A stretch of DNA of 36,074 nt from Patescibacteria group bacterium. Its GTDB lineage: Bacteria; Patescibacteriota; Patescibacteriia; UBA2591; UBA4787. Under the pieces are notes generated by a model. The model searched no databases. It worked only from the letters and a program-made list of their open reading frames with translations, and had not been told where the DNA came from. A program made the translations under genes and the position numbers. The DNA is taken from contig JBMFLE010000002.1 in the NCBI GenBank assembly GCA_049971355.1, positions 1 to 36,074 on the forward strand. The letters are read 5' to 3'. Shown here piece after piece: positions 1-36,074 of the stretch (the first letter of the stretch is position 1; each line of letters begins with the position of its first letter).

Positions 1-1
1 G

Positions 2-1081
2 ACCGCTGATGCAAATTTCATAAGGAGTCACGAACCGATATGGATTCTTGTTAGAGGGGTAAAGAATGAGCCGATAGATGACATTACTTTTTTAAATAAG
101 GTTGGAATGGAAAGGGAGGCGAGGATTCTTGAGAAAGAGGATATTGAGTTTTGTGAGGCGGGCGGTTGTTTAGAATTTGCTGATGCTAAAATGGTTTCAA
201 ACAAAGCTAAAAATCGTGGTCAAGATCAGCTGGGAACTTTGGGTAGTGGCAACCATTTCTTAGAAATTCTCAGGGTAGCTGAAATTTTTGATGAGAAAAT
301 TAGTCAAACAATGGGCCTTTTTCTTAATCAAATAGTTGTGATGATTCATACTGGTTCGAGGGGGTTGGGCCATCAAGTAGCTACTGATTATATTCAGCAA
401 ATGATGAAATTAATGAAAAAATATAATTTTAGCGTGCCTGATAGAGAATTAGTTTGTGCGCCATTTAAAAGCGATGAAGGACAAAACTATTTTAGCGCGA
501 TGAGTGCAGCGGCAAATTTTGCTTGGGCTAATCGCCAAATGATCACTTTTTATATCAGAGAGGCTTGGAAAAAAATTTTGGGTAAAGATAAAAAACTAAG
601 AATTTTATATGATGTAGCCCACAATATTGCTAAATTAGAAGAATATGAAATTGAGGGCAAAAAACAAAAAGTTTTAGTTCATCGCAAAGGTTCAACAAGA
701 GCTTTCCCGCCCTTTCACCCGGAAATACCTTTAAAATATCAATCAATTGGTCAGCCAGTTTTGATTCCAGGGAGTATGGGTACGGCTTCTTATGTTTTGG
801 TCGGTACGGAAAAAAGCTTAGAAAGTTTTTATTCAACTTGTCATGGCGCTGGGCGAAGAATGTCACGCATGGCTGCTGTTAAAACTCTTTCACCAAAAGA
901 AATTGTAAAATATTTAGAAAATAAAGGAATTTTAGTAAAATGCGAAAGTTTAAAGGGTTTGGCCGAAGAGGCGCCAGAGGCTTACAAAGACATTAATGAA
1001 GTAGTCAATGTCGTTCATCAAAGCAATCTGTCCTTAAAAGTTGCCAAACTATTGCCTTTAGCGGTAATAAAAGGTGAGTAA
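2..1081 (+). CDS. rtcB: RtcB RNA ligase (3'-phosphate/5'-OH), 5' end cut by window edge
   Basis: The frame of the 107..1081 ORF stays open back to nt 2 (TADANFIRSHEPIWILVRG...), so the gene starts upstream of the window. It carries the RtcB signatures GTLGSGNHFLEI and CHGAGR. Confidence 0.9.
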   Translation, partial: TADANFIRSHEPIWILVRGVKNEPIDDITFLNKVGMEREARILEKEDIEFCEAGGCLEFADAKMVSNKAKNRGQDQLGTLGSGNHFLEILRVAEIFDEKISQTMGLFLNQIVVMIHTGSRGLGHQVATDYIQQMMKLMKKYNFSVPDRELVCAPFKSDEGQNYFSAMSAAANFAWANRQMITFYIREAWKKILGKDKKLRILYDVAHNIAKLEEYEIEGKKQKVLVHRKGSTRAFPPFHPEIPLKYQSIGQPVLIPGSMGTASYVLVGTEKSLESFYSTCHGAGRRMSRMAAVKTLSPKEIVKYLENKGILVKCESLKGLAEEAPEAYKDINEVVNVVHQSNLSLKVAKLLPLAVIKGE

Positions 1082-1532
1082 TTTTATGAAAATTTTAGCT
1101 AAAAATCGAAAAGCGGAATTTAATTATGAAATTTTAGAAAGGATTGAAGCGGGGATTCAGTTATTGGGATGCGAAGTGAAGTCCGTTAAAAACGGAAACA
1201 TTAATTTAGATGGTTCTTTTGCTCAGATTTATGGCAATGAAATCTATTTAATTAATGCGCAAATTCCTGCCTGGCAAGCAAAAAACGCACCGTTTGATTA
1301 CCAGCCTGATCGGAGCCGCAAATTACTCCTTCACAAAGAAGAAATTAACAGATTAATTGGTAAAATGAAAACTGAGCGATTATTGCTTATTCCTCTTATG
1401 GTTTACTTGAAAAAAAATAAAATTAAAGTAGAATTAGGACTTGGTAGAAGCAGACGTAAAATCGATAAAAGAGAGATAATTAAAAAACGCGAAACAGAAA
1501 GAGAAATAGCCCGCAACCTTAAAAATTATTAA
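1074..1532 (+). CDS. smpB: SsrA-binding protein SmpB
   Basis: 152 aa. The N-terminus KNRKAEFNYEILERIEAGIQLLGCEVKSVK is typical SmpB, and the C-terminal tail is basic. It overlaps rtcB by 8 nt and the tmRNA gene follows directly. Confidence 0.93.
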   Translation: MSNFMKILAKNRKAEFNYEILERIEAGIQLLGCEVKSVKNGNINLDGSFAQIYGNEIYLINAQIPAWQAKNAPFDYQPDRSRKLLLHKEEINRLIGKMKTERLLLIPLMVYLKKNKIKVELGLGRSRRKIDKREIIKKRETEREIARNLKNY

Positions 1533-1544
1533 ATTTATTAAAAT

Positions 1545-1890
1545 GGGGATGATTGGCCTCGAGGCGAAAAAGCATTTTCAAGTCAGACCGAGGGTTCGCT
1601 ACCTCGTAAAAAAGCGAGAAAGAAAAACTGCCAATTTTAGCAGAAACTTGGCTTTTGCTTTAGCATAAGCCCATCCGACTGGCTGATGCTCGATAGGCCA
1701 GAAGGGTGTCAAATTATCGAGCTCGGCTTTTTCTAGGTGTCTTTGGCTAGAAAAGCAACCTAACACCAAAGACGGGGGTTAATAATTTTGCCGATTTTAA
1801 ATATTAACCCTTAAGATAAATCGGCTGATTGTCTGGAAAGCTTGAAAATCAACTTTTTCGCCGACGCGGGTTCGATTCCCGCCATCTCCA
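1545..1890 (+). ncRNA. ssrA: tmRNA (SsrA)
   Basis: 5' GGGGATG pairs with 3' CATCTCC (G3:U70 wobble), followed by discriminator A. There is a tRNA-like T-arm GCGGGTTCGATTCCCGC. The internal tag frame 1630..1668 (GCC AAT TTT AGC AGA AAC TTG GCT TTT GCT TTA GCA TAA) encodes ANFSRNLAFALA*. The gene lies immediately after smpB. Confidence 0.92.
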
Positions 1891-1926
1891 CTAAATATTC
1901 GGTCGATTTTTTTATTTAACGCTAAA

Positions 1927-2427
1927 ATAAAAAGATATAATATCAACAATCAAATAAGAGCGAAAGAGGTAAGGGTAATTGATGAGAATGGTCAAAATTT
2001 GGGAGTGATGCCGCTTGAACAAGCATTGAGTTTGGCCCAATCAAAAAATTTAGATTTAGTGGAAATTACAAGCAATACTAATCCAGTGGTGACAAAAATT
2101 TGTGATTACGGCAAATTTTTGTATCAGCAAGAGAAGGAAGAAAGAAAAAAGCGGATGAAAGAAAGAAGTGATGAAATGAAACATGTCCGATTGGGTTTTA
2201 ATATAGGCAAACACGATATGGAGGTGAAGGCAAAACAAATTGAAGAATTTTTAGAAGATGGTTTGAAAATTCAAATTGAACTTATACTTAGAGGTCGAGA
2301 AAAAAGCCATAAGGATTTAGCTGAGAAAAAATTAAAAGAATTTTTAACTTTCATTAATCATCCTTATAAAATCATCCAAGATATAAAAAGCGCTCCTCGT
2401 GGTTTAATTATAACAATTTCTTCCTAA
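1927..2427 (+). CDS. infC: Translation initiation factor IF-3; non-canonical start, exact start uncertain
   Basis: The track ORF starts at TTG 1999, but the same frame is open upstream and encodes the conserved IF-3 N-terminal motif NNQIRAKEVRVIDENGQNLGV. There is no ATG/GTG/TTG upstream; candidate starts are ATA 1927, ATT 1897/1906 and ATC 1942. rpmI and rplT follow. Confidence 0.85.
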   Translation: MKRYNINNQIRAKEVRVIDENGQNLGVMPLEQALSLAQSKNLDLVEITSNTNPVVTKICDYGKFLYQQEKEERKKRMKERSDEMKHVRLGFNIGKHDMEVKAKQIEEFLEDGLKIQIELILRGREKSHKDLAEKKLKEFLTFINHPYKIIQDIKSAPRGLIITISS

Positions 2428-2431
2428 AAAT

Positions 2432-2635
2432 ATGTTAAAAACAAAAAAAGCCTTACACAAAAGAATAAAAATTACTAAAAGCAAAAAATTGCTTCATCGT
2501 CCCATAAAGCAAAATCATTTTAAGTCCAAACTAACAGGTCGTGATAATCAAAAAAAGAGACATTATAAATCTTTTTATAATGCCGATGAAAAGGCAATAA
2601 AAAAATTTTTGCCTTATCATTCTACTAATAAATAA
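2432..2635 (+). CDS. rpmI: Ribosomal protein L35
   Basis: 67 aa and very basic. MLKTKKALHKRIKITKSKKLLHR matches the L35 N-terminus, and the gene sits in the canonical infC-rpmI-rplT order. Confidence 0.9.
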   Translation: MLKTKKALHKRIKITKSKKLLHRPIKQNHFKSKLTGRDNQKKRHYKSFYNADEKAIKKFLPYHSTNK

Positions 2636-2647
2636 TAATTTTTCTAA

Positions 2648-2696
2648 AGTTTCTATTTAATTTTTAAATATTAAAATTAAATAGAAACTATTTTTT
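2648..2696 (+). terminator. Perfect 17-bp A/T-rich hairpin plus T-run between rpmI and rplT (attenuator or terminator candidate)
   Basis: AGTTTCTATTTAATTTT (2648-2664) and AAAATTAAATAGAAACT (2673-2689) are exact reverse complements with an 8-nt loop, followed by ATTTTTTC. Confidence 0.4.
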
Positions 2697-2706
2697 CAAT
2701 AAAAAT

Positions 2707-3051
2707 ATGGTTAGAGTAAAAAGAGGAAAAATTGCCCATAAGAAAAGAGAGAAAATCTTGCGTTATACCAAAGGTTTTAAATGGGGACGCAAATCAAAGG
2801 AACGTTTAGCCAAAGAAGCCCTTCTTCATGCTTGGACGCATGCTTTTGAAGGAAGAAAATTAAAAAAACGCGATTTTCGTCGTCTTTGGCAGACAAAAAT
2901 TAAAGCCGCGGTTAACCAACAAGGGTTAAAATATAATGAATTTATTCATTTGCTCAAAAAGAACAATATCAAAATTGATAGAAAAATTTTAGCTCAATTA
3001 GCGGAATTCAAACCAGAAATTTTTAATCAAATTGTTTCTGAGGTCAAATAA
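2707..3051 (+). CDS. rplT: Ribosomal protein L20
   Basis: 114 aa. MVRVKRGKIAHKKREKILRYTKGFKWGR is the classic L20 N-terminus. Confidence 0.93.
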   Translation: MVRVKRGKIAHKKREKILRYTKGFKWGRKSKERLAKEALLHAWTHAFEGRKLKKRDFRRLWQTKIKAAVNQQGLKYNEFIHLLKKNNIKIDRKILAQLAEFKPEIFNQIVSEVK

Positions 3052-3063
3052 TAAAAAAACATC

Positions 3064-3456
3064 ATGATTATTTTTAAAAGAAAAAAATACGATAAAAAAA
3101 CTCTCAAAGAGTTAAAAGAGTTACTAGAAAAGGAAAAAGAAGAGTTTCAGAAGAAAGTTGAAGAATTAAATTTAAAAGAGAAAGACATGGCAATTAAAAT
3201 GCCAGATTTTATGGCATCAGAAGATGCCTCGATTGAAGCTGACGAAGTTGAGGAATTAAATAATCTGCTTTCATTAAAAATGGAATGGGAAAATGAAATT
3301 GACAGGATTAATCAAGCCTTGGAAAGAATGGAAAAGGGCACGTATGGTATTTGTGTTGAATGCGGCAATTTAATCGAACTTGAACGCCTAAAGATAGAAC
3401 CAACAGCGCAAATTTGTATAGCCTGTGTTAAAAAGAAAAATCGTCAATTATCGTAA
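3064..3456 (+). CDS. DksA/TraR-family C4 zinc-finger protein
   Basis: The N-terminal half is coiled-coil. The C-terminus has GTYGICVECGNLIELERLKIEPTAQICIACV, a CxxC-x17-CxxC arrangement typical of DksA/TraR. Confidence 0.75.
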   Translation: MIIFKRKKYDKKTLKELKELLEKEKEEFQKKVEELNLKEKDMAIKMPDFMASEDASIEADEVEELNNLLSLKMEWENEIDRINQALERMEKGTYGICVECGNLIELERLKIEPTAQICIACVKKKNRQLS

Positions 3457-3476
3457 TTTTTGCCAATTCGTTTACC

Positions 3477-5009
3477 ATGACCGCCAAAGTTTATTCTTCG
3501 GCTGTTATTGGAATAAAAGCCCAAGTCATTGAAGTAGAGGTTGATTTATCATCCGGCCTTCATGCTTTTAATATTGTTGGCTTGGCTGATAAGGCGGTGA
3601 ATGAAGCAAAGGATAGGGTTTCCTCAGCTATAAAAAATAGTGGGGCAGTCGCTCCTCAGCGTTTAAACAAAAGAATCACCGTTAATTTAGCCCCGGCTGA
3701 TTTAAAAAAGGAGGGATCAGCTTATGATTTAGCGATTGCGGTTGGCTATCTTTTAGCTTCAAAACAAATCAAAAATTTTGAGGCTAGTAAAAAATTATTT
3801 TTAGGCGAATTAGCTTTGGATGGCAGTTTAAGACCAGTACCCGGTATTTTACCAATTGCGCTTCTGGCCCAAGAAAAATTTGAAGAAATTATTATTCCTA
3901 TAAAAAATGTTAATGAAGCTTCTTTAATCAAGGGCATAAAAATTGTCGGATGTAATAATTTACAAGAAGTAATTGAATATTTGGAGGGCAAAAGAGAAAT
4001 GGGTTTTTTAAGCACTGGAGAGATTGATTTAAATAAATTTAATGAATATCCGATTGATTTTTCCGATATTAAAGGTCAGTACCAGGCCAAAAGAGCTTTG
4101 GAAATTGCGGCGGCTGGAGGTCATAATGTTTTAATGGTTGGTTCGCCAGGCTCAGGGAAAAGCATGCTAGCAAAAGCTTTGCCTTCGATTCTGCCAACGT
4201 TATCATTGGAGGAGGCATTAGAAGTGAGTCAAATTTATAGTATTTGCGGTTTACTCTCTAATGAAAATCCAATTATTATTAACCGACCATTTCGTTCGCC
4301 GCATCATACTGCTTCAAAAATTGCTTTAGTGGGAGGAGGATCGTGGCCTAAGCCTGGAGAAATTAGCTTGGCTCATCGCGGAGTGTTGTTTATGGATGAA
4401 ATTCCTGAATTTGCGCGTGATGTTTTGGAAAGTTTAAGACAACCATTGGAAGATGGAGAAATTACAGTAAGTCGCGTTCAAGGGAGTTTAACTTTTCCAG
4501 CCCGTTTTATTTTAGTGGCGGCTATGAATCCTTGTCCGTGCGGTTATTATGGCGATCCTGAAAAAGAATGTCGTTGTTCACCTTCAGAGATTTTAAGATA
4601 TCAGAAAAAAATTTCAGGTCCTCTACTTGATCGTATTGATTTACAAATTGAAGTGCCGCGGATTAAATATGAGGAATTAAAACAAGAAAATAGTGGTGAA
4701 TCTTCAAGTGTAATTAGAAAAAGAATTGAAAAAGCGCGAGAGATACAAAAAAACAGATTTTCTCGATTAAAGAAAAATATCTTTACTAATGCCGAAATGA
4801 CATCGAGAGAGGTTGAAGAAATTTGTCAATTAGATGATTCAGCTGAAAAGTTATTAAAGAAGTCAATCGAAAATTGGTATTTATCAGCGAGAAGTTATTA
4901 TCGTATTTTGAAAGTAGCCCGAACAATTGCTGATTTAGAAGAGTCTGAAATTATTAAAAGCGAACACATTGCTGAGGCATTGCGGTATCGTATCAAAAAT
5001 GAAAATTAA
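3477..5009 (+). CDS. comM: YifB/ComM-family Mg-chelatase-like AAA+ ATPase
   Basis: 510 aa. It has a Lon-like N-terminal domain, Walker A GSPGSGKS, Walker B VLFMDE, the CPCGYYG zinc motif and the C-terminal SARSYYRILKVARTIADLE helix typical of the family. Confidence 0.9.
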   Translation: MTAKVYSSAVIGIKAQVIEVEVDLSSGLHAFNIVGLADKAVNEAKDRVSSAIKNSGAVAPQRLNKRITVNLAPADLKKEGSAYDLAIAVGYLLASKQIKNFEASKKLFLGELALDGSLRPVPGILPIALLAQEKFEEIIIPIKNVNEASLIKGIKIVGCNNLQEVIEYLEGKREMGFLSTGEIDLNKFNEYPIDFSDIKGQYQAKRALEIAAAGGHNVLMVGSPGSGKSMLAKALPSILPTLSLEEALEVSQIYSICGLLSNENPIIINRPFRSPHHTASKIALVGGGSWPKPGEISLAHRGVLFMDEIPEFARDVLESLRQPLEDGEITVSRVQGSLTFPARFILVAAMNPCPCGYYGDPEKECRCSPSEILRYQKKISGPLLDRIDLQIEVPRIKYEELKQENSGESSSVIRKRIEKAREIQKNRFSRLKKNIFTNAEMTSREVEEICQLDDSAEKLLKKSIENWYLSARSYYRILKVARTIADLEESEIIKSEHIAEALRYRIKNEN

Positions 5010-5036
5010 AAAATCGAGCTGAAGCTCGATTTTTTA
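5008..5036. terminator. Bidirectional rho-independent terminator between convergent comM and the M23 peptidase gene
   Basis: AAAAAATCGAGC-TGAA-GCTCGATTTTTT, with A-run and T-run flanks. Confidence 0.7.
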
Positions 5037-5056
5037 ATTTATAAAGTGGGAAATTT

Positions 5057-6166
5057 TTATTTGGCAAAAGGATTTTTGGCGCCTCTGACTTCGAAATGAA
5101 GATGACAGCCTGGGGAGCCAATAACATAACCAGTATTGCCCATTAAACCAATTAACTGACCTTGCATAACATAATCGCCTTCTTTAACTTGAACATAATT
5201 AAGGTGGGCATACAGCGTTTCAGTATTGTTGGGATGTTGAATTTTTATATAATTGCCATAACTGCTATCATAGGCTACTTTTTCAACCAATCCTTCGGCG
5301 GCGGCTACAACTGGTGTATCGCAGCGGTTGGCGATGTCAACAGCGTTGACATTATGAAGAATGCCCCAATTAAATCCACTGGTAGGAATGACATAATAAT
5401 AAGGGTATTCGGGAAGAGAAGAAGCAGCAGCGAAAACTTTATAAGTTCTTGGCATTCGACCATCGGGTATAATAATTTTTTGTCCTGGAATTAAAGAAGA
5501 ATTGGTCAAGTTATTATAAGCAACGATTTTATCGGTTGAAACCGAATAAAGTTGGGCAATTTGTTCTATTGTTTCACCAGGTTTGATTTCATGTAAAACA
5601 CCAGATACAGGAAGAATAATTAGTTCTTCGCCTGGAACAATTCTATCGCTTTTTAAATTATTAGCCCACTTTATAGTTTCTAAACTTATTCCAAATTCAG
5701 AGGAAAGGCTGAGTAGGGTATCGCCCTTTTGAACTCTATAGATTAAAATTCCATTTTTATCTGTTCTGATGCTTGTGAGAATTGGGCTGGGATTTTGTAA
5801 GCTACTATGGTCAATAAGATAAGAAATTTCAGAATCCGGCTGGTTAGGAGAAGTGTCAAGACCTTCATTTCTATTAATGTTTTGATTAACAGCAAGACTA
5901 AAAACAGCAGGGTTAGTGTTGCTAGTTAAAGCCAGATTTTTCATAATCAAATTCGGACCACCCAAAACGCCGCGGTCCGATTCTTTATAGGATAAAAGTT
6001 TGTTCTCATTAGTATAATTAATAATAATTAGAATAGCCCCCAAAATAAGCAAAAAGACAACCGTGGGAAGAGGTTGTCTAAAGTAAAACAAGCGCTCTTT
6101 TAAAGAAAAGAGACTTTTTGAATTGAAAATAAAAACTTTCAGTTCAGTCGCAATCTTTCGGTACAA
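5057..6166 (-). CDS. Membrane-anchored LysM-repeat / M23-family peptidoglycan endopeptidase
   Basis: One N-terminal TM helix (VVFLLILGAILIII). Two LysM-like repeats (YRVQKGDTLLSLSSEFGISLETIKWANNL; HEIKPGETIEQIAQLYSVSTDKIVAYNNL). C-terminal M23 motifs (GNTG...HLHFEV). The start is TTG in the track and is uncertain. Confidence 0.85.
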   Translation of the reverse strand: MYRKIATELKVFIFNSKSLFSLKERLFYFRQPLPTVVFLLILGAILIIINYTNENKLLSYKESDRGVLGGPNLIMKNLALTSNTNPAVFSLAVNQNINRNEGLDTSPNQPDSEISYLIDHSSLQNPSPILTSIRTDKNGILIYRVQKGDTLLSLSSEFGISLETIKWANNLKSDRIVPGEELIILPVSGVLHEIKPGETIEQIAQLYSVSTDKIVAYNNLTNSSLIPGQKIIIPDGRMPRTYKVFAAASSLPEYPYYYVIPTSGFNWGILHNVNAVDIANRCDTPVVAAAEGLVEKVAYDSSYGNYIKIQHPNNTETLYAHLNYVQVKEGDYVMQGQLIGLMGNTGYVIGSPGCHLHFEVRGAKNPFAK

Positions 6167-6371
6167 TCGCTTAAAATTGGCAAAAAGTGTACAAATAAGC
6201 TTATTTTATTTTCTCCTTAAAAGACCAGTGTCTTTTAAAGGATTACTCTTTATTATAGCCGTTGATAAAAAGAAGTCAAGTTTTCAATAAATAACAAAAA
6301 ACTGGCTATTTGGCGATTATTTTCATCAATTTTGCTGGAAAAAACAAAGAAAAAATGCTAAACTTACTTCT

Positions 6372-8342
6372 ATGATTGATAAATTGAAAATTTTAGAGGG
6401 GCTAAACGAGGATCAAAAAGAGGCGGTGCTTTTTACAGAAGGGCCGCTTTTAATTGTTGCCGGCGCTGGTTCAGGGAAGACAAAAACCTTAACTCATCGA
6501 GTGGCTTATCTTTTGGCCACTGGCATTAAACCCGAGAATATCTTGGCCATTACTTTTACTAATAAGGCGGCTGAAGAAATGCGCGAGCGAATCAAAAAAA
6601 TTTTAGGACACAACAATTTTTCCCAAAAACTTTTTATTGGCACTTTTCATAAATTAGGCCTAAATATTTTGAAAGATTTATTAAAAATTGTTCAGCGCAA
6701 TAAAAATTTTGTAATTTTTGATGAAGATGATTCATTGAAACTCGTTAAGGATTGCTTAACCGAGCTAAATTTACCCAAAGATCAATTTTTGCCCAGTATT
6801 GTTCGAAATGAAATTTCACGAGCAAAGAACGAGTTGATTAATGTGGAGGATTATGAAAAAAATGCTGAGAACTTTTTTCAAGAAAAAGTCGCCAAAATTT
6901 ATCGTTTATACGAAGATAAATTGATACAAAACAATGCTTTCGACTTTGATGATTTAATTAAATTGCCAGTGGAAATTTTTCAAAAACAAACAGAAATTTT
7001 AGAAAAATATCAGAATCGCTGGAAATATATTTTAGTGGATGAATATCAAGACACAAATACATCCCAATATCAGTTAATTAAACTTTTATCATCAAAACAT
7101 CGCAATTTATGTGTGGTGGGCGATGAAGATCAGTCAATTTATACTTGGCGGCAGGCTGATTTTCGCAATTTTTTGAATTTTGAAAAGGATTGGCCCGATG
7201 CCAAAGTGGTGGTATTAAGAACTAGTTATCGCTTAACAAAAAATATTTTAAAGGCAGCCCAAGAAATAATCAAAAACAATAAATTAAGAAGAGAAAAACA
7301 ATTGGTTTCGGTTAATGAAGAAGGAAAACCAATTTTTGTGGTGAGGGCGCTGGATGAAATTGAAGAAGCTGAATTTGTCGCTTCGATGATTTTGAATTTA
7401 ATCAATGAGCATCACTATCAGTATAAAAATTTTGCCGTGCTTTATCGAATTAATGCTCAATCGCGAGTTTTAGAAGAGGTATTTTTAAAAGCAGGCATAC
7501 CTTATCAAATTTTTGCCGGCATTAAATTTTATCAAAGAAAAGAAATCAAAGACATTCTGGCTTATTTAAGAATTTTGGTTAATCCTAAAGATCTGGTGAG
7601 TTTGGAGCGAATTATTAATGTACCGCCGCGACAAATTGGGAATAAGAAAACATCTTTGATTTTTAAAGAGGAAAATTATGAAAAAGCTTGGGAAAATATA
7701 AGAAAATTGGCTGAAGCGAAGGAATTTTTGGAAATTTTGGAGGAGTTAAAGAAAATGATGGATAAAATACCAGTAGCTCAATTGATTCGAGAACTCATAA
7801 ATAAAATTAATTATGAGCAATATTTAAAAGAAACCGCCAAAGACCCAGTTGAAAAATGGCAGAATGTTTTGGAATTGATAAGGTTGGCGGAGGATTTTGA
7901 TGCTTATGACAAAGGTACTTTGGCGGAATTTTTAGAAAAAATTACTTTATTTGAAGAAGGGGATGAGAAAAAAGATGATAAAAATTTTGTTTCTTTAATG
8001 ACTCTGCATAGTGCTAAAGGATTAGAATTTGATATTGTATTTATTGTGGGCGCCGAAGAAGGCATTTTGCCGCATATTCAATCTCAATATTCAGATGAAG
8101 AATTAGAAGAAGAAAGAAGATTAATGTATGTGGGGATGACGCGGGCTAAAGAAGAGGTTTATTTAATTTGGTCATCGCGGCGCAGAATGTTTGGGCAATT
8201 AAAAATTAATGAAAACTCGCGCTTTATTGAAGAAATTTCGCCAGAGTTAAAAGAAGAAATAGAACTTGAGCCATACAAAGATATGGTTGACCCTGATTAT
8301 CCGGAGATCGAATTAATTGATGATGAAGAATATGAAATATAA
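6372..8342 (+). CDS. pcrA: UvrD/PcrA-type superfamily 1 DNA helicase
   Basis: 656 aa. Motif I AGAGSGKT, motif II VDEYQDTN, later motifs TLHSAKGLEFD and YVGMTRAK. Confidence 0.9.
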   Translation: MIDKLKILEGLNEDQKEAVLFTEGPLLIVAGAGSGKTKTLTHRVAYLLATGIKPENILAITFTNKAAEEMRERIKKILGHNNFSQKLFIGTFHKLGLNILKDLLKIVQRNKNFVIFDEDDSLKLVKDCLTELNLPKDQFLPSIVRNEISRAKNELINVEDYEKNAENFFQEKVAKIYRLYEDKLIQNNAFDFDDLIKLPVEIFQKQTEILEKYQNRWKYILVDEYQDTNTSQYQLIKLLSSKHRNLCVVGDEDQSIYTWRQADFRNFLNFEKDWPDAKVVVLRTSYRLTKNILKAAQEIIKNNKLRREKQLVSVNEEGKPIFVVRALDEIEEAEFVASMILNLINEHHYQYKNFAVLYRINAQSRVLEEVFLKAGIPYQIFAGIKFYQRKEIKDILAYLRILVNPKDLVSLERIINVPPRQIGNKKTSLIFKEENYEKAWENIRKLAEAKEFLEILEELKKMMDKIPVAQLIRELINKINYEQYLKETAKDPVEKWQNVLELIRLAEDFDAYDKGTLAEFLEKITLFEEGDEKKDDKNFVSLMTLHSAKGLEFDIVFIVGAEEGILPHIQSQYSDEELEEERRLMYVGMTRAKEEVYLIWSSRRRMFGQLKINENSRFIEEISPELKEEIELEPYKDMVDPDYPEIELIDDEEYEI

Positions 8343-9114
8343 AAAACGATTAGGACAAAATTTTTTAATTAATACATCAGCTTTAAAAAAAATTGTTGAG
8401 GCTTTGGAAATTGAACCAAATGATGTAATTGTTGAAATTGGAGCTGGTAGTGGAAATCTAACGCGGGAACTTTTGAAAAAAACTCCTTATGTGATAGCGG
8501 TAGAAAAAGACAGCGGATGGGTTGAGATTCTAAAGAAGCGTTTGAGTGTTTCAAATGAAGAATGGCCAAAGATTATTGAAGGAGATATTCGTGATCTTTT
8601 GGAAAAAATCTCAAATAATTACAAAAAATATAAAGTTGTTGGTAATATCCCATATTATTTAACAGGCCAACTTTTACGTCTTTTTCAAAAATTAAAAAAT
8701 CCGCCAGTAGTAATTGTATTAATGCTTCAGAAAGAAGTGGCTCAAAAAATTTTAGCCAGAGAACACAAGACTAATTTATTATCAAACATTGTTAATTTAT
8801 GGGCGACCCCAAAATTGTTATTTAATTTGAAACCAAAAGATTTTTATCCTTCACCAAAAGTGGAATCATCCGTGGTTAAATTTAAGACTTTATCTTTAAA
8901 TCAAAGATTAAAAAACGAAGAATTTATCATTGATTTGCTAAAAACCGCTTTTAAACAGCCCAGAAAGACGCTGTTTAATAATTTGTCAAGAAAATTTGCT
9001 AAAGAAAAAATTAGAAATGCTTTGAGAGAATTAAATTTGTCTGAAAAAATAAGAGCTTCTGAATTGTCGCTTCAATTGTGGATAACTTTGGCCAAAAAAC
9101 TTAATCAAGGTTAA
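8317..9114 (+). CDS. rsmA: 16S rRNA (adenine1518/1519-N6) dimethyltransferase RsmA/KsgA
   Basis: KKRLGQNFLIN and the SAM-binding VEIGAGSGNLT motif. The start is ambiguous (ATG at 8317/8320/8323/8332) and overlaps the pcrA 3' end. Confidence 0.88.
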   Translation: MMMKNMKYKKRLGQNFLINTSALKKIVEALEIEPNDVIVEIGAGSGNLTRELLKKTPYVIAVEKDSGWVEILKKRLSVSNEEWPKIIEGDIRDLLEKISNNYKKYKVVGNIPYYLTGQLLRLFQKLKNPPVVIVLMLQKEVAQKILAREHKTNLLSNIVNLWATPKLLFNLKPKDFYPSPKVESSVVKFKTLSLNQRLKNEEFIIDLLKTAFKQPRKTLFNNLSRKFAKEKIRNALRELNLSEKIRASELSLQLWITLAKKLNQG

Positions 9115-9129
9115 TTTTTGTAGTATAAT
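9101..9129 (+). promoter_or_regulatory. Candidate sigma70-type promoter for the T4SS-like operon
   Basis: TTAATC (9101-9106), 17-nt spacer, TATAAT (9124-9129), 16 nt upstream of ATG 9146. It lies inside the 3' end of rsmA. Confidence 0.4.
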
Positions 9130-9145
9130 ATTAAAAAGAATTCCT

Positions 9146-9967
9146 ATGGAAAAAAAATCTCTAAAATTGGGTATTGGCATCGTTTTTTTGGCTATTTTTG
9201 TTTCGTTTTTGATTTTTCAACATAACAATAAACCAGTAAATATAAAAGAAAGTAAAGCCGCATTGACTGATACAGGAAAAATTAATGCGCCTACTTCTTT
9301 TTCTTTAGAAAAAGCAAAGCAAAAATTATCAGCTAATGTTGAAAGCCTGGATGTTAAAGAAGAAGATAATTTAACATCAAAAGTGGCCAATGAATTAGCC
9401 CAACAAATTATTTCTTTAAATGCCAACAATGATTTATCATCCGGCCAGTTAGAAGTGCCGAATGAAGAATTGTTTAGTGATGAAATGATAAAGAAATGTA
9501 CTAATTATTTTCTTGAGAATGTACCAGTTACAACTTTGGCTGAATTAAAATTTATTTCTCAAGAAGAGCCACCTTTCACTTCTTTAAAATATTTTGTAGA
9601 AGCAATGAAAGTATTGGCTGATCATAAGATAACCGATGATGTTTTTCAGGAAAGGTTGCAAAGTTTTTTGGACAATGAAGATCCGACTTTTTTGGTTGAT
9701 ATGATTAATGATTTAAGTTTAGCCATTGATGATTTAAAGAAGTTACCCATTCCTTCATCTTATGCTAATTTACATCTGGATTTGATTAATTTTTTAAACA
9801 CAAAGCAAGCAATTTTAAAAGCGCTTTATAATTATCAAAAAGATCCAATAAGCGGTTTGGTAGCTAGTCAACTTTTAGAGGATTTGGATAATGCTTATCA
9901 ACAATGGATGGTGGCCATGATGAAAAAAATGGAGGGCGATGGTTCAATTAATTATTTCAAATTTTAA
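9146..9967 (+). CDS. Hypothetical membrane-anchored protein, first gene of the T4SS-like operon
   Basis: 273 aa with a single N-terminal TM helix (LGIGIVFLAIFVSFLIF) and a hydrophilic remainder. No motif recognised. Its stop abuts the next ATG. Confidence 0.6.
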   Translation: MEKKSLKLGIGIVFLAIFVSFLIFQHNNKPVNIKESKAALTDTGKINAPTSFSLEKAKQKLSANVESLDVKEEDNLTSKVANELAQQIISLNANNDLSSGQLEVPNEELFSDEMIKKCTNYFLENVPVTTLAELKFISQEEPPFTSLKYFVEAMKVLADHKITDDVFQERLQSFLDNEDPTFLVDMINDLSLAIDDLKKLPIPSSYANLHLDLINFLNTKQAILKALYNYQKDPISGLVASQLLEDLDNAYQQWMVAMMKKMEGDGSINYFKF

Positions 9968-11530
9968 ATGAGTAAAAAAACTTTTGCCATTATCACTTTA
10001 ATTGCTGTTCTTCTTCTTAATTTGGAAGGCATAGTTAATGCTTTAAAAGTTAAAGCCCAAACAGAAACCTTAATCGAAGTTCCTTTGCCCTCGCCAAAAG
10101 ATCTAGATTCGGTTTTGGAACAGGAGCCAGCGGTATATGAGAATATAGACAGTCCCGAATATTGGGGCGAGGTGATGGTTTGTTCTACGGGTATTTATCA
10201 AAAAATAACAAGCTGGATTAATACCGCTTTGTCCGTAGTTTTAAATCCAGTTTGTCAAATGTTAGGTCGTACGTTGAGTTTTTTGGGCATTGGTGGGACG
10301 GCTATTTCGGGTGAATGTATTATTAATACTGGTGGCGCCGATACTACCCAGCAGTGTAAAGAATGGGTAGCTAAAAAGAAAGCAACATTAAAAGCAAAAA
10401 TGGCTGAAATGACAAAATTATTGCTCAGAATTGCCGTGAAAACATTTATGGATCGTTTGGTTTCTAACGCAGTTGATTGGATTAGCGGAAGAACAACTGG
10501 CGATCCACAGTTTGTTACTAATTGGCGACAATTTTTCGGCGATGTGATGGATGAGGCTTTTGGTCGATTTATCGAAAATTCACCTTTTTCGGAGTTGTGC
10601 GAGCCGTTTCGTTATTTAGTTAGAGTTGGGACAACCTTGCCTGGTAAACCTCCTTTTCCAACTTGTACTTTATCAAGGGTAGTAAGCAATATCGAATCTT
10701 TTTATGATAATTTTTCTAATGGCGGGTGGCTTGCTTTTGAAGAATCCTTTTATCCCTGGAATAATGCCTTCGGAGCATATTTAATGACTCAAGAATCTTT
10801 AAAGAATGAATTATCTGAATCCCAGCAAGAAGCCGAGAAAAAAACCCAGAGTGGCTATAAACCAACAGAGTGGTGTATTAAAACCAAAAAAGATCCTGCT
10901 ACCGGTCAAGAAATCTGTGTAGAAAAGGTAGTGAGTATTCCGGGCGAAGCCAAATCAGATTTAACTTCAAAAGTTTTAACCAATCAATTAGAGAAATCAG
11001 ACTCATATTTTCTAACTTCAGCTGATCTTAAGGGTTATTCAGAAATGATTGCTCAGGCACTAATAAGTCGTTTGTTAAAATCAGCTAAGGAATTGTTAAT
11101 TGGTGGTAAGTGGTATGGTAAGGGATTGTTGGCTTTGCCAGAAAAGGGTGATTCTGGCCCATCGCTTAATTTGCGGTATGCCTGTAAAACTTATGGCGGA
11201 TCAAAAGTTTGCGAAATTGATGCTAATGGACCATATTTTTCTAAAGAAAGCTGTGAAGCAGTTTGTACTGGATCCACGCTTCGTTTTAAATGCGATACAG
11301 AATTGCAAATTTGTGTAGCTGATCCCAATGGCAGTTATAGTGATTATGATTCATGTAGTCGAGTTTGTTATCCTTCGATTACACCTTCACCTCCACCATC
11401 TGAAAACCGCTATAGTTGTAACGAAGTTGAGGGACTTTGTGAATTAGATCCTAATGGTGATTTTACTAGTTTAACAAGTTGCCAAAAATATTGTGGTGGC
11501 AGAGAGCCATCACCACCACCACAATACTAA
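9968..11530 (+). CDS. Secreted protein with three C-terminal 4-Cys modules
   Basis: 520 aa with a signal-peptide-like N-terminus (FAIITLIAVLLLNLEGIVNALKVKAQ). The C-terminus has three ~35-aa repeats and Pro-rich linkers (PSPPPS, PSPPPQ). Confidence 0.7.
   Translation: MSKKTFAIITLIAVLLLNLEGIVNALKVKAQTETLIEVPLPSPKDLDSVLEQEPAVYENIDSPEYWGEVMVCSTGIYQKITSWINTALSVVLNPVCQMLGRTLSFLGIGGTAISGECIINTGGADTTQQCKEWVAKKKATLKAKMAEMTKLLLRIAVKTFMDRLVSNAVDWISGRTTGDPQFVTNWRQFFGDVMDEAFGRFIENSPFSELCEPFRYLVRVGTTLPGKPPFPTCTLSRVVSNIESFYDNFSNGGWLAFEESFYPWNNAFGAYLMTQESLKNELSESQQEAEKKTQSGYKPTEWCIKTKKDPATGQEICVEKVVSIPGEAKSDLTSKVLTNQLEKSDSYFLTSADLKGYSEMIAQALISRLLKSAKELLIGGKWYGKGLLALPEKGDSGPSLNLRYACKTYGGSKVCEIDANGPYFSKESCEAVCTGSTLRFKCDTELQICVADPNGSYSDYDSCSRVCYPSITPSPPPSENRYSCNEVEGLCELDPNGDFTSLTSCQKYCGGREPSPPPQY
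11171..11497 (+). repeat. Threefold protein-level repeat of a 4-cysteine module
   Basis: The three repeats are LRYACKTYGGSKVCEIDANGPYFSKESCEAVCTGS, LRFKCDTELQICVADPNGSYSDYDSCSRVCYPS and NRYSCNEVEGLCELDPNGDFTSLTSCQKYCGG. The shared pattern is R-[YF]-x-C-x(4-7)-C-x2-D-x-NG-x(7-8)-C-x3-C. Confidence 0.8.
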
Positions 11531-11542
11531 AATTAACCGGTT

Positions 11543-13456
11543 ATGTTTAAAAGAATAAAAAGCATCATTCAAAAAATAAAATTTAGAAAAATCTCTTTAA
11601 TTCAAGGGTTGATTTTTGGTTTGTTTATTAATCTTTTCATAATTTTCAAAACACACGCTTTCTCTCTTTTTAGTATTGGTGATTTTACCTCAACAGCAAT
11701 CTATTCTATTTTTAGTTGGGTAGCCCATCTTATTGCTCTTCTTGCTTCCCAAATTATTATTTTAGAAGCAAAAATTTTGGCTTTAGTAGTTAATGCTTCG
11801 GCATTTACTACTCTGCCTGTAGTTCAAACTGGTTGGAGAATTGCTCGTGATTTTGCAAATATTTTGTTTATCGTAATTTTAATTTATATCGCCTTTTCTT
11901 ATATTTTAAGAGTGCAATCAAGACAAACAAAAGGATTGTTAGTCAAAATGATTATTATGGCAATTTTGATTAATTTTAGTTTAATGATAGGCGGGGCTAT
12001 TATTGATTTTTCAAATATGTTTTTCAGATATTTTATTTTTGGCTCCCTAGGGGCAGATCCTACTGGATTGGGCGGGGTAAGATTTACCAATGCTTTAGCC
12101 GATGCTTTGACGTTGCAAACATTTATGCAAAGTCAGGTTGTTGCTACGCCAACAGCTAGTTCGACTGAGGCGGAATGGACATCATGGATACAAGCGCAAA
12201 TGGTAGGGGCGGAAGAGAAAACTGCTCTGATGGGTATAGCAAAGTTAGCCTTCACAATTGTTTTTAGCTTTTTAGTCATTATAATTTTTGGTGCTTTGGT
12301 TGGTATTTTGTTTGTGCGTCTTTTCTGGTTATGGATTTTATTAATTTTTGCACCGCTGGCCTGGGTAATATCATTAATTTCAATTCCTGGCACACCGGCT
12401 GGTATATCCAAACAATGGTGGAGTAAATTTTTGCAGTGGTGTTTTGTAGCACCAGTAATGGGATTTTTCGTTTATTTGGCTCTTGAAACAGCTTCGCATG
12501 TTAAGCAATTGCATATTCCAGGGACACTCACAGCGGGTGGTATGAGTTCTGTAATGTACAATTTACAGAGCGTAATGCAGATGTTTTTAGTGGCAGGATT
12601 TATTGTGGCGGGATTAATAGCTGGAGAAAAAATGGGTGTAGAAATAGCTAAGAAGACTTTGGATTTTGCCAAAGAAACAGGAAGGAAAGCATCAGGAGCT
12701 GTTAAAGGAAAGGCTTCCTTATGGGCGTTAAGAGCGGCCAATGTTCCAGCAACTGGTTTAGAGAAGGCGGCTAGTAAGAATGAATTAGCAAGAGCGGCTA
12801 TTAGTCTTACCGGTTTGGGTATGGCTAGTCGTTATGTTTCTCGCAAAGCCGAGGAGGTTAAGAATAAGGAATGGAGTAATAGAGTAAAGAAATATGAAAA
12901 TGTGAGTGTAGAGCAGTTAAAACAAATGGCCAATTCTGCTTTAATACCTGAAGAAAGAGCGGCGATGTTTGCTGTTTTAGCTAAAAAAGGCGGGATTGAT
13001 GATTCGAATAAAGATAAAGCCTTGCCTTTGTTAAGCAAATATAGTAAAGAAGATTATAAGAAAATCATTAAAGATCATCCCGAGTGGCATCCTGATGTTC
13101 AATCAGCGGTTAAAACTGGTAAGTCCGAGGAAGTGATTAAAGCTATTAGAAAAGCCGATATAGAAGTTGAGAGTATCAAACTGGATAAAATTAAAGATCC
13201 TATTGTTCTTTCGGGCGTTATACAATTAAAGCTTGAAACAAATCCTGAACAGGCAGCGAGCGAGCTGAGAAATCTTGATTTACCTAAATTAGACCAATTA
13301 ACTTCAGAAATTAAACGCGCCTATGAAACAATGGATGAGGAGACCAAAAAAGAATTTAGAAAGAAAATAAAAAGTGGTTTTAATGGTCGAATGTGGTTTA
13401 AGAAAAATTTAGAAGGACCAACTTTGGTTAGTTCGAGTGGAAAGCCAATAACATAA
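11543..13456 (+). CDS. Polytopic membrane protein, VirB6/TrbL-like, with a long hydrophilic C-terminal domain
   Basis: 637 aa. About 7-9 hydrophobic helices lie in the first ~370 aa, followed by a ~250-aa Lys/Glu-rich soluble tail. The position just upstream of the PrgI/VirB4 genes fits the T4SS channel subunit. No strict motif, so the call rests on architecture and context. Confidence 0.6.
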   Translation: MFKRIKSIIQKIKFRKISLIQGLIFGLFINLFIIFKTHAFSLFSIGDFTSTAIYSIFSWVAHLIALLASQIIILEAKILALVVNASAFTTLPVVQTGWRIARDFANILFIVILIYIAFSYILRVQSRQTKGLLVKMIIMAILINFSLMIGGAIIDFSNMFFRYFIFGSLGADPTGLGGVRFTNALADALTLQTFMQSQVVATPTASSTEAEWTSWIQAQMVGAEEKTALMGIAKLAFTIVFSFLVIIIFGALVGILFVRLFWLWILLIFAPLAWVISLISIPGTPAGISKQWWSKFLQWCFVAPVMGFFVYLALETASHVKQLHIPGTLTAGGMSSVMYNLQSVMQMFLVAGFIVAGLIAGEKMGVEIAKKTLDFAKETGRKASGAVKGKASLWALRAANVPATGLEKAASKNELARAAISLTGLGMASRYVSRKAEEVKNKEWSNRVKKYENVSVEQLKQMANSALIPEERAAMFAVLAKKGGIDDSNKDKALPLLSKYSKEDYKKIIKDHPEWHPDVQSAVKTGKSEEVIKAIRKADIEVESIKLDKIKDPIVLSGVIQLKLETNPEQAASELRNLDLPKLDQLTSEIKRAYETMDEETKKEFRKKIKSGFNGRMWFKKNLEGPTLVSSSGKPIT

Positions 13457-13479
13457 AAAGAACAAATAAAAATAAAAAT

Positions 13480-14739
13480 ATGAATGATACAAATATTCCA
13501 GTAAAAAATTCTAATAACGAAAGCAAAGAGATGGATAATGAATTAGAAGAAATGCAGCAAAGATTAGATAAGTTGCCTGATAAAATTCAAAAAATACTTT
13601 TAGGCAATGAATTGGCTGACTATTTTTTAGAGTTGGAAAGACAAAATAATTTAAACGATGATCAATTTGATGCGATGGTCGGAGCAACCCACGATGTTTT
13701 TATTGGTAAATTAAATCCTAGTGTTTTCCTTGCTTTTTTAAGTGGAAAATTAATAGATTTGGGTATTCATCCGGTATTGGCGAAGGAGATTGCTTTAAAA
13801 ATAGAATCTAAATTCATCTCGCCTTTTAAAGAAGATTTAGAAAAAATTTATCATCGTTTTTCAGCAATGGAAAAATTAGAAAAAGAAAGCCAGCCGGAAT
13901 TAAAAAAAGTGGAAATAGCCGAAACAGAAGAATCAATAGCTAAAACACCAGAAAATATTGAAACTCAAAAAGAACCACTTGGCACATTAAATATCGGAAT
14001 TCAACCATTATCAGAGACTAGCAAAAAAGAAGAACCCAAGCCATTAGATGCTGTTGTTCAACCTCCGATCCAAGAATCAACCTCAACAACTCAACAAGAA
14101 GAAAAACCAAAGCGAACTTTTCTTTCGTTTTTCAAATTTAAAAAACCCACACAAGAGACTCAAAAACCAACAGAGCCAATGATTATTGGCAAAGAAGAGG
14201 AATTTAAACCAGTTTTGGAAGAATCTTCCCCTTGGCGGATTAGCTTTGAAGATGTAAAACCCGCGAAAGAAAAAGTGGTTTCAGAAATTGAATTAAAGCA
14301 TGAAGAAGAAATCAAGCCGATTAGTACTATAGAAAAACCAATTTTTGAACAAAGAGAATTTGTTGAAAAGAAACAAGAACCAGATATTAAATTATCAAGT
14401 GAGCCAATTGCTCCACCGCCACCAATAACAGAGCAAAAAATAGAGCCTTCAACGTTTCAAACACCTCAAGATGTCAATCCAATCCCCATTGTTGAAGCGT
14501 TCCTACCAAAAGAAGCTGTTTCTTCAGAAATGAAAGAAACAACCCCAATCCCACCAGAAGAAAAGTTAGAATCGAAACAAGAAGAGATACAAGCCAAACA
14601 GACGCCTTCTCCAGAAAATAAATCTTTCATACCGAAAGATGAAGAACCGAAACAAGAAGAAAAAGTTGAATCTAAAAATGAGACAACAGCAGATATTCCG
14701 GCGGAAAATGTTATTGATTTAAGAAAGTTAAAATTTTAG
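13480..14739 (+). CDS. Acidic protein: ~120-aa helical N-domain plus ~300-aa Glu/Lys/Pro/Gln-rich low-complexity region
   Basis: 419 aa with no TM segment. The long E/K/P/Q-rich tract (EEKPKRT, QETQKPTEP, APPPPITEQK, KQEEKVESK) has no exact tandem repeat. Confidence 0.6.
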   Translation: MNDTNIPVKNSNNESKEMDNELEEMQQRLDKLPDKIQKILLGNELADYFLELERQNNLNDDQFDAMVGATHDVFIGKLNPSVFLAFLSGKLIDLGIHPVLAKEIALKIESKFISPFKEDLEKIYHRFSAMEKLEKESQPELKKVEIAETEESIAKTPENIETQKEPLGTLNIGIQPLSETSKKEEPKPLDAVVQPPIQESTSTTQQEEKPKRTFLSFFKFKKPTQETQKPTEPMIIGKEEEFKPVLEESSPWRISFEDVKPAKEKVVSEIELKHEEEIKPISTIEKPIFEQREFVEKKQEPDIKLSSEPIAPPPPITEQKIEPSTFQTPQDVNPIPIVEAFLPKEAVSSEMKETTPIPPEEKLESKQEEIQAKQTPSPENKSFIPKDEEPKQEEKVESKNETTADIPAENVIDLRKLKF

Positions 14740-14749
14740 GAATTAAAAT

Positions 14750-15157
14750 ATGCCTACTACTCAAGTACCACAATTTATTAATTTAGAAAGTAAAATTGTT
14801 GGGCCATTAACCCTTCGTCAATTTTTATTTTTGGGAGGGGGCGGGGTTTTGATTTTTATTTTGAATTCTGTGCTCACTCAGGGTTTGTGGATTTTAGTTA
14901 GTATTGTCATTGCTTTATTTTCGATTGCTTTAGCGTTTGTGAAAGTTAATGAACAACCCCTTTCCAAAGTTTTGATTAATGCCTTAAAATTTTATATTAA
15001 TCCGCGCTTATATACTTGGAAAAAACCCCAAGCAACAAAACCTTTATTAAAAGAAACGAAAAAAGTTGTTTCTCAACAAGAAGAGAAAAAAAGATTAACG
15101 GTCGAAGAATTGGAAAAAATTGCTAAAGAATTAGAAGAAAAAGATAAACAATTATGA
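14750..15157 (+). CDS. PrgI-family (VirB3-like) small membrane protein
   Basis: 135 aa. The N-terminus QVPQFINLESKIVGPLTLRQFLFLGGGG, two TM helices and the motif FYINPRLYTWKK match the PrgI family seen next to Gram-positive-type VirB4 genes. A 4-nt ATGA overlap links it to the next gene. Confidence 0.85.
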   Translation: MPTTQVPQFINLESKIVGPLTLRQFLFLGGGGVLIFILNSVLTQGLWILVSIVIALFSIALAFVKVNEQPLSKVLINALKFYINPRLYTWKKPQATKPLLKETKKVVSQQEEKKRLTVEELEKIAKELEEKDKQL

Positions 15158-15861
15158 TTAGTACTGCCTCCACTGAAAAATTTATAGATATTGAAACCAT
15201 CAAAGAAGATTGCGTTATTTTAAAAGATGGTTCGTTAAGAGCCGTTTTGATGGTGTCGGGTGTTAACTTTGATTTGTTATCAGAAACCGAGCAGGAGATA
15301 GTTTTGAATGCCTACCAAAGCCTTTTAAATTCTTTAGATTTTCCATTGCAAATCCTTGTCCATTCTAGAAAAATTAATCTGGATAATTATTTAAACAAAA
15401 TTAAAGAGTTGGAAAAGAATGAAAAAAATGAGCTTCTAAAATTGCAGATTCAGGAATATTACAATTTTATAGATGAGCTTGTCAAAAGCACTAATATTAT
15501 GACAAAGAGATTTTATGTTGTTGTACCTTATTCTCCTTCTCTTATTTCTGCAACAAGTAGTGCTAATCCATTAACACAAATTTTTCAAAAGTTGCCATTG
15601 CCTTTTGGTAAACAAAAGAGCAGCGTTCCCCAACAAGAAGTTGATAAAGAGACGCAATTTGTTAATAACAAAATGCAACTATACCACCGGGTGGCTGCTG
15701 TTATTTCAGCTTTGAAAGCAATGGGGTTGAATGCCATTCGTCTTAAAACCCCGGAATTAATTGAGTTGTATTACAATTTTTATAATCCTGAAAAACAAGA
15801 AAGGGTCGGATTGGCTATTACAGCCGAGCTAGAACAATTAGAAGAACCAACCATAGAATAA
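15154..15861 (+). CDS. VirB4 N-terminal (CagE/TrbE/VirB-type) domain as a separate ORF
   Basis: 235 aa. ILKDGSLRAVLMVSGVNFDLLSETEQEIVLNAYQSLLNSLDFPLQILVHSRKINLDNY follows the N-terminal VirB4 pattern. It is in the same frame as the next ORF, separated only by TAA plus one codon. Confidence 0.7.
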   Translation: MISTASTEKFIDIETIKEDCVILKDGSLRAVLMVSGVNFDLLSETEQEIVLNAYQSLLNSLDFPLQILVHSRKINLDNYLNKIKELEKNEKNELLKLQIQEYYNFIDELVKSTNIMTKRFYVVVPYSPSLISATSSANPLTQIFQKLPLPFGKQKSSVPQQEVDKETQFVNNKMQLYHRVAAVISALKAMGLNAIRLKTPELIELYYNFYNPEKQERVGLAITAELEQLEEPTIE

Positions 15862-15864
15862 AAT

Positions 15865-17664
15865 ATGCCAATTTTACCATTTTCACAAAAAAAAGATGAA
15901 GAAATAAAAATTCCCAAACCGTCCCGGACGGGGTTGCAAACTATTAGAGAAATTTTAACACCGCCGGCTTTAGAAATTGAATCAACCTACGTCCGATTGG
16001 GCGATTTATATACTAAAACCCACTATATTATTTCTTATCCTCGATATCTTACTTCTGGTTGGTTTTCGCCAGTTTTAAACATTGACCAAACAGTTGATGT
16101 TTCCATTTTTATCCATCCCGTTGATACTGGAGTGGCTTTGAAACAATTAAGAAGGAAGGTCGCTCAAGTGGAAGCCCAACTTTTGGAAAGAGAAGAAAAA
16201 GGATTGGTTAGAGACCCGATTTTAGAAACTGCTTATCAAGATTTAGAAAATTTACGTGATGCTTTGCAACAAGCACGTGAGAAATTATTTGAGGTAGGAG
16301 TTTATATAACTATTTACGCCTCTAATCTTAAAGAATTAGAAGCCATTGAGCAAAAAATCATTAATTTCTTAGAGGGGAGAATGGTTTATATAAAACCTGC
16401 GCTTTTCCAACAGTCAGAGGGTTTGTTGTCTTGTTTTCCTTTGAATAAAGATTATTTAAATGTTCATTCTACTTTAAATTCTTCACCGGTTTCCACCTTT
16501 TTCCCTTTTATTTCGCTAGATTTAACTTCGGACAAAGGAATTTTTTATGGTATTAATCGCCATAATAATAGCTTAATTATTTTTGATAGATTTTCTTTGG
16601 AAAATGGCAATATGGTGATTTTCGCGAAATCAGGTAGTGGTAAATCCTATTTCTGCAAATTAGAAGTTTTGCGTTCTTTGATGATGGGAACAGACGTAAT
16701 TATTATTGATCCAGAAAAAGAATATCAACATTTAGCAGAGACCGTTGGTGGCTCGTTTATAAATATTTCCTTAACTTCTGAGCATCACATTAATCCTTTT
16801 GATTTACCGCCTCCGCGGCCAGATGAAACGCCGGAAGAGGTTTTAAAATCAAACATTTTGAATCTTACCGGCTTATTAAGAATTATGTTGGGAGATTTAA
16901 CTTCAGAGCAGATTGGGATTTTAGATAGAGCAATTGCTGAAACTTATGCTTCACGCGATATTACACCCGAAAGCGATTTTACAAAATTAACCCCGCCGTT
17001 AATGGAAGATCTGCAGGCTGTGTTAGAAAATATGGAAGGAGGTACTGAATTGGCAGATCGATTATTTAAGTTTACCCGGGGCACCTTTGCTGGTTTTCTT
17101 AACAATCCAACCAATGTTGATATTGATAATCGTTTAGTTGTTTTTGCCCTTCGCGATTTAGAAGATGAACTACGGCCAATTGCTATGTATATGGTTTTAA
17201 ACTTTATTTGGAATTTAATCCGTTCCCAAATGAAGAAAAGAATTTTAATTGTTGATGAAGCTTGGTGGATGATGAAATATCCAGCTGGTGCAGATTTTCT
17301 TTTTGGCTTAGTCAAACGTTGTCGCAAGTATCATATGGGTGTTACAACTATTACCCAAGATGTGGAGGATTTTATTAAATCTCCCCAAGGCAAACCTATT
17401 ATTACAAACTCCGCTTTGCAATTACTCTTAAAACAATCGCCCGCCTCCATTGATGTAGTGGCTGAAACATTTAATTTAACCGAAGCAGAAAAACAGCTGC
17501 TTTTAAGCGCTAATGTGGGAGAAGGGATATTTTTCGCTGGGGCAAAACACGTGGCTATTAAAGTAATTGCTTCTTATACTGAGGATCAAATTATTACCAC
17601 CAATCCTGCTCAAATGCTTCAAATCCAAAAAGCCAAGGAAATGTTTGATAAAAGCCTTTCCTAA
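15865..17664 (+). CDS. virB4: VirB4-family type IV secretion ATPase (middle and ATPase domains)
   Basis: 599 aa. Walker A AKSGSGKS, Walker B RILIVDEAW, and the typical pre-ATPase region (YVRLGDLYTKTHYIISYPRYL...). Confidence 0.88.
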   Translation: MPILPFSQKKDEEIKIPKPSRTGLQTIREILTPPALEIESTYVRLGDLYTKTHYIISYPRYLTSGWFSPVLNIDQTVDVSIFIHPVDTGVALKQLRRKVAQVEAQLLEREEKGLVRDPILETAYQDLENLRDALQQAREKLFEVGVYITIYASNLKELEAIEQKIINFLEGRMVYIKPALFQQSEGLLSCFPLNKDYLNVHSTLNSSPVSTFFPFISLDLTSDKGIFYGINRHNNSLIIFDRFSLENGNMVIFAKSGSGKSYFCKLEVLRSLMMGTDVIIIDPEKEYQHLAETVGGSFINISLTSEHHINPFDLPPPRPDETPEEVLKSNILNLTGLLRIMLGDLTSEQIGILDRAIAETYASRDITPESDFTKLTPPLMEDLQAVLENMEGGTELADRLFKFTRGTFAGFLNNPTNVDIDNRLVVFALRDLEDELRPIAMYMVLNFIWNLIRSQMKKRILIVDEAWWMMKYPAGADFLFGLVKRCRKYHMGVTTITQDVEDFIKSPQGKPIITNSALQLLLKQSPASIDVVAETFNLTEAEKQLLLSANVGEGIFFAGAKHVAIKVIASYTEDQIITTNPAQMLQIQKAKEMFDKSLS

Positions 17665-17702
17665 TAACCTTAAACTTTTAATAAAATTTATTTATAATAT
17701 AT

Positions 17703-18197
17703 ATGGCCTATGAAGATGAAGATTTACAATTAAATCAAGAAGAGGAAGAAGGGACAATGTCAGCTGAAGAGGAAATTGATGAATCGCCTCCAGGTCCGAA
17801 AATTTCTGCAATTGAATTCTTTATGTGGCCATTGCCAGCTGCTGTTTTATCAGATTTGGTTGATGCGCTCCAGTTAACAGGATTTGGGACAATTATTAGT
17901 TGGGCGGTAAATATTTTGTGTGGTGGTTCGTTGACTTTATGGTTGTTTATGAAGGGGTTGCGAGGAGAATTTATGTTGTTGGCTAGTGCCGTTGATTTAA
18001 TCCCTTTTGTTGGAGTTTTACCTACAAAAACTGCCGCAATCGTCTTTTTATATCTCCAACAAAAACATCCGGAAAAATTAAAGATGGCGGCAAAAGGATT
18101 ACAAGCCGCTGGGAAAATAAAACCTGAATTAGCGGCAGCGGGCAAGGCATTAGAGACGGCGAATAATCTTAGTTCGCAAAAAAATGAAGAACAATAA
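17703..18197 (+). CDS. Hypothetical small membrane protein with an acidic N-terminus
   Basis: 164 aa. A DE-rich first 30 aa is followed by 3-4 hydrophobic helices. No motif recognised. The larger antisense ORF 17735..18271 is judged spurious. Confidence 0.6.
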   Translation: MAYEDEDLQLNQEEEEGTMSAEEEIDESPPGPKISAIEFFMWPLPAAVLSDLVDALQLTGFGTIISWAVNILCGGSLTLWLFMKGLRGEFMLLASAVDLIPFVGVLPTKTAAIVFLYLQQKHPEKLKMAAKGLQAAGKIKPELAAAGKALETANNLSSQKNEEQ

Positions 18198-18906
18198 ACA
18201 AAAAAATTCAATTTTATTAGCGTTGGCACTCTTAATGATAGGGGGAAGTTTTGCTTTTGCGCAATCTTCAAAAACCCCCGAAAACTTTATTTATTTAACT
18301 TGGGAAAGTGATGGAATGGTTCCGGTTGAATATCAAGGAAAGGCGTTGCCAGCTCGCTTTGCGATTATTAAAACATCAGTTCAACCATTCATCTATTCTT
18401 CAAAAAGTGGAGGTTATTTGAATTCTGATCAATGGACATATCGATGGTATGTAAATGATAATTTAATAGGAGAAGGACAGGGTCTAAAATCAATTAGATT
18501 TCGTCTAAAAGATTTTGATAAAACCGCTTATACTGTAAAAGTTTCAATTTTAACTTCAGTTTTAAGTCAGCCGATTGAAAAAACAATAACAATTAATTTA
18601 GCGCAACCAGCCATTTTCTTTAGAGTTTTAGGAGAGAAAGAAATACTTCAAGGTCAATATTCAACAACTGGGGATTTATTACAACTTGAGGCTGTGCCAT
18701 TTTTCTTTGGCGGTGATGATCCAAATCAATTGCATTATATGTGGCGGATTAATAATGAAAGAGTGTCAGATTTAGATAACGAGCGAATATTGATACTGCC
18801 TAAAGCCGAGCAAGGAGAGAAAAACTATTCAATTCAATTAACCATTGAAGATTTAAGAGATATTATTATAAGAGCAAGCGCGAGTATAAATATTAATTTA
18901 AAATGA
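18184..18906 (+). CDS. Secreted protein made of two tandem ~100-aa beta-rich domains
   Basis: 240 aa with a signal peptide (ILLALALLMIGGSFAFAQS). It contains an internal duplication: WTYRWYVNDNLIGEG...YTVKVSI...TITINL versus LHYMWRINNERVSDL...YSIQLTI...SININL. Confidence 0.65.
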   Translation: MKNNKQKNSILLALALLMIGGSFAFAQSSKTPENFIYLTWESDGMVPVEYQGKALPARFAIIKTSVQPFIYSSKSGGYLNSDQWTYRWYVNDNLIGEGQGLKSIRFRLKDFDKTAYTVKVSILTSVLSQPIEKTITINLAQPAIFFRVLGEKEILQGQYSTTGDLLQLEAVPFFFGGDDPNQLHYMWRINNERVSDLDNERILILPKAEQGEKNYSIQLTIEDLRDIIIRASASININLK

Positions 18907-19682
18907 AAAAAATAAACCCCTATATTTTATTTACTTTCTTGTTCATTGTTTTAAGTAATGTGGCTTTAGCTCAACAGGCTGTTCAAGTCGCTCCCCAGAC
19001 AGTTAGTAATGCAGCTTCTACCAATACAAGTGCTTCTACTTCGGAAGATTGGTTTGGTGGTTCGCGCTGTATGGAAATTTCTCTAGAACCATTTTTGCCC
19101 AGTTGTCCTTCAACTCCGGCTGACTATCTTTCTGGATTGTATAAGTTAGCAGTTTATGCGGGCGTAATTGCGGTCATCATTCAAATTACTATTGCGGGTA
19201 TCCAATATGCAACAAGCGCTGATAATACTTCAAAACAAAAAGAAGCGCGTGAGCAAATTAAAGATGCGATTATTGGTTTGGTTTTACTGCTCGGATCGGT
19301 TTTGATTTTAAGAACCATTAACCCTGATTTAGTAAAATTAAATTTACCAGGAATTCAACCAAAATTAAGCGATAAACAATTAAAGGAAGAAGAAGATAAA
19401 AAAATTCAAGAAAACCTGTCCAAGCTGAGAGAAAGTTGTATTAGGGACGCTTGTAGCAAAGTTAGTTCGGATCTATCATCTAAATGTATAGAAGTATGTA
19501 ATAAATTATATTCAGTAACAATAGCTGACCCTGAAGGATGCTTTAGGGCTTGTTGTTTGCAGAACCCAAATACTTTTGGTGGTGGGCCACCGGTAGTTGC
19601 GGATAGATGTTATTCTAATGGGCAATTAACAAATGCAGGTAGAGAGTGCGCTGCATATTGTCAGAAGTCAGTAGGCGATTAA
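18903..19682 (+). CDS. VirB2/TrbC-like T4SS pilin with a Cys-rich C-terminal extension
   Basis: 259 aa with a signal peptide. The two-helix hairpin core YKLAVYAGVIAVIIQITIAGIQYATSADNTSKQKEAREQIKDAIIGLVLLLGSVLILRTINP resembles T4SS pilins of CPR and Gram-positive systems. It is followed by a ~110-aa tail containing 11 Cys. Confidence 0.72.
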   Translation: MKKINPYILFTFLFIVLSNVALAQQAVQVAPQTVSNAASTNTSASTSEDWFGGSRCMEISLEPFLPSCPSTPADYLSGLYKLAVYAGVIAVIIQITIAGIQYATSADNTSKQKEAREQIKDAIIGLVLLLGSVLILRTINPDLVKLNLPGIQPKLSDKQLKEEEDKKIQENLSKLRESCIRDACSKVSSDLSSKCIEVCNKLYSVTIADPEGCFRACCLQNPNTFGGGPPVVADRCYSNGQLTNAGRECAAYCQKSVGD

Positions 19683-19699
19683 ATTACCAGAATAAACAT

Positions 19700-20959
19700 A
19701 TGAAAAAAATGATTTTAACTACAATTTTAATTCTTCTTATCTTAGGTATTATTGCCTTTGTTTTTTACTGGTTTTATTTAAAACCAGCGAGTCAAATTGG
19801 AGAGGAAATACAGCAAGAAGGCGGAGGCGTTGGCTTGCCTACAATTACTGCCACCCCATTTTTGCCAGAGCAAACTTCTGGTACTTCCGCTACCAATATT
19901 AAACAGCAGCCAATTTTGCGGAACTTAATTAATAAAGAAATTTTGGCTTTTTGGCAGAGTGGGACTTCAACGTTGCAATATCTAACCAAAGAAGGATTAT
20001 TTGAAATTGATTTTTCCCAGAATCAGATTAAAGAAGAAAAAAGAGATTTGGGCGTTAATTTTAACAACGTTTTATCTGTTCAACCATCAGCAAAAGATAA
20101 AATTTTAATTAAATATGTGGCAGAAGGTGCAACTAAACCATCTTTTAGCATTTTAGATATTCAAACGCGCGAAGTTAAAAATTTGGACCTTTATATTAAA
20201 ACTGCTGCTTGGTCCCCTGATGGCGAAAACTTACTTTACTATTATTCTGATAGCCCACTTTATTACCAAGAGAATTTTAAGGAAACAAACTATTTAGCCC
20301 AGTTAGATAAAAATTTAGCCAATCGGAAAATTTTAATGGATTTTAAAGCGGCAAGTGATATTAATTTACTCTGGCCAACCACCACGACCGCTTATATTAC
20401 GCAAAAACCCAGTGGCTTAAGCGAGACAACTGTTTTGAAATTTGATTTAAAAAATAAAATATTTAGTCCTTTTGTGAGTGGTTACGGTTTAATTTTAAAG
20501 TGGGATGATAAGGGACAATACGGTTTACTCTTCACTACCAGTGCTAATGGAGTGAGTCCAAAATTACAATTAATTAATAAAGATGGTTATGTTTTGGCAG
20601 ATTTTCCTAATATTACTCTGCCGGAGAAATGTGTTTTTGCCCATTCTTCACCCATTCTTTACTGCAGTATTTTTGTTAATCCGGTTTTTTCTGGTGTTTG
20701 GCCCGATGCTTATTATATGGGAGTAGTGTCAATTGACGAAATGCTTTATCAGATTAATTTGGAAACAATGGAGGCGCAATTATTAAATAACAATACTTTC
20801 CAAATCACTGATATAAAAATAAGCAAAGATGATAAAACCCTTTTCTTCTACGATGAAAAAACAAAAACGCTTTATAGTTTAAATCCACCAATTTCTGAAC
20901 AAACGAATTCACCAACACCATCGATTACACCGACAGCCATTCCAAAAGTTACGCCTTAA
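19700..20959 (+). CDS. Membrane-anchored TolB-like beta-propeller protein, last gene of the operon
   Basis: I chose ATG 19700 (MKKMILTTILILLILGIIAFVFYWF is a TM anchor) over the track start 19646, which overlaps the pilin gene. It has a PD40-like motif AAWSPDGENLLYYY and a Pro/Thr-rich C-terminus. Confidence 0.6.
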   Translation: MKKMILTTILILLILGIIAFVFYWFYLKPASQIGEEIQQEGGGVGLPTITATPFLPEQTSGTSATNIKQQPILRNLINKEILAFWQSGTSTLQYLTKEGLFEIDFSQNQIKEEKRDLGVNFNNVLSVQPSAKDKILIKYVAEGATKPSFSILDIQTREVKNLDLYIKTAAWSPDGENLLYYYSDSPLYYQENFKETNYLAQLDKNLANRKILMDFKAASDINLLWPTTTTAYITQKPSGLSETTVLKFDLKNKIFSPFVSGYGLILKWDDKGQYGLLFTTSANGVSPKLQLINKDGYVLADFPNITLPEKCVFAHSSPILYCSIFVNPVFSGVWPDAYYMGVVSIDEMLYQINLETMEAQLLNNNTFQITDIKISKDDKTLFFYDEKTKTLYSLNPPISEQTNSPTPSITPTAIPKVTP

Positions 20960-21003
20960 AGAAGACACAAATTAACCAGGTATTTTAAGAAAAACTTTTA
21001 AAA

Positions 21004-21032
21004 TTAAATACCCGCAAGAAGCGGGTATTTAA
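21004..21032. terminator. Bidirectional terminator closing the T4SS-like operon and the convergent jag gene
   Basis: TTAAATACCCGC-AAGAA-GCGGGTATTTAA, a 12-bp stem with A/T-rich flanks. Confidence 0.75.
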
Positions 21033-21042
21033 TTTTAGGAGA

Positions 21043-21477
21043 TTATGGGTAAGGTTTTACTATTAAACATCGTTCGGGCTCTTCTCCAACACTTTCAGTG
21101 GTAACATTAGGATTAATGGCTAATTCCATATGGATTATTCTTCTTTCATAAGCATTCATTGGTGGTAATTTAATTGGATTTTTGGTAATCATTACTTTAT
21201 GAGCGGTTTCTTTGGCTAATTTTTTCAATTGTTCTTCGCGGAATTTTCGATAGCCATTGATATCAAGAATTACTTTCTTATTTATATTATTTTTTGAGGC
21301 CAATAATCTCAGTATTAATTCCAAATCTTTTAAAGTATTGCCATGGGGGCCAATCAGGGTTTTCCCATTTTCTGTTTTGATATTAATATTTAATAAATTT
21401 TCATCAATGTCATTGATTTCAATTTCAGCATCATCAATATTAAAAAATGATAATAAAGTTTTAATTATTTGCTCCAT
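21043..21477 (-). CDS. jag: Jag/KhpB RNA-binding protein (KH plus R3H domains)
   Basis: 144 aa with the R3H motif MNAYERRIIHMEL. It lies downstream of yidC as in the canonical rpmH-rnpA-yidD-yidC-jag cluster. Confidence 0.85.
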   Translation of the reverse strand: MEQIIKTLLSFFNIDDAEIEINDIDENLLNINIKTENGKTLIGPHGNTLKDLELILRLLASKNNINKKVILDINGYRKFREEQLKKLAKETAHKVMITKNPIKLPPMNAYERRIIHMELAINPNVTTESVGEEPERCLIVKPYP

Positions 21478-22219
21478 TGTTTGAAATGTTTTTTTCGACC
21501 GATAATTTCTTTTTAAGAATTTTTTGCTGAATGATGCTAATAACTGTTGTTGTAGACCAATAAATTCCTAAAATCGATGGCAAGCTAACTAAAATAATAA
21601 AAGTGGTAATTGGGCCAATAAAAAGCATTTGTTTTTGGAGAACTTCAGTCATTTTTTGGGCTGGGCTCTCTAAAATATCGGTTTGTTTTGATGGGCGAGT
21701 CTGGGGCATGACCATTTTAGTGGAAATAAATTGCAACACAGCGCTGATAATGGTAATGAAAATATTGGCTTTGTTTAAATTAACAATTCCCAAAAAGAGA
21801 GGGTTGAAGTTTTCTGGCATTTTTATAAATGAATAAAGATTATTCATTAGCGTTTCGCTAGCAAAACCCATTAAAAAAACCCGATAAACAGCAATCATAA
21901 TAGGAAGTTGAAGTAAAATTAAAAAACAATTACCAAAAGGATTGACCCTATGTTTTTTAAAAAGTTCCATTTGGGCTTTAGCCAATTTTTCTTTATCGTC
22001 TTTGTATTCCTTTTGAATCTTTTGCAATTCGGGTTGAAGTTTGTTCATTAATAATTGCTGCTTACTACTTTTGTAAAAAATTGGAGCTAAGATTATTCTG
22101 ATAATAATAGTCAAAACAATAGCAGCTATTCCAATATCGTGGATTGGCAAAAAATTATAAATGGCGATTAAAAGATTGAATATTGGTTGAATAAAAACAA
22201 TATGAAAAAAATTGCCCAT
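21461..22219 (-). CDS. yidC: YidC/Oxa1-family membrane protein insertase (short form)
   Basis: 252 aa with about 5 TM helices and the amphipathic QKIQKEYKDDKEKLAKAQMELFKKHRVNP loop typical of YidC. Confidence 0.88.
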   Translation of the reverse strand: MGNFFHIVFIQPIFNLLIAIYNFLPIHDIGIAAIVLTIIIRIILAPIFYKSSKQQLLMNKLQPELQKIQKEYKDDKEKLAKAQMELFKKHRVNPFGNCFLILLQLPIMIAVYRVFLMGFASETLMNNLYSFIKMPENFNPLFLGIVNLNKANIFITIISAVLQFISTKMVMPQTRPSKQTDILESPAQKMTEVLQKQMLFIGPITTFIILVSLPSILGIYWSTTTVISIIQQKILKKKLSVEKNISNNGANN

Positions 22220-22221
22220 AT

Positions 22222-22443
22222 TTATTTAATAAACCCACTACATCGACAAAACCTGATTAGTCCCATTTTTAGACCTTTAATTAAGCCGTACTTGTTGATG
22301 GCGTTATAAGTAAAGAGAGAGCAAGATTCTTCGTGCTCAAAACGGCAATGAACTGGTAAAAAATAGAAATTTTTCAATACGCCTGTTTGAGGCGATAATA
22401 GAATTCGATAAATTTTTATTAAACCCAAGAAAAAATACTTCAT
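22222..22443 (-). CDS. yidD: Membrane protein insertion efficiency factor YidD
   Basis: 73 aa. LIKIYRILLSP...CRFEHEESCSLFTYNAINKYGLIKGLKMGLIRFCRC fits the YidD Cys pattern and the gene is in the expected position. Confidence 0.85.
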   Translation of the reverse strand: MKYFFLGLIKIYRILLSPQTGVLKNFYFLPVHCRFEHEESCSLFTYNAINKYGLIKGLKMGLIRFCRCSGFIK

Positions 22444-22446
22444 AAA

Positions 22447-22782
22447 TTAAATTAAACTGGCCTGGCGCAATAATTTTTCGGTTATCTCTTTTAATTCGGA
22501 GAATTTCTTTTTTAATAAAGACGGCCGAGGAATAAACACTAAATCATAACCCTTTTCTTTAAAATTAAGCTCGTCACAAATAGCTTTCAGGCGCCTTTTT
22601 AATAAATTGCGCTCATGGGCTTTTTTTGAAACTTTTTTGCTAATTAAGAAGGCAAAGCGATTAATTTTATTTTGGGGATGGCGGAAATAAATTATTGTAA
22701 GATCTTTGTTTTTTTCTCTCTGTCCATTATTAAAAATCAATTCAAAATCTTTAGTTCTTCTTATTATTTCCCGTTTTTTCAT
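22447..22782 (-). CDS. rnpA: RNase P protein component
   Basis: 111 aa and basic, with the KKAHERNLLKRRLK (RNR-like) motif. It sits immediately downstream of rpmH. Confidence 0.88.
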   Translation of the reverse strand: MKKREIIRRTKDFELIFNNGQREKNKDLTIIYFRHPQNKINRFAFLISKKVSKKAHERNLLKRRLKAICDELNFKEKGYDLVFIPRPSLLKKKFSELKEITEKLLRQASLI

Positions 22783-22787
22783 TAAAT

Positions 22788-22922
22788 TTAAACAGTCAGG
22801 CGATAGCGACCTTTCTGTCTTCTTCTTTTTATAACTCTTCTTCCGCCGGGTTTTCGCATTCTCACTAGAAAGCCATGCGTTTTCTTTCTTTTTCTTTTTT
22901 TAGGTTGATAAGTGGTCGACAT
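22788..22922 (-). CDS. rpmH: Ribosomal protein L34 (absent from the supplied ORF track)
   Basis: My translation of the minus strand gives [44 protein letters not shown] (44 aa), a clear L34 sequence. Start ATG = complement of 22920-22922; stop TAA = complement of 22788-22790. Confidence 0.93.
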
Positions 22923-22951
22923 ATTTTTATTTTTCATTCTATCACAAAATT

Positions 22952-22981
22952 TTGATTTTCGCAATAATTATTTATTATAAT
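22952..22981 (+). promoter_or_regulatory. Candidate promoter placing the TSS at or next to the sigma-factor ATG (leaderless mRNA)
   Basis: TTGATT (22952-57), 18-nt spacer, TATAAT (22976-81). Only 6 nt (AAAGTT) separate the -10 from ATG 22988, and no SD is present. Confidence 0.45.
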
Positions 22982-22987
22982 AAAGTT

Positions 22988-23551
22988 ATGCCTGAAGTTT
23001 CCGAAAAAGACATTAAAGAATTGATAAAAAAAAGCAAAAAAGGAGATAAAGAAGCTTTCGGAGAAATTTATGAATTATTCGCCGAACGAATTTTTCGTTA
23101 TATCTATTTAAAAGTTGGCAATAAAGAAGAAGCCGAAGATTTAACTCAGCAAGTTTTTATAAGGACGTGGGAATCATTAAAAAATTTTCAATTCCGTAAA
23201 AATCCATTTAGCAGCTGGGTTTATAGAATCGCCCATAATTTAGTGGTTGATTTTTATAGAAAACAAAAGGAGACTTTGAGTTTAAATGATGAAATTAGGG
23301 TGGAAATCGTAGATTCGCTAGATTTAGATGAAAATTTATATTATAAAGAAGAATTTAAAAAGATATTAAAACTTATCAATCAATTGCCCGAAGAACAAAA
23401 AGATATTTTGATGTTGCGTTTTATTGATGATCTTTCGTATGGGGAAATCGCCAAAATTATGAAAAAAAGTCCTCTAACATTGCGAGTTTTGCAACATCGA
23501 GCCTTAAAGAAATTAAAGGAATTAATGAATAATAATGAACAGCAAAAATGA
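22988..23551 (+). CDS. ECF-type sigma-70 family RNA polymerase sigma factor
   Basis: I chose ATG 22988 (MPEVSEKD...). It has a region 2 (FGEIYELFAERIFRYIYLKV...DLTQQVFIRTW) and a region 4 HTH (LSYGEIAKIMKKSPLTLRVLQHRALKKL). Confidence 0.88.
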   Translation: MPEVSEKDIKELIKKSKKGDKEAFGEIYELFAERIFRYIYLKVGNKEEAEDLTQQVFIRTWESLKNFQFRKNPFSSWVYRIAHNLVVDFYRKQKETLSLNDEIRVEIVDSLDLDENLYYKEEFKKILKLINQLPEEQKDILMLRFIDDLSYGEIAKIMKKSPLTLRVLQHRALKKLKELMNNNEQQK

Positions 23552-23569
23552 TAATGAACGGTAAAATTT

Positions 23570-23605
23570 AAACCAAAAACCCCTCAAATGAGGGGTTTTT
23601 GGTTT
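23570..23605. terminator. Bidirectional terminator between the sigma factor gene and convergent hup
   Basis: AAACCAAAAACCCCTC-AAAT-GAGGGGTTTTTGGTTT, an exact 16-bp inverted repeat. Confidence 0.8.
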
Positions 23606-23625
23606 ATTGGGGCAATAATAAACAA

Positions 23626-23901
23626 TTATTTTATAGCTTCTTTCAAAGCTTTACTGGCGCGGAATTTAGGTTTGATAGAAGCAGGAATTTGGATTTTCTC
23701 GCCAGTGCGGGGATTAATACCTTCGCGAGCTGCTCGGCGAGCCACGCGAAAAGTACCAAATCCGCTAATTGCTACCTCTTCGCCACGAGCCATTGTTTGT
23801 TTGATGGTTTCAAAAATAGTTTCTACAATTTCGCGAGCTTGTTTTTTGCTGGCTAATTCAAATTTACTTAAAATAGCCTCGACTAATCCTTCTTTTGTCA
23901 T
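23626..23901 (-). CDS. hup: HU-family nucleoid-associated DNA-binding protein
   Basis: 91 aa. ISGFGTFRVARRAAREGINPRTGEKIQIPA is the HU/IHF arm signature. The two plus-strand ORFs overlapping it (23588.., 23599..) are antisense artefacts. Confidence 0.93.
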   Translation of the reverse strand: MTKEGLVEAILSKFELASKKQAREIVETIFETIKQTMARGEEVAISGFGTFRVARRAAREGINPRTGEKIQIPASIKPKFRASKALKEAIK

Positions 23902-23949
23902 TGTTTTTAAAAATTAAGCGACCTTTTTGTGGAAACCCCATTTAATTGA

Positions 23950-23977
23950 ATTATAACACATTTTATGCGGTTTCCAA
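23950..23977 (-). promoter_or_regulatory. Candidate hup promoter with an extended -10
   Basis: The minus strand reads TTGGAA, 16-nt spacer (ending TGT), TATAAT. Confidence 0.5.
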
Positions 23978-23996
23978 ATAGGGGTGTGGATAAACT

Positions 23997-25520
23997 TTAA
24001 CGAGCATATTCCACGGCTCTTGTTTCGCGAATCACATTTACTTTTATTTCGCCGGGGTAATTTAATTCATCATGGATACGATTGGCTATTTGTTTAGCTA
24101 GATTTAAAGCCCCTAAATCATCGATTTTTTCCGGGATAACAAAAACTCTTAATTCCCGGCCAGCTTGAATTGCATAAGCTTTTTGAACGCCGTCAAAGGA
24201 AAGAGCAATTTTTTCAAGATTTTCCAATCTTTTAAGGTAATTTTCCAGACTGTCGCGTCTTGCTCCAGGACGGCTAGCAGAGATTGCTTCGGCGGCAGCA
24301 ACGATAAATGACTCAGGTGTTTCAAATGGATAATCCTCGTGGTGAGCTTCGATGGCTTTAATAATTTCTTCAGAAACGCCGTATTTTTGCAGAATTTTTC
24401 TTCCCAGCTCTACATGAGTACCTTCAACTTCATGATCAATAGCCTTGCCAATATCATGAAGTAATGCCGCTTTTTTAGCTACTTCAATATTAGCGCCTAA
24501 TTCGGCGGCCAGCATTTTTGCTAGATGAGCGGCTTCGATTGAGTGTTGGAGCACATTTTGGCCGTAACTTGTTCGATAATTTAATCTTCCCAAAAGATAA
24601 ATAATCTCTTTGGGTAAATCTAAAATCCCTAATTCATAAGCAGCATTTTCTCCGGCTTCTTTGATTTTTTCGTTTAATTCTTTTTGGGCTTCTTCAACTT
24701 TTTCTTCGATTTTGGCGGGTTGGATACGGCCGTCTTTAATGAGTTTTTCTAAAGCAATTCTCGCCAATTCTCTCCTTAATGGATCAAAAGAGGAGAGAGT
24801 GATTGTATCTGGTGATTCATCAATCAGAATATCTACTCCAGTCAGGCGTTCTAAAGTTCTAATATTTCTTCCTTCTCGGCCAATGATTTTTCCTTTGGTT
24901 TCTTCATCTGGAATGGAAAAAGAAGAAGTTGTCACTTCGCTGCTCACTGATCTACTCAATCGTTGAATGGCAGTTTCTAAAAGATTAAAAGCCTGTTTTT
25001 CTATTTCATCACGCTTTTCTTTTTCCATCCGCTTCAATAATTCAGTAATTTCTTGCCGATGGGTGTTTTCTATTTTTGAAAACAATTCTTTTTTAGCTTC
25101 TTCCTCGCCCAAACCAGCAATTCTTTCCAATTCTTTTTGAGCTTCTTGCCGGATTTCCTCAACTTTTTCTTTTATTTCTTTTACTTTTTTGATGTTTTCT
25201 TCTAAAGAACGATTTTTGGCTTCGGTTTCGCTGAGTTTCTGATTGAGCAACTCCTCGCGTCGATTAAGACGTTGTTCAAAAGCAGATAACTCTTTTTTTC
25301 TTTCTTTTTCTTCTTTTTGAGCTTCATCCAAAATAGCCGCAGCTTTATCTTTGGCGGCTAAAATAATTTCTTTAGCCTTAGTTTTGGCTTCTTCTAACTG
25401 ACTTTTAATTTTTTGTTCAGCGGAGGCAATTTCGCGCTTGATAATATTTTGTCGCGCGAGATAGCCGATAAAAATTCCTAAAATTAAGGTTGCTAAAGAT
25501 GCTAAAATAAGCGTCTCCAT
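23997..25520 (-). CDS. rny: Ribonuclease Y
   Basis: 507 aa. It has an N-terminal TM helix, a long coiled coil, a KH domain (GKIIGREGRNIRTLERLTGVDILI) and an HD domain (HSIEAAHLA...LLHDIGK). Confidence 0.93.
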   Translation of the reverse strand: METLILASLATLILGIFIGYLARQNIIKREIASAEQKIKSQLEEAKTKAKEIILAAKDKAAAILDEAQKEEKERKKELSAFEQRLNRREELLNQKLSETEAKNRSLEENIKKVKEIKEKVEEIRQEAQKELERIAGLGEEEAKKELFSKIENTHRQEITELLKRMEKEKRDEIEKQAFNLLETAIQRLSRSVSSEVTTSSFSIPDEETKGKIIGREGRNIRTLERLTGVDILIDESPDTITLSSFDPLRRELARIALEKLIKDGRIQPAKIEEKVEEAQKELNEKIKEAGENAAYELGILDLPKEIIYLLGRLNYRTSYGQNVLQHSIEAAHLAKMLAAELGANIEVAKKAALLHDIGKAIDHEVEGTHVELGRKILQKYGVSEEIIKAIEAHHEDYPFETPESFIVAAAEAISASRPGARRDSLENYLKRLENLEKIALSFDGVQKAYAIQAGRELRVFVIPEKIDDLGALNLAKQIANRIHDELNYPGEIKVNVIRETRAVEYAR

Positions 25521-25717
25521 ATGAGTGGATTTCGCCTTTCAAAAATTGCGATTTAATTACAAAAAAGGGTTTCACAAATTTTTTATAGCGAAATTAAAGA
25601 ATTTAATGACTTTAGATACGATTTAAAAAAGTACATTTTTATTATAGTTTGAATTTAAAGAAAATCAAGAGAGAAGAATAAAAAACGAGCCCCTTTGGGC
25701 CCGTATTGTGTATAAAA

Positions 25718-26107
25718 TTATAAAATTTTTACTTTTTTAATCTCAACTTTAAAATTATGCTCTTCCAGGTATTTTTTAAACATTTCTGCCGTTTCTAATA
25801 AAGACTCTTTACAATCTTCAAATATTTCATCTTCTGCTTCAGATGATAAATAATTAGAGAAAGCATCGCTGCATTCTATGGAGCAAACAGCTGGAAGATT
25901 TTCTGCTGTAATTTCAATGAAACCATCAATCCTTTTTATCGTTTTACTCATTAACGATTCTTTTATGGAGATATATGGTATAATCAGCAATTTTTCAACA
26001 TTCTTTTTTTTGGCATCATCAATCAATAATTGAATGGACGGGTATATTTTAAAAAATTTTGAAACAGTCAAAAATGCTCTTTTAACTAAATTTTTCATTT
26101 TTTTCAT
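25718..26107 (-). CDS. Hypothetical protein, paralog A of an orphan pair
   Basis: 129 aa with SD GGAGGGG 6 nt upstream. It aligns end to end at roughly 25% identity with 26217..26597 (KFFKIYPSIQLLIDDAKKKNVEKLLIIPYI versus ELFQFYPTLNLFFLEAQKKKLNNITIKPIM). Confidence 0.6.
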   Translation of the reverse strand: MKKMKNLVKRAFLTVSKFFKIYPSIQLLIDDAKKKNVEKLLIIPYISIKESLMSKTIKRIDGFIEITAENLPAVCSIECSDAFSNYLSSEAEDEIFEDCKESLLETAEMFKKYLEEHNFKVEIKKVKIL

Positions 26108-26145
26108 TTCACCCCTCCTTTTAAATTTTTAATCAAACCACCCTT

Positions 26146-26205
26146 AGATTAACCTAATTTAATTTTTTGTCAAATAAAAAGATGGCGATTAATCGCCATC
26201 TTTTT
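26146..26205 (-). repeat. Terminator plus promoter cassette, copy 1
   Basis: The 60-nt block matches 26635..26694 at 55/60, and the core 26157-26205 matches at 48/49. It contains the palindromic terminator AAAAAGATGGCGATTAATCGCCATCTTTTT, then on the minus strand TTGACA (26168-73), a 16-nt spacer and TAATCT (26146-51). Confidence 0.8.
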
Positions 26206-26216
26206 CTATTTTTATT

Positions 26217-26597
26217 TTAACACTCTTCTTCTTGTATTTTTAAAGTGATGACATTTAGACCTCTTTGGATTGCTTTTTTTCGAATTTTTTCTGCTTCTTC
26301 TTCGATTGTATTTCTACATTCTTTTTCAAAAGCCTCTTTATTTTCGTAATAAGCTTTTACCAGCGCCTCATAGCACTGTTTTATATAAAAAGCTTTGATT
26401 GCTGGTGCTTGTAGTTCAATTCTTCCTTCTAATATATAATTTCCAGAAAGAGGAAATTCTGTTTTAATCATGATCGGCTTAATTGTTATGTTATTTAATT
26501 TCTTTTTTTGGGCCTCAAGAAAAAACAAATTAAGCGTTGGGTAAAATTGAAAAAGTTCGCAAAATTTTAAAATGACCTCATTGAATATTTTATGCAT
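26217..26597 (-). CDS. Hypothetical protein, paralog B of the orphan pair
   Basis: I moved the start to ATG 26597 (MHKIFNEV...), which is preceded by AAGGAGG. The track start 26630 lies in what aligns with the 5' leader of paralog A. Confidence 0.6.
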   Translation of the reverse strand: MHKIFNEVILKFCELFQFYPTLNLFFLEAQKKKLNNITIKPIMIKTEFPLSGNYILEGRIELQAPAIKAFYIKQCYEALVKAYYENKEAFEKECRNTIEEEAEKIRKKAIQRGLNVITLKIQEEEC

Positions 26598-26634
26598 TTG
26601 CCACCTCCTTATTAAAATTTTAAGAGCCATTTTT

Positions 26635-26694
26635 AGATTATTCCGATTTAATTCTTTGTCAAATAAAAAGATGGCGATTAATCGCCATCTTTTT
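26635..26694 (-). repeat. Terminator plus promoter cassette, copy 2
   Basis: It has the same palindromic hairpin and the same TTGACA-16-TAATCT as copy 1. The stop codon of ORF 26678..27151 (...KDGD*) lies inside the hairpin. Confidence 0.8.
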
Positions 26695-27151
26695 GGTTTT
26701 GGATTTTCTTTTTAAATATATGATATTTGCCGTCATTCTTTGTAAAACCGATAAAACATTTCAATCTGATTCTATCGGTCAGCAAAAATTTTCGATAATA
26801 TTTTAACTTATTTTTTGTGCTTCTTGTTAAGGAACGATAAACACTTTCAAGATATCGTTTATCGAATGTCTGGGGTTCAATTTTTTTATGAAACCAGATG
26901 CGAGATAAAATATAAACAATAACTGGTATTCCAATGCGAGCAAGACTGGAGCGTATGGGTTTTGGTGAAGCGTCTACGATAACACATTCTTTGCCAATTG
27001 CCAGATAGAACAGTAATTCATCGCTTAATTGAGCAAAAAGATGATTCCAATGTTTTCCTTCGATGTGAGAAGATTGGATGCGGGTGATATGGGGATATTT
27101 TGAGATATCAACTATTTCTAAACCATTGGTTAAATTATAAAAATGGATCAT
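26678..27151 (-). CDS. Hypothetical protein (157 aa, basic C-terminal half)
   Basis: SD GAGGAGG overlaps the stop of the upstream gene, so the two are translationally coupled. No motif recognised. Confidence 0.55.
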   Translation of the reverse strand: MIHFYNLTNGLEIVDISKYPHITRIQSSHIEGKHWNHLFAQLSDELLFYLAIGKECVIVDASPKPIRSSLARIGIPVIVYILSRIWFHKKIEPQTFDKRYLESVYRSLTRSTKNKLKYYRKFLLTDRIRLKCFIGFTKNDGKYHIFKKKIQNQKDGD

Positions 27152-27161
27152 GATCGCCTCC

Positions 27162-27530
27162 TCATCTTAAACTTCTAAAAATTCTATTAATGTCCTGTTG
27201 GGAACTGCTGGATTGAGGAGTTGTTTTGCCCGTAACAACAAAATCACCTTCTTTTATTTCGCCATAAAGAATTTCTTTTATTTCTGTGTATTGGCCATCG
27301 CTAATACCAATACGGATTAAAACTGGTCTTAAATTTTTGCCGTTTTCATCAGAAAGCCAAATTAATCGTATGTCCGGATCGAGCTTTTTTAGATCAATTA
27401 TTTCCTTTTTTTGATCAAGAGATACTTGAGTGGTTGAAAGATTATCGGATTTTTTCCTGACGATGACAAAAAGAATTGTCAAAAGAATCATTATTAAAAT
27501 TACTAAGGCGATAAATATTTTTCTTTTCAT
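27162..27530 (-). CDS. Small membrane-anchored protein with an efflux-adaptor (HlyD/MacA)-like C-terminal motif
   Basis: 122 aa with an N-terminal TM helix. RPVLIRIGISDGQYTEIKEILYGEIKEGDFVVTG resembles the terminal beta-barrel of membrane-fusion proteins, but the protein is far too short to be a full adaptor. Confidence 0.45.
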   Translation of the reverse strand: MKRKIFIALVILIMILLTILFVIVRKKSDNLSTTQVSLDQKKEIIDLKKLDPDIRLIWLSDENGKNLRPVLIRIGISDGQYTEIKEILYGEIKEGDFVVTGKTTPQSSSSQQDINRIFRSLR

Positions 27531-27589
27531 GCGAAACCCCCTTCTTTAATTTTTTAAATGCCATCTATAATTTATCATGATTTTTTAAA

Positions 27590-27614
27590 AAAACAAGAAG
27601 CCCTTTTATAGGGC
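27590..27614 (-). terminator. Weak terminator after ORF 27636..28049
   Basis: The minus strand reads GCCCT-ATAAA-AGGGC followed by TTCTTGTTTTTTT. Confidence 0.35.
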
Positions 27615-27635
27615 CTCTTTATTAAATTATAATTT

Positions 27636-28049
27636 TTAAAAGCTTCCTTCTGAAAAATTGCCAAAGAATTCTAAGAGGCAATTTTTAATGGCGTTTAATT
27701 CTTCTTGACTTAATTTTTCTTCCTGGAATCTGTAGGCTTCCCAACTGCGGAAAACAGGCTCTTTTTTACCCAGTTTAAATTCGAAAATAAATTGAGCAGT
27801 AAAGTCATTATGATCGGGGATAAATCTCCGATGAATATTGAAAATTAATTGGTATAAATTGAAACGACAATAATATCTATAACTGGTACTAACTTCATAA
27901 ATTTTCTGGCATCCATTACTTGTTTTGTTGATTTTTTTAGTATCAATGGGAATGTTAGTAATTCTACTATTTAATATTTTTTCAATGACGGGAGCAATGA
28001 TCTCCTCTCCTAAAATTTGAATAGTTAAAAAACAATCATGTTTTTTCAT
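27636..28049 (-). CDS. Hypothetical protein (137 aa)
   Basis: It has a strong SD (AAGGAGG) and is the first gene downstream of the tRNA-His 3' end. No motif recognised. Confidence 0.55.
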   Translation of the reverse strand: MKKHDCFLTIQILGEEIIAPVIEKILNSRITNIPIDTKKINKTSNGCQKIYEVSTSYRYYCRFNLYQLIFNIHRRFIPDHNDFTAQFIFEFKLGKKEPVFRSWEAYRFQEEKLSQEELNAIKNCLLEFFGNFSEGSF

Positions 28050-28143
28050 TCTATTCCTCCTTTTTTGAAATTTTTAAGTTCCGCCTTAAGTTTAATTAAT
28101 TTTAAAAATTAAGCAAGAAAAACCCCCTTGAGATTAGGAGGTT

Positions 28144-28220
28144 TGGGGTGGCCTAGGGGATTTGAACCCCTGACCTCCTCGGCCACAACGAGGCGTTCTA
28201 GCCGCTGAACTAAGGCCACC
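28144..28220 (-). tRNA. tRNA-His (anticodon GTG) with encoded G-1 and encoded CCA
   Basis: The reverse complement is GGTGGCCTTAGTTCAGCGGCTAGAACGCCTCGTTGTGGCCGAGGAGGTCAGGGGTTCAAATCCCCTAGGCCACCCCA. It folds as a cloverleaf: acceptor GTGGCCT/AGGCCAC, anticodon arm CCTCG-TTGTGGC-CGAGG, T-arm AGGGG-TTCAAAT-CCCCT. The extra 5' G opposite C73 is the His identity element. Confidence 0.93.
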
Positions 28221-28263
28221 ATTGCTAAAATAATTTTAATCTTTGAAGATGATTTTGTCAAAA

Positions 28264-28563
28264 TTATCTATTTACACAAGTTTTACCATCAAAACATTTA
28301 TTAGGACCGCAATCACAGATTTGGACTATGTGGCTTTTGTCTGGTGCGCAACCACAAGCGCCAATTAAGCAAGTATCAGGGAAATTAGAAGTGTTTAGAC
28401 AACAGGAAGCAGAAACAACCTGGCCGCCGCTCTCTAAACAATTTTTTAAAGCAATTTGTTCTTGTGGTAGAGGAGCTTTTTTATTTAAAACCATAATGGC
28501 AATACTTAATAAAAAAGCAACAATCGCTAAAATTAAAACTATTTTACCAAGAACTTTTTTCAT
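28264..28563 (-). CDS. Small secreted or anchored cysteine-rich protein
   Basis: 99 aa with an N-terminal hydrophobic helix. The ~60-aa mature part has 11 Cys (CLESGGQVVSASCCLNTSNFPDTCLIGACGCAPDKSHIVQICDCGPNKCFDGKTC). Confidence 0.6.
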   Translation of the reverse strand: MKKVLGKIVLILAIVAFLLSIAIMVLNKKAPLPQEQIALKNCLESGGQVVSASCCLNTSNFPDTCLIGACGCAPDKSHIVQICDCGPNKCFDGKTCVNR

Positions 28564-28631
28564 TGACCCTCTTTTTATTCGACTATTCTATTATAGCATA
28601 AATTATATTATAATGAAAATAAATAAATTTT

Positions 28632-28862
28632 ATGTGCTTGGCAACACCAATGAGAATTATAAAAATTGAAAAGGATAAGGCAGTAGTTCAAGGAGAAGGT
28701 CACACTCATATTGTCGATATTTCTTTAATAAAAGAGAAAAAACCAAAAAAAGGCGATTTTGTTTTGGCCCACGGCGATTTGGCGATTCACAAACTACCCT
28801 TGAAAGAAGCGAAAAAAATATTAAATTTTATAAAGGCCAGTCATCATGACAGCCATCACTAA
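28632..28862 (+). CDS. hypC: [NiFe] hydrogenase maturation chaperone HypC/HupF
   Basis: 76 aa. It has the invariant N-terminal MCLATP (Cys2) and GDFVLAHGDLAIHKL motifs, and a His-rich C-terminus. Confidence 0.88.
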   Translation: MCLATPMRIIKIEKDKAVVQGEGHTHIVDISLIKEKKPKKGDFVLAHGDLAIHKLPLKEAKKILNFIKASHHDSHH

Positions 28863-28887
28863 AAGCTCTTTAAAAAGGAGGGATAAA

Positions 28888-29514
28888 ATGGAAGGGGAAG
28901 GATTAAAATTAGCTGCTAAATATTCTTATGTTTGCGAGAAAGCTCGTTTGCTTAAATTTTCCAATGATTTGTATGATTATTTCCGTCATGGCAAAGGTGA
29001 AGCGGAAAGAATTGAAAAAATTTTAAAAAACCTTTTAAGTTATGATTTTTATCGCCGAATCGCCCAGTTAAATCACAAAGAACCATTTGATGAAGAAGTC
29101 GTTTCTTTTTATTGGAAAGGCAATCCAGAATTAAAAGGAGAGGAGTGGATTCATAATGCTTCGACTTTGATTCCTATCATTCAGATAAAAATGCATCAAA
29201 TTGTTGAAGAGTTAGTTGATGATTGTGTTGTTCATCCAGCTAAAATTAGCGACAAAATTTCAAATAGGGAGTGGTGGGTAATTTATCAACCAATTACGAA
29301 AACATTAAAAAAGGACAAATTGACTTTGGGTCCGAAAGTTGAATTGATTGTTCAAAATGAGCTAGATTTAGATTTAAAAGAAGGCGATTGGGTGACTGTT
29401 CATTTCCGCAAAGTTATTGAAAAAATTTCTCAAAAAGAAGCAGATAAATTATTGCAGTTGACAAAAGAAGCTCTGAGAAATTTCAATAAGAAAAATAAAC
29501 AAAAGGCTCGCTAG
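28888..29514 (+). CDS. Hypothetical protein coupled to hypC
   Basis: I chose ATG 28888, preceded by AGGAGGG; the track start 28846 overlaps hypC. 208 aa. The C-terminal EGDWVTVHFRKVIEKISQKEA loosely echoes the HypC GDxVLVHxGxAI...EA motif. Confidence 0.55.
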   Translation: MEGEGLKLAAKYSYVCEKARLLKFSNDLYDYFRHGKGEAERIEKILKNLLSYDFYRRIAQLNHKEPFDEEVVSFYWKGNPELKGEEWIHNASTLIPIIQIKMHQIVEELVDDCVVHPAKISDKISNREWWVIYQPITKTLKKDKLTLGPKVELIVQNELDLDLKEGDWVTVHFRKVIEKISQKEADKLLQLTKEALRNFNKKNKQKAR

Positions 29515-29534
29515 GCGAGCCCTTTTCTTTTTTT
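29501..29534. terminator. Bidirectional terminator between the hypC unit and the convergent hydrogenase operon
   Basis: AAAAGGCTCGC-TAG-GCGAGCCCTTTTCTTTTTTT. The TAG stop of the upstream ORF forms the loop. Confidence 0.75.
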
Positions 29535-29548
29535 AGAGAATATCAATT

Positions 29549-30742
29549 TTAGTGCACTGAACAAGTGATGCAAGGGTCATAAGCCCTTACCAGCATATTA
29601 AGCAATTTTTCTTTTTCTTTTTGCGATCGAGAGGCGTGTTGTTCAATAAGTAATTGAGCGGTTTTTTCGATTGAAGTAAGATTTTGGACGGTTGGCGTAA
29701 TGATGTTTATGTAAGTAATAAAGCCTTTTTCATCAACGTGAATTTCATGATAGAGGCCGCCGCGAGGTGCTTCTACTGCACCAATACCTTGAGAGTTTTT
29801 TTGCCAATTTGGCTTAGCTTGATGAGGAATGTTTTTTAGATCAAATTCCAAAAGTTTTTTAATAATTTTTTGGGCTTTTTGATGATAGAGTTTAATTTCG
29901 ATGGCTTGAGCAAGGTTGTTATGAAATGGATTTTGAAAATCCAAATTTTTATTTTGGGATTTTTCGAAATATAAACGCGCCAAAGCGCCAACCATTACTT
30001 CTCGGCCATGGAATTTAGAAAACTTGGCAGTTGAAAACTCTCTAATTTCTTCTTCAATTGCTGTTTTGTAATCATTTATTGATACTGTTTCACCTTTGCT
30101 AGAATAAATTAAATCGTTTTTAATCGCTACTAATTCCAAATCAACTTTTAAATCTGGATAATTTAAATTTTCACAGAATTTTTCCAGCCAATGAGTAATT
30201 TCTTCGGTTTTTTCTAATTCCGAGAGCATTCTTTTCAAATCTTTTTGAGTTGGCAATTTATTGAAGCCACCGAGAGTTGGAGTTGTTGGATGGACATTAC
30301 GTCCAGCAGAAACAAAAGCTAAATTATCAGCTAAAGCCTTTAAAGCTAAAGCATTTTGGAAGGCTTTCGGATTTTTATTTTTTAATTCTGTGCCGCGATC
30401 AATACCTAGATAATCAGGCAGAGCTAAGAAAAATAGATGCAGGGCGTGGCTTTGGATCATTTGGGCGCATTGCATTAGTTCTCTTAAAAGTTTCATTGGT
30501 TCGGATAATTTAATTTGGGCGGCATTTTCTAAAGCTGAAATAGAAGCTAAATTATGAGCAATTGGACAGACACCACAAATGCGGGGAGTGACCCAATAGG
30601 CTTCTTCAGCTGGTCGGCCAACTAACAATCCTTCAAACAATCTTTCTCCCTCAGCCACCTCCAAAATTACTTTATTATTCTTCCAATCGACTTTTAAATT
30701 GCCATGACCTTCAATTTTAGCAATAAATTCATTGGTTATCAT
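29549..30742 (-). CDS. hydA: [NiFe] hydrogenase large (alpha) subunit, group 3b-like
   Basis: 397 aa. The N-terminal Ni-binding motif is RICGVCPIAH and the C-terminal motif is DPCITCSVH. The ORF stops immediately after the final His. Confidence 0.9.
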   Translation of the reverse strand: MITNEFIAKIEGHGNLKVDWKNNKVILEVAEGERLFEGLLVGRPAEEAYWVTPRICGVCPIAHNLASISALENAAQIKLSEPMKLLRELMQCAQMIQSHALHLFFLALPDYLGIDRGTELKNKNPKAFQNALALKALADNLAFVSAGRNVHPTTPTLGGFNKLPTQKDLKRMLSELEKTEEITHWLEKFCENLNYPDLKVDLELVAIKNDLIYSSKGETVSINDYKTAIEEEIREFSTAKFSKFHGREVMVGALARLYFEKSQNKNLDFQNPFHNNLAQAIEIKLYHQKAQKIIKKLLEFDLKNIPHQAKPNWQKNSQGIGAVEAPRGGLYHEIHVDEKGFITYINIITPTVQNLTSIEKTAQLLIEQHASRSQKEKEKLLNMLVRAYDPCITCSVH

Positions 30743-31487
30743 ATTTAATATCTTTTTTGTGAAACATTGAGAGATATAAAGCGACGGTTTTTTTATCGGC
30801 GATTTTTTCTAAAATTTTGATAAGAGCTTCAAAGTTGGCGCCATCGCGAAGACCAAAGCAACCATAACAGGCTGAACCACCGGAAATACAAATCGCACCA
30901 CAACCATTTTTAGTTATCGGTCCTAAACAAGGCAATCCTTTAAGAAGGCGACATTCATTGCCGGCTTTTTTACAGTCATAGCAAACTGGATAATCATAGG
31001 GATAAGGTTTTTTGCCAGCGATGAAGGCTTCAAAAATTTTTAAAATTTCATTCTCATCAACTGGACAGCCGTTAATAATTACATCCACTGGCACATAAGC
31101 GGAAAGAGGTTGGGCTTCAATGCCACGCGGTTTGTAATTCGGACCGTAAATTTTTTGGTACCAATATTGTCTTTCTTTTTCAGATAAAATGGCGGGAATG
31201 CCACCCAAAGCTGCACAGGTTCCAAAAGCAATAAGAATTTTAGAATTTTCCCGAATGGATTTAAGCAATTCCACTTCTTCTGGCATAATTGGTGTTCCTT
31301 CAACAATCGCGATATCATATGGGCCGGGGTTGAACTTTTCTTGACCTAAACGCCAAGCAAGAATTTCAAAATTTTCCTCAAGTTTCAAAAATTTTTCTCG
31401 CAAAGAAACTAATTTTACTTGGCAACCTTCACAGTCAGTAAAGTCAAAAATACCAACCGAAATTTTTTTATTTATTTTTTTAGTCAT
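30729..31487 (-). CDS. hydD: [NiFe] hydrogenase small (delta) subunit
   Basis: I chose the start at 31487 (MTKKINKKISVGIFDFTDCEGCQ), which overlaps the gamma subunit stop by 8 nt. Cluster ligands are DCEGCQ, GTCAALGGIP and INGCP, plus a C-terminal Cys-rich FeS region. Confidence 0.88.
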   Translation of the reverse strand: MTKKINKKISVGIFDFTDCEGCQVKLVSLREKFLKLEENFEILAWRLGQEKFNPGPYDIAIVEGTPIMPEEVELLKSIRENSKILIAFGTCAALGGIPAILSEKERQYWYQKIYGPNYKPRGIEAQPLSAYVPVDVIINGCPVDENEILKIFEAFIAGKKPYPYDYPVCYDCKKAGNECRLLKGLPCLGPITKNGCGAICISGGSACYGCFGLRDGANFEALIKILEKIADKKTVALYLSMFHKKDIKYDNQ

Positions 31488-32295
31488 GGCTATTTTCGAT
31501 TTCATCATAAGTAAAAACCGGACCATTTAAGCAAACATAATTTTTGCCACACGTGCAATGTTGGCATTTGCCAATGCCGCACTGCATTTTTCTTTCCATA
31601 TTAACAAAAATTCGACGGTCGGAAATGCCCAGGGGTTTTAAAATTTTTTCTAAAGCATCCATCATTGGGCCCGGACCGCACATAGCAGCGACAGCATCTA
31701 ATTCATTAATTTTAATTTCTTTTACTAAATCCGAAACAAAACCAACGGGACCTTGCCAATTTGGGTGGGGTTTGTCAATTGTTAGAATAACGTTGATTGA
31801 TTTTTTCCAGTGTTCAATGCGATCTTTTAGTAATAATTCTTCAGGACTTTTAGCGCCATAAAGTAGATAGACATTACCAAAATGTTCCCGATGGACAATA
31901 ATATATTCAATTAAAGAGGCGATCGGTGGGATGCCGCAGCCACCAGTAACCAGAACAACGTCTTTTTCTTTCATAAAATCAATTGGAAAACCGTTGCCAT
32001 AAGGACCGCGAATTTCGATTAAATCTCCGGCTTGAAGAGTGTGCAAATAATTAGTGACATTGCCGGCTTTGCGAATAGCGAATTCAACATATTTTTTTTC
32101 ATAAGGAGAGGAGAGGGCGCCAAAAGGAGCCTCGCCGTAACCCGTTTCGCCAATTAAAAAGAATTGGCCAGGAATAAAAATCATTCCATCTTTGTTTTTG
32201 GGAAATTTATTTTCGAGTCGGAAAAGTTTAACGGTGGGCGATTCTTCTTTAACTTCTTTAATTTTAACTATTTTTGGGAGATAGAGATTTTTCAT
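31480..32295 (-). CDS. hydG: Hydrogenase gamma subunit (PyrK-like FAD/NAD(P)-binding, C-terminal 2Fe-2S)
   Basis: 271 aa. PGQFFLI (flavin), LVTGGCGIPP (NAD) and the C-terminal CGIGKCQHCTC...C cluster motif. Confidence 0.85.
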   Translation of the reverse strand: MKNLYLPKIVKIKEVKEESPTVKLFRLENKFPKNKDGMIFIPGQFFLIGETGYGEAPFGALSSPYEKKYVEFAIRKAGNVTNYLHTLQAGDLIEIRGPYGNGFPIDFMKEKDVVLVTGGCGIPPIASLIEYIIVHREHFGNVYLLYGAKSPEELLLKDRIEHWKKSINVILTIDKPHPNWQGPVGFVSDLVKEIKINELDAVAAMCGPGPMMDALEKILKPLGISDRRIFVNMERKMQCGIGKCQHCTCGKNYVCLNGPVFTYDEIENSHD

Positions 32296-32878
32296 AATCA
32301 GCTAAGATAGTTTTTAAAACTTTTAAAATATCAATTTGCGCTGGGCAATTTTTATGGCAACGACCGCAGCCAACGCAAAGAGATTTTCCCCATTCATAAT
32401 AACCGCGGACGAATTTATGATAAAACCAATTATAATAGCGTTGTTTTAATTCTTTTCGGAAATTATGACCGCCAGCAACAAGAGCAAAATCGTTTAAAGT
32501 ACAAGCGGTCCATTTACGAATCCGATAACTTTTGCCATCAAGCGTTTTATTATCTTCCCAGGAAAAACAGTAGCATAAAGGACACATAAAAGTACAAATG
32601 CCGCAACCCAAACAAGTTTTTGCCAATTCATCCCAAATCGGATGATTTTCTGACCATTCAACAGCTTTAGCTAATTTTTCGGGATCTAAGAGTAATTGCC
32701 GCATTTCTAAATGCCATTCGTCATTTTTTTGTGAAATTGGAGAGCTAATCTCAATATTTTCTACTTCTTCAAAAATTTTTTTGTATTTTTTCAACCATTT
32801 TTCTTCTTTTTTACTTTTGAGCCAGACGCGATAGGAATCGCTGTTAATTTTTTGAAAAACAATCTCGCCACCTGGCAA
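32264..32878 (-). CDS. hydB: Hydrogenase beta subunit (HydB/AsrA-like), C-terminal fragment with two 4Fe-4S motifs
   Basis: 204 aa from a TTG start. CLGCGICTFMCPLC and CVGCGRCHKNCP. It is in the same frame as 32951..33268, separated by 25 codons that contain two TAA. Confidence 0.75.
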   Translation of the reverse strand: MPGGEIVFQKINSDSYRVWLKSKKEEKWLKKYKKIFEEVENIEISSPISQKNDEWHLEMRQLLLDPEKLAKAVEWSENHPIWDELAKTCLGCGICTFMCPLCYCFSWEDNKTLDGKSYRIRKWTACTLNDFALVAGGHNFRKELKQRYYNWFYHKFVRGYYEWGKSLCVGCGRCHKNCPAQIDILKVLKTILADYEKSLSPKNS

Positions 32879-32950
32879 ACTATCGATAAGACCTTGTTAT
32901 CTCTTGTCTGTAGTATATGATGGTGAAAAGGGGCGTGCTTTAGTTAAGCT

Positions 32951-33268
32951 TTATGATTCTTCAATTAAACCAATAACAATACTTTGATTGCGGCGTTGAA
33001 AGTAAAAATAATCTTCAATCGGTTTCGCCATTATTTCATCCAGTTGATTTAAGGCCTCAAGTTCGTAAAAATTTAATCCAAAAAGCACCAATGGCTTTGG
33101 TTTTCCTGCCACCTTTATTTTATTTTTTCGTCTTTCAAAAATTTTTTCTTCAGGTGGAAGAAAATATTGTTTAAAAGGCAATAAATCATTCCGAACATCA
33201 AACACTTGGTATTTTTCCGATAGTTTTTCTAAAAATGTTTTAATATTTTGCTCTTTGATAACAAGCAT
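32951..33268 (-). CDS. hydB: Hydrogenase beta subunit (HydB/AsrA-like), N-terminal fragment
   Basis: 105 aa. ...FLEKLSEKYQVFDV...PFKQYFLPPEEKIF...LVLFGLNFYELEALNQLDEIM...DYFYFQRRNQSIVIG follows the N-terminal pattern of AsrA/HydB-type subunits. Confidence 0.7.
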   Translation of the reverse strand: MLVIKEQNIKTFLEKLSEKYQVFDVRNDLLPFKQYFLPPEEKIFERRKNKIKVAGKPKPLVLFGLNFYELEALNQLDEIMAKPIEDYFYFQRRNQSIVIGLIEES

Positions 33269-33306
33269 TATTTTTATTATACCGCGAAATAAAAATTAGA
33301 AAAAGA

Positions 33307-33564
33307 TTAGTGAATCGTTTCTTCTTTATCTTCGTAAAGCCATTTCTTGAAAGTTTCTTTCAGAAGTTCCGGATCTTTAATCAGTTCTTTTATTTCATCG
33401 GCTTTTTCTTCAACCAGCTGGCGGAAAAGCGGCGAATATCTTTCAATCCATTCAAATTTATCCATTCCCGATTCTTTAATTAAGTCTCTTTGCAATAACA
33501 AATCCCATCCTGTTTGTAAATAAGGATTGTCGATTTTATGCATTTCGGGCATAGAGTTATTCAT
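33307..33564 (-). CDS. Hypothetical acidic 85-aa protein upstream of the hydrogenase operon
   Basis: An ORF with no recognisable motif, on the same strand as the hydrogenase genes. Confidence 0.45.
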   Translation of the reverse strand: MNNSMPEMHKIDNPYLQTGWDLLLQRDLIKESGMDKFEWIERYSPLFRQLVEEKADEIKELIKDPELLKETFKKWLYEDKEETIH

Positions 33565-33604
33565 ACATTTTTATTATAACATTTTGGAGGCAAAATGTAT
33601 AGAC

Positions 33605-33633
33605 TTGACAAAATGGATATTGTTTGCTATAAT
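33605..33633 (+). promoter_or_regulatory. Consensus sigma70 promoter with extended -10
   Basis: TTGACA (33605-10), 17-nt spacer, TGc-TATAAT (33625-33). Every consensus position is matched. Confidence 0.75.
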
Positions 33634-33639
33634 AAAATC

Positions 33640-33934
33640 GTGTAAAGAATTTTGAGAAAAAACATTTCAATACTTTTAACGTTTATCGTTTTTTCGGAAT
33701 TCTCTTTGAGCGACAATTTTGCTCATTTAGATTTGTGGCAGAGCTATTTAAAAATTTAATAAGGGATATTTTTTAAAGAAACCTTCCAAACTATTCGTGA
33801 GCAGTATATTGAGCTGAAAAATATTATTCAGTTCATTATACTGCTCACGAAGTGAGCGGCCTCTCTTCTCTCGCCATAATCTCGAAAGGGAGTGGTTTAA
33901 GTAGAGAAGAGTAGTAAGGCCAAGGAGGTTTACC
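33640..33934 (+). promoter_or_regulatory. ~295-nt structured untranslated RNA (leader or independent ncRNA)
   Basis: No credible ORF. There is a 58-nt hairpin at 33794-33851 (a 15-bp and a 9-bp helix separated by a T/T mismatch; 8-nt loop). In a second domain, GGCC-T-CTCTTCTCT (33858-71) pairs with AGAGAAGAG...GGCC (33903-21), ending next to SD AAGGAGG (33922-28). Confidence 0.55.
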
Positions 33935-35320
33935 ATGGCCGAATTAAAAACTTTAAAAGATTATACGGAAAAAATTGTTCAGCTCGAGTCACAGTACAAA
34001 AAAGTTGAGGAACAGTTGAGAAAATTCGAAAACTTCGATGTGGTTGAAAATTTGGGAAATATTCTAATTGAAAAACGATTCCCCGCTAGCCTTCAAGAAG
34101 AAATTGTTCAATGGCAGCAAAAATATAAAGATAGTCGGAGAGAAAGTCGACTTGCGTTGCTTGAAAAGTGTCTGCAGGCTATGAAAAAACTGCCCGATGA
34201 TGAGAAAATTATTATCGGGTCTCGCCTTAAAAATCTTTCTATTTACAACGGATGTGGTGGTTTCGGGAGTTTCAAGCGTCCTACTACTTGTGGTGGTTGT
34301 CACGAGGGTGAAAGAGTTATAACGTTTCTAGAACTAGAAAAATGGCTGACATTCTGCGGTGATCGGCAATATGAAATTTCATCGGAAGATTTTAAAAAAG
34401 CTCAGGTAGAAGTTCTAAAAAAGATCCAAAAAAAATACCCTGCACTTTTAGAACAGAATGAGCAGAAAGAAGATTTGCAGAAACAACTTGAAAAGATCGA
34501 AAATCAGATTCGATGTTTGAAAGAGCAGAAAAAGATAATGGAGCAGTTGAATTTGCTCGATCTAACTCCTGTTCTTTCGATTCTTCCAGAATTTTGGGCA
34601 GTGGTTCAGGAAATTGATAATGAAATTGTAAAAATAGCTTATGATCTCGAGCATAGGGTAGTTGTTTTTCTTGTTTCCAGATGGTTCTATTATGGTTCCG
34701 GCGGTTCTGAATATGGTCACGATGTTATAGTGTTCAGGGATGGTCAAAGAGCAAAGACGTATTACAAATGGCGGGATGCTTATGATCAACATGCTGACAG
34801 ACCAGCTTATAATTTCAACGATGTGCGCATATCTAAAATTACCAAAGATCGGGTTGAAGTAGTGTTGATTAATTCCCATTATAATTTCTCTCTCAAGCAT
34901 ACATTCTCAGTAGCCGAGAGAGAAGATAATTCGACATCAATTTCTCTTGAAGAAAAGGAAGAGTTTAAGAGACATGTGGAAGCTGAAATTCAGAAGATTC
35001 TCAAAGCCGAAACTCGTAACGCCACTATGCCAAGTTATATTTTGGCTGGTTATCCTCTGAATATTCCCACTTACACGAATTCCGACATTCCTTATGTTCA
35101 GGCTCAGGTAATTGATAAGGCCATCGATTACAGAAAGAAAGTAGCAGTAGTGGTGGTTAAAAGTCAAATTGATTATTGTGCTGGAGAAGGTAGACAGTGG
35201 GGGTGGTATGTTTACAAAATTACCCCCCAAAAAACAGAGAGGGTTGATTCTAAAAACGCGTATGATGTTGAATTGAAGAGAGGTAAAAAGATCGTGTTGA
35301 AAGCTCAAGACTACGCATAA
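33935..35320 (+). CDS. Orphan 461-aa protein (coiled-coil N-terminus, Cys knuckle, beta-rich C-half)
   Basis: A long ORF with a strong SD and its own terminator. It has a C107-x11-C119-x2-C122-H123 cluster. No family motif recognised. The antisense ORFs 34064.., 34562.. and 34937.. are judged spurious. Confidence 0.7.
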   Translation: MAELKTLKDYTEKIVQLESQYKKVEEQLRKFENFDVVENLGNILIEKRFPASLQEEIVQWQQKYKDSRRESRLALLEKCLQAMKKLPDDEKIIIGSRLKNLSIYNGCGGFGSFKRPTTCGGCHEGERVITFLELEKWLTFCGDRQYEISSEDFKKAQVEVLKKIQKKYPALLEQNEQKEDLQKQLEKIENQIRCLKEQKKIMEQLNLLDLTPVLSILPEFWAVVQEIDNEIVKIAYDLEHRVVVFLVSRWFYYGSGGSEYGHDVIVFRDGQRAKTYYKWRDAYDQHADRPAYNFNDVRISKITKDRVEVVLINSHYNFSLKHTFSVAEREDNSTSISLEEKEEFKRHVEAEIQKILKAETRNATMPSYILAGYPLNIPTYTNSDIPYVQAQVIDKAIDYRKKVAVVVVKSQIDYCAGEGRQWGWYVYKITPQKTERVDSKNAYDVELKRGKKIVLKAQDYA

Positions 35321-35344
35321 TACTAATACGCATAAAAATAACAA

Positions 35345-35374
35345 CCCCCAACCTAAGTTGGGGGCTTTCTTTTA
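35345..35374 (+). terminator. Rho-independent terminator of the orphan gene
   Basis: CCCCCAAC-CTAA-GTTGGGGG followed by CTTTCTTTT. Confidence 0.8.
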
Positions 35375-35390
35375 TTAGATTTTTATATTA

Positions 35391-35418
35391 TTGACAAATT
35401 TTTAAAAAATTATATTAT
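35391..35418 (+). promoter_or_regulatory. Candidate promoter of the small membrane protein gene
   Basis: TTGACA (35391-96), 16-nt spacer, TATTAT (35413-18). SD AAGGAGG lies ahead of ATG 35450. Confidence 0.5.
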
Positions 35419-35449
35419 AAAATTAGATTCTTGAAAAAGGAGGATAAAA

Positions 35450-35731
35450 ATGCAACAGCTGATAAATTTATTATCATTTTTCCTATTGCCGATTATTTTA
35501 GTTTATGGTTTTGCCATTATTTTTGGCAAAACCAAGGAAGTAAATAGGGCATTGGGAAAAATGTTTAAGGCTATTTTTCAGTTTATAGTTGATGTTATTT
35601 GTTCAATAGTAACATTTGTTTTTAGAAAATTGAAAGAACTTCACCGGTATTGCTATGAACGGTGGCCAGCGGTGACTGTTGTCGTAGAAGTTGTTATTTT
35701 AGTGGTGATTATAATTTTAATTTTGAGCTAA
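35450..35731 (+). CDS. Small hydrophobic membrane protein (93 aa, 3 predicted TM helices)
   Basis: Hydrophobic helices at LINLLSFFLLPIILVYGFAIIF, IFQFIVDVICSIVTFVF and VTVVVEVVILVVIIILIL. It has its own promoter, SD and terminator. Confidence 0.6.
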   Translation: MQQLINLLSFFLLPIILVYGFAIIFGKTKEVNRALGKMFKAIFQFIVDVICSIVTFVFRKLKELHRYCYERWPAVTVVVEVVILVVIIILILS

Positions 35732-35732
35732 A

Positions 35733-35753
35733 GGCGGCGTAGCCGCCTTTTTT
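35733..35753 (+). terminator. Rho-independent terminator
   Basis: GGCGGC-GTA-GCCGCC followed by TTTTTTATTT. Confidence 0.8.
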
Positions 35754-35764
35754 ATTTAATTTTA

Positions 35765-35797
35765 GGCCAACGGATGTCCAAAGGATATCCGTTGGCC
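35765..35797. other. 15-bp hairpin with no T-run
   Basis: GGCCAACGGATGTCC-AAA-GGATATCCGTTGGCC. The arms are complementary apart from one G:T (G:U in RNA) position. Confidence 0.6.
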
Positions 35798-35810
35798 TAC
35801 TAAATCCCAA

Positions 35811-35852
35811 ATTCTAACTTCTAAATTCTACTTTCTAAATTATAGATTCTAA
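35811..35852. repeat. Cluster of five TTCTA(A) hexamer repeats
   Basis: aTTCTAAc TTCTAAa TTCTAct TTCTAAattataga TTCTAAt, immediately upstream of the GC-rich element. Confidence 0.6.
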
Positions 35853-36047
35853 TGTGCCCAGGGTGGGACTCGCCTACAAGTAATCTGCCTGACGCCTGCC
35901 TACCGGCAGGCAGGGCAGATTCTCGCAGGCCGCCCCTCGCGGTGCTCGCCTTTCGCTTCGCTCAAACTCGCCCATCGCTGCGGGCTTCGAATCCTCCTCG
36001 CAAGCAAAGCAGTTTGCTTGCTCGAGGTCACTCTCGCTTTGCTCGAG
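35853..36047. other. GC-rich, hairpin-dense element (structured RNA or tRNA-derived element), identity unresolved
   Basis: I counted 79 G+C in the 120 nt 35881-36000, against a strongly AT-rich background. It contains nested inverted repeats: AATCTGCC/GGCAGATT enclosing GCCTGCC-GGTA-GGCAGGC (minus-strand reading), GCAAGCAAA-gcag-TTTGCTTGC, and two CTCGAG palindromes. Confidence 0.5.
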
Positions 36048-36074
36048 TGCCCTCGGGAGGATTCGAACCCCCAA
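36048..36074 (-). tRNA. Possible 3' portion of a tRNA running off the window edge
   Basis: The minus strand reads GGGGG-TTCGAAT-CCTCC (T-arm with a canonical T-loop), then CGAGGGC (acceptor 3' strand), then A. The 5' two-thirds would lie beyond the window. Caveat: an inverted near-copy of this motif lies at 35983-35998. Confidence 0.45.

Follow-up and report, generated by a model that had tools for sequence, protein, structure and literature searches.

A chromosomal type IV secretion system operon of a Patescibacteria group bacterium and its co-conserved partner genes

A stretch of 36,074 nucleotides of a Patescibacteria group bacterium (the window) carries an operon that an initial annotation, made from the sequence alone, described as a minimal type IV secretion system (T4SS) or pilus-like machine with no DNA-transfer genes. 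The locus raises the question of what such a machine is, and what it does in the cell that carries it. The operon is a chromosomal non-conjugative T4SS of the type described between 2023 and 2025 in ultrasmall Patescibacteria, in this case of the class Paceibacteria; the earlier reading was right, but it was not new.

Operon layout and the T4SS core

The ORF list of the 36-kb window revealed eleven co-directional, tightly packed ORFs (O1 to O11) at 9146-20959 of the + strand, with a strong hairpin at the end. Junctions between the ORFs are 0 to 38 nt and three overlaps are present, two of 4 nt and one of 14 nt (O8/O9); the initial annotation had described the ORFs and gaps correctly, but had missed the longer overlap. 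O11 has an alternative GTG start at 19646, which is the start of the mechanically called ORF. The transcription signals proposed for the operon were:

9101 to 9129, + strand: candidate sigma-70-type promoter read from the sequence, with TATAAT at 9124-9129 and a weak -35 (TTAATC) at 9101-9106
20995 to 21041, no strand assigned: intrinsic-terminator-like hairpin with a 21-bp stem, between the convergent operon and jag

The hairpin claimed as a strong terminator was borne out, with a perfect stem, a dG of -27.5 kcal/mol and z = -8.35, matched by 0/200 shuffles. It was called on the minus strand by the terminator scan and, since it is placed between convergent genes, could terminate transcription in both directions. 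The promoter is unsupported, since promoter-like sites in the AT-rich operon region are no commoner than in shuffles (38 found, 42.6 expected; not enriched). Its TATAAT is perfect, its -35 hexamer matches at only 3/6 positions, and the candidate was absent from the output of the consensus promoter scan. Read-through from uvrD-ksgA is an equally possible source of operon transcription as an own promoter.

Five of the ORFs correspond to T4SS parts:

11543 to 13456, + strand: O3, putative polytopic VirB6/TrbL-like protein ("extended VirB6"), 637 aa (8 TM, orthologue matches)
14750 to 15157, + strand: O5, PrgI/VirB3-like protein, 2 TM (Pfam PrgI)
15154 to 15861, + strand: O6, TrsD-like protein, the VirB4 N-terminal domain as a separate gene (NCBIfam)
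15865 to 17664, + strand: O7, VirB4 ATPase, C-terminal ATPase part (NCBIfam, Pfam, Walker motifs)
18903 to 19682, + strand: O10, VirB2-type T4SS pilin with 12 Cys (Pfam T4SS_pilin)

Profile searches gave significant matches for the VirB4, PrgI and pilin ORFs, and the T4SS reading stands. O5 matched Pfam PrgI (E 8.1e-12, 46 bits) above the cut-off of 27 bits, and its family was detected by tblastn in 74/80 loci. O7 matched NCBIfam conju_CD1110 (6.2e-112, 375 bits) above the cut-off of 325 bits and also Pfam P-loop_TraG (1.2e-28), and the Walker A (AKSGSGKS) and Walker B (ILIVDEAW) motifs quoted by the initial annotation were confirmed in its sequence. Residues 5-149 of O6 matched NCBIfam TrsD/TraD (3.9e-13) and VirB4_plasma (1.1e-14); the TrsD score of 49.7 bits is under that model's 200-bit cut-off, with a significant E-value. 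These matches agree with the proposal that the ORFs at 15154 and 15865 together make up VirB4. At their junction the TAA stop of O6 is followed by one codon and then by the ATG of O7. VirB4 is split into two genes in 73/76 loci and fused in 3 and, judged from these sequences, the split is the ancestral, normal TrsD plus VirB4 arrangement and not damage.

The pilin assignment of O10 was likewise upheld by a match to Pfam T4SS_pilin (PF18895; 3e-8, 34.1 bits, above the cut-off of 26.6 bits), and a match to NCBIfam Mbov_0395 pilin-like (1.5e-5) fell under its cut-off. In O10 a signal peptide is followed by a TM hairpin (82-100, 121-139) and then by a Cys-rich C-terminal tail of about 120 aa; the family was found in 61/67 loci reaching its position and is alignable across relatives only in the hairpin region. 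The window copy of O3 had no direct match in the Pfam or NCBIfam profile searches, although 3/36 of its orthologues match Pfam TrbL/VirB6 (best 1.3e-7), one matches TrbL_4 and one further orthologue weakly matches TrbL_3. The VirB6-like assignment made initially is thus supported, transitively, through orthologues only. Among pCF10 proteins the best partner of O3 is PrgH, a weak one (hhalign, P 0.003). O3 ends in a basic, hydrophilic tail of about 270 aa, and its family is present in 49/52 loci reaching its position. The protein topologies and Cys counts given earlier agree with the recomputed values.

Partner proteins conserved with VirB4

The best 80 VirB4 relatives, with 58-86% identity to O7, were all from Patescibacteria, with finer labels almost always of the Parcubacteria/Paceibacterota lineage, in agreement with the reduced, possibly episymbiotic bacterium proposed at the outset. 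The eleven positions are common to the related loci in unchanged order (uvrD-ksgA-O1-O2-O3-O4-prgI-trsD-virB4-O8-O9-pilin-O11, followed by jag and yidC in the opposite direction). Each of the six orphan families (O1, O2, O4, O8, O9 and O11) was found in 70-94% of the loci reaching its position. The conservation of all six together beside VirB4 upholds the initial interpretation. Median identity was 62% for VirB4 compared with 37% for KsgA, 34% for YidC and 40% for UvrD; the extracellular partners show 25-29% identity across relatives.

9146 to 9967, + strand: O1, 273 aa, one N-terminal TM (residues 6-24), extracellular part mostly acidic
9968 to 11530, + strand: O2, secreted, 520 aa, signal/TM 5-23, 20 Cys (topology prediction)
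about 10385 to 11077, + strand: O2 conserved core (residues ~140-370)
about 11177 to 11500, + strand: three 4-Cys modules of O2 (residues ~404-511)
13480 to 14739, + strand: O4, acidic cytoplasmic protein, 419 aa, no TM, 86 D+E (topology/composition)
17703 to 18197, + strand: O8, small membrane protein, 164 aa, acidic N-terminus, 2-3 TM (TM segments)
18184 to 18906, + strand: O9, secreted or anchored, 240 aa, signal/TM 8-26 (topology, repeats)
19700 to 20959, + strand: O11, putative membrane-anchored beta-propeller (PD40/TolB-like fold), TM 4-22 (family profile)

O1 had no match in Pfam, NCBIfam or PDB searches. Its extracellular part is probably helical, and bacterial TSP3 (Ca-binding) repeats occur in 13/36 orthologues. 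The families of O1 and O2 were found in 37/44 and 36/45 loci reaching their positions, and the two proteins are fused in three independent representatives (P0076, P0119 and P0124); O1 is a probable partner of O2, with which it would form a complex. The core of O2 defines a family of 4,745 clusters (E<=1e-3) and had no match in Pfam and PDB sequence searches. Its AF2 model, of low-to-moderate confidence (pLDDT 66.5), is a helical bundle plus a beta hairpin for which Foldseek returned no structural match. The C-termini of O2 orthologues vary, carrying Ig-like, F5/8-C, CHB_HEX_C, fn3 or PKD domains, and we propose that O2 is a surface or host-binding component with lineage-variable binding modules.

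O4, without Pfam or PDB match, has a conserved N-terminal domain of about 100 aa and, after it, a low-complexity stretch rich in E, K and P; its family lies always immediately 5' of prgI (57/61 loci). The O8 family, for which Pfam and NCBIfam searches found no match, is directly 3' of virB4 in 55/79 loci. O9 is made of two repeats (usually three in orthologues) of a beta-rich domain of about 100 aa with a repeated Y-G-W-G pattern. Its Ig-like matches are weak (Hoc, 0.024; Ig_3, PKD_3, Big_2 and BiPBP_C in some orthologues), the domains are probably Ig/PKD-like, and the family is present in 68/74 loci reaching its position. O11 had been called a TolB-like propeller; the match of its family profile to TolB structures (3.4e-5) and the PD40 (7e-9) and DPPIV_N matches in 3/36 orthologues lend weak support to a TolB/PD40-like propeller. 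Its family was found in 54/60 loci reaching its position.

DNA-transfer genes and the function of the system

Relaxase, T4CP, VirB8 and VirB11 were not found among the scanned ORFs of the window, which include every ORF of at least 250 aa, and no VirB8-11 was found in the window or in about 1.3 Mb of related loci. Queries with the T4CP, relaxase, PrgK and PrgL of pCF10 had no match in 1.34 Mb (the window plus 81 related loci). The absence of VirD4, relaxase, VirB11 and VirB8/9/10 reported initially therefore holds in the window and in related loci, and no adjacent relaxase and coupling protein were found within the 36 kb. Since no relaxase or coupling ATPase accompanies the operon, the system appears not to be conjugative, as had been suspected.

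With 36 kb of the genome visible, we consider it likely (probability about 0.8) that the operon encodes a relaxase-less, pilus-type chromosomal Patescibacteria T4SS for contact-dependent macromolecule exchange with a host. It would derive from Gram-positive (MPF-FATA) conjugation machinery. By homology, PrgI/VirB3 (O5) and the polytopic VirB6-like O3 would form the membrane platform, and the two gene products that make up VirB4 (TrsD-like O6 and the ATPase O7) would supply the energy to pull the putative pilin O10 out of the membrane and assemble it into a pilus or tube, with the Cys-rich tail pointing outward. Topology, co-conservation and fusions suggest that O1, with O2, O9 and O11, makes up the wall-spanning and host-contact part, and that cytoplasmic O4 and the small membrane protein O8 are conserved accessory subunits. 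Judging by published work on relatives, the most likely role is exchange between an episymbiont and its host cell, in which host material (nucleic acid) could be taken up or proteins delivered: a Saccharibacterium cannot grow as an epibiont without its T4SS and the pilins of that system (PMC10633639), and tubular structures, possibly T4SS pili, occur at a parasite-host interface (2026 preprint).

An ordinary conjugative element, that is, an ICE or plasmid remnant with relaxase and coupling protein outside the window or in trans, is highly improbable. The operon lies between housekeeping genes (uvrD-ksgA on one side, jag-yidC-yidD-rnpA-rpmH on the other) at a site and in a gene order shared by most of the 80 loci, its composition is like that of the flanks with no step, and neither an integrase in the scan of the 36-kb window nor att-like repeats were found. 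Relaxases are reported in only 103 genomes, with 15/109 relaxase genes near virB4 (PMC12102498). The name of the VirB4 family, taken from conjugative elements (CD1110), the view limited to 36 kb, and the VirD4 homologues that lie far from virB4 in many Patescibacteria genomes (PMC12102498) speak for such an element. Also unlikely, if less so, is an organelle for adhesion only, in which a VirB4-powered pilus and surface proteins attach to the host without transport. A pilin with several surface proteins carrying adhesin-like modules, and the lack of a recognised substrate-recruiting ATPase in the window and related loci, would suit it; however, type IV pili already serve attachment in Patescibacteria (PMC10633639), and the strong conservation of VirB4, above its housekeeping neighbours, together with the retained VirB6-type channel protein, would seem to suit a translocation role better.

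Nucleic-acid uptake is a narrower form of the preferred reading rather than a separate alternative, and we entertain it tentatively. As in the T4CP-less Helicobacter ComB or the archaeal Ced system, a pilus or tube would reach the host or environment, and imported DNA or RNA would feed a cell unable to make nucleotides. The T4CP and relaxase missing from the window and related loci are consistent with this, as is a comM-like gene (3477-5009) that stays a short distance upstream in relatives; import of DNA or another macromolecule has been proposed (PMC12102498), and host-RNA feeding with tubular structures is described for a cultivated member of the Minisyncoccota (2026 preprint). VirB4 is weakly similar to CedB (3e-11) and CedD, but the scores are far under the family cut-offs (42.6 vs 700 bits). 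Furthermore, DNA- or RNA-binding domains were absent from all operon proteins in Pfam and NCBIfam, and in S. epibionticum comEC-dependent transformation is not essential whereas the T4SS is.

Known systems and the neighbouring M23/LysM peptidase

Non-conjugative T4SSs have been published for Saccharibacteria (Wang 2023, PMC10633639) and across the phylum, including Paceibacteria (Quinonero-Coronel 2025, PMC12102498), and Patescibacteria T4SSs have been reviewed (PMC12857230). PMC12102498 reports the same component set, placed near ksgA/rnpA/rpmH and lacking a relaxase, and the novelty implied by the initial annotation did not survive, PMC10633639 and PMC12102498 having reached the same conclusions. 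New here are the co-conservation of the six orphans, the O1-O2 fusions, the O2 core family and the conservation of VirB4 above its housekeeping neighbours.

The operon shares with the Patescibacteria-clade T4SS a VirB4 with separate TrsD, PrgI/VirB3, a VirB6-like protein, a VirB2-like pilin by virB4, the lack of a nearby relaxase or T4CP, a chromosomal location adjoining ksgA, rnpA, rpmH and yidC, and a genome-reduced monoderm host. The operon's accessory genes are not those of the only tested system, S. epibionticum SEML1_0006-0019. In Saccharibacteria the accessory set comprises three lysozyme-like domains, an NTF2/VirB8-like protein and an array of six small pilins (PMC10633639), whereas here we found one long Cys-tailed pilin, the O1-O2 pair, an Ig-like protein and a beta-propeller, with no hydrolase inside the operon. 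The Paceibacteria partners appear unannotated in the published synteny figure of the Patescibacteria-clade T4SS.

With MPF-FATA systems (pCF10 Prg/Pcf; pGO1/pSK41 Trs) the operon shares PrgI-VirB4 adjacency, an upstream VirB6-like polytopic protein and the lack of an outer-membrane core; PrgJ of pCF10 is 28% identical to O7 over 544 aa (E 8e-43), and the split of TrsD plus TrsE type is that of the pGO1 subclass. It differs in having no relaxase, T4CP (PcfC), PrgK-type hydrolase, VirB8-like PrgL/PrgD or PrgB adhesin, in having a pilin of the VirB2 type, absent from Gram-positive systems, and in being chromosomal and vertically conserved, unlike the mobile plasmid systems. Helicobacter ComB (DNA uptake), Bordetella Ptl (toxin export) and Brucella VirB operate with neither T4CP nor relaxase (PMC12102498 and general background), which means that a VirB4-only system can function; all three are of the diderm MPF-T type and have VirB8 and a VirB7/9/10 core, parts that were not detected in the operon. 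Mycoplasma ICE T4SSs also belong to a wall-less or reduced monoderm lineage, with matches below cut-off for VirB4 (Mbov_0397, 8e-94, 315 vs 590 bits) and for O10 (Mbov_0395, 24.6 vs 40 bits), but these ICEs are mobile and conjugative.

The initial annotation was correct that the operon encodes no cell-wall hydrolase, but such an enzyme is present in the neighbourhood, about 3 kb upstream:

5057 to 6166, - strand: M23 peptidase with two LysM domains (Pfam Peptidase_M23 7.7e-28, LysM 3.2e-25)

Its position is kept in all three relatives that could be checked (L082, L084 and L085), in the order comM, M23-LysM, other genes, ksgA, T4SS genes, with uvrD also between M23-LysM and the T4SS genes in L082 and L084. 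The peptidase is possibly a stand-in for a VirB1-type wall hydrolase, its membership in the system being uncertain. VirB1 homologues containing M23/LysM have been reported, and virB4-associated VirB1 homologues occur only in Paceibacteria (PMC12102498).

The operon and its secretion core

Eleven ORFs (O1 to O11), all on the + strand, were read in the window between 9146 and 20959, in agreement with the initial annotation, which had proposed a T4SS operon lacking DNA-transfer genes. Its description of the junctions held for the gaps (0-38 nt) and for the 4-nt overlaps (O5/O6 and O9/O10), and missed an overlap of 14 nt between O8 and O9. O11 was listed from a GTG at 19646; its true start is likely the ATG at 19700, which opens MKKMILTT..., a typical signal-anchor start. 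The secretion core and the end of the operon comprised the following features.

Core secretion genes and terminator
11543-13456, + strand: O3, putative VirB6-like protein
14750-15157, + strand: O5, PrgI
15154-15861, + strand: O6, TrsD-like protein
15865-17664, + strand: O7, VirB4
18903-19682, + strand: O10, pilin
20995-21041: terminator hairpin

The terminator suggested earlier was borne out by a 21-bp perfect stem (-27.5 kcal/mol, z = -8.35) that was matched by none of 200 shuffled sequences; the hairpin was also picked up by a terminator scan and separates the operon from jag, which converges on it. The promoter suggested at 9101-9129, on the other hand, was rejected. This site has a perfect TATAAT at 9124-9129 and a poor -35 hexamer, it was absent from the output of a consensus promoter scan, and promoter-like sites were no commoner than expected in this AT-rich DNA (38 versus 42.6); it was indistinguishable from background and does not count as evidence of a promoter. 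The upstream genes uvrD and ksgA share the direction of the operon, and read-through from them into the operon could occur.

O5, next to virB4, matched Pfam PrgI above the cut-off (8.1e-12), confirming its assignment as a PrgI/VirB3-like protein. O10, near virB4, matched T4SS_pilin (PF18895; 3e-8, 34.1 bits against a cut-off of 26.6 bits), in line with the VirB2-like pilin predicted at this position. Its signal peptide is followed by a hairpin of two helices and then by a tail of 120 residues, ten of them Cys; across the relatives it could be aligned in the hairpin only.

O7 matched NCBIfam conju_CD1110 (6.2e-112, 375 bits against a cut-off of 325 bits), showed intact Walker A and B motifs in translation and was 28% identical over 544 residues to PrgJ, the VirB4 protein of the Gram-positive MPF-FATA conjugation reference pCF10 Prg/Pcf. 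O6 was assigned to TrsD/TraD (NF041427, 3.9e-13) by E-value and position rather than by the curated threshold, its 49.7 bits being under the 200-bit cut-off of the model; it also aligned with the N-terminal ~150 residues of NCBIfam VirB4 models. The earlier call of a VirB4 in two ORFs, with the Walker motifs as quoted there, thus stood. O6 and O7 are in one frame, with a TAA and one codon between them, and we considered whether the split represented a pseudogene or a recoded stop. This explanation was rejected, since TrsD and VirB4 were separate genes in 73 of 76 related loci, mostly in differing frames, indicating that the split is not damage; they were fused in 3. A single TrsD-VirB4 protein of ~790 aa was observed in the related loci L013, L023 and L025.

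For O3, described previously as VirB6/TrbL-like, the topology was confirmed (eight predicted TM segments and a long basic tail), and the family assignment was reached through orthologues, the window copy itself giving no direct Pfam or NCBIfam match. Three of 36 orthologues matched Pfam TrbL (best 1.3e-7) and one TrbL_4; another matched TrbL_3 weakly. When family HMMs were compared by hhalign with all pCF10 Prg/Pcf proteins, nothing was found except a weak signal between O3 and PrgH, its best partner, and the O3 family profile matched among PDB sequences only coiled-coil proteins, via the tail. The orthologue matches suggest that O3 is VirB6/TrbL-like, and its eight TM segments and its position fit this suggestion.

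Conservation and properties of the partner genes

A genome scan with VirB4 yielded, as its best 80 loci, Patescibacteria MAGs exclusively (58-86% identity); those with a finer label belonged nearly all to Parcubacteria/Paceibacterota lineages. The relatives have a common gene order, uvrD-ksgA-[1-TM]-[secreted ~540 aa]-[8-9 TM ~715 aa]-[cytoplasmic ~250 aa]-prgI in the 5' half and trsD-virB4-[small 2-4 TM]-[1-TM ~330 aa]-pilin-[1-TM ~410 aa]-<jag<yidC in the 3' half. The presence of each family was determined with locally iterated HMMs.

Presence of operon families in related loci; denominators are the loci whose flanks extend to that position
O1 family: 37/44
O2 family: 36/45
O3 family: 49/52
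O4 family: 57/61
O8 family: 55/79
O9 family: 68/74
Pilin (O10) family: 61/67
O11 family: 54/60

By these HMMs, each of the six orphan partners (O1, O2, O4, O8, O9 and O11) is a true family with a fixed position, and the initial reading therefore passed the check that the orphans be conserved beside VirB4 in relatives. Median identity across the related loci was 62% for VirB4, against 37% for KsgA, 34% for YidC, 40% for UvrD and 37% for Jag, suggesting that the ATPase is under very strong constraint relative to the adjacent housekeeping proteins; the extracellular partners showed 25-29%. Within the window, this comparison sets 15865-17664 against 8317-9114 and 21461-22219. In loci L055, L062 and L071 jag/yidC directly followed virB4 and the O8-O11 half was missing from that place; L055 and L071 had a pilin-like match upstream on the opposite strand. 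The O4-PrgI fusion seemingly present at L041:950-2227 was discarded, being two ORFs that a run of N links in the public contig.

The conserved core of O2 spans residues ~140-370. An exhaustive representative search revealed a large family for this core (4,745 clusters at E<=1e-3 and 848 at E<=1e-30), visible only by that search, a second homologue search with a diverse O2 alignment returning the same 25-27 close proteins. The family had no Pfam domain and no PDB sequence match. From an alignment of 23 close homologues, the AlphaFold2 model of full-length O2 was unusable (pLDDT 47); from 146 diverse sequences, the core was predicted to be a bundle of helices plus a hairpin that carries a disulfide (pLDDT 66.5). 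Neither PDB nor BFVD yielded a Foldseek match to the core model at E<=0.001. Relatives of O2 carry differing appended modules of surface type (bacterial Ig-like, F5/8 type C, CHB_HEX_C, fn3 and PKD); in the window copy three 4-Cys modules are appended. The 4-Cys module, which is not in Pfam, appears to recur elsewhere as a repeat unit, since 14 separate stretches of one 1352-aa protein (P0065) matched the Cys-module region of O2 (query 396-503). Its identity with the Cys-rich tail module of the pilin was unsupported (BLASTP E 0.23). The few named members of the O2 family are from Patescibacteria or Jorgensenbacteria. A close full-length homologue (P0016, 48% identity) bears the NCBI label 'Bacteroidales bacterium', and its source is probably a mis-binned Paceibacteria contig.

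O1 is membrane-anchored and has no family match; 13 of 36 orthologues contained bacterial TSP3 calcium-binding repeats. Natural O1-O2 fusions of 637-847 aa were found in three independent representatives (P0076, at L085:5100-7385, P0119 and P0124), one of them verified on gap-free DNA; in L085 the fused gene lies directly 3' of ksgA. These fusions argue that O1 and O2 work together. The comparison as a whole points to a probable O1-O2 complex and to O2 as a probable host-recognition subunit.

Among the remaining partners, O9 consists of ~100-residue beta-type repeats with weak Ig/PKD-like matches, and O8 is a small membrane protein. O4 is cytoplasmic and had no family or PDB match; its N-domain of ~100 residues is conserved, and it also contains an acidic region of low complexity. 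The family profiles of O1, O2, O4 and O9 gave chance-level or low-complexity matches only against PDB sequences. O11 is membrane-anchored and had been called a TolB-like propeller. The similarity was to the propeller only (family profile against TolB structures 3.4e-5 over ~100 residues; PD40 matched by 3 of 36 orthologues), and the window contains no Tol-Pal genes; the likeness appears to be one of fold, not of orthology.

A probably non-conjugative system and its possible mechanism

Patescibacteria, which account for a large part of the diversity of bacteria, are dependent on host cells. The T4SS is the leading candidate for their interface with the host. It proved essential in the only system put to the test, and few features of these small genomes are as well conserved, VirB4 exceeding YidC and KsgA here.

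A profile scan covering every window ORF of at least 250 aa and most smaller ones detected no relaxase, T4CP, VirB11, VirB8/9/10 or integrase, as the initial annotation had stated for the conjugation genes. The relaxase and T4CP whose adjacency would point to ordinary conjugation were likewise missing from the 1.34 Mb formed by the window and the flanks of 81 related loci, where pCF10 T4CP (PcfC), relaxase, PrgK (the hydrolase), PrgL and PcfD had no tblastn match. No hydrolase domain was present in the eleven operon ORFs, confirming that the operon encodes no wall hydrolase. Sequence-profile comparison of the orphan families gave no match to PrgK, PrgL, PrgD or TraM-type structures and detected no NTF2/VirB8-like protein in the cluster. 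The operon thus differs from conjugative MPF-FATA/ICE systems in lacking a relaxase, a T4CP, a VirB1-type hydrolase, a VirB8-like protein recognisable by sequence and mobile-element hallmarks. It differs from the diderm VirB/D4 (MPF-T) system in that no operon protein had a Pfam/NCBIfam match to the VirB7/9/10 outer-membrane core, VirB11 or VirB5. Compared with Ced/ComB import, scores were below family level for CedB (42.6 bits against a 700-bit cut-off) and CedD (24 against 600), and no CedA or ComB-type subunit was matched at family level by the operon proteins. A mobile element was also rejected, as the window showed no integrase, no att-like direct repeat flanking the block and no step in base composition; most of the 80 related loci have the operon at the same chromosomal site.

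These features agree with a 2025 survey that described a monophyletic Patescibacteria VirB4 clade related to MPF-FATA; TrsD, PrgI/VirB3, VirB6 and VirB2-like pilins are encoded close to virB4, relaxases are all but absent and a T4CP is seldom found in the vicinity (PMC12102498). In Paceibacteria that system is chromosomal, near dnaA, dnaN, rnpA, ksgA and rpmH, and it was concluded to be co-opted for non-conjugative use, perhaps import of host macromolecules (PMC12102498). The window shares VirB4, a separate TrsD, PrgI and the pilin, likewise has no relaxase or T4CP nearby, and has ksgA upstream and rnpA/rpmH downstream. Its VirB4 may belong to the Patescibacteria clade, with 58-86% identity to the best 80 genome matches, all of them Patescibacteria, against 28% to pCF10 PrgJ. 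In a Saccharibacterium, Tn-seq (2023) found a T4SS and pilin array, with coupling and relaxase proteins missing, to be essential for epibiotic growth (PMC10633639; reviewed in PMC12857230). The accessory set of that saccharibacterial system, which includes six small pilins, an NTF2-like protein and lysozyme-like domains, is unlike the one seen here in Paceibacteria, whose partner genes are unannotated in published synteny. A 2026 preprint reported tubular structures, possibly T4SS pili, between a cultivated Minisyncoccota and its host, and host-RNA feeding. The initial interpretation of a non-conjugative T4SS was therefore essentially correct, and the locus is a further case, clean and complete, of the Paceibacteria form of a system described in 2023-2025, so that its identification is not itself new. 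New here are the six partner families, uncharacterised but conserved as a fixed set, with one probable complex (O1-O2).

By homology, PrgI, the VirB6-like O3 and the two-piece VirB4 would form a membrane motor that pulls the pilin O10 from the membrane and polymerises it. Topology and co-occurrence suggest that O1-O2, O9 and O11 may build the part that spans the wall or contacts the host, O2 serving as a modular binding subunit and O4 and O8 as accessory proteins, and published relatives suggest contact-dependent exchange with a host cell, which may run inward or outward. A more specific and doubtful proposal, to which we give a probability of roughly one in five, is that the six orphans are a Paceibacteria-specific outer module that makes a Gram-positive-type channel and a VirB2-type pilus into a host-piercing feeding device. 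The O1-O2 complex would then be a tip or base adhesin with an undescribed core fold and exchangeable C-terminal host-binding modules, the wall would be crossed by the Ig-like O9 and the propeller O11, the missing coupling and VirB8 functions would fall to O4 and O8, and host RNA or DNA would move inward as substrate. O1-O2 and the other partners are concrete targets for complex prediction and cryo-ET, and for genetics in those few Paceibacteria/Minisyncoccota that have been cultivated.

Neighbouring genes

The operon is flanked by housekeeping genes.

Genes around the operon
Upstream: rtcB, smpB and tmRNA, infC, comM-like gene, M23/LysM peptidase (- strand), uvrD, ksgA
Downstream, all convergent with the operon: jag, yidC, yidD, rnpA, rpmH
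1545-1893, + strand: tmRNA (Rfam 146 bits, E 1e-57), directly after smpB (1074-1532)
3477-5009: comM-like Mg-chelatase-family ATPase
5057-6166, - strand: M23/LysM peptidase, outside the operon
25718-28049, - strand: five consecutive small ORFs (122-157 aa)

The tmRNA was missing from the ARAGORN output. The comM-like gene and the peptidase lie just upstream of the uvrD-ksgA-T4SS block. The position of the peptidase was kept in all three relatives checked (L082, L084 and L085) and that of the comM-like gene in two of them, L084 and L085, the gene there in L082 being unassigned; both may be linked functionally to the T4SS, in wall remodelling and DNA processing.

The five small ORFs, two of which are paralogues (25718-26107 and 26217-26630; 26% identity, E 4e-8), were rejected as a pilin array, having neither TM hairpins nor Pfam matches. 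A 99-aa signal-anchored protein (28264-28563, - strand), whose last 60 residues include 11 Cys, adjoins tRNA-His (28144-28219, - strand). At 29549-32878 (- strand) a four-gene cluster resembles a soluble NiFe hydrogenase, a redox capacity unusual in a reduced genome. It encodes a large subunit that is short (397 aa), a small subunit matching Oxidored_q6, and two further subunits, one FAD/NAD-binding and one 4Fe-4S.

Follow-up and report, generated by a model that had tools for sequence, protein, structure and literature searches.

A putative lineage-specific cassette with a hairpin-rich leader and an accessory gene of unassigned function in a Patescibacteria genome

A stretch of 36,074 nucleotides from a Patescibacteria group bacterium (contig JBMFLE010000002.1, hereafter the window) contains a cassette of roughly 1.8 kb (~33590-35385, borders approximate) that consists of a promoter, a structured leader, a gene encoding a 461-aa protein and a terminator (Table 1). 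The cassette appears to be a lineage-specific insertion carrying a single gene, because the syntenic relatives have neither the leader nor the 461-aa gene. The reading preferred here, with a probability of about 0.6, is that of a self-contained lineage-specific unit in which a cis-acting structured 5' UTR precedes a probably horizontally acquired gene. At present this is an ordinary object, namely an accessory gene of unassigned function that follows a strong promoter and a 5' UTR rich in hairpins. The first-pass annotation had gone further and proposed an RNA-plus-effector module that included a small membrane protein; both this idea and the membrane gene are dropped from consideration on the evidence given below.

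Table 1. Coordinates of the cassette and of its neighbours in the window
Feature	Position	Strand	Remarks
Resident 85-aa gene	33307-33564	-	left flank marker; outside cassette
Promoter P1	33605-33633	+	TTGACA-17-TGcTATAAT; sigma-70 consensus, extended -10
Non-coding 5' leader, ~294 nt	33640-33934	+	putative TSS, placed from the -10 element
Hairpin 1, 58 nt	33794-33851	+	near-perfect inverted repeat
Hairpin 2, 64-nt branched stem-loop	33858-33921	+	GGCCUCUCUUCUCU ... AGAGAAGAG ... GGCC
Small SD/AUG hairpin	33918-33940	+	predicted fold
461-aa ORF	33935-35320	+	AAGGAGG 6 nt upstream
Intrinsic terminator of cassette	35345-35374	+	CCCCCAACCTAAGTTGGGGG + T-rich tail
Resident unit	35391-35750	+	P2, 93-aa gene, terminator; outside cassette
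Promoter P2	35391-35418	+	11/12
93-aa three-TM gene	35450-35731	+	own promoter and terminator
Terminator of 93-aa gene	35730-35750	+	intrinsic terminator prediction

The genes on both sides of the cassette are resident. The 85-aa gene heads the side of the sulfhydrogenase (group 3b NiFe) operon, is found directly upstream of hydB in all syntenic relatives, and shares 78% identity with its 85-aa counterpart in the relative L020. On the other side, the 93-aa protein was correctly described as having three transmembrane segments (hydrophobic residues ~4-26, 38-59 and 72-93) and an independent promoter and terminator; it is 58% identical to a 92-aa product of L020 and 55% identical to a 95-aa product of L018, and both of these orthologues adjoin the 85-aa gene. 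The order 85-aa gene, ~120 nt, membrane gene, tRNA-Leu is shared by five contigs from two related clades (L017-L019, with hydB 83% identical, and L020-L021, with hydB 74% identical, the hydB homologues at this latter identity belonging to named Patescibacteria), and it is P2, not P1, that aligns with the promoter of the relatives' membrane gene. With the membrane gene resident in relatives that have neither the leader nor the 461-aa gene, the module that joined all three does not hold, and nothing was found that links leader, protein and membrane gene as one system.

In blastn comparisons with these relatives, homology of the flanks covers 33200-33540 and extends again from 35474 onward, while the stretch between ~33540 and 35474 has no match in the syntenic loci. 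In a third clade (L022-L025) the membrane gene is missing as well as the cassette, and the contig of the closest relative (L016, hydB 98%; sample SRR25293831) ends inside the 85-aa gene. The cassette was probably gained by the present genome, its loss in three related clades being less parsimonious. A repeat search at the cassette found no insertion scars in the form of a target duplication or terminal repeats. Two further candidate traces of an insertion were rejected: a duplication of the promoter in P1 and P2, for which 1423 of 2000 shuffles score equally well in the alignment, and GGAGGCAAAATG (33591-33602), taken as a relic of the Shine-Dalgarno sequence and start codon of the membrane gene, for which the alignment with L020 is non-significant (451/500 shuffles).

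The claim that P1 is the best promoter match in the window was borne out. It agrees with the consensus at all 12 positions, carries the TG upstream in addition, and is the sole 12/12 site on both strands of the window, where 0.025 such sites are expected from first-order Markov (dinucleotide-frequency) simulations. Five sites match 11 of 12 positions, among them one before the 93-aa gene, one before tRNA-His and one ~200 nt ahead of the RNase Y gene. The strong terminator reported after the 461-aa gene was likewise recovered, at 35345-35364, and the minus strand of this element has the form of a terminator too.

Between P1 and the 461-aa ORF, the described gap of ~295 nt without a credible coding sequence was confirmed, as no ORF with a ribosome-binding site is present in the leader. 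A 35-aa ORF starting with TTG (33652-33759) and an antisense 62-aa ORF (33748-33936), both of them devoid of a ribosome-binding site and of homologues, were attributed to chance, and a six-frame translation of the leader gave zero blastx matches to all neighbouring ORFs of related loci, so that no decayed upstream gene is seen. The transcription start and the status of the leader as a 5' UTR are deduced from these sequence features and are to be taken as putative.

The leader had been described as folding into two large domains, and its strong structure stands, with a minimum free energy of -98.4 kcal/mol (z = -7.95; none of 100 shuffles equalled it), whereas the proposed layout does not, since the signal resides in the 3' half, mainly in hairpins 1 and 2. 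In a sliding 150-nt scan of the whole window, 33701-33850 (z = -7.75) is the most negative segment jointly with 35701-35850, and 33801-33950 ranks fourth (z = -5.83); the 5' 150 nt of the leader are weakly structured (z = -2.55 and -0.07). Hairpin 1 (-37.8 kcal/mol, z = -10.6) has 29-nt arms and pairs 24 of its 25 stem positions, in the form of 15 uninterrupted base pairs, a T.T mismatch and a further 9 bp that include one G.U pair. Its two strands are nearly equal (z = -10.6 sense against -8.9 antisense), while hairpin 2 reaches -28.3 kcal/mol (z = -3.84) in the sense and just -22.2 kcal/mol in the antisense strand, and the whole leader is 16 kcal/mol more stable in the sense strand. In the folds of both 33855-33960 and the full leader, a small hairpin is predicted in which the Shine-Dalgarno sequence AAGGAGG (33922-33928) is looped out and the AUG (33935-33937) is base-paired; it consists of a 5-bp stem with two inner pairs over these two elements, and it is a putative functional element. 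As a 58-nt near-perfect palindrome, hairpin 1 looks evolutionarily young, or is possibly a feature of the DNA.

The protein encoded by the cassette has the architecture first ascribed to it. The motif C107-x11-C119-x2-C122-H123 is present and does not vary in the six family members closest to the window protein, and AlphaFold2 models of the full length and of the C-terminal half (pLDDT 79.8 and 83.7) have a helical, coiled-coil N-terminal half followed by two beta-rich C-terminal domains. The protein had been called an orphan, which is accurate in that no curated match exists in Pfam, NCBIfam, PADLOC, PHROGs or PDB, but it is not strictly so, since it has homologues in 133 clusters at E <= 1e-3, with phmmer E-values from 1e-72. 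This uncurated family (members P0002-P0136) aligns with the window protein end to end at 30-38% identity, poorly over the N-terminal ~90 residues, and all 73 columns that are invariant in the six closest members are kept. Across 53 members, conservation reaches 90% or more at R280, D281, D288, Y387, Q411, I412, D413, Q421 and Y427, and the family motifs C-GGFG-x5-PTTC-GG-CH, GDR-Y-I, FRDG, WRD-x6-D and QID-x7-Q-x2-W-x2-Y are retained (in short, CGGFG-x5-PTTCGGCH ... WRD ... QID). When the 53-member alignment was used as a profile against a set of 5.8 billion proteins, at least five proteins were recovered.

Searches for a known family by remote homology and by structure gave no curated match, and Foldseek found none at E <= 0.001 for either AlphaFold2 model against PDB and BFVD. 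Several weaker signals were discarded, among them coiled-coil matches in sequence and profile searches, which are noise, a sub-threshold SGNH match (22 bits, cut-off 27), a coiled-coil-type match to LmuB of PADLOC (E = 0.0039, 14.5 bits), the sole defence match listed, and Foldseek matches to PUR-repeat and XLF-like proteins with TM-scores below 0.3. Nothing specific to the family was found in the literature. Two members are named, a Woesearchaeota MAG and a Pacearchaeota MAG, both of them DPANN archaea; to judge from these two, the gene may be of archaeal origin, and it was probably acquired horizontally.

The genomic context of the family offers a further lead. At five family loci (L004, L005, L008, L009 and L010) the neighbours are divergent receiver-like proteins, which score 17-27 bits against Response_reg (cut-off 30.2), and one member, P0005, is fused at its N-terminus to such a protein; these operons and the fusion suggest a function linked to signalling. 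In the window, a hidden Markov model built from the five neighbours finds no receiver-like partner among ORFs of at least 60 aa. Elsewhere, the family genes trail other genes by 20-50 nt or are preceded by unstructured spacers (z = +0.56, -0.41 and -1.42), and no long structured leader is present at other family loci where upstream sequence is available. The upstream region is not conserved in homologous loci and so, by the standard that the first-pass annotation had set for itself, the module claim fails.

The cassette occupies a variable spot beside a tRNA gene, between two resident, divergently transcribed genes, and, according to the preferred reading, transcription from the consensus sigma-70 promoter P1 would yield an mRNA with a 5' UTR of ~294 nt that bears two very stable hairpins and the small hairpin over the Shine-Dalgarno sequence and AUG. 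The encoded protein belongs, as a divergent member, to the uncharacterised family with a coiled coil, a zinc knuckle and two beta-rich domains. The leader would most likely act in cis, on the stability or processing of the mRNA and on the initiation of translation of a strongly promoted gene, and the 24-bp duplex of hairpin 1 would be long enough for a double-strand-specific RNase; an RNase Y gene is present in the window, and RNase III was not seen there. Among the earlier suggestions, control of the gene by way of its long structured leader is still the most economical account, such regulation being putative.

An unlikely alternative is that the leader constitutes a new cis-regulatory RNA (riboswitch, attenuator or protein-binding leader) through which a signal would be sensed and expression of the 461-aa gene switched in response. 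It would explain why a perfect promoter is followed by a long non-coding leader and why a small hairpin contains the Shine-Dalgarno sequence and AUG, and, with no receiver-like partner for the window copy, another control input would be plausible. The leader also contains a weak hairpin (33707-33725) that resembles a terminator and has a U-rich tail, and the 3' arm of hairpin 1 is predicted to pair alternatively with the downstream GUGAGCGG (33841-33859). Nevertheless, at -11.4 kcal/mol this pairing cannot outcompete the -37.8 kcal/mol of hairpin 1, and the predicted energies give no sign of a balanced switch. Moreover, the leader has neither the multi-helix junction nor the arrangement of conserved loops that aptamers usually show, the 5' half barely exceeds shuffled sequences in structure, and Rfam at E <= 10 yields for the leader only miRNA- and snoRNA-shaped matches far below threshold, which are noise caused by the long hairpin 1. 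No homologous leader was found in any of the 25 loci compared, so that the leader is a single sequence (n=1). Also improbable is a reading in which the hairpins belong to the DNA level or survive from the arrival of the cassette, for instance as the end of a mobile element, as a recombination end or as a palindrome from template switching, and are transcribed as passengers without RNA function. Hairpin 1 does fit this description as a near-perfect, spacer-free inverted repeat whose strands score almost alike, inside a segment missing from relatives, at a hotspot where the membrane gene is found in some clades and the GC-rich element beside the tRNA in some contigs, each being missing in others. 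Against it, the palindrome lies ~200 nt within the inserted segment, away from the border, the other border has no matching repeat, and neither a transposase nor an integrase is present at the cassette. No second copy of the leader or its hairpins exists in the window, the 25 loci or the viral contigs, and both hairpin 2 and the G.U pair speak for the sense RNA strand.

It is unlikely that the leader serves the 461-aa protein as a separate RNA partner, and a small RNA that works with it as guide, scaffold, antitoxin or template is very improbable. On paper, the order of promoter, structured RNA and zinc-knuckle protein resembles IscB with its omega RNA or retrons, the conserved R280, D281, D288, Q411, D413 and Q421 could form an active site, and the predicted fold has no known analogue. 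The absence of an upstream structured RNA at the other family loci speaks against such a partnership, as do the independence of the membrane gene from the cassette, the missing tandem repeats (none in 33500-35400) and the lack of a terminator with a U-tract between leader and ORF. The protein contains no RT, RuvC, HNH or toxin domain, the RT domain (RVT) being absent from the 53 family members too, and neither a convincing defence match nor an Rfam match to HEARO or retron RNA was obtained; the proposed roles in defence, in a type III toxin-antitoxin system or in an RNA-templated activity are not supported, as the protein has no RT, nuclease or defence signature and the leader no tandem repeats. 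A more ambitious version of the acquisition, in which a CPR bacterium took up a signalling-linked family gene with a new fold from a DPANN archaeon and an undescribed leader replaced control by the receiver-domain partner, is a long shot; the leader would then be a new cis-regulatory class or, after processing, an RNA bound to the zinc-knuckle protein.

The cassette is a clean presence/absence unit in a CPR genome, and the only named relatives of its protein are DPANN archaea, which makes it a candidate for gene flow between two ultra-small episymbiont lineages. Additionally, a family of 133 clusters without curated annotation or structural analogue, recurrently linked to receiver-like proteins, may merit a Pfam entry and a structure.

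Among known systems, OMEGA (IscB with its upstream omega/HEARO RNA) and retrons (msr-msd RNA before the RT) resemble the cassette in DNA order only, as all of them share a promoter, a structured non-coding RNA of ~200-300 nt and a protein of 400-500 aa. Unlike OMEGA, the cassette has no HEARO match, RuvC, HNH, transposon ends of the IS200/IS605 type or other copies; unlike retrons, it lacks an RT domain, in the protein as in the 53 family members, and an Rfam retron RNA; and, in contrast to both, coiled-coil and beta domains are predicted for the protein and its homologues occur without the RNA. With type III toxin-antitoxin systems (ToxIN, AbiE-like layout) it has in common a non-coding RNA before a protein gene under one promoter, but not the tandem RNA repeats, the terminator between RNA and ORF or a convincing PADLOC match. 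In PADLOC-DB, the weak LmuB match alone does not place the protein among anti-phage defence systems. A scan of the leader for known RNAs gave no family, riboswitches and cis-regulatory leaders of Rfam included, and at gathering thresholds tmRNA and tRNA-His are the only matches in the window, the tmRNA being in keeping, like the hydB homologues, with a Patescibacteria bacterium as the host.

Parallels may also be drawn with long structured 5' UTRs, such as the E. coli rnc and pnp leaders and that of lambda N, which are processed by RNase III or shield the mRNA. As in these cases, a strong promoter precedes a leader a few hundred nucleotides long, a duplex exceeding 20 bp lies immediately before the ribosome-binding site, and the Shine-Dalgarno sequence and AUG are predicted to be partly paired, though the likeness is without sequence or family relationship, any cleavage of the cassette leader being hypothetical. 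The protein itself belongs to the uncurated coiled-coil/zinc-knuckle DPANN/CPR family by full-length homology and motifs. It differs from the named archaeal members in having a bacterial host, and, whereas family genes elsewhere stand in operons with receiver-like proteins, a context not found in the window, the gene described here is solitary and has a promoter, a leader and a terminator to itself.

The window is DNA of a Patescibacteria (CPR) bacterium; tmRNA and tRNA-His are present, RNase Y, UvrD, ComM, a VirB4/TraG-like ATPase and a four-gene NiFe sulfhydrogenase-type operon are encoded, and 'Patescibacteria group bacterium' is the annotation carried by the named homologues closest to its hydB. 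Syntenic contigs of relatives were fetched via hydB. In two clades, L017-L019 (hydB 83% identical) and L020-L021 (74%), the 85-aa gene is followed, after about 120 nt, by a divergent 92-95-aa gene and tRNA-Leu, and the 93-aa three-TM gene of the window is the orthologue of that gene (55-58% amino acid identity); the 85-aa genes of window and relative are 78% identical. A third clade, L022-L025, lacks the membrane gene too, and there the tRNA stands directly after the 85-aa gene. By blastn of positions 33200-36074 against all loci, homology to the relatives was found at 33200-33540, 35474-35660 and from 35833 onward, and the stretch between the left and right flanks had no match in them, so this genome has, and three related clades lack, a 1.8-kb segment holding promoter P1, the leader, the 461-aa ORF and its terminator, most parsimoniously because it was gained in this lineage. 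Searches around it for a target duplication, terminal repeats or a recombinase found none. The nearest relative, L016 (hydB 98% over a 204-aa query), says nothing about the cassette, as its contig breaks off within the 85-aa gene. The small membrane protein, previously counted as part of an RNA-plus-effector module, is thus a resident gene, adjoining the 85-aa gene in relatives that have neither the leader nor the 461-aa gene. Its promoter, P2, aligns with that of the relatives' membrane gene, and P1 shows no convincing alignment with it; P1 and P2 as duplicates of each other were rejected by alignment.

Coordinates of features in the window and in the fetched loci
Feature	Position	Strand	Remarks
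RNase Y gene	23997-25520	-
Stretch upstream of RNase Y gene	25521-25746	-
hydB	32264-33268	-
hydB interruption	about 32883-32955		~73 nt with two in-frame stop codons in place of 4 nt
85-aa gene	33307-33564	-
Cassette, probably gained	~33590-35385
P1	33605-33633		TTGACA-17-TATAAT, TG before -10
Leader	33640-33934	+	putative transcription start near 33640
Hairpin 1	33794-33851		58-nt near-perfect inverted repeat; -37.8 kcal/mol, z = -10.6
Hairpin 2	33858-33921		-28.3 kcal/mol, z = -3.8
Small stem	33918-33940		predicted; encloses SD and AUG
461-aa ORF	33935-35320	+	AAGGAGG 6 nt before ATG 33935
Terminator	35345-35364		strong, bidirectional-looking
P2	35391-35418
93-aa membrane gene	35450-35731
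17-bp inverted repeat	35763-35799		TAGGCCAACGGATGTCC / GGATATCCGTTGGCCTA; directly past the membrane gene's terminator
CTAAATT tandem repeat	35800-35852		7.6 copies; between inverted repeat and GC-rich element
GC-rich element	35858-36047	-	~190 nt; ends in a second tRNA-Leu 3' end (ACTTGTAG-CGAGTCCCACCCTGGGCAC)
GC-rich element, relative	L018:8684-8872
Empty site, relative	L017:1-170
Tandem small-gene sets	L001:1207-3421		also in L002, L003
Relative of one L001 small gene	L010:6221-7906		beside family gene

Two further features of the flanks were recorded. The GC-rich element, in a genome of 34% GC, lies directly 3' of a tRNA gene. The hydB protein (P0138) is identical in L017 and L018, but only L018 carries the element, which marks it as a presence/absence insertion. 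Its copies in the window and in L018 are 72% identical, with 9 of 54 predicted base pairs changed on both sides and none broken. The element has no Rfam match and resembles a small structured RNA element, either mobile or linked to tRNA. The hydB gene is interrupted, while relatives have an uninterrupted protein of 312 aa (P0137, 98% identity; P0138); the inserted sequence has no second copy in the window or in the 25 loci, and possible explanations of the interruption are a pseudogene, a split gene, a small insertion and an assembly artefact.

P1 was described as the best promoter of the window, and it is the sole 12/12 match on both strands of the 36 kb, where first-order Markov simulations, based on its dinucleotide frequencies, give 0.025 expected sites. 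Five 11/12 sites occur, and since they include those preceding the 93-aa gene, tRNA-His and the RNase Y gene, consensus sigma-70 promoters seem to be in use in this genome; the RNase Y site lies about 200 nt upstream of its gene, and therefore the P1 unit is not alone in this genome in having a long leader behind a near-consensus promoter.

No ORF between the start of the leader and the ATG has a ribosome-binding site. The folding energy of a 306-nt stretch covering the leader is -98.4 kcal/mol, whereas shuffled versions give -64.2 +/- 4.3 (z = -7.95). When the whole window was scanned in sliding segments of 150 nt, 33701-33850 was joint most negative (z = -7.75) with 35701-35850, and 33801-33950 ranked fourth (z = -5.83); the stretch containing tRNA-His reaches only -4.2. 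The tie at 35701-35850 arises from the membrane gene's terminator and the inverted repeat downstream, which it covers, together with the CTAAATT repeat. The structured stretch of about 295 nt in the first-pass annotation is real as a sequence feature, but nearly all of its folding signal is supplied by hairpins 1 and 2, and the 5' 150 nt are weakly structured (z = -2.55 and -0.07). Rfam, proposed there as a check, returned nothing for the leader at gathering thresholds and, at E <= 10, only spurious hits of miRNA-precursor shape that the long hairpin causes. No tandem repeats or protein-coding relic were found in the leader, nor further copies of any part of it in the window. The leader is unusually structured, but its architecture is simple.

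The downstream protein, formerly taken for an orphan, has five homologues at 30-38% identity in a word-indexed search of 5.8 billion proteins and 133 clusters at E <= 1e-3 (26 of them at E <= 1e-30) in an exhaustive HMMER search of 1.84 billion representatives. It does remain outside known families: no curated match was found in Pfam (53 members), NCBIfam, PADLOC, PHROGs or the PDB (sequence and profile). Its C107-x11-C119-x2-C122-H123 motif is invariant among the six closest members, as are GDR-Y-I, FRDG, WRD and QID-x7-Q-x2-W-x2-Y, and R280, D281, D288, Y387, Q411, I412, D413, Q421 and Y427 are at least 90% conserved among 53 members. AlphaFold2 models (pLDDT 79.8 over the full length, 83.7 for the C-terminal half) bear out the architecture read from the sequence, with a helical, coiled-coil N-terminal half followed by the zinc knuckle and two beta-rich domains; Foldseek with these models gave no hit with E <= 0.001 in either PDB or BFVD. 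The only organism-named members come from a Woesearchaeota and a Pacearchaeota MAG, both DPANN archaea, and a scan of 185,579 species-representative genomes returned a Woesearchaeota archaeon alone; these two names make an archaeal donor of the gene in this CPR bacterium plausible.

In other genomes the family gene is packed into operons and, where upstream sequence is available, lies about 20-50 nt 3' of the preceding gene or behind a short or unstructured spacer (z = +0.56, -0.41 and -1.42 for three upstream regions), so that the structured RNA does not accompany its homologues at these loci. Only one neighbour recurs, in L004, L005 and L008-L010: a protein of 180-250 aa whose N-terminus resembles a divergent receiver (17-27 bits against Response_reg, below the Pfam cut-off of 30.2). 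In the family member P0005 such a domain is fused at the N-terminus; thus, judged by gene neighbourhood, the family seems to serve an atypical receiver as partner or output. None of the window ORFs of at least 60 aa was matched by an HMM built from these neighbours; the copy in the window stands alone, behind a promoter and leader of its own. Additionally, 5' of the family gene in L001, a probably archaeal contig, small unannotated genes (38, about 90-110 and about 100-160 aa) form two paralogous sets in tandem; none of these genes or their L010 relative has a Pfam match.

The locus combines a promoter of consensus sequence with a long structured stretch that is non-coding and sense-biased, a good SD, an ORF conserved at family level and a terminator. 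P1 would make one mRNA, on whose half-life or processing the two stable hairpins may act in cis, a 24-bp duplex being long enough for a double-strand-specific RNase, and the SD/AUG stem would temper translation of a gene otherwise expressed very strongly. This specific mechanism, taken alone, is tentative. The whole reading, namely a cassette with a cis-acting leader and no RNA-protein module, is given a probability of about 0.6, with the weight mostly on its comparative parts. Near-perfect symmetry and location at a hotspot would suit a hairpin that is a DNA-level relic or passenger palindrome; its position interior to the segment argues against this, as does the strand bias, the sense leader being more stable than the antisense by 16 kcal/mol (-98.4 vs -82.3) and hairpin 2 in particular folding better as sense RNA. 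The bias lends mild support to a role for the RNA and not for the DNA palindrome alone, and a relic or passenger appears unlikely.

A new riboswitch or attenuator is improbable as well, with both an aptamer-like architecture and a balanced alternative fold absent, and a true RNA-protein pair is very hard to credit, given that no such RNA occurs at the other family loci with upstream sequence and that signatures of an RT, nuclease or toxin are all absent. The sequence observation behind the proposed module is confirmed, but its interpretation largely fails on the resident membrane gene and the missing RNA elsewhere. The locus is best described as a single-gene cassette, specific to this lineage, with a structured putative 5' UTR and a product that adds a new member to an unannotated family of DPANN/CPR organisms.
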